Below, piece by piece: positions 1 to 64,000 of a stretch of DNA of 64,000 bases. The DNA is from Octopus sinensis. Lineage: Eukaryota. The DNA is taken from contig NC_043008.1 of NCBI RefSeq assembly GCF_006345805.1, positions 59,272,001 through 59,336,000 on the forward strand, in the 5' to 3' direction. A program made the translations under genes and the position numbers. The stretch's first letter is position 1. Each line of letters opens with the position of its first letter. Under the pieces are notes generated by a model. That model was not told where the DNA came from. It did no database searches and saw only the letters and a list, made by a program, of their open reading frames with translations.

Positions 1-175
1 GGTATTAAGTCGATTACATCGACCCCAGTGCGTAACTGGTAGTTAATTTATCGACCCCGAAAGGATGAAAGGTAAAGTCGACCTCGGCGGAATTTGAACT
101 CACAACGTAACGGCAGACGAAATACCGCTAAGCATTTCGCCCGGCGTGCTAACGTTTCTGCCAACTCGCCGCCTT
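1..175 (-). mobile_element. tRNA-derived SINE family A, running off the window edge
   Basis: Head GGCGGCGAG(C/T)TGGCAGAAACGTTAGCACGCCGGGCGAAATGC and core GCCGAGGTCGACTTT(A/G)CCTTTCATCCTTTCGGGGTCGAT shared with many copies here. Confidence 0.85.
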
Positions 176-204
176 ATCCGTTATCTATTACCGATTGTTC
201 TTTA

Positions 205-600
205 CCCTGCTCCGTGGTTGATTAAGCTGGAGAGCTTGCTCTTCCAATGTCTATGGAGGGGACAGGTTCCACTTGTCAGACGACTCATTTGCTTCAGCAT
301 CCGCTGTGTGGAGGTCTGAGGATGCCATAGCTAATGATGCCCAGTCTCCAGTGATACCTTATCGGTGAACAGATGTGGTCGCTATTTGTTAGATGCGCTT
401 TCCCGCTGCTCAAGTCTTTGATTGAGCGACAGTCCTGGATTAAGCGCAGACTGAGACAGGGCACTTGGCAATTAGAGTTTCTCCATGTGCTCACAGCTCT
501 CAGTCAAGCGGACAATGCGGTCTATGAAAGTTCCACCATGGAGTTCTATAGAGAATTATAGGTGGGCAAGACGCTTGGTGAATTTACCGCCTTTGCATAG
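205..600 (+). mobile_element. Decayed L1/Tx1-like LINE ORF2 fragment (post-RT region)
   Basis: WLIKLESLLFQCLWRGQVPLVRR..QHPLCGGLRMP resembles the LF.FLW..V.R..GGLG(M)P motif; stops and frameshifts. Confidence 0.55.
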
Positions 601-892
601 GTCTGGTTGGTGTGTTTGTTTGTGTCCCCCTGGTGGCTCAAATCCGAAAAGCAAATATTCATTCTGTTTTGAAGAAAATGATTTTAAAAGCAAACATGGC
701 GATATCCGTCCTAAAAACGGATATCACCATGATAAATTAAGTACCAGAGTGATGGAGGTGAAAGTATGAGGTAGGTATGATAGTGAGTTGAAAGACACTT
801 TAGAGACCTCCGAGATCTATCCTCAAAAGGAAGGAATTGTGAGTACTGACCAACAGCAAAATACAGTGGACCCCACTACCACTATAAAAATA

Positions 893-958
<66 letters not shown>

Positions 959-967
959 CATTATTAT

Positions 968-1410
968 TGAGTGAGAGAGCAGTATATGCCATCGGAGTGA
1001 CACGAAGCACAGTATATCCGTCACAAACCTATGTGCGCGACATGGTGATCCCATATCAAGATTTACAGCGCATGACCTTGCAGTTGGGGCCCAGTTAGAA
1101 TTTTCCTCAGCTCGTGTAGCCCATCCTGCTCAAAAAGTCCTTGAATAATGATTGTTTAAAAATGTTGAAAAAACACCCATGTTTCCAAAGGTGAATTATT
1201 CAAACTCCAAAAAATTCCTCTCAACACATGGCTATGATGTTCCCCCACTACTTCTGCTCATGATCAGAGATGCACATATCATCAGCCACTAAGAGACATG
1301 ATCACCTGGTTAAGGTCAAACAACTGTAGACTATCATATACAAAACAATGTACACGATAACACTTCCAATCGGTTAAGATCAGAAAACATGAAGGCCACT
1401 GCTTGTATTA
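968..1410 (-). mobile_element. Non-LTR retroposon 3' segment with (AAT)n tail (family E)
   Basis: Same sequence recurs at about 37028, 37371 and 39545; always ends in CACTCAATAATAAT tail on the minus strand. Confidence 0.75.
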
Positions 1411-1438
1411 TTGTTATTATTATCATCACCATCATCAT

Positions 1439-1489
<51 letters not shown>

Positions 1490-1498
1490 GCTTATTAA

Positions 1499-1711
1499 AG
1501 CGGCGAGCTGGCAGAATTGTTAGCACTCCGGACGAAATGCTTAGCTTTACTTCGTATGGTTTTAAGCTCTGAAATCAAATTCCGCCGAGGTCGACTTTTT
1601 TAAAATCCTTTTCGGGGTCGATAAATTAAGTACCAGTGAAATACTGGGATCGATATATTCGACTAGTCTCGTCCCCACAAAATTTCAGGCCTTATGCCTT
1701 TAGTGGAAAGG
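1499..1711 (+). mobile_element. SINE family A (short-tail form)
   Basis: Head, core and ..AAAATTTCAGGCCTT..AGTGGAAAG tail, followed by (ATT)n. Confidence 0.85.
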
Positions 1712-1731
1712 ATTATTATTATTATTATCAT

Positions 1732-1809
<78 letters not shown>

Positions 1810-1846
1810 AGTAGCAGCAGCAGCAGCGGCGGCGGCAGCGGCAGTG

Positions 1847-1935
<89 letters not shown>

Positions 1936-1972
1936 AGTAGCAGCAGCAGCAGCGGCGGCGGCAGCGGCAGTG

Positions 1973-2036
<64 letters not shown>

Positions 2037-2037
2037 G
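1712..2037. repeat. Compound (AGT)n/(GCA)n/(GCG)n/(GGT)n microsatellite with a duplicated internal cassette
   Basis: AGAGTAGCAGCAGCAGCAGCGGCGGCGGCAGCGGCAGTGGTGG occurs twice, about 126 bp apart. Confidence 0.9.
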
Positions 2038-2489
2038 TTTATGATGATAATGCAGAGTGATTATTTTAACACATTCTTGGATTTCTCTCTCGTTCAAGTT
2101 TTGGTACTCGAATCCAGTAAATGTTTCATCGATGCAGATTTATTTACGCCTTGAGCTGTTTGGGAGGTGATTAATTCGTAAATATTCAGTGATGATTGAT
2201 CTCAGCTCAGCAAGATTGGTTGGTGGCTTGAGAGGTGGGGAAATTCGGAGAGAGAAAGAGATTGTGTGTATGAGTCAAATAGAAAAGGATAATCACCTGC
2301 ACCCTTCCCACCACACACACACACATATAAATATCGAGATTTGAGATGGACGGACGGATGGAAAGAAGGATAGCTAGGTAGACGACGAAGACGGAAAGAG
2401 AGAGCGATAGATTATTAATATATTTAGCATGTAAAGTCATTGGATTACAAGATAATCTCCCTGTCTTATCTTGTAAAATTTTATTGTAG

Positions 2490-2683
2490 CTAGGTCGTTA
2501 CCCGTGTCGCTACGCTAGCGGTAAAAAATACTTGTTAATCATTCACGCATCATCATTAATTGTTCAAGGTGAAAGTCTTTGTTTAAAATATGTGTTGCCT
2601 TGTCTATATATTGAAAGACAAACACATACGCACACACACACACACACAAACAACGAAATAAAATAACTATATATGTATGTATG

Positions 2684-2717
<34 letters not shown>

Positions 2718-2718
2718 A

Positions 2719-2761
<43 letters not shown>

Positions 2762-2911
2762 TTTTCTGGAGCGTGTGTGTATGTTGCGTTGTGTTGACAG
2801 ACTTGCACTTTAAGATTCTCGCGTTTTCTATCAAAACTTACTACTACAGATACTTTGGTTATAATATTTTCTATCTATCTGTCTTTCACGCTCTCTTGCA
2901 CTCTCTTCCTT

Positions 2912-2948
<37 letters not shown>

Positions 2949-3302
2949 AAACACACACACACACAAGCAAACAACAACAAAACTATATGTATTATGTCTT
3001 TTTTTAGGTGTGTGCTGTGTTTTATTGACAGGCTTACGCATAAAATTCTAGCGTTTTTAATCAATACTGGTTAGTCACTATGGTAACAACACTACCTATC
3101 GATCTATATTTGACACACGTGTACACACTCGCTCTCTCACTCTATTTCTCTCTCAACAACAATATTTTCTCCTCCCCTTCTTCAAAATATACATTGTGAC
3201 AGAGATTATTTCCTCTTTTGATTCTTCCTCTTCTTCAATCCATTTAATAGGTGTTGTGACGGACAGACAGACAGGGATCCACTTCTCTTTCATAATATTA
3301 GA
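2490..3302 (-). mobile_element. Non-autonomous Helitron candidate
   Basis: Minus strand reads A|TCTAATATTATGAAAGAGAAG..GTCTGTCTGTCCGTC at the 5' end, with a GC-rich hairpin then CTAG at the 3' end (2490-2493). The base after CTAG is C, not the canonical T. Confidence 0.6.
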
Positions 3303-3701
3303 TGATAGGGAAACAATTTAAAGAACAGACGATGTTTGACGAAATAAGGAAATGAACTGGGTAAACAGGGGTTCGTATCGCTTCACTAGCAAGCGCTTAC
3401 ACATTTGCTAGAATAATTTATCGCTTAGCGTCTTATTTGACTCACCTAAAAATAAGTTAGGAACACTGAATGAAAGACTTCATCAGTGTAAGCAGGAAAG
3501 CATTATGAACATAGCGAGTTTATCCTTCTGTTGTTGGAATGGTCCCCAAACATTAAGCAGACTTGATGTCTGGGTCTTACATCAGTTGAATGTGGCTAAT
3601 CTCACCCACCGTATTTCCATCAACGATTCGTTGCAGTAACGTGAACAAAACGAAGCTTTTTTTTTGAGAGAGAGAGAAATGACGCGACAGCAAATATATT
3701 G

Positions 3702-4084
3702 TCTATATATAAAACTGTAGTTGTGTGAGTGTCTGTCCCCTCCGATTTAGATTCCTAACTACTCCCACATTTTGCGGTGCAGTTTAACCAAAACCGGGTA
3801 TCTTATAGTTGTGATTCATATCGAGCCCTTCTGGGTATTAGCGCGCGTCTACGATGAGTCTACGATTTTTAAAATAATTTACCATCATTTTTTTCCATTT
3901 TCATGCATATTTTTTTAAGGGGAAGTAACTCTCTAAAAATGTCTACGATGAGTCAACGATTTAAAAAAAATTTACCATCATATTTTTTCCATTTTTAATG
4001 CATTTTTTTTTTGCTATAACTCTCTAAAAATGCTGTATAGTTATTTCCCTTACAAACCCGAGCAACGCCGGGCGATACTGCTAG
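3702..4084 (+). mobile_element. Non-autonomous Helitron
   Basis: 5' TCTATATATAAAACTGTAG..GTCTGTC; 3' hairpin CCCGAGCAACGCCGGG (4057-4072) then CTAG|T; internal duplication of about 50 bp. Confidence 0.8.
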
Positions 4085-4139
4085 TTGTCTATAACAATGT
4101 AAAACGTAAGTGATTTTGAGGGAAGCGTGACGAAACACC

Positions 4140-4701
4140 AGAAATAACTTCCGAAGCAGGACTTCCCCCGATGAAGTTGTCCTTTCAATTTAGCTGGATT
4201 GGAACTGTAGTCTTTTAAGGGCCTCTTTCAAGGGACAGGACTATCATTGCAGATGTGTACTGTGAACAGCTCGACTATTTTAATGCAAAAGAACCGACCA
4301 TTACTTACTAATCATAACAGCATTAACTTTCATCATAACAACGCTTTGCGGAGACCCGGGAGAAGTGAATATGTTTTGGTTTGGAAGTTTTACCGCACCA
4401 TCCATATTTGCCCGACCTTGCTCCTTCACCTTCCATCTGGTTCTGTCTCTTTAAAATTCATTAAAGGGACAGAACTTCAGCTCTGAAGATAATAGAAAAA
4501 TTCACCTGAAAGGGTTTTTCTAGTAAAGACAGGAAATTCTATGAGCAGGGGATAATAGATTTGGCCACCACATGACACAAAAGCACAAAATATTGCAGCG
4601 AAACAGCAATTATATCATTGATTGAATAGATCGCATTGTGTTTGAAACTTGCGAATTATTTCTGTTGAAAAAACCCTAATGGTCAGTTTGGCCAACCCCA
4701 A
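4140..4701 (+). mobile_element. Decayed mariner, 3' half
   Basis: TIIADVYCEQLD-like and HHNNA..PDLAP motifs; right TIR ..GGCCAACCCCAA followed by TA. Confidence 0.7.
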
Positions 4702-4745
4702 TATATGAATATATTTATATAATACACACACATACACACACTCAC

Positions 4746-4780
<35 letters not shown>

Positions 4781-4956
4781 GACGTCATAATAATTTAGAA
4801 ACTTCAAGAACATGAAATAATTCTATTTGAGAACAGTAAATCTCGAAGCATATGTAGCTATAAATAAAATGCAAGAAAGCAAGCAGCTATATCCACTGGA
4901 CAATATGCCAACATTACAGCATTAAGACTGACATAAATAATAATAATAATAATAAC

Positions 4957-5258
<302 letters not shown>

Positions 5259-5340
5259 TAACAATAACAATAACAACAATAATAATGATGATGATGACGA
5301 TGACAGATGGCAAATGAGAATCAGGAATCATAAAACCTAC

Positions 5341-5426
5341 CGACATAAAGATTTATAAATATTGCTGCAAACTGGGACACCGATCCGATTAGTAAATATC
5401 CAATGAGAGCTTTTTTCCTTCCAAAC
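5341..5426 (-). CDS. SLC22: SLC22 transporter exon 7 (second GRK loop, TM9); absent from the ORF track
   Basis: Pyrimidine tract + AAG|G acceptor; (W)FGRKKALIGYLLIGSVSQFAAIFINLYV; donor G|GTAGGT; 86 nt; phase fits exon 6. Confidence 0.85.
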
Positions 5427-5506
5427 CTTCCGGAAAAAGAAAAGTAATAAAACTAAGTAACATGAAGGTGTAAAAGCGTTTAGAAAATTGTGTGTGTGTG
5501 TGTGTG

Positions 5507-5574
<68 letters not shown>

Positions 5575-5995
5575 GTGTATCTGTGTGTGTCTGTGTCTGT
5601 GTCTATGTTTCAATCTTCAAACTTTTGACGCTTCGAGATGCAAATTATATCATTTTAAAGGTTGAGACTCGAAGTGGATACAGCTATCACTAACACTTAA
5701 TTACTGGCACAAGACCAATCATTTTAGGGGCTGAGAAGTACGACAATTATTTCGACTAAAGTACTTACCTGGTACTTTGTTTATCGACCTCGAAAGGATG
5801 AAATGTCAAAGTTGGCCTCAGCAGAATTTGAGTTTATCTGTGGGATTCGAACCCAAATCTTCTGCCTATTTCACAGACGGGCTGACCGTTGAATTAAAGT
5901 AACTTTCAGCCGGTCGTTTATCTGATTCAAACCGTTATGTTTACAAAATGTCTGTCGACATCGTAAAAATATCGCCCTTTCGAGATGTGAAATAT

Positions 5996-6345
5996 TGGGT
6001 CATCCCATAAATAATGCGGTTTATTTTATACTTATTTTATTTGTCAAAATTAAGATAAATACACTTCTTATTTAATCTCAGATATACTTTTCTTTATTTT
6101 CTACAATGCTCTTCCATCTATCTGGTAGACTTGTAGAGCTCCTCTTCCAAAATTCATTTTGTCCGTTACCAAAAATACTACACAATTCATATTTTTTCTG
6201 TCCAAATGGTCTTGAAGACTGCCGAGATATGATAATCAGATGGAGCAATGTCCAGCGAACATGGCGATTGGAGCATCGTTTCCCATTCAGACTGATCCAA
6301 CCTTTGGAATGTCAACCTCGCTGTTTGTGGCTGCGCATTATCCTG
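5996..6345 (-). mobile_element. Mariner 3' fragment (same family as 9831-11351)
   Basis: TIR TA|TTGGGTCATCCCATAAATAATGCGG; QDNAQPQTARLTFQRL..DIAPSDYH. Confidence 0.8.
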
Positions 6346-6462
6346 AAGGGTACACGTGTCTGTGGAGTGCTCAGCCACTTACACGTTAATTTCACGAGCA
6401 GGCTGTTCCGTTGATTCGGATCAACCGGAACCCTCGTCGTCGTAACCGACGGAGTGCTTCCA
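6346..6462 (+). mobile_element. SINE family C 3' tail fragment
   Basis: Matches the tail of the full copy at 40391-40763 (..CCCTCGTCGTCGTAACCGACGGAGTGCTTCCA). Confidence 0.8.
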
Positions 6463-7452
6463 TTGAAGTATCTTTTGTTTTGTAATTGTTTTCCTCGGAT
6501 ATTTGACGATTTTCAAGCATCAACAGAGATTTCGGTTGATGCAAAGCGAAGTAGAAGAGTTTGGTAAGTTCAATTCTCATGACTTGTGAAGTATTTAAAT
6601 TTCAGACCTTTTGCTCCTTCGTCTAAGAATGAAAAAGAAGCGGTGGTATTGGATTCTGGGTAAGCTTCATTAGACAGACGTTGTGGACGTGGTCTGTGTA
6701 GGCACCAAGGCTTTATTGACATAAACTCAGATCCAAAATATGGACAAAATGCTGTTAAGCTAACGATTCTGCCATTGAAATGGCGACAAAAAAGGTGAGA
6801 CGATCCCAGCTAGGTCACTTATGATTATAGGTCAACTCGATTAGGACAATATAAAGATAAATAATAGCATAGAATAATCATCGAACTTATTTTATTTCTG
6901 AATGCATTTGACCTCCGATCTGTGCTGACCTGAAACAAGAGTTTAAAACCGATTTTATATCTTTTTACTCTTTCTGTATCGCTCAAAGTCATAACAGACA
7001 TAATTCGTCGTCTCTGTACAAAACGTTGAGACCTCAAATCACTGGTACTGTCTATCGGACAGATTTTCACACAGTTTCCCAATTACCTTAGCCTGGGATC
7101 GACTCAAGTCGATTCCTAGCTAATGTAGAGAAAGCTTGCTCATAGTGTCGCGCAGCAGGATCGAACCAGCCAGAATGTGATTTTGAAACAGTCTTCTCAA
7201 CACTATGGCTCTGTTCGTAGATAATGTAATCAGTATTCGAAATCAGAATGTAACGACGGACGAAATACTGCTTAGCATTTTGTCCGGCATGCTAACGATT
7301 CTGCTAGCCGACTTCCTTAAACCGAGATATGACATAAATATATACACAATAATTACTACATTACGACACAGTTTAGGCAATATTCTTAGTCAACGCGAAG
7401 CAAGTATATGTTAACGATTTATGAAGGAAATTAGATTTATATTTCTACCCAC

Positions 7453-7587
7453 CACATGAAGGATTTCCACACGGAAGTCATAGTGACCAACTCACATGCT
7501 GCCGTTACAAGGAAGTTGAAATATTTGTTACCACTCAATGACGTCACTGCTAAGTAGATACCATAGTAGGACATTGAATTGATCGCC
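7453..7587 (-). CDS. SLC22: SLC22 transporter exon 6 (TM7-TM8); absent from the ORF track
   Basis: TTTACAG|G acceptor completes TG|G=W; AINSMSYYGIYLAVTSLSGNKYFNFLVTAACELVT matches the NSxxYYG..L.GN.YxNF..E consensus; probable donor TG|GTGGGT; 135 nt. Confidence 0.88.
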
Positions 7588-7823
7588 CTGTAAATAGGAA
7601 TAAACGAAGGTTCATTTAAATAAGTAAATAACGTAGCTGAATAGATAGAGCAAGAAGCATATCAAAGAAAAATCAACAGTTCGATTACCTCCCTTACGAA
7701 CACTACCATGTGTTTCATGGCTTTGACCAATCTTCTCTCTCGTTCTGTTTACCTGGATGTAAATAAAGACTTAATCCTGTGAGAAATGAATATTATAAAT
7801 ACTATATAATCCTCACTGAATCA

Positions 7824-7997
7824 CAAGCTGCCAGACGAGATGGTGAAGATGCCGACGACCGCTTTGTTCAAAGTCTCCCTTGACCTCAAGTGGCCTGAAC
7901 TCTTTACATGAACACCACCCTGTACTTAACTCCATGTCCCCCTACATGGCCTTGCTATTTGCTTTTGAGCCAAAAATTAACTAACTAACTAACTAAC
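7824..7997 (+). mobile_element. Heavily 5'-truncated copy of the CR1-like LINE
   Basis: Near-identical to the 3' end and (CTAA)n tail of 50904-52813. Confidence 0.9.
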
Positions 7998-9458
7998 ATG
8001 GTCTCCGTCAAAAGGTTCGTTTTCATACTGATTGGGTACTAATGTAGGAGGACCCAAACCGCTTTCAATATCAAAGCCACCTGGAAAATAGGAATACACA
8101 AAGAAGCAAGGGAACTGACATGGCTCAGTGGAGAATGGAAATCACATCGCAAAATCCGATTCCTGGATTCCTCTACAATGCTTGCAAGAAAGCAATGGAA
8201 AAACATAATGATGAATAAATGCTCCTTTTGTTTTGTTTTCCTTAGAGCCTTGAGTTAGAGAGAAGAGACTCCTTCAGTAGTGAGCATCGGGTCGAAACAT
8301 TTAATTACCAGGTGTTACACTTATTTCCTGTGATGACTTTAACTCGTTCTAAGGACGTGGAAATGGCAACAATGAGTTTTTGCTACTCGGCTTTTATAAT
8401 CATTTCCTGTTTCCGATTGTAAATTGTGGACGCTCTCAGATGGTTTCTCAATAATGAAGAAACTGTAATTATGATAAAGATTTCCAAGTACGAGAAATTA
8501 TATAATTGATTAGAACCAAAGTTACTGGAATTCACATACGTCACTAATTATGGCCAATCAATTTTTTTCTTCTAAGCCGCCATAATTAAGAATCTTCACT
8601 ATATTTTTCTCGTTTCTTGAATTATTTAACACAGCATCTAGTGACTTCTATAAAATATACAGAACTTACATTTTCTTAAACATGTTTTCAATTCTCAGAC
8701 TAGTTATTAACTCATCAGAGCCCTTTATATGTGCCTTTTTCTATCTTTTATCCCTTGCGTTTTACCTTATTCAGAATACAGAATAGTCATTAGCGAAACG
8801 CCTTTGAGCAATCGTGGCTGATCAGCCTTATTCAGCCATGGCTGATCTGCGATTAACCGACTTTATAACATCTCTGAAAGAAAATGTTATGCATTTCTTT
8901 ATTGCTAAGGGCACGAGATAAGCTCCAATCCCAGTAGATTATAGCAATTTGAAAAAAAGATTACTACTTAGTGTAGATGTGCAGTTACAATTATCTTAGA
9001 CGTTGCACAAATCTCATTTCGCTACAGGAAAAAGTGAACGTGTGAAATATCTGATTTTTTTCTTTCCCAAATGTACTTACTTGTTTTGTTAAACTACAGC
9101 AATGTTTCTATGAAAATGTTCATATACCTTACTATTTGTGATTATAGAGATAAACAACGTATCCCACACACTATTACGATAAATTGCTAACTGGTGCGGA
9201 TGATTTTTCATGACTAGAGCTTTGACCTGTTAGCGTTTAAACGGACCGTGTTAAGCCAAAATATTATGTCTGTTTTATGTTCAAACCGGCCCTACAATGT
9301 CATTCTAAAACTAAAAATTGCATCATCAAAATCTCAAAGCTACGAGATAATACGTGATTAATTCGAAACAATGTCAATAAATAAGCACCACATTTGACGG
9401 AGTAATTGGAATGCTTAAAAGGTTACAGAATATGAAGAATCTTCAAGTTTGCATTTCT

Positions 9459-9493
<35 letters not shown>

Positions 9494-9612
9494 ATAACAC
9501 ACTAGAGCATTGTTAAATAAATATATAGATAGATAGACAGACAGACAGATATATATATAGTGAGAGAGAGAGACAGAGAGAGACAGAGAGAGACAGAGAC
9601 AGACAGACAGAC

Positions 9613-9655
<43 letters not shown>

Positions 9656-9830
9656 CATAACCATAAAATTTGAAGAAAATAAATATGAATTACAAGCTCC
9701 CTTGATGAGTCTTGAATCTAGCATTACCTTTTCTAATTTAATTGCACACACATACATACATACATACATACATACATACATACATACATACATGTGTGAG
9801 GGTGTCTATATATACATACATATATATATA

Positions 9831-11347
9831 TTGGGTCATCCCCTAAATAATGCGGTTTTGTCAATTGCATGAACTAAAAGTCGGATGGGGACAGGATAAA
9901 CTATCTGCATCAACTTGGTATGATAGCGAGTAGTAAATGTACCTTGAGCTTATTCTTAGTGCAAGTTTTGAAGGGCCAACCAGGAGCCCATACATGTTCA
10001 GATTAGACGAAGGAAATGGAGATGGATCGGTCACACATTGCGGAAAGAACCCTCAAATGGGACACGACAAGCACTTGACTGGAACCCGCAGGGGAAAAGG
10101 AAGCGAGGACGTCCGAAGCAGACATGGAAGCGGAGCATTTTGGACGAGCTCAGGACCACCGGCCTGACATGGGCAGCAGTCAAGAAAGACGCCAATGAAC
10201 GCAAAAAGTGGAGAACAACTGCTGAGGCCCTATTCTCCACAAGGAGCAAAAAGGATTAAGAAGATAATGGAAGTAACAAAGGAGCATATTCGGCATATTT
10301 TGCTTTATGAGTTCAATAAAGGCAACAACGCAACGGAAAGTGTGAGGAATATAAAACTAATGCAGTATATGGGGATCGGACAATAAACGTAAGCCAGTGT
10401 GAACGATGATTCCAGAAATTCCGAGCCGGAAACTACAGCCTAGAATACGATCCTCGTCCTGGAAGATCTACAGAGCTCGACGAAGATGTCCTGCAAAACC
10501 TGGTAGAACAAAGTCCCATCGTAACTGTTGAGGAACTAGCGGAGTAGCTTGGATTTGGTCATTCAGTCATTCATCGACACCTGCGTGTTATCGGAAAAGT
10601 CAGTAAATTCGTTCAATGGGTTCATCGCGAACTTGCCGAGTCTAACCGTGCGCAGAAAGTGAATGCGTGCCCTTCTTTGAATGAACCGTTTTTGGACCGA
10701 ATAGTGACTAATGATGAGAAATGAGTTTTCTATAAAAATATGAAGCTCCGAAGTCAATGGGTAAGGAAAAGAGAAACACCGGAACCCCAGACTAAAGAAG
10801 GCCTTCACCCACGTAAGGTGTTGTTATTTGTTTGGTGGGATATTAAAGGTTTAGTCTACTTTGAACTTTTAAACCTAAACCAAACGATAACAAAGGATAT
10901 CTACTGTGAGCAGCTTGAGCGGCTTAAGTCAACGCTAGAAGAAAAACGACCATCTTTGGTTTCAAGACGAAAGGTGTTCTTCCACCAGGATAATGCTCGG
11001 TCGCAAACAGCGAGGATGACATTCCAAAGGCTGGATCAGTTTGAATGGGAAGTGATGCCGCACCCACCATATTTGCCGGACATTATCTCATCTGATTACT
11101 ATTTATTCCGCAGTCTTCAAAATCACTTGGACGGGATAAATATGAATTGAGGAAAGAACAGTATAGAAAGTGTATTTTTCGTCACGGACAAGTGAATTTT
11201 TGAAGTGGGAACAAGCAAGTCTACCAGATAGATTGAAGACCATTGTAGAAAATGAAGGAGAGTATATTTTAGATTAAAAAAAGAACTGTTTGTCTTAATT
11301 TTGAAAAATAAAAATATCACAAAAAACCACATTATCTATGGGATGGC

Positions 11348-11351
<4 letters not shown>
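9831..11351 (+). mobile_element. Near-full-length mariner (DD34D-type), transposase inactivated, with nested RTE insertion
   Basis: Both TIRs with TA flanks (TTGGGTCATCCC.. / ..GGGATGGCCCAA); MEVTKEHIRHILLYEF HTH, WDIKG, HQDNAR, PHPPY..SDYYLF; stops and frameshifts. Confidence 0.92.
9974..10259 (+). mobile_element. RTE-clade LINE 3' fragment nested in the mariner 5' region
   Basis: RRRKWRWIGHTLRK..ALDWNPQGKRKRGRPKQTW..W...A..R..WR C-terminal RTE motif. Confidence 0.88.
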
Positions 11352-11386
<35 letters not shown>

Positions 11387-11414
11387 CCAAGATATATATA
11401 TGTGAAACACTTAC

Positions 11415-11819
11415 CAGCAGTATATCTGTATCAGCATGATACTTCGTAAAGCCGGGTCTGTAAACAGCGTCAAAGAACTAGGATTGTCTTTGTTACTTGG
11501 AGTTTCTTCTGGTGTTACATTATATTCGGTTGTATTCTCAATGGTGATCGGTGGTGGCTCAATTGTAAACAGAGAATTTATGGAAGTACTCTTCTCAAGT
11601 TCAGATTCTTTTTCATTATTCGACGACATGAGAGGAATGGTAGTTGTTTTATCATTGAGAATATCACACTTGACACATTCTTCCCCGGCAATTTCAACAT
11701 GTTTATGCCAAATCGGATCAAAGTCTATATTGTTCATTTTCGTTGCATGTCGTATAATATCTTTAGCACGATCCAAACGATTGTTCACAAAAAGCCACCG
11801 AAGAGATTCTTTTAAAAAT
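11415..11819 (-). CDS. SLC22: SLC22 transporter exon 5 (central cytoplasmic loop, TM7 start)
   Basis: CAG|A acceptor; FLKESLRWL (PESPRW-equivalent)..LFTDPALRSIMLIQIYC; donor TG|GTAAGT; 405 nt, phase 2-2. Confidence 0.92.
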
Positions 11820-11862
11820 CTGCAATGCGACAGATAATACAGAGTAAAGATTCTAATTTCAA

Positions 11863-11966
<104 letters not shown>

Positions 11967-12194
11967 AGACTTTGCAGCTTTAATAAAAGCATAATACTCA
12001 AATACTTAAGGAATTACATATACACACATACATACATACATACATACATACATACATACATACATACGTACGTACGTACGTACATACATACATACATACA
12101 TACATACATACATACATACATACGTACGTACATACATACACATACATACATACATACATACATACATACATACATACATACATACACACATACG

Positions 12195-12548
12195 TAGGCG
12201 CAGATGTAGCTGTGTGGTCAGAAGTTTGATTAGCAACCACGTGGCCCTAAGTTTGGTCTCGTTGCGTCGCACCAAATGACTTCTACTATAGCCTCCTTGT
12301 GAGTGGATTTGGTAGGCGGAAACTAGAACCTTGTTTGTGTACACACACACACACACACACACAACACACACACACACACACACATACACACACACACACA
12401 CACACACGCGTACGACTTTGCCTTTCATCCTTTCGAGGTCGATAAATAAAGTACCAGTTACACACTGGGGTCGATGTAATCGACTTAATCCCTTTGTCTG
12501 TCCTTGTTTGTCCCCTCTATGTTTAGCCCCTTGTGGGCAATAAAGAAG
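12195..12548 (+). mobile_element. SINE family B head fragment, (CA)n, then SINE family A 3' fragment
   Basis: Matches to other copies in the window. Confidence 0.75.
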
Positions 12549-12789
12549 CTATATATATATTGGAAGGTTTGGAGATGATGTACAGGGATTTTATATTAGA
12601 AGAAATGAGGTACTCAGAAATTCGGATGGTTTTATATTTACAGATATTTATTTGTATATTACATGTTTTTATACATCGTATAACTTAGATCATGTATTAG
12701 CGCTTTCTCCCATTCTAGTGGGGTTTTCAAATCGAACTAAGTTCCTGTGTGAAAAGTTTTGACCATTTTATAGTGTTATTGAGTTTTAT

Positions 12790-14240
12790 AGTGTCATTGA
12801 ACCCTGGTCTTTTTCTATGAATATTTTTCTTTTCTCTACTTCCTGCATCAGTTCGCTGTTGTTCTTGCGATCAACTGTTATATTGATGAGGCGTTCGGGT
12901 TCTCTAGTAAGTTGTACGAGTTGTTTTTGTGATTGTAGTTTCTCTTCGTGTATTTGTTTCTGCTTTGGTGTTTTTGTAGATGAGGTTGTGGTTGAATGAG
13001 TGTGCATTGCTTTTGTTGTTGGGATTTGGGTTAGTGTATCGGTGTGTTGTTAGAGTAGCTAAAGGATTAGGGGAATTTTCCTCGTCCTGTCTTATCATTT
13101 TCAGCTTAGGACGGCATTTGCTTGAATTATTTTTCCGTTTTTCCCCAAAACAAATTTTTCGTGGGGTCTTCAATGCCTCCTCGCCGCATAAAAAGGCTTC
13201 TAAATCGCCAGCGTCGGGAGTACATGGTGTATCTGTGTCGCCTGTCTGTAGGGATGGTCGGGCGTTGCTTGTTTCCACCGCTACAGTTCTTGGTACCATT
13301 GTGGTGGTGGGATTCTTTGAAGATGTTGATTTAATGGCTGTTCCTGCAATGGTTATTGTTGCAGCTTTTGACCTTCTTGTGGTGGTGGTAGCAAAGTAGC
13401 CGTTTCTGGAGTTCCATTTTGTTGTTGTTGTGGGCAGAGGGCCTTCAAATGTGTGTTAGACCCACAAGTATGGCACCTTAGCTTTCTGCCTTCCACCACG
13501 ATCAGGAGTTGAACCCCGCTAGGTAGCTCGACAAGGTTGGGGACATCGTCCAGGGATTCCGGTTTTACCTGGATCAAAATCCCCAACCCGATTCCGGACC
13601 AGTTCTCCTTCTGATATTTTTTAATTTCTAGAAGCGAATCCGAGCCTTCGACTACTGCGCATGCAACCAAACACCAAATGTGTAATTCTGGTGGCACATC
13701 TGATATTTTAACTTTCACCACCCGTCGTCCAAGGTATATGGGAAGGAGAAGGATATCCTCGTGTTTGCACTGGACCATTGAGCGTTTTGGGGCCATGCCT
13801 CAGTGAGGAACCTCACTTCCACAAAATCATATTGTCTCCCTCGCGTGAGGAAATCAATATCAGTTCAAATGCCCTTCAAGCATTTTTCGACTTGGGTGTG
13901 TGCCACAGTGAAGATTTCCCTCGTCTTCAGCGGCACACATTTTTATACGATGGTCCTTCTGGCCGTCTTCTCCATAAAATCTGAAAGAATAGCATGCTTG
14001 GTTTTCCTACGCCCTCTATTGAGGAGTTTTTGTGCTTCACTCAGGTACGCATGTTTTCCTTCCGGGGAGATTTGCTCCTGCAATTTTGTTACTCCTGCAA
14101 AGAAGTTATTTTTATCGTTGCTGTTATTGTTGGTGTTGACTATATCGTTTTTGTTGCTGGTGTTATTCCTGCTGTTCTTAGTGTTAGTCGGAGCCAAAGC
14201 GATGCTATTGTTTGAGGTGATGTTCATATCGTTGACCGAA
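12790..14240 (-). mobile_element. L1/Tx1-like LINE ORF1 (gag-like) remnant
   Basis: Zinc knuckle CHTCGSNTHLKALC (CX2CX4HX4C) after GRRVVKVKI..LIVVEGRK; low-complexity T/N/K-rich flanks; broken frame. Confidence 0.75.
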
Positions 14241-14295
14241 GTAAGCAAGCTACTTGCTAACGGTGTGAAATCATTTATATCATTTATATACCAGT

Positions 14296-14690
14296 GGCGA
14301 GCTGGCAGAAACGTTAGCTCGCCGGGCAAAATGCGTAGTCGTATTTCGCCTGCCGTTACGTTCTGAGTTCAAATTCCACCGAGATCGACTTTGCCTTTCA
14401 TCCTTTCGGAGTCGATAAATTAAGGACCAGTTACGCACTGGGGTCGATATAATCGACTTAATCCGTTTGTCTGTCCTTGTTTCTCCTCTCTGTGTTTAGC
14501 CCCTTTGTGGGTAGTAAAGAAACAGGTATTCCGTCTGCCGCTACGTTCTGAGTTCAAATTCCGCCGAAGTCGACTTTGCCTTTCATCCTTTCGGAGTCGA
14601 TAAATTAAGGACCAGTTACGCACTGGGGTCGATATAATGTCCTTGTTTGTCTTCTCTGTGTTTCGCTCCTTGTGGGTAGTAAAGAAATAG
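14296..14690 (+). mobile_element. SINE family A head-to-tail multimer
   Basis: Full unit, restart at GGTATTCCGTCTGCC (about 14526), then a repeated tail. Confidence 0.85.
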
Positions 14691-15023
14691 AAATAATTTA
14701 TACCGTTACTGTACTGCTTATTTCTCTCTCTCGTCATAGCTTTATTGTTGTTGTTGTTGTTGCTGCTGCTGCTGCTGCTGTTGCTGTTGCTGTCATTGTT
14801 GCTGTTGTTGCTCGTAGTGGTCGCGGAAGAGGTGATTGTGGGGGTGGTGTCGGAGTTGTTGTTGTTTATAATTGGGACGGTTATCTTGTTTTGCCTGCTT
14901 GCTTGTCTGGCAGTCACACCAACAGACGTACAACTGTCACCCTCTCTAATTTTTGTAGCAAGACACTCCTCTGCCTCTCCCCCTCTCTCATCAACGACTG
15001 AAACTCCTCGAAGCTATTTCTTG

Positions 15024-15511
15024 CTCTTTTACTCTTTTACTTGTTTCAGTCATTTGACTGTGGCCATGCTGAAGCACCGCTTTTAGTCGAGAAAATCGAC
15101 CCCAGGACATATTCTTTGTAAGCCTAGTACTTATTCTACCAGTCTCTTTTGCTGAACCGCCAAGTTACGGAGGACGTAAACACACCGGCATCGGTTGTCA
15201 AGCGATGTTGGGGTGACAAGTACTGACATACAAACATACACACAAACATACATATATACGACGAGTTTCTTTCAGTTTCCGTCTAACAAATCCACTCACA
15301 AGGCTTTGGTCGGCGCGAGGCTATAGTAGAAGACATTTCCCCAAGGTGCCACGCAGTGGGACTGAACCCGGAACCATGTGGTTCGTCAGTATTTTCTGCC
15401 GAACCGCTATGTTACGGAGACCTAAGCACACCATCATCGGTTGTCAAGCGATGTTGGGGGGGGAGCGACAAGCACAGACACAGACACACACACACATATA
15501 TATATATATAT

Positions 15512-15549
<38 letters not shown>

Positions 15550-15650
15550 TACGACGGGCTTCTTTCAGTTTCCGTCTACCAAATCCACTCACAAGGCTTT
15601 GGTCGACCCGAGGCTATAGTACAAGACACTTGCTCAAGGTGCCACGCATT
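15024..15650 (-). mobile_element. Two overlapping SINE family B copies with internal (TA/CA)n
   Basis: Tail CTTGTTTCAGTCATTTGACTG..; head pieces GGGACTGAACCCGGAACCATGTGG. Confidence 0.8.
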
Positions 15651-15907
15651 GAGCAAAATTCTAAATTTTTCCACGTCGAATAAAAAATGGAATAAATTCG
15701 ATAAGACTCCCAAGAAACAGGGGGACTTTTAACAAAAAAGGAACTCACCAACAGATAATAATAATCCTTCATACTAGCGGCGGCGGGGGGGGGGGGAACT
15801 AGTCGATTACATCGACCCCAATGTTTCACTGGTTCTTAATTAATTTATCAACTCCGAAAGGAGTTTTGCCCGGCGTAAATTTTGCTAACGATTCTGAGAG
15901 CTCGCCG

Positions 15908-15958
<51 letters not shown>

Positions 15959-16043
15959 GATGATGATGATGATGATGATGATGAATTCATTTATTTATTA
16001 CCGGGGCGAAGGATGAGGGAATATAATAATAATAATAATAATA

Positions 16044-16099
<56 letters not shown>

Positions 16100-16187
16100 C
16101 ATTACATAATAGCAATAATAATAATAACGGGAGCCATAAAAATTAGTAGTAGTAGTAGTTGTAGTAGTAGTAGTAGTAGTAGTAGTA

Positions 16188-16231
<44 letters not shown>

Positions 16232-17305
16232 AACAGCATTAATTCTAGTTTGTTAACAGCAACCAATACCATATACTTGCTAACAGTCTGAAATTGGGAC
16301 AGTGCATGTTTTACCAACGATGAATTTCACGTATCGTGTTACTTTCATTTGATAACATGGTCTCTGCAGGAATGCATGCTTACTGCAGAAAATATCAGCA
16401 GCTGAAAGCCTCCAGTCAACTAATGCTTTATGAGTGTGAGTTTGTATAAGGAAATAGCACAGAAGCCTGTCTTATGTATACATCTACACACATCTACGCA
16501 CACATGCACACACAAAAACAAACACAGACATATATTGTATGAAGGAATATTCACATGTATCTATGTGTTTATGTATATATATATATATTATATATATATA
16601 TATATAATATATATATATATTATATATATATAAGCAAAATAAGCAACAAGGATATCCACCAGAGGTAATGCAGTACGATCTTTTCACGCAACTCCATTTA
16701 ATTGAACAATGCAACCATTACATCAATTTAAATGCAGAGCAATCCTCAGCTGCACAAAGACACAGAATTTGATTAATTTAAAACAGATGGACACATTAGT
16801 ATAATTTTACTTAAAATCCCCAAAAAGTTAAGGAGATAGACAAAGAACATGCTGCCTTCAATTCAGCTTAGAAGCTACTAAAGTATCAGGAAGAAAGAAT
16901 TGTTACAGATTTTGCTTTTCACTGTTTTATGGGGTCAGTTTTAATTTATAGACTAGTTTTATCAAACCCTTGTATAACTAAGGCCGAGATATATATGTGC
17001 GTGTGTATGTGTGTGTGGTTTTAAGGTTCTCGCGAAAGGCTTGGTTGGAGGTCCAACCTTCCGAGTTCTTTTACAGGGTTCAGAAAAACTGTAGTCCGCT
17101 GGAATAAATGTGTGAATCTGAGAGGGGAATATGTTGAATAAAATCATAATTAACTGATCCTACTGTATTTTTTATTTTTACCCAGAGCCAAGAACTTTCC
17201 AGCAATTCCTCGTGTGTGTGTATGTATATATAATGTAATGATGCGTGATAGAAAATTCAACTAAAAAGTGCTCCATCTGGTGAGCAATAAATATTATTTA
17301 TTTAA

Positions 17306-17348
17306 AGGTCACATTACATGTAGCGCTTTAATACATGTATTGTGACCT
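17306..17348. mobile_element. Tiny TIR-only element with TTAA flanks (Kolobok-like termini)
   Basis: TTAA|AGGTCACATTACATGTA-9 nt-TACATGTATTGTGACCT|TTAA. Confidence 0.6.
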
Positions 17349-17352
17349 TTAA

Positions 17353-17422
<70 letters not shown>

Positions 17423-17564
17423 CAAAGTAAACTTGTGTGTATGTATGTATGTATGTATGTATGTATGTATACATATAGCATCATATATGTTTATTGTTAA
17501 GCATATGTAAATGTTAAATAAAATGTTAAATATATACATGTATATTATACACACACACATATAT

Positions 17565-17595
<31 letters not shown>

Positions 17596-17601
17596 TACAT
17601 A

Positions 17602-17670
<69 letters not shown>

Positions 17671-19084
17671 AAGACAGACAGATAGACAGACAGGTAGACA
17701 GAGACAGGGAGAGAGAGAGTTGATGATGATGATCATGATGATGAATATGATGATGATGATGGTAGTGGTGATGATGATGATGACAACGACGACGACGACG
17801 ATGATGATGATAATGATGGGTTTCTGCAGCCGCCACTTACAAAATTCGCAGCCCACTCTAAGGCTTGGTGGTATGTTTGGGTTCGAACACAGAACAACGG
17901 AAATATTTTTCATTTTGTGTTTTTTTTTTTCGTTTTATAAAGCACGCAACCATCAGTGAGATGCGAGTGAAAACAGATGTTCTCAATGAAGTGTGAGTTA
18001 TTGTCGAATAATCTTTTATCGGTGAACTCGTGCAAGGCTTAGAAAGACATTAGACAAACTTTGAGGACTGAGGTTTAAGTTAAGGACTTAAAAGAATCGA
18101 TCATATACATTAAATCATATATAATCCACGTTTGAATAGGAGACTTTTCGCTGTTTTCATTGTTGTTATACAAGGTATGATTGATTTAATACTGTTATTA
18201 GCACGGTTAAGTGTAATATCAATAAGACACTACTACACTAGTTGCTATTGATTCCAGAAGCATGATCCTTAATACATAAAGATCGTAAAAAGCAGTCTCC
18301 TGAATCATTGACACATGTGGTGGATACAATTTTAAATCATTAAAAAAAATGTAGTATGATGGAGGCGATTTTTGTTTTCTAATCTTTGGTTTTTGTTGCA
18401 AACGTTCTGCCTTCATTATTTATTTTTTGGAAAGGACGGTATTAAAGTCGTACTTTCTCTGAAAATAAAGTTTTTACTATACCCTGGTAAGCTGAAAACA
18501 TCTCTGTTACTTAATGGAACACTCGGTAATTTTATAGAAAATGCTTACTGTAACTGCTTACTTTTGGGAACTGACAGTCCTTACTTACTGGCAATCTGTC
18601 GCTTCCAGTTGATCCGATTAACGTATAACCTGTCTGTGAGATTAATGTGCAAGTGGCTGAGCACTCTACAGACACACACACCCTTAACGTAGTTCTCAGG
18701 GGGATTCAGCGTGACACAGAATGTGACAAAGCTGACCCTTTGAATTACAGGTAGCGGTTTCTTTTGCCAATTAAGTTAACTGGAGCAACGTGAACTGTTT
18801 GCTCAGTTAAGCCTATTTTGAACCCGAACCAAAATTGGAAGCCTCTACGCGATTCCTCGTTCTCCCATCTCTTAGAAATATCATTAAAAACAATTTCAGA
18901 TATGGCCAGACCGCTTAAAAATGATAATAAAAGAACAGCATTCGATAACTTAGTTCTACGCATGAAAAAGACGGGATAGTTGTGGTTCACATCTCGAAAC
19001 ATCTCTCATTATAGATCTGACTTGGGGCTAAATAAGTAAAGCAGCAACACATTTTCAAATATGTGTTCTTGGCTGCTGGCCTTT

Positions 19085-19563
19085 ATATGTCTTTTATCTT
19101 TTATGTGTTTGGGCTGCGGTCATGCTGGGGCACTGCTTTGAAGGGTTTATTCGAACAAATTTACCCCAGTACTTACTAAATTTAAATCTGATACTTATTT
19201 TATCGATTGTATTTTGATGGAACACCAAGTTACGGAGACGTAAACAGACCAACACTGGTTTGCCAAGAGGTGGTAGGGGACAAACAAAAACACATCACAC
19301 ACACACATGCATATATACATATATGCATGTGTGTGTGTGTGTGTGTCTGTGTGTGTGTGTGTGTGTGTTTTTGTGTGTGTGTGTTTATACAACAGGCTTC
19401 TTCCAATTTCCGTTAACCAAATCCATTCACAAGGACTTGATCGACCCACGGTTACAGTAGAAGTCAAATGACGGAAGTTCTACGTAGAACCATGCAGTTG
19501 GAAAGAAAACTGGAACTATGTTATTGAGAAGCAAACTTCGTGCCACACAGACACGCCTGCGCC
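19085..19563 (-). mobile_element. Diverged SINE family B
   Basis: Head, (GT)n spacer and tail recognisable. Confidence 0.7.
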
Positions 19564-19599
19564 ATGATTAAAATGAATAGAAAGTTTTACGTTACTCAC

Positions 19600-19802
19600 A
19601 AGATGTCGATGATGAATACAGTCGCCGTGAAAGACACCAGCAGTGCGAAGTACCTCCAGTTATAATTACGCATGAAATAGCCTGACATACCGAGAACCAA
19701 ACAAGACAGGGACCAATTTACTCCGCGGATCATTGAGATGAATGCTCGTCTTTCCGTTGGAAAAATCTCTAATGCTAAAGTTGCCGTTGGAACACTATAA
19801 CC
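19600..19802 (-). CDS. SLC22: SLC22 transporter exon 4 (TM4 end to TM6)
   Basis: CAG| acceptor; GYSVPTATLALEIFPTERRA..RNYNWRYF; donor TT|GTGAGT; 203 nt, phase 2. Confidence 0.93.
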
Positions 19803-19961
19803 CTGTGGCAAAAAACACACGAAAAATAACGTTACATTTATGTATATATATATATATATATATACGGTATATAGTTCAAATTTAGAGAAAACAAAAGAAG
19901 ACAGTAAAGGGAGAAGAAGTAGCAGATGCATTTGCTTAACGCTCGGGAAGAATGGAAAAGT

Positions 19962-19997
19962 AATTGACGTTCCGAGCCTACGCTCTTCGATAGAAAG
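19962..19997 (-). ncRNA. Degenerate minimal hammerhead-like motif (same repeat family as 23296-23331)
   Basis: CTTT CTATCGAA GAGC-GTAG-GCTC GGAA CG TC; both core boxes mutated. Confidence 0.3.
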
Positions 19998-20061
19998 GAC
20001 GGAGGGGAAAAGAAACAGAGGGATTAACGTTTCAACGGTCCAACATGTGGAAATAGTGTAT

Positions 20062-20103
<42 letters not shown>

Positions 20104-20240
20104 ATATTATATAGAGGGCATTATTACACATAAATGCCACACGCTAAGAGGGTCTTTCAAAGCCATTACTACCAAAAATAAACGAATCGTACCGAATGCA
20201 GCTCTCGAAGCAAGACATTTAAAAACAGAATTTAGTTCCA

Positions 20241-20290
20241 GATCACCAGTGATTTCGCAATTACGTATTATCTACATCTTTTGTTCATCA

Positions 20291-20291
<1 letters not shown>
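20241..20291 (-). ncRNA. Degenerate type-I hammerhead-like motif
   Basis: CTGATGA-ACAA..ATGTA/TACGT..TTGC-GAAA-TCAC TG GTGA-T-C; stem I 5' strand replaced by (TA)n; A.C mismatch at the base of stem II. Confidence 0.4.
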
Positions 20292-20373
<82 letters not shown>

Positions 20374-20585
20374 TATATATACAAAATATGACTTGAAAAA
20401 GATGGTCCTCGCCAACTTCAATGATTGTTGAGAGTTTATACCTACGATTCCAACAGGAGTTGGGAGCCTATGTCAAGACAAATATTGTTTGGGGCATATA
20501 GACACGTTGACAAGCATTGCAAGGTGACTGGTACTATTTTGAATGCAAATTTTATGCCAGAGTATCTTTCTCCTAGAAGAACTGC

Positions 20586-20790
<205 letters not shown>

Positions 20791-21107
20791 TCACTTAAAT
20801 ATAAATAAAACATATATACAGATGGTATTTCATAGAAGACTAAGTTAATAAGTCAGCGACCGTACATAAATCTGGCCAGAATATATGTTAAAGAGGTTCT
20901 CTATTCTAGTTACATCAGTTGTACATTGTTTTCCGAAGCCGGCTTTAACGATATTGTACAAGTATTTGGGCTACAATTTACGAATTTTATGTCTTTTATT
21001 TTATTTATTTTTTTTTTTTTTGGAACAGTTTAAAGCAAAACAGTCGATGACGTTGAGGAGCATTAAGATTACAGATGTGATTAAGAAACAGTTAATTGAC
21101 ACGGTGT

Positions 21108-21341
21108 AGGCGGCGAGCTGGCAGAAACGTTAGCACGCCGGGCGAAATGCGTAGCCGTATTTCGTCTGTCGCTACGTTGTGAGTTCAAATTCCGCCGAGG
21201 TCGACTTTGCCTTTCCTCCTTTCGGGGTCGATAAATTAAGTACCAGTTACGCACTGGGGTCGGTGTAATCGACTTAATACCTATGTCTGTCCTTGTTTGT
21301 CCCCTCTGTGTTTAGCCCCTTGTGGGTAATAAAGAAATAGG
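21108..21341 (+). mobile_element. SINE family A, full long-tail copy
   Basis: Head to ..AAAGAAATAGG tail. Confidence 0.9.
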
Positions 21342-21529
21342 TGTACTGGAAGCCATATAAATATTGGATAAGAATTTCGTGTATCATAATAATTCGCACT
21401 GGGTATCAAAATGACATCATGACTGTTGCTCAATAATCTGTGAACACTATAAAAGCCTGTAAGCTGTGGCCAACAGGAAGGGACAGAGTAAGCACTCTGG
21501 CTGCGTCCGCTCACCAAGGTTCATACGGC

Positions 21530-21985
21530 AAAGCAGAACAAGGCCCTTAGCCTCAATACAAATACCTATGTTATGACGCTGGAGACTTTGATTAAAACCT
21601 GGCCAAAGAGGATTGCTGCTGGAAGGCCATATATGAGTGGCTGCAGGATTCGACCCCTTGCCATACCTCCGGCGAGTATCTGAAGAGACCAAGAAACCAT
21701 GGCTAACAGAAAGGGACAGAGCAAACCTCCGGAGAGAATCCGAAGTGGTTTTTGGAGAATTTGGACGACTTTACCAGCCCCAATTTCTGGCCTCCTAACT
21801 CTCCATCGTAATCTCATGGATTACTATGTGTAGGGTGCTATTGAGAAAGACACCAATCACTCTGCCTACATCACCAAAGCCGAGATGGTGGTCAAGATCA
21901 ATGTGGTCGAAGATTTTCCCACAAACACAGTGAGGAACCGTCTTGAAGCCGTGATGGAAATTGAGAGCGGTTACCTTTAGTAAAA
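21530..21985 (+). mobile_element. IS630-Tc1-mariner transposase C-terminal remnant, maT/DD37D-like
   Basis: AAGRPY.WLQDSTPCHTS..WFLEN..FWPPNSP..MDYYV.GAIE..RLEAV motifs; frameshifted, so D-D spacing could not be counted. Confidence 0.7.
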
Positions 21986-22210
21986 TGCTATATCCCTGCA
22001 ATAATTTAGTTGATATATTTTTAATTGCTTAAAATACTTTTATTTTTGGATGGGATAGAATATTTTCTTTTCCTTTATGTCAACTGTCTAATTTAACCCT
22101 GCAATGAATTTAAATATGCTAATATGCTTTTTTATATAATGAATTTCTCTTTTTTAAGGGACTTTGAAATTTTATGCGTTGGTCATTAAAATAATAAAAT
22201 AGTGGTTAGA

Positions 22211-22424
22211 AGGCGGCGAAGTGGCAGAAACGTTAGCACGCCGGGCGAAATACTTAGCGGTATTTTGTCTGTCTTTACGTTCCGAGTTCAAATTCCGCCG
22301 AGGTCGACTTTACCTTTCATCCTCTCGGGGTCGATAAATTAAGTACCATTTGCGTACTGGGGTCGATCTAGTCGACTGGCCCCCTCCCACAAAATTTCGG
22401 GCCTTGTGGCTAGAGTAGAAAAGA
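22211..22424 (+). mobile_element. SINE family A ending about 20 bp from the exon 3 donor
   Basis: Head, core and short tail. Confidence 0.9.
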
Positions 22425-22444
22425 ATAAAATAGTGTTTAGTTAC

Positions 22445-22675
22445 CTGCTCGAAGCATCCAATGAAAAATCGCAGTACCAGGAATGGAACCAGTGATGGAA
22501 TGAAGACCACAGCAAATGAACAGACCCAGATAGCTGCTTGGCAGAATATAATTACTGGTCGCCGGCCACAACGGTCTGCGAAATATGGTATTACAAACGC
22601 TCCAACTGTCATACCAATCACCAGTATTGTCTGTGAAAGGGCACCAAATGCTCTCTTCCCGCAGACTAAATCCCA
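22445..22675 (-). CDS. SLC22: SLC22 transporter exon 3 (WDLVC, TM2-TM4)
   Basis: TAG|TGGGATTTAGTCTGC = WDLVC; MFS motif A ADRCGRRP; LRFFIG; donor CAG|GTAACT; 231 nt, phase 0-0. Confidence 0.95.
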
Positions 22676-23295
22676 CTATAACAAAGATGGTAAAAAAAAT
22701 TATGATATTTTTCATGATGAAATTTGAAGAATCAGCGGAAGGAAATGCTTTTATGTTATATCATGAATATTAGAGTTGAGGGCATTTATGAGACAAACAT
22801 TTTATAATGACAGCGATGCGAGTTAGAGACGAGAGTAGATCAGAGAGATTTTAATTAATTGGGTTGATTTTTAAGATCTAAGTTCAAATTTTAAAGGAAG
22901 GGGTAAATTTTTTCTTAATAATTCCCTATTCAAATATGGTATTGACCTTGCCTGTGTAGACCTTTGTGGAAATACTTACAATCCTTGACAGTTGAATTGT
23001 GTTATGGATACCTCTAGGTGCAGCTTTAGATGGAGTTAAAACCGAGTCATTTGTCCTTCAAAGAGACTACAATGCACATGTTGCCGTCGGTTACTTAAGA
23101 AGGTAAGGTATCAATGAAATTAATAGAAATCCAGTATTGGCATCGGTTCAAAATGGAATATAATATTTCGCTTTAACAAGGCTTTTTTTATAGGGAGAAT
23201 TCACAAAAAAACAAAACAAAAAAAAAAAAAGGCGATGACAGGTGGTGTAGACAATAAACAGATGTACTAGTATAACGCTCAGGGCGTGAAAAAGT

Positions 23296-23331
23296 CTTTA
23301 ACATTTCGAGCCTACGCTCTTTCTCAGAAAG
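23296..23331 (-). ncRNA. Minimal type-I hammerhead-like motif (variant core with an extra A)
   Basis: CTTT CTGAGAAA GAGC-GTAG-GCTC GAAA TG T T AAAG; stems I and II pair; core imperfect. Confidence 0.4.
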
Positions 23332-23762
23332 GAACACAGTAAAAAAAACAAGGAGAGAAAATTAAGAATGTGTAGTGGCTAGCGATCTATCATATATTCT
23401 TATTTTTATAACACATAAAAAGCATAGAATGATAAACAAAATTTAGTAACCTGAGGATAATAAATCAATGCCTCTACAATACGAGACGAGGTATTTCTAT
23501 TGCAATGACGTACATATAGACAACAAATTAATTTTTAGATAATATTTTATACTAATATGAACTTCTTACGTTGATACGACTTCAAATATCTCAGGGGAGA
23601 GAAATTTAGTTAGATTAATTCCCTTCAATACATCTTTGATAATTATTTTACCAATTACTAATGGATTAAGGGAAGATTAGGCAACTGGTTGACGTAGCTA
23701 AATAATACATTTAAATCTGGTATTTTACAATTATTACTGCTCCAATAATTATATGCATATCC

Positions 23763-23795
<33 letters not shown>

Positions 23796-24254
23796 CATAC
23801 ATACATACATACATACATACATACATACATACATACATACATACATACATACATAAATAGTGTTGTTGATGTTGAAATTCCAATGAAGGCACCTTGAATC
23901 TAGGTTAGAAAACAGCTCTTTCTCTATTGGCAAGAAATCTTGAAATAAAACTGAACAATGGCATACATGCATGCATACATATATACATGCATACATACAT
24001 ACATACATACACCGGAGCTATACGCTTTACAGTAGAAGCGGTGTTTGATCCTCGTAGGCAATGTTACAAATTTGTTTGCTTATTCATCTATATTATTAAA
24101 TGAACACACAAGCACATATACACACATGCATATATACATACATATACATATGTATATAAATTTATGTGTGTGTGTGCTTGTGTGTATTTTTGTTTGTATG
24201 TATGTATATGTGCAGATTTGTGTGTTTTGCTTTATGTACGTATTCTCATGCACA

Positions 24255-25443
24255 TAGTTGCATATACAGACATGCTCATATGTATTTAAATGCTAAACTT
24301 TTACAGATATTTACAGTTCCAGTGATGAACTGGATCTGTAGTCTTCGAATTGGCTTTCTCCTTTCTGGTTTTGAGAAGCCTATTTTCTCAGGATTGGTAT
24401 TTAGACAGTGTGTTACATATCCCAGTGACCCTATAATTACATGTATAAACCTGAACTTGTAATCTGGATAGAGTAACTGCAGATTTCTCAATAGTTCAGC
24501 ATAGGCATTCTCTTTTTCACTGATCCTTAGCTTTACGTTAACATCCGTTGGGCAACTAATTTCCACAACTCTACATAGTTTCTCTTCTCTCTCTCAAATC
24601 ATTATATCATGTCTGCTGTGCTTACATTTTATTGAGGTCTTCACTAGGACATTCCACCAGTATTCCTTTTTATTATGAGTGGCCATGGCTTCTTCTGTAC
24701 TGTGGGTTCTTATTTCTTTGTCCTCGGGGTTATCCTTCTGATGGATTTCATTATAGAATGTCCTAGCTACAACATCATGCCTCATCGGTAGATAATACCG
24801 TAGTGACGTTTTCAGACAACTGGTTATAATGTGGGTGATATCTTCAGCGTCAACTCCACAAAGTCTGCATCTATTCTATTGCTTTTCCTGCATCTCTATC
24901 CATTTTGTGCATCAGGTACTTGGGGTGATATTTCCTGTTCCTGAATTGCAAACGCATACCCTTCAAAGTTGGAAGTAGTAATCCGGCTATTGGTCCATGA
25001 TAGACTGCTTTCATGATCAATGTTACTATCATCTCGGAGCTTTCTATTAACATATCCACGCATAGTCTTCTGCTCATATAGGCTTATCTTTTCATCTGAT
25101 GTTACGTTGCGGTAGAGTCGTCCGACTTCTTTGGGTATGTATTCTAGGTTATCAGACAAAGGATGTTGCTCAAGGAGGTGCCGTGCAAGTTTTATGATGT
25201 CATCAGTCTCATGTAGGCAAACTTGGTCAAGGAATAGACTTCGTCATTTGGAGGTTAAAAGATGTTGCCGAAGAGATATGATACGGCATTTAAAAGCATT
25301 TTGGATCGATGTTAAGCCTCTGTAGCATTGTTTTCGTTTTAGGTCGAGGCGGTCTACGTCACTGTTTATGTGGAAATTATATGTGCTTTTTAGTAATTTT
25401 CGGGTTTTCACATCAATGGTTCGGATCTCATCAAGAGTCCAAT
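24255..25443 (-). mobile_element. R4/Dong-like (RLE-encoding) LINE 3' fragment
   Basis: [23 protein letters not shown]; EGYAFAIQEQ; RHDVVAR; EISCP..IIGSLG; multiple frameshifts. Confidence 0.85.
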
Positions 25444-25695
25444 CATGTATGTATGTATGTATGTATGTATGTATGTATGTATGTATGTATGTATGTATGT
25501 ATGTATGTATGTATGTATGTATTGTATGTATGTATGTATGTATGTATGTATGTATGTATGTATGTGTGTATGTATGTATGTATGTATGTATGTATGTATG
25601 TATGTATGTATGTATGTGTATGTATGTATGTATGTATGTATGTATGTATGTATGTATGTATGCATGTATGTATGTATGTGTATGTATGTATGTAC
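25444..25695. repeat. (TATG)n microsatellite
   Basis: Direct reading. Confidence 0.95.
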
Positions 25696-25929
25696 AGAAA
25701 GGCCATTGGATAATGTAAACCCAAGTACACTGTTTCTACTGAAGAAAAAAGGAACATCAGTTTGATCAGTTATCTTCTCGATCCTGTCTGACCAAGGGCT
25801 AAACTACAACAACAACAACAACAGCAGCAGCAGCTGCAACGACAAGTATTTGAAAATTTTAAATTGCGTGCTTTAAATCCCGTACAAGAAATGATTGCCC
25901 TTATCCTATACGAGTTCCATACCCATGGT

Positions 25930-26161
25930 TATCGTGAATACCACCACCACCGCCACTACTACCACTACCACTACTGCCACTTTCATCACCACCACCGCCT
26001 TCATCATCATCATCATCATCACAATTATCGACATTCTTATCGTCGTCGTTGTCGTCGTTGACATCACTACTACTACTACCATCACAGCCACAACCACCAT
26101 CATCACCACCATCACCGTTATTACCATCATCATCATCGTTATAACCATCATCCTCATCTCC

Positions 26162-26195
<34 letters not shown>

Positions 26196-26352
26196 TGAAC
26201 AGCAGCAGCCAAAGCAACAGCTTCTTGTAGTCATCGTCATCACCATCATCACCGCCGCCGCCGCCACCACCACCACCACAACAACAACAACCACCATCAT
26301 CATCATCACCACCACCATCACCATCATCACCATCACCATCATCATCACCATC
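25930..26352. repeat. Compound (CAT/CAC/CTA/CGT)n trinucleotide tract
   Basis: Direct reading; produces spurious homopolymeric ORFs. Confidence 0.9.
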
Positions 26353-26782
26353 AAGTCAAGGTCGAGGACACATGCAGCTGCCATTCTAAAGCGGAAATAA
26401 ACTACAGGGTGGTCGTTGCCCTTCTTGATTGAATTAACAGTTCTCCCTTACTTCTCTTTCTTCTTTCATCTCTTCTCTCATTCATTCTTCTTTTATTCAT
26501 TTAGTTATTTATCTTATTCATTTCAACCCGTATTTCTTTTATCATATTCGAATTCATTTATTCATACGTCTGTATTTTTTATGTTTTTGTGTTTGCCTTT
26601 GTATGTATATACACACACACACAGACACACACAAAGACAATTGCAGCGTGGAAAATGTTTATAAGCCATTTAAGAAAACAAAAAGACATTAGATCCACTT
26701 CGACATTTAAATTTAATTTGTATCAAAATATTTTCGTCGTTTTCAAACCACGACCTGTTCCCTAACAAAACTTGCTTGTGTG

Positions 26783-26816
<34 letters not shown>

Positions 26817-26834
26817 GCGTGTGCGTGTGCGTGT

Positions 26835-26869
<35 letters not shown>

Positions 26870-26989
26870 CGTGTGTGTGTGTGTGGTGTGTGTGTGAGTA
26901 TGTATTCTTAAATGTTTTTTTTGTGTGTGTGTGTGTGTGTTCTTAAATGGCTTATAAAGATCTCCCACGCTACAAAGTTTTTTGCTTCA

Positions 26990-27240
26990 GCACACGATCT
27001 CAGGTCAAGTCGCGGAGCAGACGAAACAGGGACAACTGAAGAAGGGGAATATTCCGTGTGTTGTATGTCTTGTACTCTGTTTTTTCGTTGTTTGAAAAAA
27101 TGTTTGTTTCGATGTTTTTGTTTTTATGTTTTCGTTTCTCATTGTGTTCAACGTTGTTTTAGTGTCCTGTGCGCATGTATGCATGTATATATACATATAG
27201 ATGTAGGTATGTACATATATGTATGTATATATAATCATAT
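26990..27240 (+). repeat. Unclassified interspersed repeat F (also 30860-31110 minus and 54525-54800 plus)
   Basis: Shared CTGA(T/A)GAAGGGG..CTTGTACTCTGTTTTTTCGTTG..ATATATACAT(G/A)TAGATGTAGGTA. Confidence 0.75.
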
Positions 27241-27258
27241 GTTTATATATTATTTATG

Positions 27259-27311
<53 letters not shown>

Positions 27312-27333
27312 GGTAGTTAAATAGGTAGATAGG

Positions 27334-27444
<111 letters not shown>

Positions 27445-27659
27445 GCATATACATACATATATACTTACATGCATACATACATACTTACATGCATGCATAC
27501 ATGCATTCATATATACACACATATGTAAATATGTCTATTTATCTGTATGTCTTTCTCATCTTTATACTATGTATGTATGAATTTATGTATGCATGTAGAT
27601 ATGTGTATTGATGTGTGTGTGTGTGTGTTTTTCTGCCTTTCTGTGTCTGTGTGTGTATT

Positions 27660-28990
27660 TTTGTGTATACTCAAATTGTACACATAAGACAACTTGATAT
27701 TGTTTTATGCACTACATATCGCCCACCAGATGCTCCAAATCACACAGGAAAATCAAAATACTGCCTTGCAAAGATAGAAGTTCTTACCAAGCTGGAACAA
27801 CGCATCAGTCTTCAACTTCCCTAATGTGAAATGGTACGAGGGCCTCATGCTCTCAAGAATGACACACAACCAACAAGCACAGGAGCAACTTATGTTCTAA
27901 CCAACAACTGCAATTAATATACTGGGTCTCTACTTTACAAGCAACATAGATATCCATATTGTGAAAGTGACACTGATATTAATCTCGGATCACATTATTA
28001 TAGAACTGACCATATATGGACCAAAAGCACTCATAATCTCTCCAGTTTGAACTTTCATAAAGCAAAATTGAAATCGATTCAGAAAGAGATCCTCATATAG
28101 GATTGGCCTAAATATTGGGTTGTCCGGAAAGTTCGTGCCGATTTGTAGTAGCTTACATTTCGACTTATTTTAGAACATGGTTGAGTCCATAAAATAGGAA
28201 TTGACTACACTTCCATTTAGAGCACAGTTTAAGCTATCTTTTCGTGGAAGAAGGCTTATGTTCCTATAATCTGTGTTAATTTTGTAACCCTTCAAAATGG
28301 AAGATAAGAAAGTTCCTTTTCGGTACTTGATGCTTTGGGAACCAGACAAAAATTGCTGCAGCTTGGCTGGGATGTGTTACCCTACCCTTCATATTCACCA
28401 GATATTGCTCCTTCGGATTTCCACTTATTCAGGTCTCTGCAGAATAGTCTTAATGGTAAAACTTTCAATTCCTTGGATGACCTAAAAAGATACCTTTATG
28501 AATTCTTTGCCATGAAACCACTTCAATTCTGGGAAGAGGATATTTTCAAGTTAAAGGAAAGATGGAGACACGCGTTGTGCAACAAAATGGTTCATATTTG
28601 GTTGATTAAAAATGTAATGGCAAGTATATATTGACCTTTGACTTTTTTCTTTCCAGACAACCCAATATCTCTCCACATAAGACATTGTCAAGAAACTCAA
28701 AATGTTCATGTCTGTAATGCAAATCTGTCCTAGAGCTCAAAGCCAATACACAGAAGAACGAGATCTCCAAAGATAGGAAAACTCTTATGAGACGACGGAT
28801 AACATTGCAAGCCGCCTGAACAAACATCTCAAAAATAGTAAACTATACCGTCTGAAAAGATCACTGTTGGAGATGTGATAAAAGTCTGCATCAATCCCAT
28901 TAAAAAAAAGGGAGCAATGCTGAGAGACCTGAGTTTAAAAATTGTTAATCCAGACCCTAAAACGGTTTTTAATTTTATCAAAGAAACGGC
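27660..28990 (+). mobile_element. Old LINE fragment (APE endonuclease region) interrupted by a mariner
   Basis: CTTYRPPDAP motif; heavily decayed. Confidence 0.45.
28115..28665 (+). mobile_element. Internally deleted mariner with both TIRs and TA flanks
   Basis: TA|TTGGGTTGTCCGGAAAG .. CTTTCCAGACAACCCAA|TA; MEDKKV start fused to TRQKLLQLGWDVLPYPSYSPDIAPSDFHLFRSL. Confidence 0.9.
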
Positions 28991-29188
28991 CTTTTTATGT
29001 ACTACATACATACATACATACATACACATACATACATACACATAAAAATCATATATACATACATTCATACATGCATACATATACATGATTTGTTTGTACA
29101 GTCTTTCTTTATACAGACTGTATAGACAAGTCATGTATATGTATGTATATATGTACGTATGCATGTATGTGTGTGTGTGCGTGTGTGT

Positions 29189-29229
<41 letters not shown>

Positions 29230-29530
29230 GCATATGTTGTTATCATCAGTAAAATTTCCCTTAATCCTAAGTCAAAAGAAATCATTATCTACTCTCAAAT
29301 ATCCCCAAGAGAAATCGTAATTGGAATTTGCGACATTTATGCCATTTCCGATATTAATTGGTGACGTAATTAAAATAGTTTCACGTGTATATTTGTCAAT
29401 GATGATACAAAATCTGTTGTATATAAAGATTTTAATGTAGTAATATGCATTAAGGATATAGATCGCTGTACTCGGAATTAGAGATTTGTTGAGACAGGAA
29501 AATATGGGTGAAGCAATAATGCGTCTAATA

Positions 29531-29927
29531 TTCTTTTCTACTCTAGGCACAAGGCCCGAAATTTTGGGGGAGGGGTCCCGCCGATTAGATCGATCCCAGT
29601 ACGCAACTGGTACTTAATTTATCGATCCTGAAAGGATGAAAGGCAAAGTCGACCTTGGGGGAATTTGACCTCAGAACGTAAAGACAGACGAAACACCTAT
29701 TTCTTTACTAACCACAAGGGGCTAAACACAGACGAGACAAACAAGGACAGACAAACGGATTAAGTCGATTATATCGACCCCAATGCGTAACTGGTATTTA
29801 TTTAATCGACCCCGAAAGGATGAAAGGCAAAGTCGACTTCGGCGGAATTTGAACTAAGAACGTAACGGCAGATGAAATACTGCAAAGCATTTCGCCGGGC
29901 GCGCTAACGTTTCTGCAAGTTCGCCGC
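29531..29927 (-). mobile_element. SINE family A dimer
   Basis: Long-tail unit plus restarted unit with a short tail. Confidence 0.88.
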
Positions 29928-30422
29928 ATGTATTTGTTGGTTAATTAACTAAGAAATTGTCTAATGATAAACATATAAAACTGAACCAGCCTTTAGCTGA
30001 CATGGTGCAAGATTTTCCGCATGCACAAGAGGAAAGAACTAGTAATCGGTCGCATTTTTCGCTGGTGATCAAAATTAAACAAGCGCACTAACTATTACAA
30101 TACAACTAACTAAAGTTAGTCCGTACCGGCAACAACCAGCAAAATTCAACGCTAAAACTACCTTGAATTTTCCCATCACCACCCTCACCCCTAATTGTGC
30201 AAGAACATGTGGAGGGGGGGTCCCGAATCATTTGCAGGTACAACTAAGCACTAACTCTCAAATAACAGCATCGAGAGAATTATTGTTAACAACGGCGGAG
30301 AATGAGAGACTGAGTTATTGAAATCTTAGATGTGTGCTGCTGAAGTGTGGCAAGTACACAATTTTGTAATATTGCTGCAAAAATAAGTACGTTACATATT
30401 GTGAAAGAATGACGAAATTTAC

Positions 30423-30655
30423 CTCGGAGATAAAAGAGTTACTCTTCGGTTGTACATACGTATAACCATTTGTACAGGGTAGACTCAAAATTGTGGAATT
30501 CGTAAGAGTGTTACTTGATATCACGTTAACCGAACACTGGCCGTATTCTAACCAAGTAGCATTGTTGCTGCTGCTGGAACTCATCAGCTCTTGGATTTCG
30601 TAAGGTAGTATACTGCTGTTATCATAAGCTCGACATTGAAAATCTGGTTTCATTC
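30423..30655 (-). CDS. SLC22: SLC22 transporter exon 2 (large extracellular loop)
   Basis: Pyrimidine tract + TAG acceptor; MKPDFQC..GQC..LPCTNGYTY..SFISE; donor GAG|GTAAAT; 233 nt; Cys pattern and NSS/NAT/NST sequons typical of SLC22 loop 1. Confidence 0.92.
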
Positions 30656-30694
30656 CTAATAAAAAGAGAGAAAAAAAGAGTTAAGAAGCCTGTC

Positions 30695-30760
<66 letters not shown>

Positions 30761-30859
30761 ATAAACTGTACTGGGAGAAAAAGAAACGAAACGAAACGAA
30801 ACGGAACGAATCGAATCGAATCGACGCGAAGGCGCTCAGTCATACAATAGTGTAATAAA

Positions 30860-31335
30860 TAAAATATATGCATACATACATATATGTACGTACCTACATC
30901 TACATGTATATATACATGCATATATAAATATATATACGTGAGTACAGGACACCACAAATAGACGCAGAACTCAACGAGAACGAAAACGTAAAAACAAGCA
31001 TGGAACGAACCTTTTTTACAAAGAAAAAACAGAGTACTAGACAAACTACACAAGGAAAAATCCCCTTCATCAGCTGTCCCTAGTTCAACTCCAGCGTGTT
31101 TCGAAGGTGTATGTGTGTGTATGTGTTTGTGTGTCTGTGTTTGTCCCCCTAGCATTGCTTGACAACCGATGCTGGTGTGTTTACGTCCCCGTCACTTAGC
31201 GGTTCGGCAAAAGAGACCGATAGAATAAGTACCGGGCTTACAAAGAATAAGTCCCGGGGTCGATTTGCTCGACCAAAGGCGGTGCTCCAGCATGACCGCA
31301 GTCAAATGACTGAAACAAGTAAAAAGAGTAAAGAG
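30860..31335. mobile_element. Repeat F (minus) followed by a SINE family B 3' half (plus)
   Basis: Matches to other copies. Confidence 0.75.
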
Positions 31336-31805
31336 TAATTGAAAACATGGAGATGATGTCATTGGTGTCGAAAATAGCTGGCAGGCTGGGGAAAAAATTT
31401 GTTATTACCGATGGAAGTAATGTTGGTTCAAAATAGCATTCTGCATATCATACTTAATGTAATTTGTTAATTACTTCTATTTTTAGATTTGTTTTATCAG
31501 AAGATACAAAGCATGCGGTTGTTACTCGATAGTTGGTACTGATGACGTGCAAAAACACAGAAATCATGATTTAGCAATTCCACCATAGCTTCTTCGCACT
31601 TCGAATCTTCTACTGATGCATTTCTGATTTTTTTTCTTTCTTTTCTTTTTTTTTTTAGTTTTGTATGTCTATACGGAATGCTTTCTCGAGACGAATACCC
31701 AGTTTTGTGACTGTCTACAATGTATCCACATTAAGATGTACAAAATGATTATGTAATTAATAACGTATACAAAAAACACATTCACACGCACACACGCACA
31801 CACAC

Positions 31806-31850
<45 letters not shown>

Positions 31851-31959
31851 CACACGCTCACACACATATATATATATATACACCTATACACGAGAAGGTG
31901 CCGAAGAGTTCTCGTCTTTGGGTAAAAGAAAATACAGGAGGATCAGTTAATCATGATTT

Positions 31960-32492
31960 TATAAGACCTGTTGAGGCTTGCGAAGACCTGTTGAGGCAAG
32001 TGAAATCGAAATCGATCAAAAATCAATGGAAATTGTAGTTGTGATACCAGTGCCAGTGGCACGTAAAAGAACCATCCGAACGTTGCCAGCGCCACCTCGA
32101 CTGGCCGCCGTACCGGTGGCACGTAAAAAGCACCAACCGATCGTGGCCATTGCCAGCTTCGACTGGCCGCCGTACCGGTGGCACGTAAAAAGCACCAACC
32201 GATCGTGGCCGTTGCCAGCTTCGACTGGCCTCCGTACCGGTGGCACATAAAAAGCACTAACCGATCGTGGCCGTTGCCAGCCTCGCCTGGCACCTGTGCC
32301 GGTGGCACGTAAAAAGAACCCACTCCACTCACGAAATGGTTGGCGTTAGGAAGGGCATCCAGCTGTAGAAACACTGCCTGATCAGACTGGGCCTGGTGCA
32401 GCCTCCTGGCTTCCCAGACCACAGTCGAACCGGCCAACCCATGCTAGAATGAAAAGTGGACGTTAAACGATGATGATGATGATGATGATGAT
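31960..32492 (+). mobile_element. SINE-like retroposon with an internal 62-bp tandem array and (GAT)n tail
   Basis: GGTGGCACGTAAAAAGCACC.. units at 32115, 32177, 32239, 32301 (plus a 60-bp first unit); tail GGTTGGCGTTAGGAAGGGCATCCAGC..GGACGTTAAACGATGATGAT of the kind I recall from RTE-mobilised SINEs. Confidence 0.75.
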
Positions 32493-32947
32493 TATGATGA
32501 TTCTACCTTCAGATTCACACAGTGGTCCTTCAGTTTTTCTAAGCCCTGTAACCGAATTCAGAATGTTGGGTCTCTAACCAAGCCTTTCGTGATACCCCTA
32601 AAGCCAGGAACTTTACAGTGAGCCGTGCATCATGAAGCCGAAACGATTGCTGGGATAATAAATGCTTTTTGTTTCAGTCCATCTTCTCTATTAATCTTTA
32701 AAACATACCCTACGTGAACCCTGGAATATCTGGATGCAGATCCAACAACGAGTGCAAAGTATCGCTGATGACGCCTGGTAGCCATAAGGGGTGAACGTGC
32801 TCCGCAGACACATTACATGGGACTTACCCTGAGGGATTTGGATACTGTGTTTAACGCCCTACTTTCTAAACCTGAATTCCTTAACTTTAAATTCGACCTA
32901 CATATATACTAACACAACACAAAATATGTTAAAGAAATACTTCTAAT

Positions 32948-33002
<55 letters not shown>

Positions 33003-34009
33003 TGTGTGTGTGTGTGCACTTGTATCTCTGAGTGCATGTGCAAAGTCTCAGAAAACTGAAGTGTAAATCTGAAGGGCATGAACGGACTCCATTGGAACAC
33101 TGGTAAAAAATTAAAAAAAGACTCGAGTTTGTATCCTGGACGAAATGCCGCTAAGCATTTTCCAGGCGTGCTAACCATTCTGCCAGCTCACTGCAAGAAA
33201 TGCTTTCGCATATTTCTAAACCTTCAATAAAACAACACATTCAAATTTTTGCTGAAACGATGGATCTCGGAGTTGATAAAGCTGTAAATTAAAGGGAGTA
33301 AGGGTTTTCGATAAAAGTTTAGAATTTATTATGATGAAAATAATATATAATTATCACTGATAAGAATAAAGTTTCTAAAATAGATTAAGAAATTCGAAGA
33401 GTTGTTCTGCCTTTGAGTGGTAGAACGTCTCATGTGTTTACAGATGTTGTTTGTATCTCACGGGTGCCTTAGACTTTTTCTATCCAAAGGGCTGACTTAA
33501 ACATTAACTCAGTATTAGTTATAGCTTTATCTGCATCAAGATCCACAGTTTCAAAACCGAATTGTTTCACGTTCTCTCGAACTTTCTAAATTCTTATGAC
33601 GTCAACAACTTTCAACTCCTTATTTTTCCTTCATTGTAATTGTAAAACGAATTTGAAATACAAGTCCGAGATGACATATACGAATGAAATGTTATTCATC
33701 ATACTGTTAGTGTCTTATCTTTGATCTAGTGATTATATCTGATCCAGTTCTCAACTGGTAATTATTTTATCGGCCTAACCTTGAAAGGCCTAAATGCAAA
33801 ATGGACTCCTGCAAATTTTGAACTCAGAACCTAAAAAACAGAAGAAAGGCTGCGAAGCTTTCCCCCAGTGTGCTACTGGTACTTCCGGCTCGCCACCTTG
33901 TAAACACGATAAATTAAGATCGTGTAATATTGCGAAATTTTCATCTATTCCCAGTCATCGAAAATCTGGATCCATAAAGATTTTGAGCCCACGAGCTAGT
34001 ACATGTCTA

Positions 34010-34241
34010 CCTATTTCTTTATTACCCACAAGGGGTTAAACATAGAGGGGACAAACAACGACAGACATAGGTATTAAGTCGATTACATCGACCCCAGTGC
34101 GTAACTGGTACTTAATTTATCGACCCCGAAAGGATGAAAGGTAAAGTCGACCTCGGCGGAATTTGAACTCACAACGTAACGGCAGACGAATACGGCTACG
34201 CATTTCGCCCGGCGCGCTAACGTTTCTGCCAGCTCGCCGCT
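34010..34241 (-). mobile_element. SINE family A with a perfect target-site duplication
   Basis: CTAGTACATGTCTACC at 33996-34011 and 34240-34255. Confidence 0.95.
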
Positions 34242-34859
34242 AGTACATGTCTACCATCTACCCCTAAGTTGACAGCAAGTCGCATAGAGCGCATGTGTAA
34301 CAGAACCTGTACTCAGACAAAGCGTTTGCTTAGGATTAAATATTCCTGTTGGATCAAGATTTTGGTGATCTTTGGGAATTCAAGACATCTGCGTTCTCGC
34401 AAAGACGAGACCGACACTTCATTCGGTTTTATGCGGTCTCTTTAATTCCACTTATAGTCGAAAGCGGTGCATACGAATTTGATGTATATGAGTTTTACCG
34501 TTCGTCCGAAAGCAAGTGTCGGCTTTATACGATTGCTGGACTGTATTGGTGCAAAACGGCGGAGATTAAAGTAAGCAAATGCTACCGGAACAATTGTGTA
34601 CCATTCTTTACGACATTCCGGATACAATACGTTACCAAATATGCAAAAAAAAACAACAACAACAAAAAAGCAAAAATGCGGGATCTCATGGCTCGGTGTT
34701 GGCTTCACACGTGTATAGGTGACTATTCCTCGCTGTCAACAAAAGAAGGGAGAAGCTAAAGATGCGGTGGAACATCTGCTTAATGCGCCGAATGCTAACG
34801 AGAACAGATTTACTTAACCGTTAACAGACGGTGAGTGCATCTACACTTATACCACATTC

Positions 34860-34871
34860 CTGTCTGTCTGC

Positions 34872-34914
<43 letters not shown>

Positions 34915-35340
34915 ACTCTCTTTCATTCGCACTCACTATCGCTCGTTCACTCATTCACACTCTTTTTTCCTTTTCTTTCTTCCACTCACTCTCTCATGTT
35001 TTCTTTCTCTTTTTTCTCTCTCTCTCTCCTTCCCTCTCTCTCTTTCCTTTTCTTCCTCTCTCTCTCTCTCTCTCTCTCTCTTTCCTTTTCTTCTCTCTCT
35101 CTCTCTCACTCACTCTCTTTCATTCGCACTCACTATCGCTCGTTCACTCATTCACACTCTTTTTTCCTTTTCTTTCTTCCACTCTCTCTCTCTTTCCTTT
35201 TCTCCCTCTCTCTCTCTCTCATTCTCTTTTCTCTCTCTCTCTCTTTCTTCATTTCTCTCTTCCAGTCTCACGCTTGCTTTTTTTGTCTCTTTCTCTCTTT
35301 CTCTCTTTCTCCCTCCCCGCTCCCTCCCCCTTCTCTCAGC
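34860..35340. repeat. (CT)-rich tract containing a duplicated unique cassette of about 90 bp
   Basis: TTCATTCGCACTCACTATCGCTCGTTCACTCATTCACACTC occurs twice, about 197 bp apart. Confidence 0.9.
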
Positions 35341-35449
35341 TGCCGGTGATACATTTGCAAGTGAACGGAATATTAGCATGAAACAAGTTCTCAGAATAAT
35401 GTTGTTATTACTGTTGTTTAACCACACGTACAGGCTCCGTGGGGTGTGA

Positions 35450-35863
35450 AGGAGGAGGAGGAAGAGGCAGATGAAGAAGACGATGATGATGATAATGACG
35501 ACGATACTACGAAGAAGAAGAAGAAGAAGAAGAAGAAGAAGAACAAGAACAAGAAGAAGAACAAGAACAAGAAGAACAAGAAGAACAAGAAGAAGAAGAA
35601 GAAGAAGAAGAAGAAGAAGAACAACAACAACAACAACAGCAACATAATGACGAAGCTGATGTTGATGAGGAGGAAGGAGAAGAATAATAGATGAAGAAGG
35701 TGATAGTATGGGCATGGTGATGATGATGATGACAACGACGACGACGATGACGACGATAATGATGACGACGACGACGACGATGATGATGATGATGATGACG
35801 ACGACGACGATAATGATGATGATGATGACGACGATGATGATGATGACGACGACGACGATGATA

Positions 35864-35910
<47 letters not shown>

Positions 35911-35950
35911 AAAGATGATGAGGGTGAAGTTGATGATGATGATGATGAAG
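35450..35950. repeat. (GAA/AAC)n then (GAT/GAC)n trinucleotide tract in SLC22 intron 1
   Basis: Direct reading. Confidence 0.9.
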
Positions 35951-36028
35951 AGGGACAATATTGATAAAAAGCAAAAAGCAAAAATACGAAAAAAAAACAT
36001 AGAATAAGAATTTTTATAAATAACTTAC

Positions 36029-36179
36029 CTATGAAGAGGATGGCAAGAATATTCGCCGGTTGCGACAACATATTGAGCGATAATATAATTAATTGGATAA
36101 GATTGTAACGACCATTGTGCTTAAGTTCCCTAATTATCAAATCGACATTAACTTTTTTTCCGTCTATCGTCTTGGCCAT
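36029..36179 (-). CDS. SLC22: SLC22-family organic cation/anion transporter, coding exon 1 (N-terminus, TM1)
   Basis: ATG in aaaatATGG context; MAKTIDGKKVNVDLIIRELKHNGRYNLIQLIILSLNMLSQPANILAILFIG; donor G|GTAAGT at 36028; 151 nt, phase 1 joins exon 2 as G|GA (Gly). Confidence 0.85.
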
Positions 36180-36368
36180 ATTTTGTTTCCTAATTCTTTC
36201 TCCGATCGTTAACTTGTAAAAACTTTACTACTTGTGAGTAAAATAGGAAATGGGTGGGGGAAAAAAACCATTAAACGAGAGAAAACAGAAGCGAACTGAA
36301 TTAAAGAAGAAAACGCTATGAATTAAATAACGAATACAAGAGACAGATAGAAAGATAGTTTGATAAAT

Positions 36369-36399
<31 letters not shown>

Positions 36400-36727
36400 A
36401 GCATATATATGTATATAAGTATAGGGAACAGTTAGAGGGAAGAAAGTGAGTGACTGAGGGGGTAGCGTGAGGGATACATGTGAATGGGTGAAAGAAAAAC
36501 AACATACTAACAGGAATTAACTTCATGTCATTTTTTTCTTTCTTTATTCTATATCTGGGACAAATATAAGTGATATGCCTGATCATGTCTGCCATGACTA
36601 ATTAAATATATAAAAGAATTCGTTGGCACCGTTTTTTTTTTTTTTTTTTTGATGGGGTACATTCGAAGCAAATCATAAGAACGATACACTATATAAGAGG
36701 TAACTCTTCTTCATGTGATTATTATTA

Positions 36728-36781
<54 letters not shown>

Positions 36782-36958
36782 GTTTTTTCCTTCTTTCTTC
36801 AAATTTTCTTCCGTTTCTCGCCGAGTGTTTTCCATACACCTAGGGCAGAGAAGGGCATTGAATGCATTCCCAGATTACACGCGCAAATTCACAGATAAAA
36901 TATGTATTTAAAAATTAATAAATAAATAAATTCATGGATGGATGTTATTTTCTTATTA

Positions 36959-37009
<51 letters not shown>

Positions 37010-37027
37010 TATTATTATTATTATTAT

Positions 37028-37692
<665 letters not shown>

Positions 37693-37694
37693 GG

Positions 37695-37933
37695 AAGGCA
37701 GCTGGCTGACAGAGTCGTTAGCACGTCAGGCGAAATGCCTACTTGCATTTCGCTCGTTCCTACGTTCTTAATTTAAATTCCGCCGAGGTCGACTTTACCT
37801 TGAATCCTTTCGGGGTCGATAAATTAAGTACCAGTGAAACACGAGGGTCGATGTAATCGACTTAATCCCACCCCCAAAAAATGGCTGCCCTTGTGGCAAA
37901 ATTCGGAACCATTATTATAAATATTATTATTAC

Positions 37934-38000
<67 letters not shown>

Positions 38001-38211
38001 GAAGATGGCAAACTGGTAGAATAGTTAGCACGTCGGGCGAAATGCTTGGTGATATTTCGTCTGTCTTTACGTTATGAGTTCAAATGCCGCCAAAGTCGAT
38101 TTTGCCTCTCATCCTTTGAGATCGATGAAAAAATTACTAGTCGAGCACTAGGGGGCGATGTAATCGTCTGGTCCCCTCCCTCAAAATTTCAGGCCTTGTG
38201 CCTTTAGTAGA

Positions 38212-38215
<4 letters not shown>
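37695..38215 (+). mobile_element. Two diverged SINE family A copies within (ATT)n tracts
   Basis: About 37695-37915 and 38000-38215. Confidence 0.8.
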
Positions 38216-38269
<54 letters not shown>

Positions 38270-38444
38270 TAATCTTATTTTTATCACGTACTTTCACTGC
38301 ACTACCGAGCGCAGCTCTGTGTGCCTTGGGCTTGTGCTGCGGTTTGTTATGATGCTCTTATTTTTACTGTAGTGAAAATATTTTTCGTAGGATGTGTGAG
38401 GTACCTAGTAATGCTATTTTCAGTATGCTATATATATTTGTTGT

Positions 38445-38715
38445 TGAGAAGTCAAGGGGTCGCAGGTTTGAATCTCAGACCGGGCGATGTTTGTGTTGAT
38501 GAGTGATACACCTAAGCTCCACGCGGCTCCGGCAGAAGGTAATGGCAAACCTCTGCTGACTCTTTGGCCAAAACTTTCTCTCACTCTTTCCTCCTGCATC
38601 TAGCAGCTCACCTGCGACAGACTGGCGTCCCGTCCAGTTGCGGAACCTATACATCAATGACACCGGGAAACCGGCTCTTATGAGCCAGGCATGGCTCAGG
38701 AAGGAACAAACAACA
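38445..38715 (+). mobile_element. Diverged SINE family C with V-domain-like tail
   Basis: CACCTAAGCTCCACGCGGCTCCGGCAG..CTGCGACAGACTGGCGTCCCGTCCAG. Confidence 0.65.
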
Positions 38716-39525
38716 TAAATAATTGCTAGTCCTGGTGTTTTTGTTATGTATTTGAATGTTTTAATCAAATCTAATGCGCCTACTATGATAGGGATTGTTT
38801 CTGTTTTTAGATTCCACATTTGAGTTACCTCTATTTCCAGATCTTTGTATTGTGAAAGTTTCTCCGTTTCTTTTAGAGAAACATTGCTATCTGTTGGTAT
38901 GGATACAACGATTAGAAAGCAATTTTTTCTTTATGATCTCTGGCAATTATATCCGGCCAATTGGCCTTCATTTCTCTATTAGTGTCTATTGGCACATCCC
39001 AGAGTATGGTTGCTTTCTTATTTTCTGTGACCTTTTCTGGCGTTCCCTATACCATCTTCTTTCTGTTGTTATTCTATAGTGTTGGCATAGCTTCCAGCAT
39101 ATACAGGTCTCCACTCTGTGTGTGTGAATATATTCCTTCTTAGCGAGGACTGGGCTGTCAGAGACAATATGATTTATTATTTCTTGTCCATCTCCACATA
39201 TTCTGCAGTTACTTGTATTTCTTTTTTATTACATGTTTTTGGTAATTTCTGATGGGAAGGCTTCGATCTTGTGCTACAATTAAAAATCCTTCAGTCTCTG
39301 CTTTGAGCCCTGAGCTTCTCAGCCATTGTTGAGATTCTGCTTGTTCTATTTATTTTCTTTTTATTTTAACACAGTATTTGCCATGAAGGGGCTTTTCTTG
39401 TCATCGTTTTATCCTGATCCTTTGCTGTTCCAGTTTTAGTTTAGATTTCAGTTGTTTTACAGCTTTTGTTGTTCTTCTTTTTCTTCACAGTTGTTAGATA
39501 CTATGACTTTTTTTTTGCATTTGTC
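38716..39525 (-). mobile_element. R4/Dong-like LINE 3' fragment with an RLE domain
   Basis: WLRSSGLKAETEGFLIVAQDRSLP; NRPDII..CFLIDVSIP..EKLSQYKDLEIEV..MWNLKTETIPIIVGAL (PD-(D/E)xK nuclease). Confidence 0.88.
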
Positions 39526-39544
39526 CTTTTTATTATTATCATTA

Positions 39545-40033
39545 TTGAGTGAGAGAAAAGTGCATGCCATCGAAGTGACACTGGGGTAAAATATACGAGC
39601 CCAGCATACCCATCATGACTACTCGTCTGATAAGGGTCCACAAGGCACATTCACCACAACCATAATTGCGCGCCATAGTAATCTCATATCAAGATAAACA
39701 GGCGGGGGCCGAGTTAGAATTTTCTTCAGATCGAGGTCCCTGAATAAGGGTTGTTTAAAGATGTTGAACAAAACACCCATGTTTCCAAAGCTGAATTATC
39801 CAAACCCCAAAGAATTCCTCTCAACACGTGGCTATGATGCTCCCCTACTACTTCTGCTCGTGATTAGAGATGCACATATCGTCAACCACTAAGGGACATG
39901 CTCAACTAAGGTCAAGAAAATCTGTGGCATTGAGCAGAATATTTGCTGTAGTCCATCTTTTATACCAAGATAAAACAACGTGCTTGATAACACTTCCAAT
40001 CAGTTAAGATCATAAGCCATGAAGGCTACTGCC
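39545..40033 (-). mobile_element. Family E retroposon
   Basis: Matches 968-1410 with small deletions. Confidence 0.8.
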
Positions 40034-40056
40034 TGGTACTGCACCAGAGCAAAACG

Positions 40057-40107
<51 letters not shown>

Positions 40108-40390
40108 GTTATTATTATTATTATTATTATCATTTTTATCCACATCATTAACTGGTTGTAATATTATTGTTTTTATTTCCGTTCAGAACAGGTTTGAACA
40201 TTTTAATAACCGTTTTTTTTTATCTTTCTCCCAACCTCACTTGTGTCATGTATTTTGTAAAAACGAAAACTTAGAAACATTTTCTGAACATATGTCCGCT
40301 CAATGGAATTTGGCGAACGTTAGAGTTCTATATTTGTCATCTGTGGAATCGTGAGAGCTCCGATAATGCATTCCCTGCCTCGCCAATATA

Positions 40391-40763
40391 TTGGAAGCAC
40401 TCCGTCGGTTACGACGATGAGGGTTCCGGTTGATCCGAATCAACGGAACAGCCTGCTCGTGAAATTAACGTGTAAGTGGCTGAGCACTCCACAGACACGT
40501 GCACCCTTAACGTAGTTCTCGGGGATATTCAGCGTGACACAGAGAGTGACAAGGCCGGCCCCTTGAAATACAGGTACAACAGAAACAGGAAGTAAGAGTG
40601 AGAGAAAGTTGTGGTGAAAGAGTACAGCAGGGATCACCACTATCCCCTGCCGGAGCGTCGTGGAGCTTTTAGGTGTTTTCGCTCAATAAACACTCACAAC
40701 GCCCGGTCTGGGAATCGAAACCGCGAGTCCGCTGCCCTAACCACTGGGCCATTGCGCCTCCAC
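40391..40763 (-). mobile_element. tRNA-derived SINE family C, near full length
   Basis: Head GTGGAGGCGCAATGGCCCAGTGG (A box), GGTTTCGATTCCC (B box), distinct 3' tail. Confidence 0.88.
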
Positions 40764-40799
40764 AATTATATATAGCTCCTCACAATTAGAGCTTTTAAT

Positions 40800-43090
40800 G
40801 TAGTAGATCAAATTTCTGCTTTTGCGAAAATCTGTCCATTTTTTTTTTTTTGTTCTAATGGATTTATCAGTATGCGTGTATTGAAACCTTCCACGTCTGT
40901 TATTACAAGTGGATACGTGAATGTTTTATCTTGTTTGTTCACGTTAAATTTTGCCTTTGTTAATAACTTCTTTAGGTTATGTGGTTGCCTTTTGCTTAAG
41001 ATAAGTGTTTGATTAGTTATTATGTTTTTTTTCAGTTTTTCACTTTGTTTCATGATTGACAAATTTGTTTTGATGATGTTTAAAATGTTTTGGTGATGCG
41101 GATTGTGTGTTACTAGAAGTGGTATTGAGTTCCATTGATGGGTTCGTCTTTTTCGTATTGTTCTATAGGTATCTCTTTTGCTCGTTGTATGTTATTTTCT
41201 ATAAGAGGGTATTTTTGCTTGAGCAGAAATATTTGGGATTCTATAAGTCGTATGTTTCTGGTACTTAGATCATCTACTATAGTACAAATGTTCCTAACTA
41301 GACAGTATGAGATGTTGCGTTTTGTGTGTGTTGGGTGACATGATTTGAAATGTAGGTACCGGTGTGTATTTGTGCTTTTGTAATAAATATCAGCTGTGAT
41401 GGTTCTGTTGCTTTTAATTACGATTATGTCAAGAAATGGTAATTGTAGGTTGCTCATTTCTGTTGTGAATTTGAAACTAGGGTGTAGATCGTTGAGGAGG
41501 GTGCTGAATTCTTCCAGATTTCCTAGAGATTTGGTCCAAACTAGGAAACAATTATCGAAGTGTCTTTTCCATGTGTTCTCTATATGTCTTTTAAAGATCA
41601 TGCCGTAGTTTTATTCATTTTTTTAAACATAGGTTTTGTTCTAAGTATTCTGATACTGAGTTTGCGAAAACTGGAGCAAATCGCGTCCCCATAGATGTGC
41701 CTTGAATTTGGTGGTAGTTTTTTTTCCGTTGAAAAGGAATGTATTTTGTTTTTTCGAGAATGAGACTGACCACATCTAGTATGAGGGTTACAGTAAATCT
41801 GGGGTTCGCTTCTCTTTGTTCCTCGCCCCAATATTTTATGGCAGTAATTCCCAAATCATGTGGAATATTCGTATATAAGTTTGTTACATCAAACTTATAT
41901 AACAGTGAATTGGACTCTGTTGTTTTGGGCAGATGTGACAGGAAATCAATGTCATCCCGAATGAAACTGAGTATGTGACTACATAGTAGTTCTAAGATAA
42001 TGTCAGTGAGGTTGTTTAGACGATGTGTAGGACGGGCTGGACCAGCTATAATAGGACTTAGTTTAAGGTCTTTTGGTTGGAGTAGTTTTATGTATTCACT
42101 AACTTGTTTTTTTCTTTAAAGTGCTTTTGTATTTCTTTTGACTTGTGTATTTTAAGTAAGCCATAAAAGTTGCTAGATTTCGACTAAAAATTAGTAATAT
42201 AGTCCCTTTCATTAGGAGTGGGAGAATTATATTGCTTTAAGACTAAATAATTGAGTTTCTTCATGATACGGTGGTCAATAATTGAGGGTATTTCACAGTA
42301 GAATGTTGTATCCTTCAAATGATTTTCAGCTAGATTCCGTATCCATTATAACAATGGTACCCCATTTATCCGCTTGTTTAATGACAATTGTGCTGTCATT
42401 TTTAAGATGTATAAGGGTAGACTTTTCTAGTTTTGATATCTTTGGTCTGACGTTGATGTTGTGCCTCAGTGAGAATCTGGAAAGGATATCAATGAACTGA
42501 TCTAGATGTGCATTTCGTCCTTTTGGCGGGTCAAATTTTGATTTACTTTTCGCCAAGGATTCGTCATTCTCATTATTTTTATCAGTATGTGAAAATGATC
42601 TTTTGGGTTTATTTGACAGTCTAATATGGTTTTTTTTTTTGTTTTGTTTTGTTTCTAACAGGTGATTTTTGTTGAGGTCTTGAATATGATTCTTCCCGGT
42701 TTTTCTTCCTCTAATATTTTGATCAAACGAGTAATTGTTTTGTTTACTAACGTTTTGATCGTTATCAAAGGAATGTTCGTTTTGTTTATGGTATTCTTGT
42801 ATGCTACGTGTATTGGTATGTTTCTTGGTATTTTTAAATGATAAAAAATTCTTACCGTAGTTCCTTGTCGTTGACAGTTTTTCTTGCCACGTCTTTTTGT
42901 GTATATTGTGTTGGTTAGGTTGCTTCCTTATATACCTTTTACGTGGTACTGAAGTGTCATTACCGTAGTTTTCAGCATATTTATCAAGGGACAATTGTTC
43001 CTTTCGCCATAAATGTCTTGATTTACTATCTTCATTTCTAATATCTTTAATCCACATCACTTTCATTTTCTCAGCTATATTTCCCGTGGC
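40800..43090 (-). mobile_element. Penelope-like element RT region, decayed
   Basis: IVIKQADKWGTIVIMD; YHQIQGTSMGTRFAPVFAN; RHFDNCFLVW; LNDLHPSFKFTTE..LPFLDI..DIYYKSTNTHRYLHFKSCHP; stops and frameshifts; no GIY-YIG domain seen. Confidence 0.88.
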
Positions 43091-43366
43091 TATTTTCGAT
43101 ATTGCTTCGATAATTTCAAAAGGAAGAAGTCAATAATTTTACTACAGTTGTCAGGAACTAAACTATCAGTTAAATACATTCTGAAATCTGTTGATTACTA
43201 CGAACGTATGAAAGCGATAACTTTATGAACGTTACAAAATATTTTTTAATGTTTAACACACTTCAACATGGTAATAAAAATTTTAATACAATAATAAAAA
43301 ACGTGAAAACCAGACCATGTTTTAACTTTATTCAACTGATATATGTGTGTGTGTGTGTGTTTGCGC

Positions 43367-43421
<55 letters not shown>

Positions 43422-43672
43422 TGGAGGCGCGTGGCTTAGTGGTTAGAGTGTCAGCGCCATGATCGTAAGATTGTGGTTTCGATTCCTGGACAGGGCGACG
43501 CGTTGTGTTCTTGAGCAAAACACTTCATTTCACATTGCTCCAGTCCACTCAGCTGGCAAAAATGAGTAACGCTGCGATGGACTGGCATCCCGTCCAGCTG
43601 GGGAGCACATACGCCATAGAAACAGGGACACCGGGCCCATGATCCTGGCTAGGTTTTAAAAGGGAGCATTTA
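43422..43672 (+). mobile_element. tRNA-derived SINE family D (CORE-like + V-like domains)
   Basis: A/B boxes; TTGTGTTCTTGAGCAAAACACTT..GCTCCAGTCCACTCAGC; CTGCGATGGACTGGCATCCCGTCCAG. Domain names from memory. Confidence 0.75.
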
Positions 43673-44179
43673 TTTATATATATATATATGATTTTTGTAT
43701 ATATTTGAACTATATATGTGTGTGTGTGGTTTAAATATATACAAAGACGTCCCTCTAGATTTTGCGCAATTTGTAAGAAATGGTAATAGCAGATTATAGG
43801 ATTATGAACAGAATAATCGATACTTTTGTTCTCTTTTTACAAGCACTGCCCAGAGCTTTTGATCAAGAAACGCTTGATGAATGTATTTATCACGCCCTTA
43901 ATGGACCTTATCGTTATAGGATTAGCCTATATGAATCTACACACCACTGGACGAAACTATGCGTTGCTACATAGAAATGTTTCCAGTTATGTACATTTAG
44001 ACATAAGCCCATGTTCATGAAAAGGTTTTAAAGGGATTTGAGGCCTAGAAGACTCAAAACAGAGGAGCGTTGTTCATTATTATAGCAACACACGAGAGGA
44101 GGGTTTCGCTACTTCTTAATGACAAGAAAACGAAAAGAACGCACCAGCAGTAAACAAACCCGGGTGCAGTCATACATAT

Positions 44180-44916
44180 ACTCTTTACTCTATCTTTTTA
44201 CTCTTCTACTTGTTTCAGTCATTTGACTGCGGCCATGCTGGAGCACCGCCTTTAGTCGAGCAAATCGACCCCGGGACTTATTCTTTGTAAGCCTAGTACA
44301 TATTCTATCGGTCTCTTTTGCCGAACCGCTAAGTGACGGGGACGTAAACACACCAGCATCGGTTGTCAAGCAATGCTAGGGGGACAAACACAGACACACA
44401 AACATATAAACACAAGCTTATATATATATACATATATACGACAGGCTTCTTTCAGTTTCCGTCTACCAGATCCACTCACAAGGCATTGGTCGGCCCGGGG
44501 CTATAGCAGAAGACACTTGCCCAAGATGCCACGCAGTGGGACTGAACCCGGAACCATGTGGTTGGTTAGCAAGCTACTTACCACACAGCCACTCCTGCGC
44601 CTATGATCATATAACTCTTTGAAAAAGTAATAGACTGACGTTTATTTATATCAGATGTTCTCTTTTATCTTTTTTATCTTTTGCTTGTTTCAGTCATTAG
44701 GCTGCAACCAAGCTGTGACTTTGTAGTCAGAGGAATCGACTCCAGTACTCTTCCTAAGCCTGTTACTCATTTTATCGGTCTCTTTGCCGAACCGCTAAGT
44801 TACGGGGACGGAAACATAAACACAAAGACACACGCACATAAGACGCGTGGAAGGTTACGACTTCGTGTGCATACGCACATACATACATGCACACGTACAC
44901 ACACACACTAACACAA

Positions 44917-44947
<31 letters not shown>

Positions 44948-45113
44948 TACAACGGGCTTCATTCAGTTTCCGTCTTCCACATCCCCTCACAAGGCTTTGG
45001 TCGGCTCATGGCTATTGTAGAAGACACTTGCCCAAAGTGCCACGCAGTTTGGACTGAACTCGAAAGCATGTGATTGGGAAGCAAGCTTCTTACCACGCAG
45101 CTATGTCTGCGCC
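44180..45113 (-). mobile_element. Two SINE family B copies (44180-44602 full length; about 44668-45113 diverged)
   Basis: Head GGCGCAGGAGTGGCTGTGTGG..GGTTCAGTCCC; conserved tail. Confidence 0.88.
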
Positions 45114-45469
45114 TGTCTCCTACGTTTGTTTCAGTGCAGTGGTTAGTTGAGGCCTCTGCGCTGGATGTTATCTAGTGCAGTTGGGTGCTTATTGAGTGGC
45201 TGACTTGTGGTCGGTGTGTAATGACTTGTGCACGGTCCCTTACAAGCCTTAAGAGTCTTAGAAGCATTGGAAGATATTATCAGCGATGGGAAGACAAAGA
45301 TGAGATGTATCTTAGAGTGGAATGGATTTAAAAAGTAGTCTTACTTGGTCATGGGTTGACGTCCATCATATAAAAATGTGTGTATCTCTCTCTCTCTCTC
45401 TCTCTCCTCCTCTATATATATATATATATATCTATATATCTATAATATATATATATATCCCTATATATC

Positions 45470-45890
45470 TGAGACCCCTTCAGTCGCGACACAGACCATG
45501 GGATTGCACCTAGAAAGTTACTGTCCCAGGCACAAGTCCGGGCAAGGTTGTTTATGGAAGACCAGCAGTCGCCCATGCATAGCGGCCTACCCTCTCCACA
45601 CCACCAGTGTTTTCCAATGGAAAGGCAAAGGCTGATACAGCTTGGCACCTGTGACGTCGCAACTCAATTCTACAGCTGAGTGAACTGGAGCAACGTGAAA
45701 TAATGTGTCTTGCTCAAGAACAAAACACGCAGCCCAGTCCGAGATTCGAGCTCACAACCTCACGATCGTCTTCTAAATCCACTCACAAGGCTTTGGTCGG
45801 CCCGAGGCTATAGTAGACGATATTTGCCCAAGGACTGAATCCGGAACCATGTGGTCCGTAAGCAAGCTACTTACCACACAGCCACTCCTA
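45470..45890 (-). mobile_element. CORE-like SINE with a different tail (45470-45770) and a family B head fragment (45775-45890)
   Basis: Shares TTCTTGAGCAAGACAC..GCTCCAGTTCACTCAGC with family D. Confidence 0.65.
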
Positions 45891-46089
45891 CTTCTTTAAT
45901 CTACATCATTAACTGGTTGTTATATTATTTTTGTTATTTCCGTTCAGAACAGGAGAAGCGACGAGCAAATTTCATATCTTCGCATTTTCTTATATCGATT
46001 CAAATAGTGTGATACCCACTTTTGGAGCTTTTTCGATTTTCCGACCGCATGCAAATGGTTACAGGCAGTTTTTTTTTTGGGGGGGGGGA

Positions 46090-46440
46090 GCGTAACTTTG
46101 CCAGTTCTCGAGTGGTATTATGTAGAGCTTTCTCAATGATGGTCTTAAATTGACCGTCATCGATGCTACATGGGCGTCAACTATGCTCACAATCTTCAAG
46201 GCTCAGGCTCCACTGCGGAATCGTTTAAACCATTTTCGAGCTGACCACTCGCTGGTCGTTTCCTCACCAAATGTTTCGTTGATATCGCGAGCAGTTTCAG
46301 CTGCGTTACGTCCTTTTTTGAAGTTAAATAATAATATTGCTCGAATATCGCGCTTTGACACTTGCATTTCAGATGATAGTAACAACGGTGAAAAAAATAT
46401 CAATATTAAAATAACTGATGCCTTTGGACAAATCTATACA
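46090..46440 (-). mobile_element. Mariner transposase N-terminal (HTH) remnant
   Basis: MQVSKRDIRAILLFNFKKGRNAAETARDINETFGEETTSEWSARKWFKRFRSG. Confidence 0.85.
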
Positions 46441-46545
46441 TGTATTATCAGATAATTGCCAAAAAATGTTTTAAAATATTCAAACTCTGCAAAAATCCGG
46501 TACAAATTCTTCATGGTTCAAAACGCTGCTTACTTTTTACTGAAC

Positions 46546-46593
<48 letters not shown>

Positions 46594-46613
46594 ATATATT
46601 ATATATTATAATA

Positions 46614-46799
46614 GGGTTCAGCAAAGATTTGCTTTACTACATACCGAAGCTTAGAAATAGCAGCCAGGGAACCTTAACTATTTCCTCTTCGTGTAGCTTG
46701 TTTTTCGGGGGTCTCTTTTTAAAGTAGAGGAAATAGCTAAGGTTCACTGGCTGCTATTTCTAAACTTCGGTATGTGGTAAAGCAAATCTTGCTGAACCC
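46614..46799. mobile_element. MITE with 75-bp TIRs and TA flanks
   Basis: Arms 46614-46688 and 46726-46799 (GGGTTCAGCAAAGATTTGC.. / ..GCAAATCTTGCTGAACCC). Confidence 0.85.
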
Positions 46800-46933
46800 T
46801 ATTATAAAGTATTCCTTTAGTTTACCGAGAAATGGTCCTTTTTCATGCCGAATTCTACTTGGTGAAATATTGATTACTAGTTAATTAATTAATTTTACCC
46901 TTTGTTATTATTGATTATCTATCTATCTATCTA

Positions 46934-46973
<40 letters not shown>

Positions 46974-47671
46974 TGCTTGTGTGAGTGTGTGTGTGTGTGT
47001 GGTGTGTACGTGTGCATGTATGTGCGTATGCACACGCAGTCGTAACCTTCCACGCCATGTCGACTGCAATAGCTGGTTATGTGTAAAATAACGACACCAC
47101 TCTCGTAGTTAAAACACTTTTGATGATAACCACTTAAATTAATGATTAATCTACTACTACAAAGGTTCGCGAGAATCTTGACTTTAGGATTCGGAAATTT
47201 GATCATTTTTTTCACCTACTTCATACGAGAAACATGAAGCTAGAAATTATAGAAGTCTGCTAACTTGTGCTTGAATGAAATAGTGTGTTAAATTATTTTT
47301 TGTGCGCCAGGCAACAGGCTGATAAGGAGCTGTACAGGAAAGTAGATGTCCTTCTACTGACACAAATTAAACATGTTTGTAACAACATGAGTTTACACTG
47401 AATATTATTTTGGCGAAATGTGTCGAAACCCGATCTTATTAATTTTATCGCGCATTTTACAAAATAATTATTCAACCACCTATCTTTCTGTAACAACGTT
47501 CGCGTCCATATCTCGTTTTGTTTTGTTATTATTATGCTGCGCACACCCAAGTAGACTATTTATATACATTTTGAATGCATAATGTAGAATTTAAGACTTG
47601 GATCATGTGGTTCGTTTCGACCGATAAATAAAGGGGCTGGTGACACTAATTTAAGCAAAGTGTGTGCTATA

Positions 47672-47754
<83 letters not shown>

Positions 47755-47808
47755 CTTTATATATATATATATATCTTTATATATGTATGTATATATGTAC
47801 ATATATAC

Positions 47809-48378
47809 ATGACCACTAAGTAGACATCCATTATGCTAGAAGAAGACCCCCATATGGTCTGACCACTGAGAAAAGATTGTTCTCGAGAAAATTCAGCAAA
47901 CGCCAGAACGTAAGCGAGCAAGACGAATGGAAAGATACAAAATATAAAGATTAATCACAAGCACGATTTCATTGTTACCACTTACGTAAATGTCCGTAGT
48001 TCATCAGTATGAACGTCATAGCAAAGTATAATTTGCAGAACTATACACGGGACGTCCGTATGAGATTGAACATGCATATAGTTCTACCAATTACATTTGG
48101 GGTTATATTTCAAAGTCTTCTTTTGGCGCGCGGACGTCCCGTGTATAGTTTTTCAAATTATATTTTGCTTTGACGATCACACTGATGAATTGTGGACATT
48201 TACGTAAGCGGTAACAATGAAACCGGGTTTGTGATTAATCTTTATATTTGTATCTTTTCATTCGTCTTTCTCGCTTAGGTTCTAGCGTTTGCTGAATTTT
48301 CTTGAGAACAATCTTTTCTTAGTGGTCAGACCATATGGGGTCTTCTTCTAGCATAATGGATGTCTATTTAGTGGCCAT
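47809..48378. mobile_element. Long inverted repeat (about 250-bp arms, 72-bp spacer), each arm carrying a hammerhead-like motif
   Basis: Arms 47809-48058 and 48131-48378 align as reverse complements by eye with scattered mismatches. Confidence 0.9.
48175..48236 (+). ncRNA. Minimal type-I hammerhead ribozyme candidate
   Basis: ATCACA-CTGATGA-ATTGT[20 nt]ACAAT-GAAA-CCGGGT-T-TGTGAT: intact core, stem I 6 bp, stem II 5 bp, very short stem III, GUU cleavage triplet. Confidence 0.6.
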
Positions 48379-48511
48379 CCCTCTTATATGTATGTAATAT
48401 AATTTTACTGAATCTTCAGATTTTTCAATATGTTAGGTCACTGGTTTTAAATTGATATTATATAATCAGCCTTATTATTTAAATGTTTATATATACATAC
48501 ATACACACACG

Positions 48512-48550
<39 letters not shown>

Positions 48551-48619
48551 TAAGGGTATGTCGCCTTGCTGAAAGTTTGTATGTGAGTGTATATGTTAAT
48601 ATATATATATATATGTATG

Positions 48620-48654
<35 letters not shown>

Positions 48655-48709
48655 TGCCTCACACATAGAGGACATTCAAAAGCGCTAACACACGGATGTC
48701 TATACATAC

Positions 48710-49720
48710 ACCTATTTCTTTACTACCCACAAGGGGCTAAACACAGGGAGGACAAACAAGGACAGACAAACGGATTAAGTCGATTACATCGATCCCAGTG
48801 CGTAACTGGTACTTATTTAATAGACCACAGTGGTATGAAAGCTAAGTTGATCTCAACCCGATTTGAACTCAGAAAAAATAAAGTCAGAATTATTATCACA
48901 AAGCATTTTTTTCCGACATTTTAACGCCGGCTCAATATCTTAGCACTTCAGCATTCAAATCTAGCCTTACACACATATCTACAAAACCATTACTAACTGT
49001 CACATCATTGACATCTTGAAGTTTAAAAATTATCTTCTTCGGTCGCACTGCTTTCACGGATTCCGATGACTCTCTATCGCCATTCAATTGTGAATCATTC
49101 ATCAGCTGATTACACAACCATGGACGCCGCCCCTACCGATCCGTTACTCTCTTATTTTATCGATCCCGAAAGGATGAAATCGATCACGGGCAAATTTGAA
49201 CTCAGTACGTAGCGACACGGAAGGAGTGTCACTAAGATTATTGATCACCATGCTTACGATTCTGAAGCTCACCGGCTTTATGTAAGAAACAGGAATTATT
49301 AATGGTTTCAAATTTTGGCACAAAGCCAGCAATTTCAGGCAAGGAGGGAAATTGATCGCATCGATCCTACTGAACAGCTGGTCCTTATCATGGACGGCAA
49401 AGCCAACCCTATCGATAATTGAACTCAGAACTTGAGGTCGGGAAGCATGCCACTAAACATTTTTTGCGGTGTAGACACGATTGTACCAGCTCGCCTCCTT
49501 TAATATTGGTTTCAAAATTTATCACAAGGCCAACAATTTTGCGAGAGGGAGTAAGTCCATTACATCGACCCCAGTGCGCAACTGGTACTCACTTCATCAA
49601 CCCCGAAAGGGTGAAAGGTAAAGTCGATCTCGGCGAAATTTGAACTCAGAACGTAAGGACCGACAAAATGCCGCAAAGCATTTTGCCCGGCATGCAAACG
49701 ATTCTGCCAGTTTGCCAGCT
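48710..49720 (-). mobile_element. Cluster of partial or diverged SINE family A copies
   Basis: Core fragments at about 48710-48880, 49150-49300 and 49500-49720. Confidence 0.7.
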
Positions 49721-49845
49721 TTATGTAAAAAACAAGAATTATTATTAATGGGTATAATATTTTCCCCTTTTTGACGACAGTGTGCTATACTGAAGTCACT
49801 ATACAATGTGTTTGACTTCATGAGATACATTATATTTTACTCATA

Positions 49846-50540
49846 AGGCGGCGAGCTAGCAGAAACGTTAGCACGCCGGGCGAAATGCTTAGCGGTATTT
49901 CGTCTGCCTTTACGTTCTAAGTTCAAATTCCGCCGAGGTCGACTTTGCCTTTCATCCTTTCGGGGTCGATAAATTAAGTACCAGTTACACACTGGGGGTC
50001 GATGTAATCGACTTAATCCGTTTGTCTGTCCTTGTTTGTGCTCTCTGTATTTAGCCCCTTGTGGGTAGTAAATAAATAGGTATTTCGTCTGCCGCTACGC
50101 TCCGAGTTCAAATTCCGCCGAGGTCGACTTTGCCTTTCATCCTTTCGGGGTCGATAAATTAAGTACCAGTTACACACTGGGGTCGATGTAATCGACTTAA
50201 TCCGTTTGTCTGCCCTTGTTTGTGCTCTCTGTGTTTAGTCCCTTGTGGGTAGTAAAGAAATAGGTATTTCGTCTGCCGCTACGTTCCGAGTTCAAATTCC
50301 GCCGAGGTCGACTTTGCCTTTCATTCTTTCGGGGTCGATTAAATATGTACCAGTTACGATGTAATCGACTTAATCTGTTTGCCTGTCCTTAAACGATTAA
50401 ATAAGTACCAGTCGATTAAATAAGTGCCAGTTATTTAATCTGGTACTTATTAAATAACCAGATTATTATTTCATCTGGTTAAGTACCAGTTGCATACTGG
50501 GGTCGATCTAATCCCCCAAAATTTAGGGCCTTGTGCCTAG
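49846..50540 (+). mobile_element. SINE family A trimer/tetramer with a scrambled 3' end
   Basis: Restarts at GGTATTTCGTCTGCCGCTACG (about 50079 and 50263); micro-rearranged core motif at 50391-50490. Confidence 0.9.
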
Positions 50541-50903
50541 ATTAGAAAATATTGTATTTTACTCATAACATTTATACTTCAATACAGTAGGTCAATGGCC
50601 TATGCAAATTGACTACTTTCCCTAATCAAATAATTAGCATTTAATGAACTAACGTCGCTGCCTCTATAGGGTTTTTAGTGCCACGTGAAAGGAAGTGGGC
50701 CGAACCCGAACAATAACACACCCAAAACTTAGAAAAAGGAAAAAAAACAAAATATTAGACTAGAGTGTCACCCACCACGTGAGAGATAACTTTGAAATAT
50801 ACTTACGTCACCAAGCGTATTATCAAAAGATGTGACTTACACATAAATTCTAATAATGCGTTTATTAATTTTTTCTGCACATAATAACGAAGTGAATATT
50901 AGT

Positions 50904-52813
50904 GTTAGTTAGTTAGTTAGTTAGTTAATTTTTGGCTCAAAAAGCAAAAAGCAAGGCCATGTAGGGGGACATGGAGTTATGTACAGGGTGGTGTTCATGT
51001 AAAGAGTTCAGGCCACTTGTGGTCAAGGGAGACTTTGAACCAAGCGGTCTTCGGCATCTTCACCATCTCGTCCGACAGCTTATTCCACGGATCCGCAACC
51101 CGGACGGAGAAAGCTCCTCTCCTTCGATTGAGATGAAATCGTCGCAGATAGAGCTTTTCGGAGTGACCCCGCAGCCGACGCTCTGGAGCAGGAGTGAAGA
51201 ACAGCTCTTTCGAGAGGTTACACTTTCCGCTTATGATGTTGTGAGCAAGAATGAGATCACCACGGCGTCGTTGTTTTTCTAGAGAATAAAGGTCGAGCGT
51301 CTTCAGCCTTTCTTCATAAGACAAATTCTTGAGACCAAGAACCATGCGGGTAGCCAGCTTCTGGACTCTTTCGAGATGTTGTATGTCTTTGAGGAGATAA
51401 GGAGAAGAGGCTTGAATCCCGTACTCCAATATGGGTATCACCAGCGTGACAGAGCGGTAGGAATATGGCTGCTGTGAGCATTCCGAATGACCGTCGAATC
51501 AAGAACAGAACTCCGCGTGCTTTGTTGGCAGCATGGACGCACTGGGCCGAAGGCGAAAAGGAGGAATTCACCAAGATACCCAGGTCCTTTACCTGGTCGG
51601 TCCTCTCCAGCAGCAGACGACCCGGCTCGAAATCAAGTTGAGTTGCAGGAGGAGAGCCGACAGGCAGATGACAGCACTTTGACACGTTCAGACACAGGTC
51701 CCATTCGTTAGACCATCTCCAAATTTGGTGGCGGCATCGACGAAGATCCTCCATATCACCGCGAGGAGCGATCAGTTTGACATCGTCGGCAAATAGAAGG
51801 GTGTGTTGCGTGAGGTCGTCGGGAAAGTCATTTATGAAGACTAAGAACAATAAGGGACCAAGCACTGGACCTTGAGGCACGCCACTGCTCGCACTGGAGA
51901 CGTCGCACAGCGAACCATTAACTTGGACTTGGAAGGAGCGATCTGAGAGGAAGGCACCAACCCATCGTACAATATCTGGATGGAAACTATATGCTTGAAG
52001 CTTGACAAGTAATAGGCGGTGGTTTACCATGTCAAAAGCTTTGGCAAAGTCCAATAAAACGATGTCAACAGCATCACCATCATCGAGGATGCGCGTCACC
52101 AATTCTTCCATTACCAGTAAGTTGGTCAAGCATGATCTCTTCGGCACGAAGCCGTGTTGGGAATCAGAGATAGAGGCAGTGTTTTAGAGGTGGAGCATCA
52201 TACTTTTCTTAAGGATGGTTTCGAACATCTTGCTGATTATTGAAGTAAGGGAAACCGGTCGGTAGTTAAGCGGGTCTTCGCGGCTCCCTTTCTTGAAAAT
52301 TGGGTAGATTATCGCTGTTCTCCAGTCCGCAGGTATAACACCCGTCGCCAATGACATATTGAGTAGACGTGTTAAGGGCTCGCAGATGACCGGAGCCAAC
52401 GCTTTGATAACCCGTGGGTGTATGCCGTCAGGGCCGTGACCCTTGTTGACATCGAGGCATTGAATAACGCGTTCTACTTCGTCCTGCGTGATGACCAATC
52501 GAAGCATTGGAGGTACCGATCTATCAAATGGAGGGGGTTCACGACCATCATCTTGTTTGAAAATAGTTGAAAAAGCCTCGGCAGATAATTGACTCTGTTG
52601 ATAAGGGTCCTCAATCGATACGCCTGTTGAGTCTACCAACGTTGCAATTTGGTTGTTCAAGCGGGAATTCCGTTGGACATGGACAAAGAAGGTTTTTGGA
52701 TTGCGACTGGCGTTTGCCGCGATTCTGTATTCATATCTGAAGCGTTCTTCCATTTCAATTTTCACGGCTCGGTCTCGTTGAGTTTTGTACACCTCAAAAG
52801 CTGCAATCGAATC
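50904..52813 (-). mobile_element. CR1-like LINE, 5'-truncated, RT domain with two frameshifts
   Basis: GPDGIHPRV..NYRPVSLTS; SCLTNLL..LDFAKAFD..SGVPQGPVLGPLLF..LFADDVK; RRRGDLI..FSVRV..WNKL; (CTAA)n tail; possible 7-bp TSD TAGTGTT (50900-50906, 52814-52820). Confidence 0.93.
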
Positions 52814-52943
52814 TAGTGTTCAAAATTCACTGCCTTACAGTGAAGTTAAATAGGACAATATTCAAAAATTAAAGGAAATTGAAAATAAATGGTTTAATTT
52901 TTATGAACATTCACACAAACACACGTTCTCTCTCACTCTCTCT

Positions 52944-52979
<36 letters not shown>

Positions 52980-53057
52980 CACACACATACACACACTGCC
53001 ACCTTCACTCTCTCTCTTTCTCTCATATTATGGATATATATATATATACACATATAT

Positions 53058-53285
53058 AGGTGTAGGAGTGGCTTTGTGGTAAGCATATAGGCGTAGGAGT
53101 GGCCGTGTGGTATATAGCTTGCTTACCAACCACATGGTTCCGGATTCTGTCCCACTGCGTTGCACCCGAGGCAAGTGTCTTCTACTATAGCCTCGGGCCG
53201 ACCAAAGCCTTGTGAGTGGATTTGGTAGTCAGAAACATAAAGAAGCCCGTCGTATATATGTATGTATATATACATGCATACATAC

Positions 53286-53317
<32 letters not shown>

Positions 53318-53578
53318 CTGTGTGTGTGTATGTGTCTGTATGTGTGTGTGTATGTATGTATGTATGTATGAGTATGTTTGTGTGTCTGTGTTTGTCCCCC
53401 TAACATCGCTTGACAACCGATGCTGGTGTGTTTACGTCCTCGTAACTCAGCGGTTCGGCAAAAGAGACCGATAGAATAAGTACTAGGCTTAAAAAAATAA
53501 GTCCTGGGGTCGATTTGCTCGACTAAAGGCGGTGCTCCAGCATGGCCACAGTCAAATGACTGAAACAAGTAAAAGAGT
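53058..53578 (+). mobile_element. SINE family B, full length, with a duplicated head start and internal (TA/TG)n
   Basis: A box TGGCCGTGTGG, B-box-like GGATTCTGTCCC, tail ..TGACTGAAACAAGTAAAAGAGT. Confidence 0.9.
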
Positions 53579-53594
53579 ATATATATATAAATAA

Positions 53595-53648
<54 letters not shown>

Positions 53649-53759
53649 TAGAAAATAGTAAAAAGTGAAAAAACTACAGAAGGCTTGTTTTAAAAGGTTA
53701 AAAAATATATATTTGAGTCAGAAAAATGTTATAAATTTTTTTCATAGTGACGTAGTTTT

Positions 53760-54300
53760 TGAAGAAATTACGGTTTCGTGTTTAACTTTTCAAATTTCTC
53801 AAAACATTGTTATGATTTCGTTAAGAAGTGTAAACAAGAGTTCCAGGTAAGGGGGGGTAATAAGTGATTTCTTCCGGTGTAAGGGAGATAATCGCTTTAT
53901 ATTTCTTGCCTTTTTTAATGGGGCGAGTTTCTCTGTATAAGAATGTTAGAGTGGTTAAGTTTGGGCTTATATTTTTCAATGAAGAATGTTTCCTTGTTTA
54001 GTCTAATTAGTGTTGGTGTTCCAATAGCACAAATTTGTGTACCAGTTTCGCACTGAGGTCGATGTAATCGACTTAATCCCTTTGTCTGTCCTTGTTTGTC
54101 CCCTCTATGTTTAGCCCCTTGTGGGCAATAAAGAAATATATATATTTAGGACTTAAGATTTGTTGCAACTTTGAATGAGTGCCTTAGGTTAAGGTTAAAA
54201 TGATGTTTGAATATAATTTGGGGGACCGGAAATATTTAAATTTATGTTTCAATGTTATGCAGCATCACAGAAATCGTACATGTTTAAAACAATGAAAGCT
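53760..54300 (-). mobile_element. Probable Penelope-like 3' (GIY-YIG C-terminal) remnant interrupted by a SINE A tail (54030-54140)
   Basis: RLNKETFFIEKYKPKLN resembles the E..FI....P.LN end of PLE endonucleases. Confidence 0.5.
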
Positions 54301-54354
54301 AAAAAAACTATTCTAAGAAACTATTTATTTTATATTATGCTAAACTATTCTTTT

Positions 54355-54460
54355 ATTCTTCTATTTGTTTCAGTCATTTGACTGCGGTCATGCTGGGACG
54401 TAAACACACGGAGATGTAAACACACTAACAACGGTAGTCAAGTGATGGGGGGAACAAACA

Positions 54461-54503
<43 letters not shown>

Positions 54504-54758
54504 GCACATGTATGAGTCGTGTTCTGTCCTCACCTTCGAAACACGCTGGAGTTGAACTAGTGACAGCTGATGAAGGGGATTTTTTCCTTGTGTAGTTTAT
54601 CTTGTACTCTGTTTTTTCGTTGCTAAAAAAGGTTCGTTTCCATGTTTGTTTTTACGTTTTCGTTTCTCGTTGAGTTCTACGTCTATTTGTGGTGTCCTGT
54701 ACTCACGTATATATATTTATATATGCATCTATATATACATGTAGATGTAGGTACGTAC

Positions 54759-54791
<33 letters not shown>

Positions 54792-54817
54792 TGTATGCAT
54801 ATATTTTATTTATTACA

Positions 54818-54882
<65 letters not shown>

Positions 54883-55043
54883 ACGGGCTTCTTTCAGTTT
54901 CCGTCGACCAAAACCACTCACCAGGCTTTGGTCGGCCCGAGGCTATAGTAGAAGGCACTTCCCCAGTGTGCCCCGGAGTGGGACTGAACCCAGAACTATG
55001 TGGTTGGGAAGCAAGCTTCTTACCATACAGTCACGCCTGCGCC
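54355..55043. mobile_element. SINE family B (minus) split around a repeat F copy (54525-54800, plus) and microsatellites
   Basis: B tail 54355-54460, B head 54880-55043. Confidence 0.7.
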
Positions 55044-55412
55044 TATATGTTGAGTATTTCTTTTCAGAAGATTTACTATAGCTTAAATAAATTGCTTTGC
55101 AATTTTACCATATATTTCCTGTGTTCTTCAAGGCCAGGTACTGCAACCAGCATAAAATTTAAATCATTCAATACTTCCTTATAAATGTATACGTCAGATC
55201 GATGGTGTACAATAATCAAATGTCTCTTCGGACAGTTCGTAAACACCCGCCCACGTGTGTGCGTGTGTGTATGAGTGTGTGTGAGTGCCTGTGTGTGTGT
55301 ATGCGCGCGCACGTATGAGTATGCAAGCATAGTTGCATTGTTGGTCTCTGTGATTTAACTCTTGACGCATTCCTCCAGTAGACGCTATAGGTTCAACGTA
55401 ATATTCGTATTA

Positions 55413-55805
55413 AGCTGGCAGAAACGTTAGCACGCCGGGCGAAATGCTTAGCGGTAATTCGTCTGTCGTTACGTTCTGAGTTCAAATTCCGCCGAGGTCG
55501 ACTTTGTCTTTCATCCTTTCGGGGTCGATTAAATAAGTACCAGTTACGCACTGGGGGTCGATATAATCGACTTAATCCCTTTGTCTGTCCTTGTTTCTCC
55601 TCTCTGTGTTTAGCCCCTTGTGGGTAGTAAAGAAATAGGTATTTCGTCTGCCGCTACGTTCTGAGTTCAAATTACGCCAAGGTCGACTTTGCCTTTCATC
55701 CTTTCGAGGTTGATAAATTAAGTACCAGTTACGTACTGGGGTCCATCTAATCGACTGGCTTCTTTCCCAAAAATTTCGGGCCTTGTGCCTTTAGTAGAAA
55801 AGAAT
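55413..55805 (+). mobile_element. SINE family A dimer
   Basis: Long-tail unit, restart at about 55638, short tail. Confidence 0.9.
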
Positions 55806-55953
55806 ATTCGTATTAATGGCAATAGTAATATGGTGGCAACACCACCATTGCTGATGCTGATGATGATGATGATGATAATTATGATGATGATGATGATGAT
55901 GATGATGCTACTGCTGTTGCTGCTGCTACAAGCCAGAATTGCTGTTGAATTCC

Positions 55954-55966
55954 ATTGGTGACGTCA
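55954..55966 (+). promoter_or_regulatory. Candidate promoter elements: reverse CCAAT box (ATTGG) abutting a palindromic CRE (TGACGTCA)
   Basis: ATTGG 55954-55958 and TGACGTCA 55959-55966, about 54 bp upstream of the ATG. TGACGTCA also occurs elsewhere in the window (about 7539 and 33597), so motif evidence alone is weak. Confidence 0.35.
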
Positions 55967-56019
55967 CAGTTGAAAGTAAAACTATTTCTGTCCATTGAGA
56001 ATTATTTGAGGTGACCGGC

Positions 56020-58008
56020 ATGGATTCCACAGAGAATGAAAGTGTTTCGGCTTCTGAACGCCTCTGCTCTCAGCGTGAACAAATAGCCGACCAGTCACAA
56101 GATCCAGGCGAAGCAAATGAAGAAGAAGACAAAACTACAGGAGATAATGAAGACAATATTTATCATGAAGAAGGTGAATACGAAAATATTGAAGGGGATG
56201 TTACTGATGATGTGAAAACTAGAGGCGGTTATATTGACGATATGTATTCTCAAAATAGTGATCATGAATATATTGAAGGGGATGTTACTGATGATGTGAA
56301 AACTACAGAAGGTTATAATGACGATATATACTCTCAAAATAGTGATCAGGAAAATATCAAAGGAGATGTTACTGATGATGTGAAAACTACAGAAGGTTTT
56401 TATGACGGTACATATTCGCAAAGCAATGATTATGAGAATATTGAAGGGGATCGTACCGATACTGTGAAAACTGCAGGAGGTTATATTGACGATATATATT
56501 CTCAAAGCAGTGAACAGGAAAATATTGAAGGGGATGTTACTGATGATGTGAAAACTACAGAAGGTTTTTATGACGGTACATATTCGCAAAGCAATGATTA
56601 TGAGAATATTGAAGGGGATCGAACCGATACTGTGAAAACTGCAGGGGGTTATATTGACGATATATATTCTCAAAGCAGTGCACATGAAAATATTGAAGGG
56701 GATGTTACTGATGATGTGAAAACTACAGGCGGTTATAGTGACGATATATACTCTCAAAATAGTGATCATGAAAATATTGAAGAGGATGTTACTGATGATG
56801 TGAAAACTACCGGCAATTATATTGACGATATATCTTCTCAAAGCAGTGATTATGAGAATATTGAAGAGGATGGTACCGATACTGTGAAAGCTACAGGAGA
56901 TAATGATGATATTATATGTTCTCAAAGCATTGATCATGAGAATATTGAAGAGGAGTGTACTGATACGGTGAAAACTACAGGAGATAATGATGATGATATA
57001 CATTCTCGAAGCATTGATCATGGAAACACTGAAGGCTGTGCTACTGTTGACGTGAACGGAAGTCCAAACAATGACCAGTTAAACAAAGGTTCCTCGGATG
57101 TAGACAAAGAGAAATATGGTACGCATGAAGAAGCAGACAATAAGGATGTTTATGAAAATAACAAAATTCAACATGAGAAATTGAATGAAGCAGACGATGT
57201 CACGAATAAGAAAAGATTAATCAAAGGTGGCGAAAGAACTACTTTATCGGTCAATGATGACTTAGATAGGTTTCAAAGTCATGGCGCATATCTAATTTAT
57301 GATATGTTTTATAATCCACAATACAGAATGAACCCAAAACCTGTGTACGATATTGACATAGTTCCGACATCTGAAGGAGCAACTTTGGTAAGTCAAGATC
57401 CTACAATACGCGATCCATCGTGGCATAGTACACCGTATCATCCTTCCCGAGAGTCCTATTTCACTAGAATGTCAGAACAGGAACCCTTGACAGGCGAGAA
57501 ATCATTTCTTCATTCGATTACCGATCGATATACACCTCCTGATTCACTTTTCTATGTAAGCAGCCCTTCAACGTCAGGTCAATATTCTCCTGTGTCAGTA
57601 AGATATATAGATGAATCTCAATATATTACACGCGATGATGATACACCTGAGTCTTACTGCTCGATCTCGACTACAGATGAGGATATACCTGAGTCATACT
57701 ACTCGATTTCGACCACCGATGAGGATATACCTGAGACATACTATTCGTTCCCTACTACTGATGACGATACACCTGAGGCATTCTACTCGATCTCGACTGC
57801 CAATAATGATACACCTGAGGCATTCTACTCGATCTCGACTGCCAATAATGATACACCTGAGGCATTCTACTCGATCTCGACTGCCGATGCGGATACACCT
57901 GAGGCATACTACCCGTTCTCGACTGATAAACCATTTCGCCGAGTTACTTTTAGGTCTCCAGTCGACATAATACCAGTGGATACTCAAAATTCTCCTTTCG
58001 AAATATGA
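56020..58008 (+). CDS. Uncharacterised 662-aa acidic D/E/T/S/Y-rich tandem-repeat protein, apparently single coding exon
   Basis: 1989-nt stop-free ORF in AT-rich DNA; ATG at 56020 with G at -3 and +4; in-frame TGA at 55996 upstream; AATAAA at 58058; no SINEs or microsatellites across about 55930-58440; repeat variants keep the frame. Confidence 0.75.
   Translation: MDSTENESVSASERLCSQREQIADQSQDPGEANEEEDKTTGDNEDNIYHEEGEYENIEGDVTDDVKTRGGYIDDMYSQNSDHEYIEGDVTDDVKTTEGYNDDIYSQNSDQENIKGDVTDDVKTTEGFYDGTYSQSNDYENIEGDRTDTVKTAGGYIDDIYSQSSEQENIEGDVTDDVKTTEGFYDGTYSQSNDYENIEGDRTDTVKTAGGYIDDIYSQSSAHENIEGDVTDDVKTTGGYSDDIYSQNSDHENIEEDVTDDVKTTGNYIDDISSQSSDYENIEEDGTDTVKATGDNDDIICSQSIDHENIEEECTDTVKTTGDNDDDIHSRSIDHGNTEGCATVDVNGSPNNDQLNKGSSDVDKEKYGTHEEADNKDVYENNKIQHEKLNEADDVTNKKRLIKGGERTTLSVNDDLDRFQSHGAYLIYDMFYNPQYRMNPKPVYDIDIVPTSEGATLVSQDPTIRDPSWHSTPYHPSRESYFTRMSEQEPLTGEKSFLHSITDRYTPPDSLFYVSSPSTSGQYSPVSVRYIDESQYITRDDDTPESYCSISTTDEDIPESYYSISTTDEDIPETYYSFPTTDDDTPEAFYSISTANNDTPEAFYSISTANNDTPEAFYSISTADADTPEAYYPFSTDKPFRRVTFRSPVDIIPVDTQNSPFEI
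56182..57021 (+). repeat. Coding minisatellite, 10 x 84 nt (28 aa: ENIEGDVTDDVKTTGGYIDDIYSQSSDH)
   Basis: Read from the translation; units 3-4 and 5-6 are a near-identical 168-nt higher-order duplication. Confidence 0.95.
57634..57927 (+). repeat. Coding minisatellite, 7 x 42 nt (14 aa: DDDTPEAFYSISTA)
   Basis: Read directly from sequence and translation. Confidence 0.95.
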
Positions 58009-58057
58009 GATTCTTCGAGATGAATTCGTAGGGTTATGTTTTTAAGTTTTTCAGGCC

Positions 58058-58063
58058 AATAAA
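58058..58063 (+). terminator. Candidate polyadenylation signal AATAAA
   Basis: 50 bp after the ORF stop; AATAAA is common in AT-rich DNA. Confidence 0.4.
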
Positions 58064-59003
58064 TAAATATTTTGCTGTGAAATAGCAAAAAGATTCTGGA
58101 ATATTGTACAGTTGAAATATTAATTAGTTGCCCAAATATTAATTAGTTCACCAATTAAAATTTTATACGAAAATTAACAATAATGAAACTGATAATTTTA
58201 TTTCCAGTGCTCCAGGCATTCAACATGAAAGAACTAATATGTTCTACATCGACCTATAACTTACTTCCCTCTCCTAAAACTTGTATTTAACTTAGTACTA
58301 AACTCCAAAGTATGTACTAAACTGTAGACTTAACGGTACTTTGACTACATATTAAACTTTATACTAAAACGTAACTTAAACACAATACTACAGCGAAGAT
58401 ACACGGCAAATTAAGATAGTCAACTTTACTTTTGATGAAGGATTGCTTGGAGGAAGGAAATATAGCCGCAGTCTTCGGTGAGATCAACATGTTTAACGTA
58501 TCTCTTGAACAAGTACAAGTCTACCATTGTAGGAAAAGTATGCGCATTGAAAGGATTTTGGAGGCCTGACGTTGTGGGAGAACCAAGCATGGATGGTGGC
58601 TAGGGGAGAGTACATGGTAGTGGATACAATATAGCCGACTAGAGAAAGAGAGACGCTTGCGTTTGGAAGATCTGACAACTTAGCTCCGAGGAACCCTATT
58701 GTCAGCAGTAATCTAAACTGTAGGCAAAATTCTGTACTACCCGGCGCGTGAATGCATTCAGAACGCCTGCTGCGTCCCTTCTCCAGACGGAAGATTCTTA
58801 GTCTGTTCAACGCCGTTGTCTGTTCATCAATGCATCAAGCTGTTTCTGAGAAAAATGACATAAAAAATTGTCCGGTTTAGCTCGATCTCCCGCTCTCCTC
58901 TCTTCTGCTCTCTCTTACTCTCTCCCGCTCTTCTCTCTTCTTTTTCTCTTTCACTTTATCTCTCTCTCTCTCCTTCTCAATACATATATACATACATATA
59001 TAC

Positions 59004-59035
<32 letters not shown>

Positions 59036-59139
59036 TGATAAAAATGGTAAGACAACAAAAGAAAGTAAGAGACCTCGATATTATGTAAAAAGAGGAATTT
59101 ATCTGTAAATGTAATATGTGACAATTATTCGGTAGCCAT

Positions 59140-59200
59140 GATAAAACTCCGAGTTTCGGACGCCAAGGTGGAAATCCACGCCACCATCTCTTCAGTTATC
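59140..59200 (-). ncRNA. Type-I hammerhead-like motif
   Basis: GATAA-CTGAAGA-GATGGTGG..CCACC..CGTCC-GAAA-CTC G GAG-T-T-TTATC: intact core, stem I 5 bp, palindromic stem III; stem II is one base out of register. Confidence 0.5.
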
Positions 59201-59312
59201 CGGCCATTGGAAAAATGCTATGAAAAATGACCTTTATACAAAGGTAAATTACTTTGTGATTGACCATTATTAAGACAAAAGAGCTATTCGAAGGAACTCT
59301 AAGTAAGGGGGT

Positions 59313-59533
59313 AAAAAAGTCCATAGTATTCGCGTAAGCGCGCCTGTTCATACCTACACATGTGCGCGCCTAAAAGTATACATTGTATGTATATATATAT
59401 ACATTTGACGAAGGATGAGAGTGAGGATGTGCACGTTTTCAAGTGAGGGTGAATGAATGTATACTTTTAGGCGCACGCACATGGTTATGCGAGCGCACAT
59501 GTGTAGGTTACACGAATACTATGAACTTTTTTT
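59313..59533. mobile_element. MITE-like inverted repeat
   Basis: AAAAAAGTCCATAGTATTCGCGTAA / TTACACGAATACTATGAACTTTTTT plus inner arms CCTACACATGTGCGC..AAAAGTATACATT. Confidence 0.7.
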
Positions 59534-59823
59534 CCAAATTATTATATCAGCATAATAATATAAGGATGAGATGCGTGCTATTTGGTCTCTAATTTATATG
59601 TTAATGCTTTGGCGTTTCCGCTGATGAGAACTTCGCCTTGCAAATTATTTTATTTGCTAATTAAAGTTCGAAATCTGAGGTCCGGCTATAAAACATGCTA
59701 AATGTTTTTTTTTATTTTTCATTCCCTTCGAAATTGCTCTTAAACTGTGGTTTGGACTCTTTGACTATTATTTCTAGTATGTTAGGCAACTTGTTTAAGG
59801 CTCACCTTTTTGTGTTTAAACAC

Positions 59824-59929
<106 letters not shown>

Positions 59930-59936
59930 TATTCAA

Positions 59937-60128
59937 AGGGCACAATGCATGTCTTTAAGTGATACTAAGAGTTTCATATGTTGAGAAATGTTTCAAACAT
60001 AATTCATTAGGCACTAACCACATAATTTTAGCTCGTTATGATATGTGGTTTGTGCCTGAAGATTATGTTTGAGACATTTCTCACCGTATGAAACTATTAG
60101 TAGCATTGAAAGACATGGATTTTGTCCT
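59937..60128. mobile_element. Hairpin MITE sharing termini with the 17306 mini-element
   Basis: AGGGCACAATGCATGTCTTT.. / ..AAAGACATGGATTTTGTCCT; arms of about 85 bp; degenerate TTAA flanks. Confidence 0.7.
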
Positions 60129-60139
60129 CTAAATAAATA

Positions 60140-60640
60140 CTATTCATCTCTTACCAGACAGAACAGTACATTATATGTGGTGCGCTGGAAGATGGTAAGA
60201 AACCAGCACATAAACCCAAAATGAGATTCAATTGCTGCCTCAGAATTACTCTGACACAGATAGGAATTTCAGTTGTTGATTGGGAGAAGGAGGCATAAGA
60301 CCGAGATGGATGGAGGAGGAGAGTGCACGGTGGTTGTTCGAGATTTGAGGGAGAGAGAATGAAGCATGAGAAGAATAGAAGGCTTAGAAGAAATAAACCC
60401 GTGGAGAATGAGGGAGTGTTGCTTTTAATGTGTGTGGTTTGTGGGAGGATGTGTTTGAGCCATGCGGAGCTGGTCAGCCATCAGAGAACGCAGAGGATTC
60501 AACCCATGGTAAATTGTGATAAGGCTATTGTTCACAACAGAGCGTGTGTAACATGTGGAAAGGTACACCTCTCAGCTGGACGATTGAAAAGGTATGTCAA
60601 AATAGTTCATACTGCGGCACCCAGCCCAGCTGTGCATTAT
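60140..60640 (+). mobile_element. RTE (BovB-like) LINE 3' fragment with C-terminal zinc-finger-like motifs
   Basis: KPKMRF..L...GI...WE..A*DR.GWR..V..G..RFE..R..R.RR then CVVCGRMCLSHAELVSHQR. Confidence 0.75.
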
Positions 60641-61313
60641 GCTATAGAATGTGTAAAACTTTTGCCGGGCTCAAGAGACATACAAGGGCCTCACGTTGCA
60701 TCCTCAGTGATTCGTTTCAATGATTCTTTCAACTAATGGTTCTGCTCGTATACAAGAAACCAGCTAAGATTATGTATATGTATATATATATTCAAATGAA
60801 TATGGTACTTAATTTAGATGCACCAGAATTTTGTATGCTGTTACCCATAAAAATTTGTGGGGTGATTATAATCAAAAATAAGCAACAAGAATGATTCCGG
60901 TAATTTGGTACAATTGTTTCATACTACAACATTTTATTAAAAGCTGTAAATATTACAGCAGATTTAAGATGCTGAGTACTCTTCAGCCAATTTATATAGG
61001 TTTTCCAATAATATAAAAACTTTCAAAACAAGTAGTAACATTTTAGGGAAGGTAAATATACAGATAAAGATGTAGATATACATTTTAGGAACATATGAGG
61101 TTGTGTAGTTCAGTTGCTAACTGACCAAAACTCTGCTTGCATCTGACTGCTATAAGAATTTTTTAGTTTTAAGAATGAGGGTAAGGGGAGGTTTCAGAAT
61201 ACCATAAAAGGAATTCAAGTTGGTTGTAGAACAGAGGGTAAGGAGGATTTCAGAATACCATAAAGGAATTCAAGTTGTCACTAAACAAAAAGCCAATTTT
61301 TCTATGTGGTGAG

Positions 61314-61524
61314 AAGAAATCTTTAAAAATACTTCTTACAGCTGTTTCAGCCTATGGATAAAAGTAGATAATTTTATTGTCATTGCTTATAGGTGTCGAC
61401 ATACTACCCTATTTTTAAATGCCTACAACCTCAGTATCTTGACATCTATAGGCAATGAAAATAAAATTATCTACTTTTATTCATAGACTGAAACAGCTGT
61501 AAGAAGTGTTTTTAAAGATTTCTT
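61314..61524. mobile_element. MITE with 84-bp TIRs
   Basis: Arms 61314-61397 and 61441-61524 (AAGAAATCTTTAAAAATACTTCTTACAGCTGTTTCAG..). Confidence 0.82.
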
Positions 61525-62008
61525 TAATTTATATTATGACTTTTATAATTTGTATTCTTGTCTTATATCTTTGATGTTCTCATTTTGTTAAATGAATAAA
61601 TAATCCAACATTATAATATCCGAAAGTTGATGAACAAACTAAATTTGTTTCTCCATTTTCATATTTGTATTATAAGTTTAAGGTAAAAATATTTCTTTAC
61701 CTTCACCTGTTTAATACAATAAATGAGTTAATTGCATTGCAATTAAAAACATTTATGTATTAAGAACCTGGGTTCTGTACCAACAGTATATTGGATAAAT
61801 GCTATCCCATAGTGGGTTACACCCCTAACTTCTATCTTACTTTGTACTATATGTATGTATGTGTATATATATATATATAAACATGCACAAAACTCACTCA
61901 CAATTTATAGATTCCGCAAAATGAGGCAGAACGAATCATTAAAATCTTTCCGTGCACGCGCGGGTGTTGTGTGTGTGTGTGTAGATATATACATAAATAT
62001 ATAAATGA

Positions 62009-62094
<86 letters not shown>

Positions 62095-62111
62095 CATAAA
62101 TATATAAATGA

Positions 62112-62192
<81 letters not shown>

Positions 62193-62266
62193 CATTAGGA
62201 GAGAGAGGCAATAGATAGACATATAGTCAGAGAGATTGATGAGACAGAGAGAAAGGGGAGAGTGAG

Positions 62267-62317
<51 letters not shown>

Positions 62318-62336
62318 TAGATAGATAGATAGATAT

Positions 62337-62413
<77 letters not shown>

Positions 62414-62627
62414 GTGACAGCTATTGTATTCTCTATATACTGAGATTTTGCCAAATCTTATACAAGTGATTGCGAGAAGTTTTATGAAACACTATGGCGA
62501 TGACAAGAAGTGACAGCTATTAAGAGACACTATTTGAACAGCCAATGTAATTGCGGATTAAAGCAATTGTAACTACTGTCTATTGCGTTGGCTACTATTG
62601 CTTCTGGTATTCTGAAAAGGTTTCATC

Positions 62628-62710
<83 letters not shown>

Positions 62711-62715
62711 TTTTG

Positions 62716-62745
<30 letters not shown>

Positions 62746-62747
<2 letters not shown>

Positions 62748-63008
62748 AGGCGCAATGGCCTAGTGGTTTCGATTCCCAGACCGGGCGTTGTAAGTGTTTA
62801 TTGAGCGAAAACACCTTAAAGCTCCACGAGGCTCCGGCAGGGGGTGGTGATCCCTGCTGTACTCTTTCACCACTCTTTCTCTCACTCTTTCTTCTGTTGG
62901 CCTGCTCGCTTAGCCAGCGGGGTGGCGTCATTCGAAGGCTAAAACAATGCGAACGCATCGTGACCAGCGATGTGTAACAACATCTGATGGCCTGGTCGGT
63001 CACGTGGT

Positions 63009-63015
<7 letters not shown>
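62746..63015 (+). mobile_element. SINE family C (head with an internal deletion)
   Basis: GGAGGCGCAATGGCCTAGTGG-TTTCGATTCCC; third tail type. Confidence 0.8.
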
Positions 63016-63055
<40 letters not shown>

Positions 63056-63642
63056 TATATTATATTATATTATATGACATTATATATTATTAAGGTGAGA
63101 AGGATGGAGATTTAAACGGTGTAAGTTTGAAGAACCAGAATATGAAAGAGAAAACAGGAAAAAAGCAAGAGGTATGGGAGAACTTGTGTTTTGGATCCTT
63201 TGACCGTAATGTCATAAGGCTGAGAGGATAGTGGCCTAGAGTCTGTGGCTCAGCTGCTCAATCCGGAGAGGATAGTTGTTCCCATTTCACCAACAGGGAC
63301 TTATCCTTATATTTACAACTGATGAAAATTTCAGACCTGGAATTCAGCAGTGTGATAGAGTTCTTAGATCTGAAAAGTACCTGTGTTCTTTCATTACCAT
63401 TATCATAATATAATGTAATCGCTGCAAGAGAAAGAAATAAAGACAACAAAATGTTGGGTCGAGCTCAAATAACATATAGACGAGAGCCGAGCGAAATGTC
63501 AATATGAAGAGGTTCTTGAGTAAATGACATTAAAAAAAGATTTTGTTAATCATTACAATAATTAATTATTATGCTATAAAACTTATAGGAAAATAAAGGT
63601 TATAATATAATGAATATTTTAACATAGAGTATATGCAATTTT

Positions 63643-63941
63643 GTGGACGCGCAATAGCCCAGTGGTTAGGGCAGCGGACTCGCGGTCGGAGGATCGTGGT
63701 TTCGATTCCCAGACCGGGCGTTGTGTGTGTTTATTGAGCGAAAACACCTAAAGCTCCACGAGGCTCCGAAAGGGGGTGGTGGTGACCCCTGTTGTACTCT
63801 TTCGCCCCAACTTTCTCTCACTGTTTCTTGAGTAACGCTGCGATGGACTGGCGTACCGTCCAGCTGGGGGGAACACATACGCCCTAGAAACCGGGCTCAT
63901 GAGCCTAGCTAGGCTTGAAAAGGGCGCATAAATAAAACAAA
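63643..63941 (+). mobile_element. SINE with family C head and family D (V-like) tail, 12-bp TSD
   Basis: ATATGCAATTTT at 63631-63642 and 63942-63953. Confidence 0.88.
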
Positions 63942-64000
63942 ATATGCAATTTTAACCAATTGAAGCTCATTTGAGCTCAACCCAACATTTTTTTGGGTCA

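What the first reader, a model, noticed from the sequence alone, without database searches (positions are those of the whole stretch)
56020..58008. Orphan intronless acidic repeat protein with a PP1-docking RVxF-x5-II signature
Seen: a 662-aa ORF with no family I recognise, low-complexity and probably disordered, no obvious signal peptide or TM segment, ending ..KPFRRVTFRSPVDII (RRVTF 57937-57951, II 57967-57972). Known: RVxF followed 5-8 residues later by two hydrophobic residues is the bipartite PP1 docking motif; as I recall, NIPP1 has the same spacing (RVTFSEDDEII). Inference: a lineage-specific PP1-interacting scaffold with a long acidic Tyr/Thr/Ser repeat arm. The surrounding 2.5 kb lacks SINEs and microsatellites, unlike the rest of the window, which suggests constraint.
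Basis: partly seen in the sequence, partly recalled or inferred. Interest (0 to 1): 0.72.

Follow-up and report, generated by a model that had tools for sequence, protein, structure and literature searches.

The report
Fast-evolving orphan acidic repeat gene
This is most likely a real but young, fast-evolving gene for a very acidic repeat protein, and its apparent phosphatase (PP1) docking motif lies in a tail that the only known relative does not translate, so the motif is probably a recent or chance feature.

Summary
The ORF is very likely a real gene. An orthologous locus from another species (Logan contigs L001 and L002) keeps the ATG, the reading frame over about 460 codons, a CCAAT/CRE block upstream and the AATAAA downstream. 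All coding indels there are multiples of three. A neutral simulation expects 8-15 stop codons and none is seen.

No other homologue turned up in Pfam, the PDB or an exhaustive HMMER scan of 1.84 billion proteins, so "orphan" holds.

The protein consists of two in-frame coding minisatellites (28 aa x10 and 14 aa x7) around a unique core. Only the core and the linker before it show purifying selection (dN/dS 0.4-0.5, against about 1 in the repeats).

In the orthologue the ORF stops inside its single 14-aa unit. The RVTF-homologous DNA lies after two stops and a frameshift, and the 20 nt that encode SPVDII are missing. The orthologue's protein has no RVxF-like match at all. A bipartite match arises by chance in about 2% of shuffles, before allowing for post-hoc motif choice.

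The absence of SINEs is not informative. A conserved FYNPQY motif in the core is a better docking candidate. Overall this is an ordinary lineage-restricted repeat gene of modest interest.

The parts
55930..56019 (+). Conserved 5' flank, a putative core promoter plus 5'UTR. It contains a reverse CCAAT box (ATTGG, 55954-55958) directly abutting a full palindromic CRE (TGACGTCA, 55959-55966). An in-frame stop TGA is at 55996-55998.
   Evidence: 88% identical to L001 with no indels, including a 30/30 identical block TTCCATTGGTGACGTCACAGTTGAAAGTAA. The CRE occurs 4 times in the window against 0.82 expected. Promoter function is inferred, not shown.
56020..58008 (+). Complete coding sequence, 662 aa plus stop TGA (58006-58008)
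   Evidence: ORF list and sequence. The orthologous ORF keeps the ATG and the frame over about 460 codons, with indels of 21, 3, 252 and 3 nt. A neutral simulation expects 8-15 stops, with P(no stop) = 0/2000. For the non-repeat parts alone P = 0.001-0.006.
56182..57021 (+). Array of ten 28-aa (84-nt) acidic units, consensus ENIEGDVTDDVKTTGGYNDDIYSQSSDH (aa 55-334). A decayed eleventh unit reaches about 57056.
   Evidence: TRF finds period 84, 10.4 copies. There are 7 units in the orthologue. T8, D9 and S23 are invariant in all 17 units. Units 3/5 and 4/6 are 95-96% identical, which indicates a recent 168-nt duplication. dN/dS between species is 0.97. AF2 gives pLDDT 60-84 with beta strands, but the segment falls on the disordered side of the charge-hydropathy plot.
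57214..57639 (+). Unique core (aa 399-540). Its first half (aa 399-470) and the linker before it are the only parts with detectable purifying selection.
   Evidence: dN/dS is 0.37 for the linker (aa 346-398), 0.48 for aa 399-470 and 0.81 for aa 471-540. Long identical blocks include LIKGGER..LSVNDDLDRFQ.HGAYLIYD.FYNPQYRM..KPVYD. AF2 gives low confidence, with one or two short helices just before NPQY.
57307..57324 (+). FYNPQY (aa 430-435), an FxNPxY-type motif conserved in both species
   Evidence: Regex hit in the window protein. NPQY is present in P0001 at aa 353. It lies inside the best-conserved block. Its function is inferred only.
57631..57924 (+). Array of seven 14-aa (42-nt) units, D[TI]PE[AST][FY]Y[SP][IF][SP]T plus three variable residues (aa 538-635)
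   Evidence: TRF finds period 42, 7 copies. Units 5 and 6 are 100% identical. The orthologue has one degenerate unit that contains its stop codon.
57925..58005 (+). C-terminal tail DKPFRRVTFRSPVDIIPVDTQNSPFEI. It carries RRVTF (57937-57951) and II (57967-57972), the candidate PP1-docking signature.
   Evidence: It matches the loose and strict RVxF patterns and RVxF-x5-PhiPhi, with the same spacing as NIPP1 RVTFSEDDEII. It is not translated in the orthologue. The aligned tail is 42% divergent, with indels of 1, 20 and 10 nt. AF2 pLDDT is about 23.
58058..58067 (+). Two overlapping AATAAA polyadenylation signals, 50 nt after the stop
   Evidence: Read from the sequence. They align with the only + strand AATAAA in the 2.5-kb orthologous contig. 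Use as the poly(A) signal is inferred.
55400..55756 (.). Tandem pair of SINE-like elements immediately upstream. They are context, not part of the gene.
   Evidence: blastn of this element finds 20 merged copies in the window, and this is the last one.

Best explanation
The ORF is a genuine, single-copy and probably single-exon protein-coding gene. As far as public data reach, it is confined to a narrow lineage; the window looks like an octopod genome.

It encodes a 74-kDa polyanionic protein (pI about 4) with no signal peptide or membrane segment. The protein has three parts:
- ten 28-residue acidic units, each with a conserved ..TD..VK.. and ..IYSQ.. signature;
- a roughly 140-residue unique core with a conserved FYNPQY motif. 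Its first half, together with the linker before it, is the only region under measurable purifying selection;
- seven 14-residue units followed by a 27-residue tail.

Both arrays are coding minisatellites. They grow and shrink in frame by slippage or unequal exchange (10 versus 7 units, and 7 versus 1).

Inferred mode of action. Selection keeps the frame and the composition (about 24% D+E and abundant S/T/Y in both species) but not the exact sequence. The arms therefore most likely act through bulk, multivalent properties. They would form a phosphorylatable acidic-aromatic platform that binds basic partners or cations, anchored or addressed by short motifs in the conserved core.

The RRVTF-x5-II string sits in the least conserved part of the gene, which is untranslated in the orthologue. 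It is therefore a chance or very recent, species-specific feature and not what the gene family is for.

Shown: the gene's anatomy, the orthology, frame maintenance, the regional dN/dS values, repeat turnover and non-conservation of the motif. Inferred: expression, single-exon structure, cellular location and the scaffold function.
For: The ORF and both arrays are in the sequence.

The one orthologue, P0001, is encoded on genomic-looking Logan contigs from two runs, and the identical 467-aa product was seen on 5 contigs. The locus alignment includes both flanks.

CDS indels are 21, 3, 252 and 3 nt. Flank indels are 1, 1, 2, 6, 12, 2 and 4 nt. Neutral simulation expects 8-15 stops over the CDS (0/2000 runs stop-free) and gives P = 0.001-0.006 for the 249 non-repeat codons. 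The other five frames of the core are closed.

dN/dS is 0.97-1.02 in the N-terminus and repeats, and 0.37-0.48 in the linker and first half of the core.

Composition is conserved: D+E is 24% in both proteins.

There is no homologue in Pfam or the PDB. An exhaustive HMMER search of 1.84e9 representatives found only P0001 plus a spurious bacterial repeat protein. Viral and metagenome scans found nothing.

The gene is single copy in the window, with no TM segment or signal peptide.

The conserved upstream CCAAT/CRE block and the conserved AATAAA bracket the ORF.

The motif is not conserved.
Against: - No transcript or peptide evidence could be obtained.
- The exact 662-aa product is not on record in the assembly collection.
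- dN/dS is about 1 over two thirds of the protein, and the CDS diverges faster (21.7%) than its flanks (12-17%). This is also what a decaying or barely functional ORF with self-propagating stop-free repeats might look like.
- Only one orthologue exists, so selection estimates rest on a single pair and the ancestral state of the tail is unknown.
- The scaffold and polyanion function is an inference from composition. AF2 suggests the 28-aa array could be folded.
- An upstream coding exon spliced in just before the ATG cannot be excluded.
Confidence: 0.62

Rival explanations
1. The protein is a PP1-interacting scaffold: the C-terminal RRVTF-x5-II docks the PP1 catalytic subunit as NIPP1 does, and the acidic S/T/Y repeat arm is a substrate or targeting arm.
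For: RRVTF fits both the loose and the strict RVxF consensus, and II follows after 5 residues. The bipartite pattern appears in only 2.2% of shuffles and the strict RVxF in 1.0%. The spacing is identical to the NIPP1 peptide RVTFSEDDEII, whose II is essential for binding. The tail has AF2 pLDDT of about 23, consistent with an accessible linear motif. From my own knowledge, RRxT is a basophilic-kinase site of the kind that switches RVxF motifs off in KNL1 and Repo-Man.
Against: In the only orthologue the tail is not translated: there is a TAG in the single 14-aa unit, then a second stop and a 1-nt indel, and the 20 nt encoding SPVDII are missing. The 467-aa product has no RVxF-like string anywhere. 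The tail is the most divergent aligned segment (42%), with indels that are not multiples of three. The basic stretch N-terminal to RVTF, essential in the NIPP1 peptide, is reduced to one K and one R. The motif was picked after the fact from hundreds of possible linear motifs. No SILK, MyPhoNE or other PP1 motif accompanies it.
Confidence: 0.12
2. It is not a functional gene. The long ORF is a by-product of two stop-free minisatellites around a decaying or never-functional sequence, that is, a pseudogene or proto-gene.
For: dN/dS is about 1 in the N-terminus and the 28-aa array, and 0.8 overall. The CDS diverges faster than its flanks. Amplifying a stop-free unit makes a long ORF automatically; the antisense strand of the array also gives a 308-aa ORF. 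There is no expression evidence, and the product is not on record.
Against: The 249 non-repeat codons stay open in both species, against P = 0.001-0.006 under neutrality. All four CDS indels are multiples of three, whereas flank indels are not. The core and linker have dN/dS of 0.37-0.48. All 17 diverged units (73-96% identical within the window) remain stop-free in the sense frame, while the antisense ORF is not preserved in the orthologue, where it is 163 aa. The ATG, the promoter-like block and the AATAAA are conserved.
Confidence: 0.1
3. The ORF is the large last exon, or the only coding exon, of a multi-exon gene. In that case 'intronless' is wrong and the N-terminus may be longer, for example adding a signal peptide or a known domain.
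For: AG dinucleotides lie between the upstream TGA and the ATG (..ttgag|aattatttgag|gtgaccggcATG). A strong acceptor-like tract (ttttcag|gcc) is conserved just before the AATAAA. The flanks are more conserved than synonymous sites, so the transcribed region may be larger than the ORF.
Against: The polypyrimidine tracts before the candidate 5' acceptors are poor, especially in L001. The ATG and its context are identical in both species, and an in-frame TGA lies 24 nt upstream in both. A conserved CCAAT/CRE pair sits 55-65 nt upstream of the ATG, where a core promoter would be. No other part of the window resembles this protein.
Confidence: 0.12
4. The 28-aa array is a real, cation-dependent beta-solenoid domain, for example a Ca2+-binding repeat fold, and not a disordered arm.
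For: AF2 on the two-sequence alignment gives three strands per unit, pLDDT 60-84 over aa 48-330 and pTM 0.44. The best Foldseek neighbours are all beta-solenoids. Positions I3, T8, D9, V11, K12, Y22 and S23 are near-invariant across 17 units, although overall dN/dS is about 1.
Against: [quoted passage not shown] All Foldseek hits are insignificant (E >= 0.34, TM <= 0.19). Each 28-residue unit has a net charge of about -7 and only 4-6 hydrophobic residues, which places it well on the disordered side of the charge-hydropathy boundary (H 0.36 against a boundary of 0.50).
Confidence: 0.1
5. It is a transposon- or virus-derived ORF.
For: It is an intronless ORF in a repeat-rich region with a SINE pair 264 nt upstream. 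LINE and mariner fragments occur elsewhere in the window.
Against: There is no TE or viral domain in Pfam and no relative in viral contigs. It is single copy in the window. It sits at an orthologous position, with alignable flanks on both sides, in a second species.
Confidence: 0.02

Closest known systems
NIPP1 (PPP1R8) PP1-docking segment, RVTFSEDDEII
   Same: It has the identical RVTF core and the same 5-residue spacing to II. Both sit in a segment predicted to be flexible.
   Different: There is no sequence homology and no FHA domain. The N-terminal basic stretch that is essential in NIPP1 is nearly absent. The motif is not conserved, or even translated, in the orthologue. Binding is untested.
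RVxF motifs with an embedded basophilic-kinase site (KNL1 RRVSF, Repo-Man RVTF). This comparison rests on my own knowledge and was not tested here.
   Same: The R-R-V-T-F arrangement would allow a phospho-switch on the Thr.
   Different: Those motifs are conserved across long evolutionary distances and lie in proteins with known mitotic roles. Here the motif is confined to one species in the available data.
Taxonomically restricted (orphan) genes encoding repeat-rich disordered proteins; hundreds of cephalopod-specific genes are reported in cephalopod genome papers (general knowledge)
   Same: There is no detectable homologue outside a narrow lineage. The gene evolves fast (dN/dS about 0.8), is short and probably single-exon, has biased composition and keeps its frame without keeping its sequence.
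   Different: Nothing sets it apart from this class. Its particular repeat units (28 aa and 14 aa) and its core define a new family with two known members.
Proteins encoded by coding minisatellites (VNTR-type repeat proteins such as mucins, involucrin and DSPP)
   Same: The arrays are in frame, and unit number differs between species (10 vs 7, 7 vs 1). Near-identical neighbouring units indicate recent duplication.
   Different: It has no signal peptide and is not obviously secreted. The units are acidic and Tyr-rich, not Ser/Thr/Pro-rich.
FxNPxY signals that bind PTB-domain adaptors (LDL-receptor type)
   Same: An exact FxNPxY match (FYNPQY) is conserved in both species within the most constrained block.
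   Different: The classical signals sit in cytoplasmic tails of membrane receptors, and this protein has no membrane segment. The match was also found post hoc, and binding is untested.
Acidic-aromatic stretches of histone chaperones and other polyanionic IDPs (own knowledge; a lead only)
   Same: There are runs of D/E punctuated by Tyr/Phe (DDIY, EAFY), and the net charge is strongly negative.
   Different: No homology, no nuclear localisation signal conserved between the two species, and no experimental link.

Membership tests
PP1-interacting proteins with RVxF-PhiPhi docking (NIPP1 type) | RVxF consensus [KR][KR]?[VI]{P}[FW] | tested here: met
   RRVTF at aa 640-644 matches the ELM-like, strict and Meiselbach patterns.
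PP1-interacting proteins with RVxF-PhiPhi docking (NIPP1 type) | Two hydrophobic residues 5-8 residues C-terminal of RVxF | tested here: met
   II at aa 650-651, 5 residues after F644. NIPP1 has the same spacing.
PP1-interacting proteins with RVxF-PhiPhi docking (NIPP1 type) | Basic stretch N-terminal of RVxF, essential in the NIPP1 peptide | tested here: not met
   The upstream sequence is STDKPFR, with only K637 and R640, against KRKRK in NIPP1.
PP1-interacting proteins with RVxF-PhiPhi docking (NIPP1 type) | Motif lies in an accessible, disordered segment | tested here: met
   AF2 pLDDT is about 23 over aa 600-662. This comes from a shallow two-sequence alignment, so the support is weak.
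PP1-interacting proteins with RVxF-PhiPhi docking (NIPP1 type) | Motif conserved in orthologues | tested here: not met
   In the orthologue the ORF stops before the homologous DNA. SRVTFRSM* is readable only in the +1 frame after a stop. The 20 nt encoding SPVDII are absent. There is no RVxF-like string in P0001.
PP1-interacting proteins with RVxF-PhiPhi docking (NIPP1 type) | Physical, RVxF-dependent binding to the PP1 catalytic subunit | not testable with these tools
   Needs a pull-down, ITC or FP assay, or at least a complex prediction with PP1c. The structure tool accepted only sequences from this window.
NIPP1/PPP1R8 homologues | Sequence homology, including the FHA domain | tested here: not met
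   No Pfam domain above threshold and no PDB relative.
Taxonomically restricted (orphan) protein-coding genes | No detectable homologue outside a narrow lineage | tested here: met
   Only P0001 was found. Pfam, PDB, viral and metagenome searches were negative. The cephalopod coverage of these databases is unknown.
Taxonomically restricted (orphan) protein-coding genes | Evidence that the ORF is maintained by selection | tested here: met
   Coding indels are all multiples of three, there are no stops against 8-15 expected, and core dN/dS is 0.37-0.48.
Taxonomically restricted (orphan) protein-coding genes | Transcription and translation | not testable with these tools
   No RNA-seq or proteomics access. 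The exact product is not on record.
Beta-solenoid repeat proteins | Significant structural similarity to solved solenoids and a plausible hydrophobic core | tested here: not met
   Foldseek best E is 0.34 and TM <= 0.19. Net charge is about -7 per unit, and the array falls on the disordered side of the charge-hydropathy plot. The known AF2 artefact applies.
FxNPxY / PTB-binding signal carriers | Conserved FxNPxY motif | tested here: met
   FYNPQY at aa 430-435, with NPQY also in P0001.
FxNPxY / PTB-binding signal carriers | Location in the cytoplasmic tail of a membrane receptor | tested here: not met
   No hydrophobic segment; maximum KD19 is 0.33.
Transposable-element or viral ORFs | TE or viral domains, multiple copies, or a lineage-variable insertion site | tested here: not met
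   No such Pfam domain. Single copy in the window. Orthologous position with alignable flanks. No viral relatives.

The most novel reading that the evidence does not exclude
This would be a young, octopod-restricted gene caught in the act of acquiring a functional docking motif. In-frame expansion of a 14-aa coding minisatellite, together with a shifted stop codon, would have brought former 3'-UTR-like sequence into the reading frame. That would create a NIPP1-like RRVTF-x5-II PP1-binding site in one species and rewire a polyacidic, multiply phosphorylatable scaffold to PP1.
Probability: 0.1. Interest if true: 0.55.

Novelty: new member of a known kind. Interest (0 to 1): 0.27.

Why it matters
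If the gene is expressed, it adds one more lineage-restricted, rapidly evolving repeat protein to the cephalopod list. It is also a clean small example of how coding minisatellites and stop-codon shifts remodel a protein's ends between close species.

It matters more as a caution. A textbook-quality linear motif (strict RVxF, correct PhiPhi spacing, identical to NIPP1) can sit in a segment that the sister species does not translate at all. Motif matches in orphan disordered proteins therefore need orthologue checks before any functional claim.

No long-standing question becomes testable because of it.

Tried and rejected
1. Word-indexed protein searches with the core alone and the C-terminal 163 aa alone found nothing. 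They did not even recover P0001, so that index is insensitive for short queries. I relied on the full-length search and the exhaustive profile search.

2. The second hit of the exhaustive search, P0002 (E 1.8e-7), is a bacterial secreted repeat protein. It matches one 39-aa stretch five times at 34-40% identity. I rejected it as a repeat-summed chance match.

3. The Pfam sub-threshold hits Dna2 (21.2 bits against a cut-off of 22.4, inside the acidic repeats) and Polo_box_4 (14.9 against 27) were rejected as compositional.

4. The PDB sequence search gave only a coiled-coil chance hit at E 0.66.

5. Scans of JGI metagenome contigs and viral contigs for relatives of the core found none.

6. Rfam and tRNA scans of 50000-64000 found nothing.

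7. A literature search for the SRA run ids found no papers, so the species of the orthologue is unknown.

8. A general search for cephalopod orphan-gene literature found nothing specific to this protein.

9. The AF2 beta-solenoid for the 28-aa array is treated as unresolved and probably an artefact.

10. I tried to decide whether the RVTF tail is ancestral (lost in the L001 species) or derived (gained in the window species). This is not decidable with two taxa. The TAC/TAG difference and the downstream indels fit either direction.

11. The antisense 308-aa ORF was rejected as a by-product of the repeat, because it is not preserved in the orthologue.
Full report
**1. Observation**

The + strand holds an uninterrupted ORF from ATG 56020 to TGA 58006-58008, 662 aa. 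The mechanical ORF starts at GTG 56011, and an in-frame TGA lies at 55996-55998. Eleven more residues (PVDTQNSPFEI) follow before the stop.

The product is 24% D+E and 6.5% K+R, with pI about 4.05 and a mass of 74 kDa. It has no hydrophobic segment and no signal-peptide-like N-terminus.

- 84 nt (28 aa) x10.4 at 56182-57056;
- 42 nt (14 aa) x7 at 57633-57925.

The side observation that the surrounding 2.5 kb lacks SINEs and microsatellites is only partly true and is not informative. A tandem SINE pair ends 264 nt upstream of the ATG, and (TGA)n lies at 55852-55907. The SINE family is absent from the whole of 55757-64000, and SINE-free gaps of 6-10 kb occur elsewhere in the window.

**2. Is it a gene?**

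A full-length protein search found a single relative, P0001: 467 aa, 53% identity, E 1.5e-162. It is encoded on about 2.5-kb Logan contigs from two sequencing runs, and the identical product was seen on 5 contigs.

These contigs are the orthologous locus, not just a similar gene. The flanks align on both sides. The 90 nt upstream of the ATG are 88% identical without indels. About 550 nt downstream of the AATAAA are 83% identical.

The upstream block contains a 30/30 identical stretch, TTCCATTGGTGACGTCACAGTTGAAAGTAA. This is a reverse CCAAT box abutting a full CRE. The AATAAA 50 nt after the window's stop aligns with the only + strand AATAAA in the orthologous contig.

Within the CDS the indels are 21, 3, 252 and 3 nt, all multiples of three. 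In the flanks they are 1, 1, 2, 6, 12, 2 and 4 nt.

At the observed divergence, random substitution would introduce 8-15 stop codons over the CDS; 0 of 2000 simulations were stop-free. The repeats could keep an ORF open cheaply, so I repeated the simulation on the 249 non-repeat codons alone. That gave P(no stop) = 0.001-0.006. The other five frames of the core are closed.

The antisense 308-aa ORF across the repeat is not preserved in the orthologue, where it is 163 aa.

I conclude that the reading frame is maintained by selection and that the ORF is very probably a real gene. It is probably a single-exon gene with its own promoter and poly(A) signal. Expression could not be tested, and the exact product is not on record in the assembly collection.

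**3. How it evolves**

Nei-Gojobori estimates against the orthologue:

| Region | dN/dS |
|---|---|
| N-terminus | 1.02 |
| 28-aa array | 0.97 |
| Linker, aa 346-398 | 0.37 |
| Core, aa 399-470 | 0.48 |
| Core, aa 471-540 | 0.81 |
| Overall | 0.80 |

The CDS differs at 21.7% of sites. That is more than either flank, at 12.2% and 16.8%.

Unit numbers differ between the two species: 10 versus 7 units of 28 aa, and 7 versus 1 units of 14 aa. Some window units are near-identical. The 28-aa units 3/5 and 4/6 are 95-96% identical, and the 14-aa units 5 and 6 are 100% identical. This indicates recent in-frame duplication.

Even so, some positions are invariant in all 17 units of both species (T8, D9, S23), and I3, V11, K12, Y22 and Q24 are nearly so. 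Acidic content is the same in both proteins, at 24%.

The pattern is a frame- and composition-constrained, sequence-labile protein with one moderately constrained unique core.

**4. Homology**

- Pfam gives nothing above threshold.
- The PDB gives nothing.
- An exhaustive HMMER profile search of the core against 1.84 billion representatives returns only P0001 and a bacterial repeat protein. The latter's score comes from five copies of a weak 39-aa match, so I regard it as spurious.
- Viral and metagenome scans are negative.
- The locus is single copy in the window and has no transposon domain.

"Orphan" is therefore supported, with the caveat that the cephalopod coverage of these databases is unknown.

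**5. The PP1 motif**

The NIPP1-derived peptide is RVTFSEDDEII, and both its II and its N-terminal basic stretch are essential for PP1 binding (PMC3531619).

The window's RRVTF-RSPVD-II matches the loose and strict RVxF patterns and the x5 spacing. In composition-preserving shuffles the match frequencies are:
- loose RVxF pattern: 20-23%;
- strict pattern: 1.0%;
- bipartite pattern: 2.2%.

That is suggestive but not compelling, because the motif was chosen after the fact from hundreds of known linear motifs. The basic stretch is nearly absent (only K637 and R640).

The decisive test is conservation, and it fails. In the orthologue the ORF ends ...DESQYFAADEDASWSY*, with a TAG where the window has TAC inside the single 14-aa unit. 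A second in-frame TAG follows nine codons later. A 1-nt indel puts the homologous AGCCGAGTTACCTTTAGG out of frame, so SRVTFRSM* is readable only in the +1 frame and only after a stop. The 20 nt that encode SPVDII in the window are missing. Both independently assembled contigs agree.

The orthologous protein contains no RVxF-like string anywhere. The aligned tail is the most divergent segment, at 42%, with indels of 1, 20 and 10 nt.

With only two taxa I cannot say whether the window lineage gained the tail or the other lineage lost it. Binding in the window's species remains possible. I give a functional PP1 interaction about 0.1.

**6. Structure**

AF2 on the core gives no fold: pLDDT 43 and pTM 0.11, with two short helices just before NPQY.

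AF2 on the full protein gives pLDDT 20-30 for aa 1-47 and 331-662. For the 28-aa array it gives pLDDT 60-84 with three strands per unit. All Foldseek neighbours are beta-solenoids, but none is significant (E >= 0.34, TM <= 0.19).

[quoted passage not shown] Each unit carries a net charge of about -7, and the array lies far on the disordered side of the charge-hydropathy boundary. I treat the solenoid as probably an artefact, and I list a cation-dependent fold as a rival at about 0.1.

**7. Most likely function**

This section is inference. The protein is probably a soluble intracellular polyanion. Its repeat arms would act through multivalent bulk properties: acidic-aromatic units with about 30 CK2-type S/T sites, and Tyr residues in acidic, Src-substrate-like contexts.

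Specific contacts are more likely in the conserved core, which carries an exact FxNPxY match (FYNPQY) present in both species. That motif is also a post-hoc find, and it lacks the membrane context of the classical signals, so it is only a lead. It does pass the conservation test that the RVxF fails.

**8. Verdict**

The coordinates and the motif are right. The flank argument and the "ends with ..DII" detail are wrong. The gene is very probably real, orphan and fast-evolving.

The PP1-scaffold interpretation is not supported as the function of the gene. It survives only as a low-probability, species-specific possibility.

This is a new two-member protein family of a familiar kind, namely lineage-restricted repeat-rich disordered proteins, and it is of modest interest.

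Noticed in passing
window 1-55756 (20 intervals, e.g. 49854-50390 and 55400-55756): One SINE-like family covers about 6% of the window in 20 merged copies. None lies between 55757 and 64000. ARAGORN and Rfam do not recognise the copies in 50000-64000 as tRNA or any known RNA family.
   Followed up: partly
window 55852-55907; L001 1-50: A trinucleotide microsatellite sits at the same place upstream of the conserved promoter-like block in both species: (TGA)n in the window and (GAC/GAT)n in the orthologous contig.
   Followed up: no
window 58066-58610; L001 1680-2170: The roughly 550 nt after the poly(A) signal are 83% identical between the species. That is more conserved than synonymous sites of the CDS (pS 0.26) and than the CDS itself (78%). 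The cause could be a longer 3'UTR, another conserved non-coding element, or inflated divergence in the repeats.
   Followed up: partly
window 58030-58057; L001 1640-1670: A strong splice-acceptor-like tract (a polypyrimidine run followed by CAG|GCC) is conserved immediately before the AATAAA in both species. Its meaning is unknown.
   Followed up: no
window 10740-11147 (+): Fragment of a mariner/Tc1-type transposase (Pfam PF01359, E 9e-25).
   Followed up: yes
window 50995-52792 (-): Three consecutive, partly overlapping ORFs of a non-LTR retrotransposon. The middle one carries a reverse-transcriptase domain (PF00078, E 3.7e-21), and the frame is broken between them.
   Followed up: partly
window 11414-11860 (-), possibly also 35980-36179 (-): The minus-strand ORF contains ..SLRWLFVNNRLDRAKDIIRHATKMNNI.., which weakly resembles the TM6-TM7 loop of organic cation transporters OCT2 and OCT3 (SLC22) at residues 275-316 (E 0.19-0.45, not significant). 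It may be an exon of an SLC22-like gene on the opposite strand. The second ORF gave no hit.
   Followed up: partly
window 56095-57021 (-): A 308-aa antisense ORF runs across the 28-aa repeat array. It is a by-product of a unit that lacks stops in that frame. The orthologue has only 163 aa there.
   Followed up: yes
window 4780, 7539, 33597, 55959: The full palindromic CRE TGACGTCA occurs 4 times in the window against 0.82 expected from shuffles. Only the copy at 55959 was examined.
   Followed up: no
window 41113-43066 (-) and 60323-60736 (+): There are further long ORFs without significant Pfam hits. The first pair looks like retroelement remnants by eye. The last has a weak C2H2 zinc-finger hint (E 0.0045, below threshold).
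   Followed up: partly
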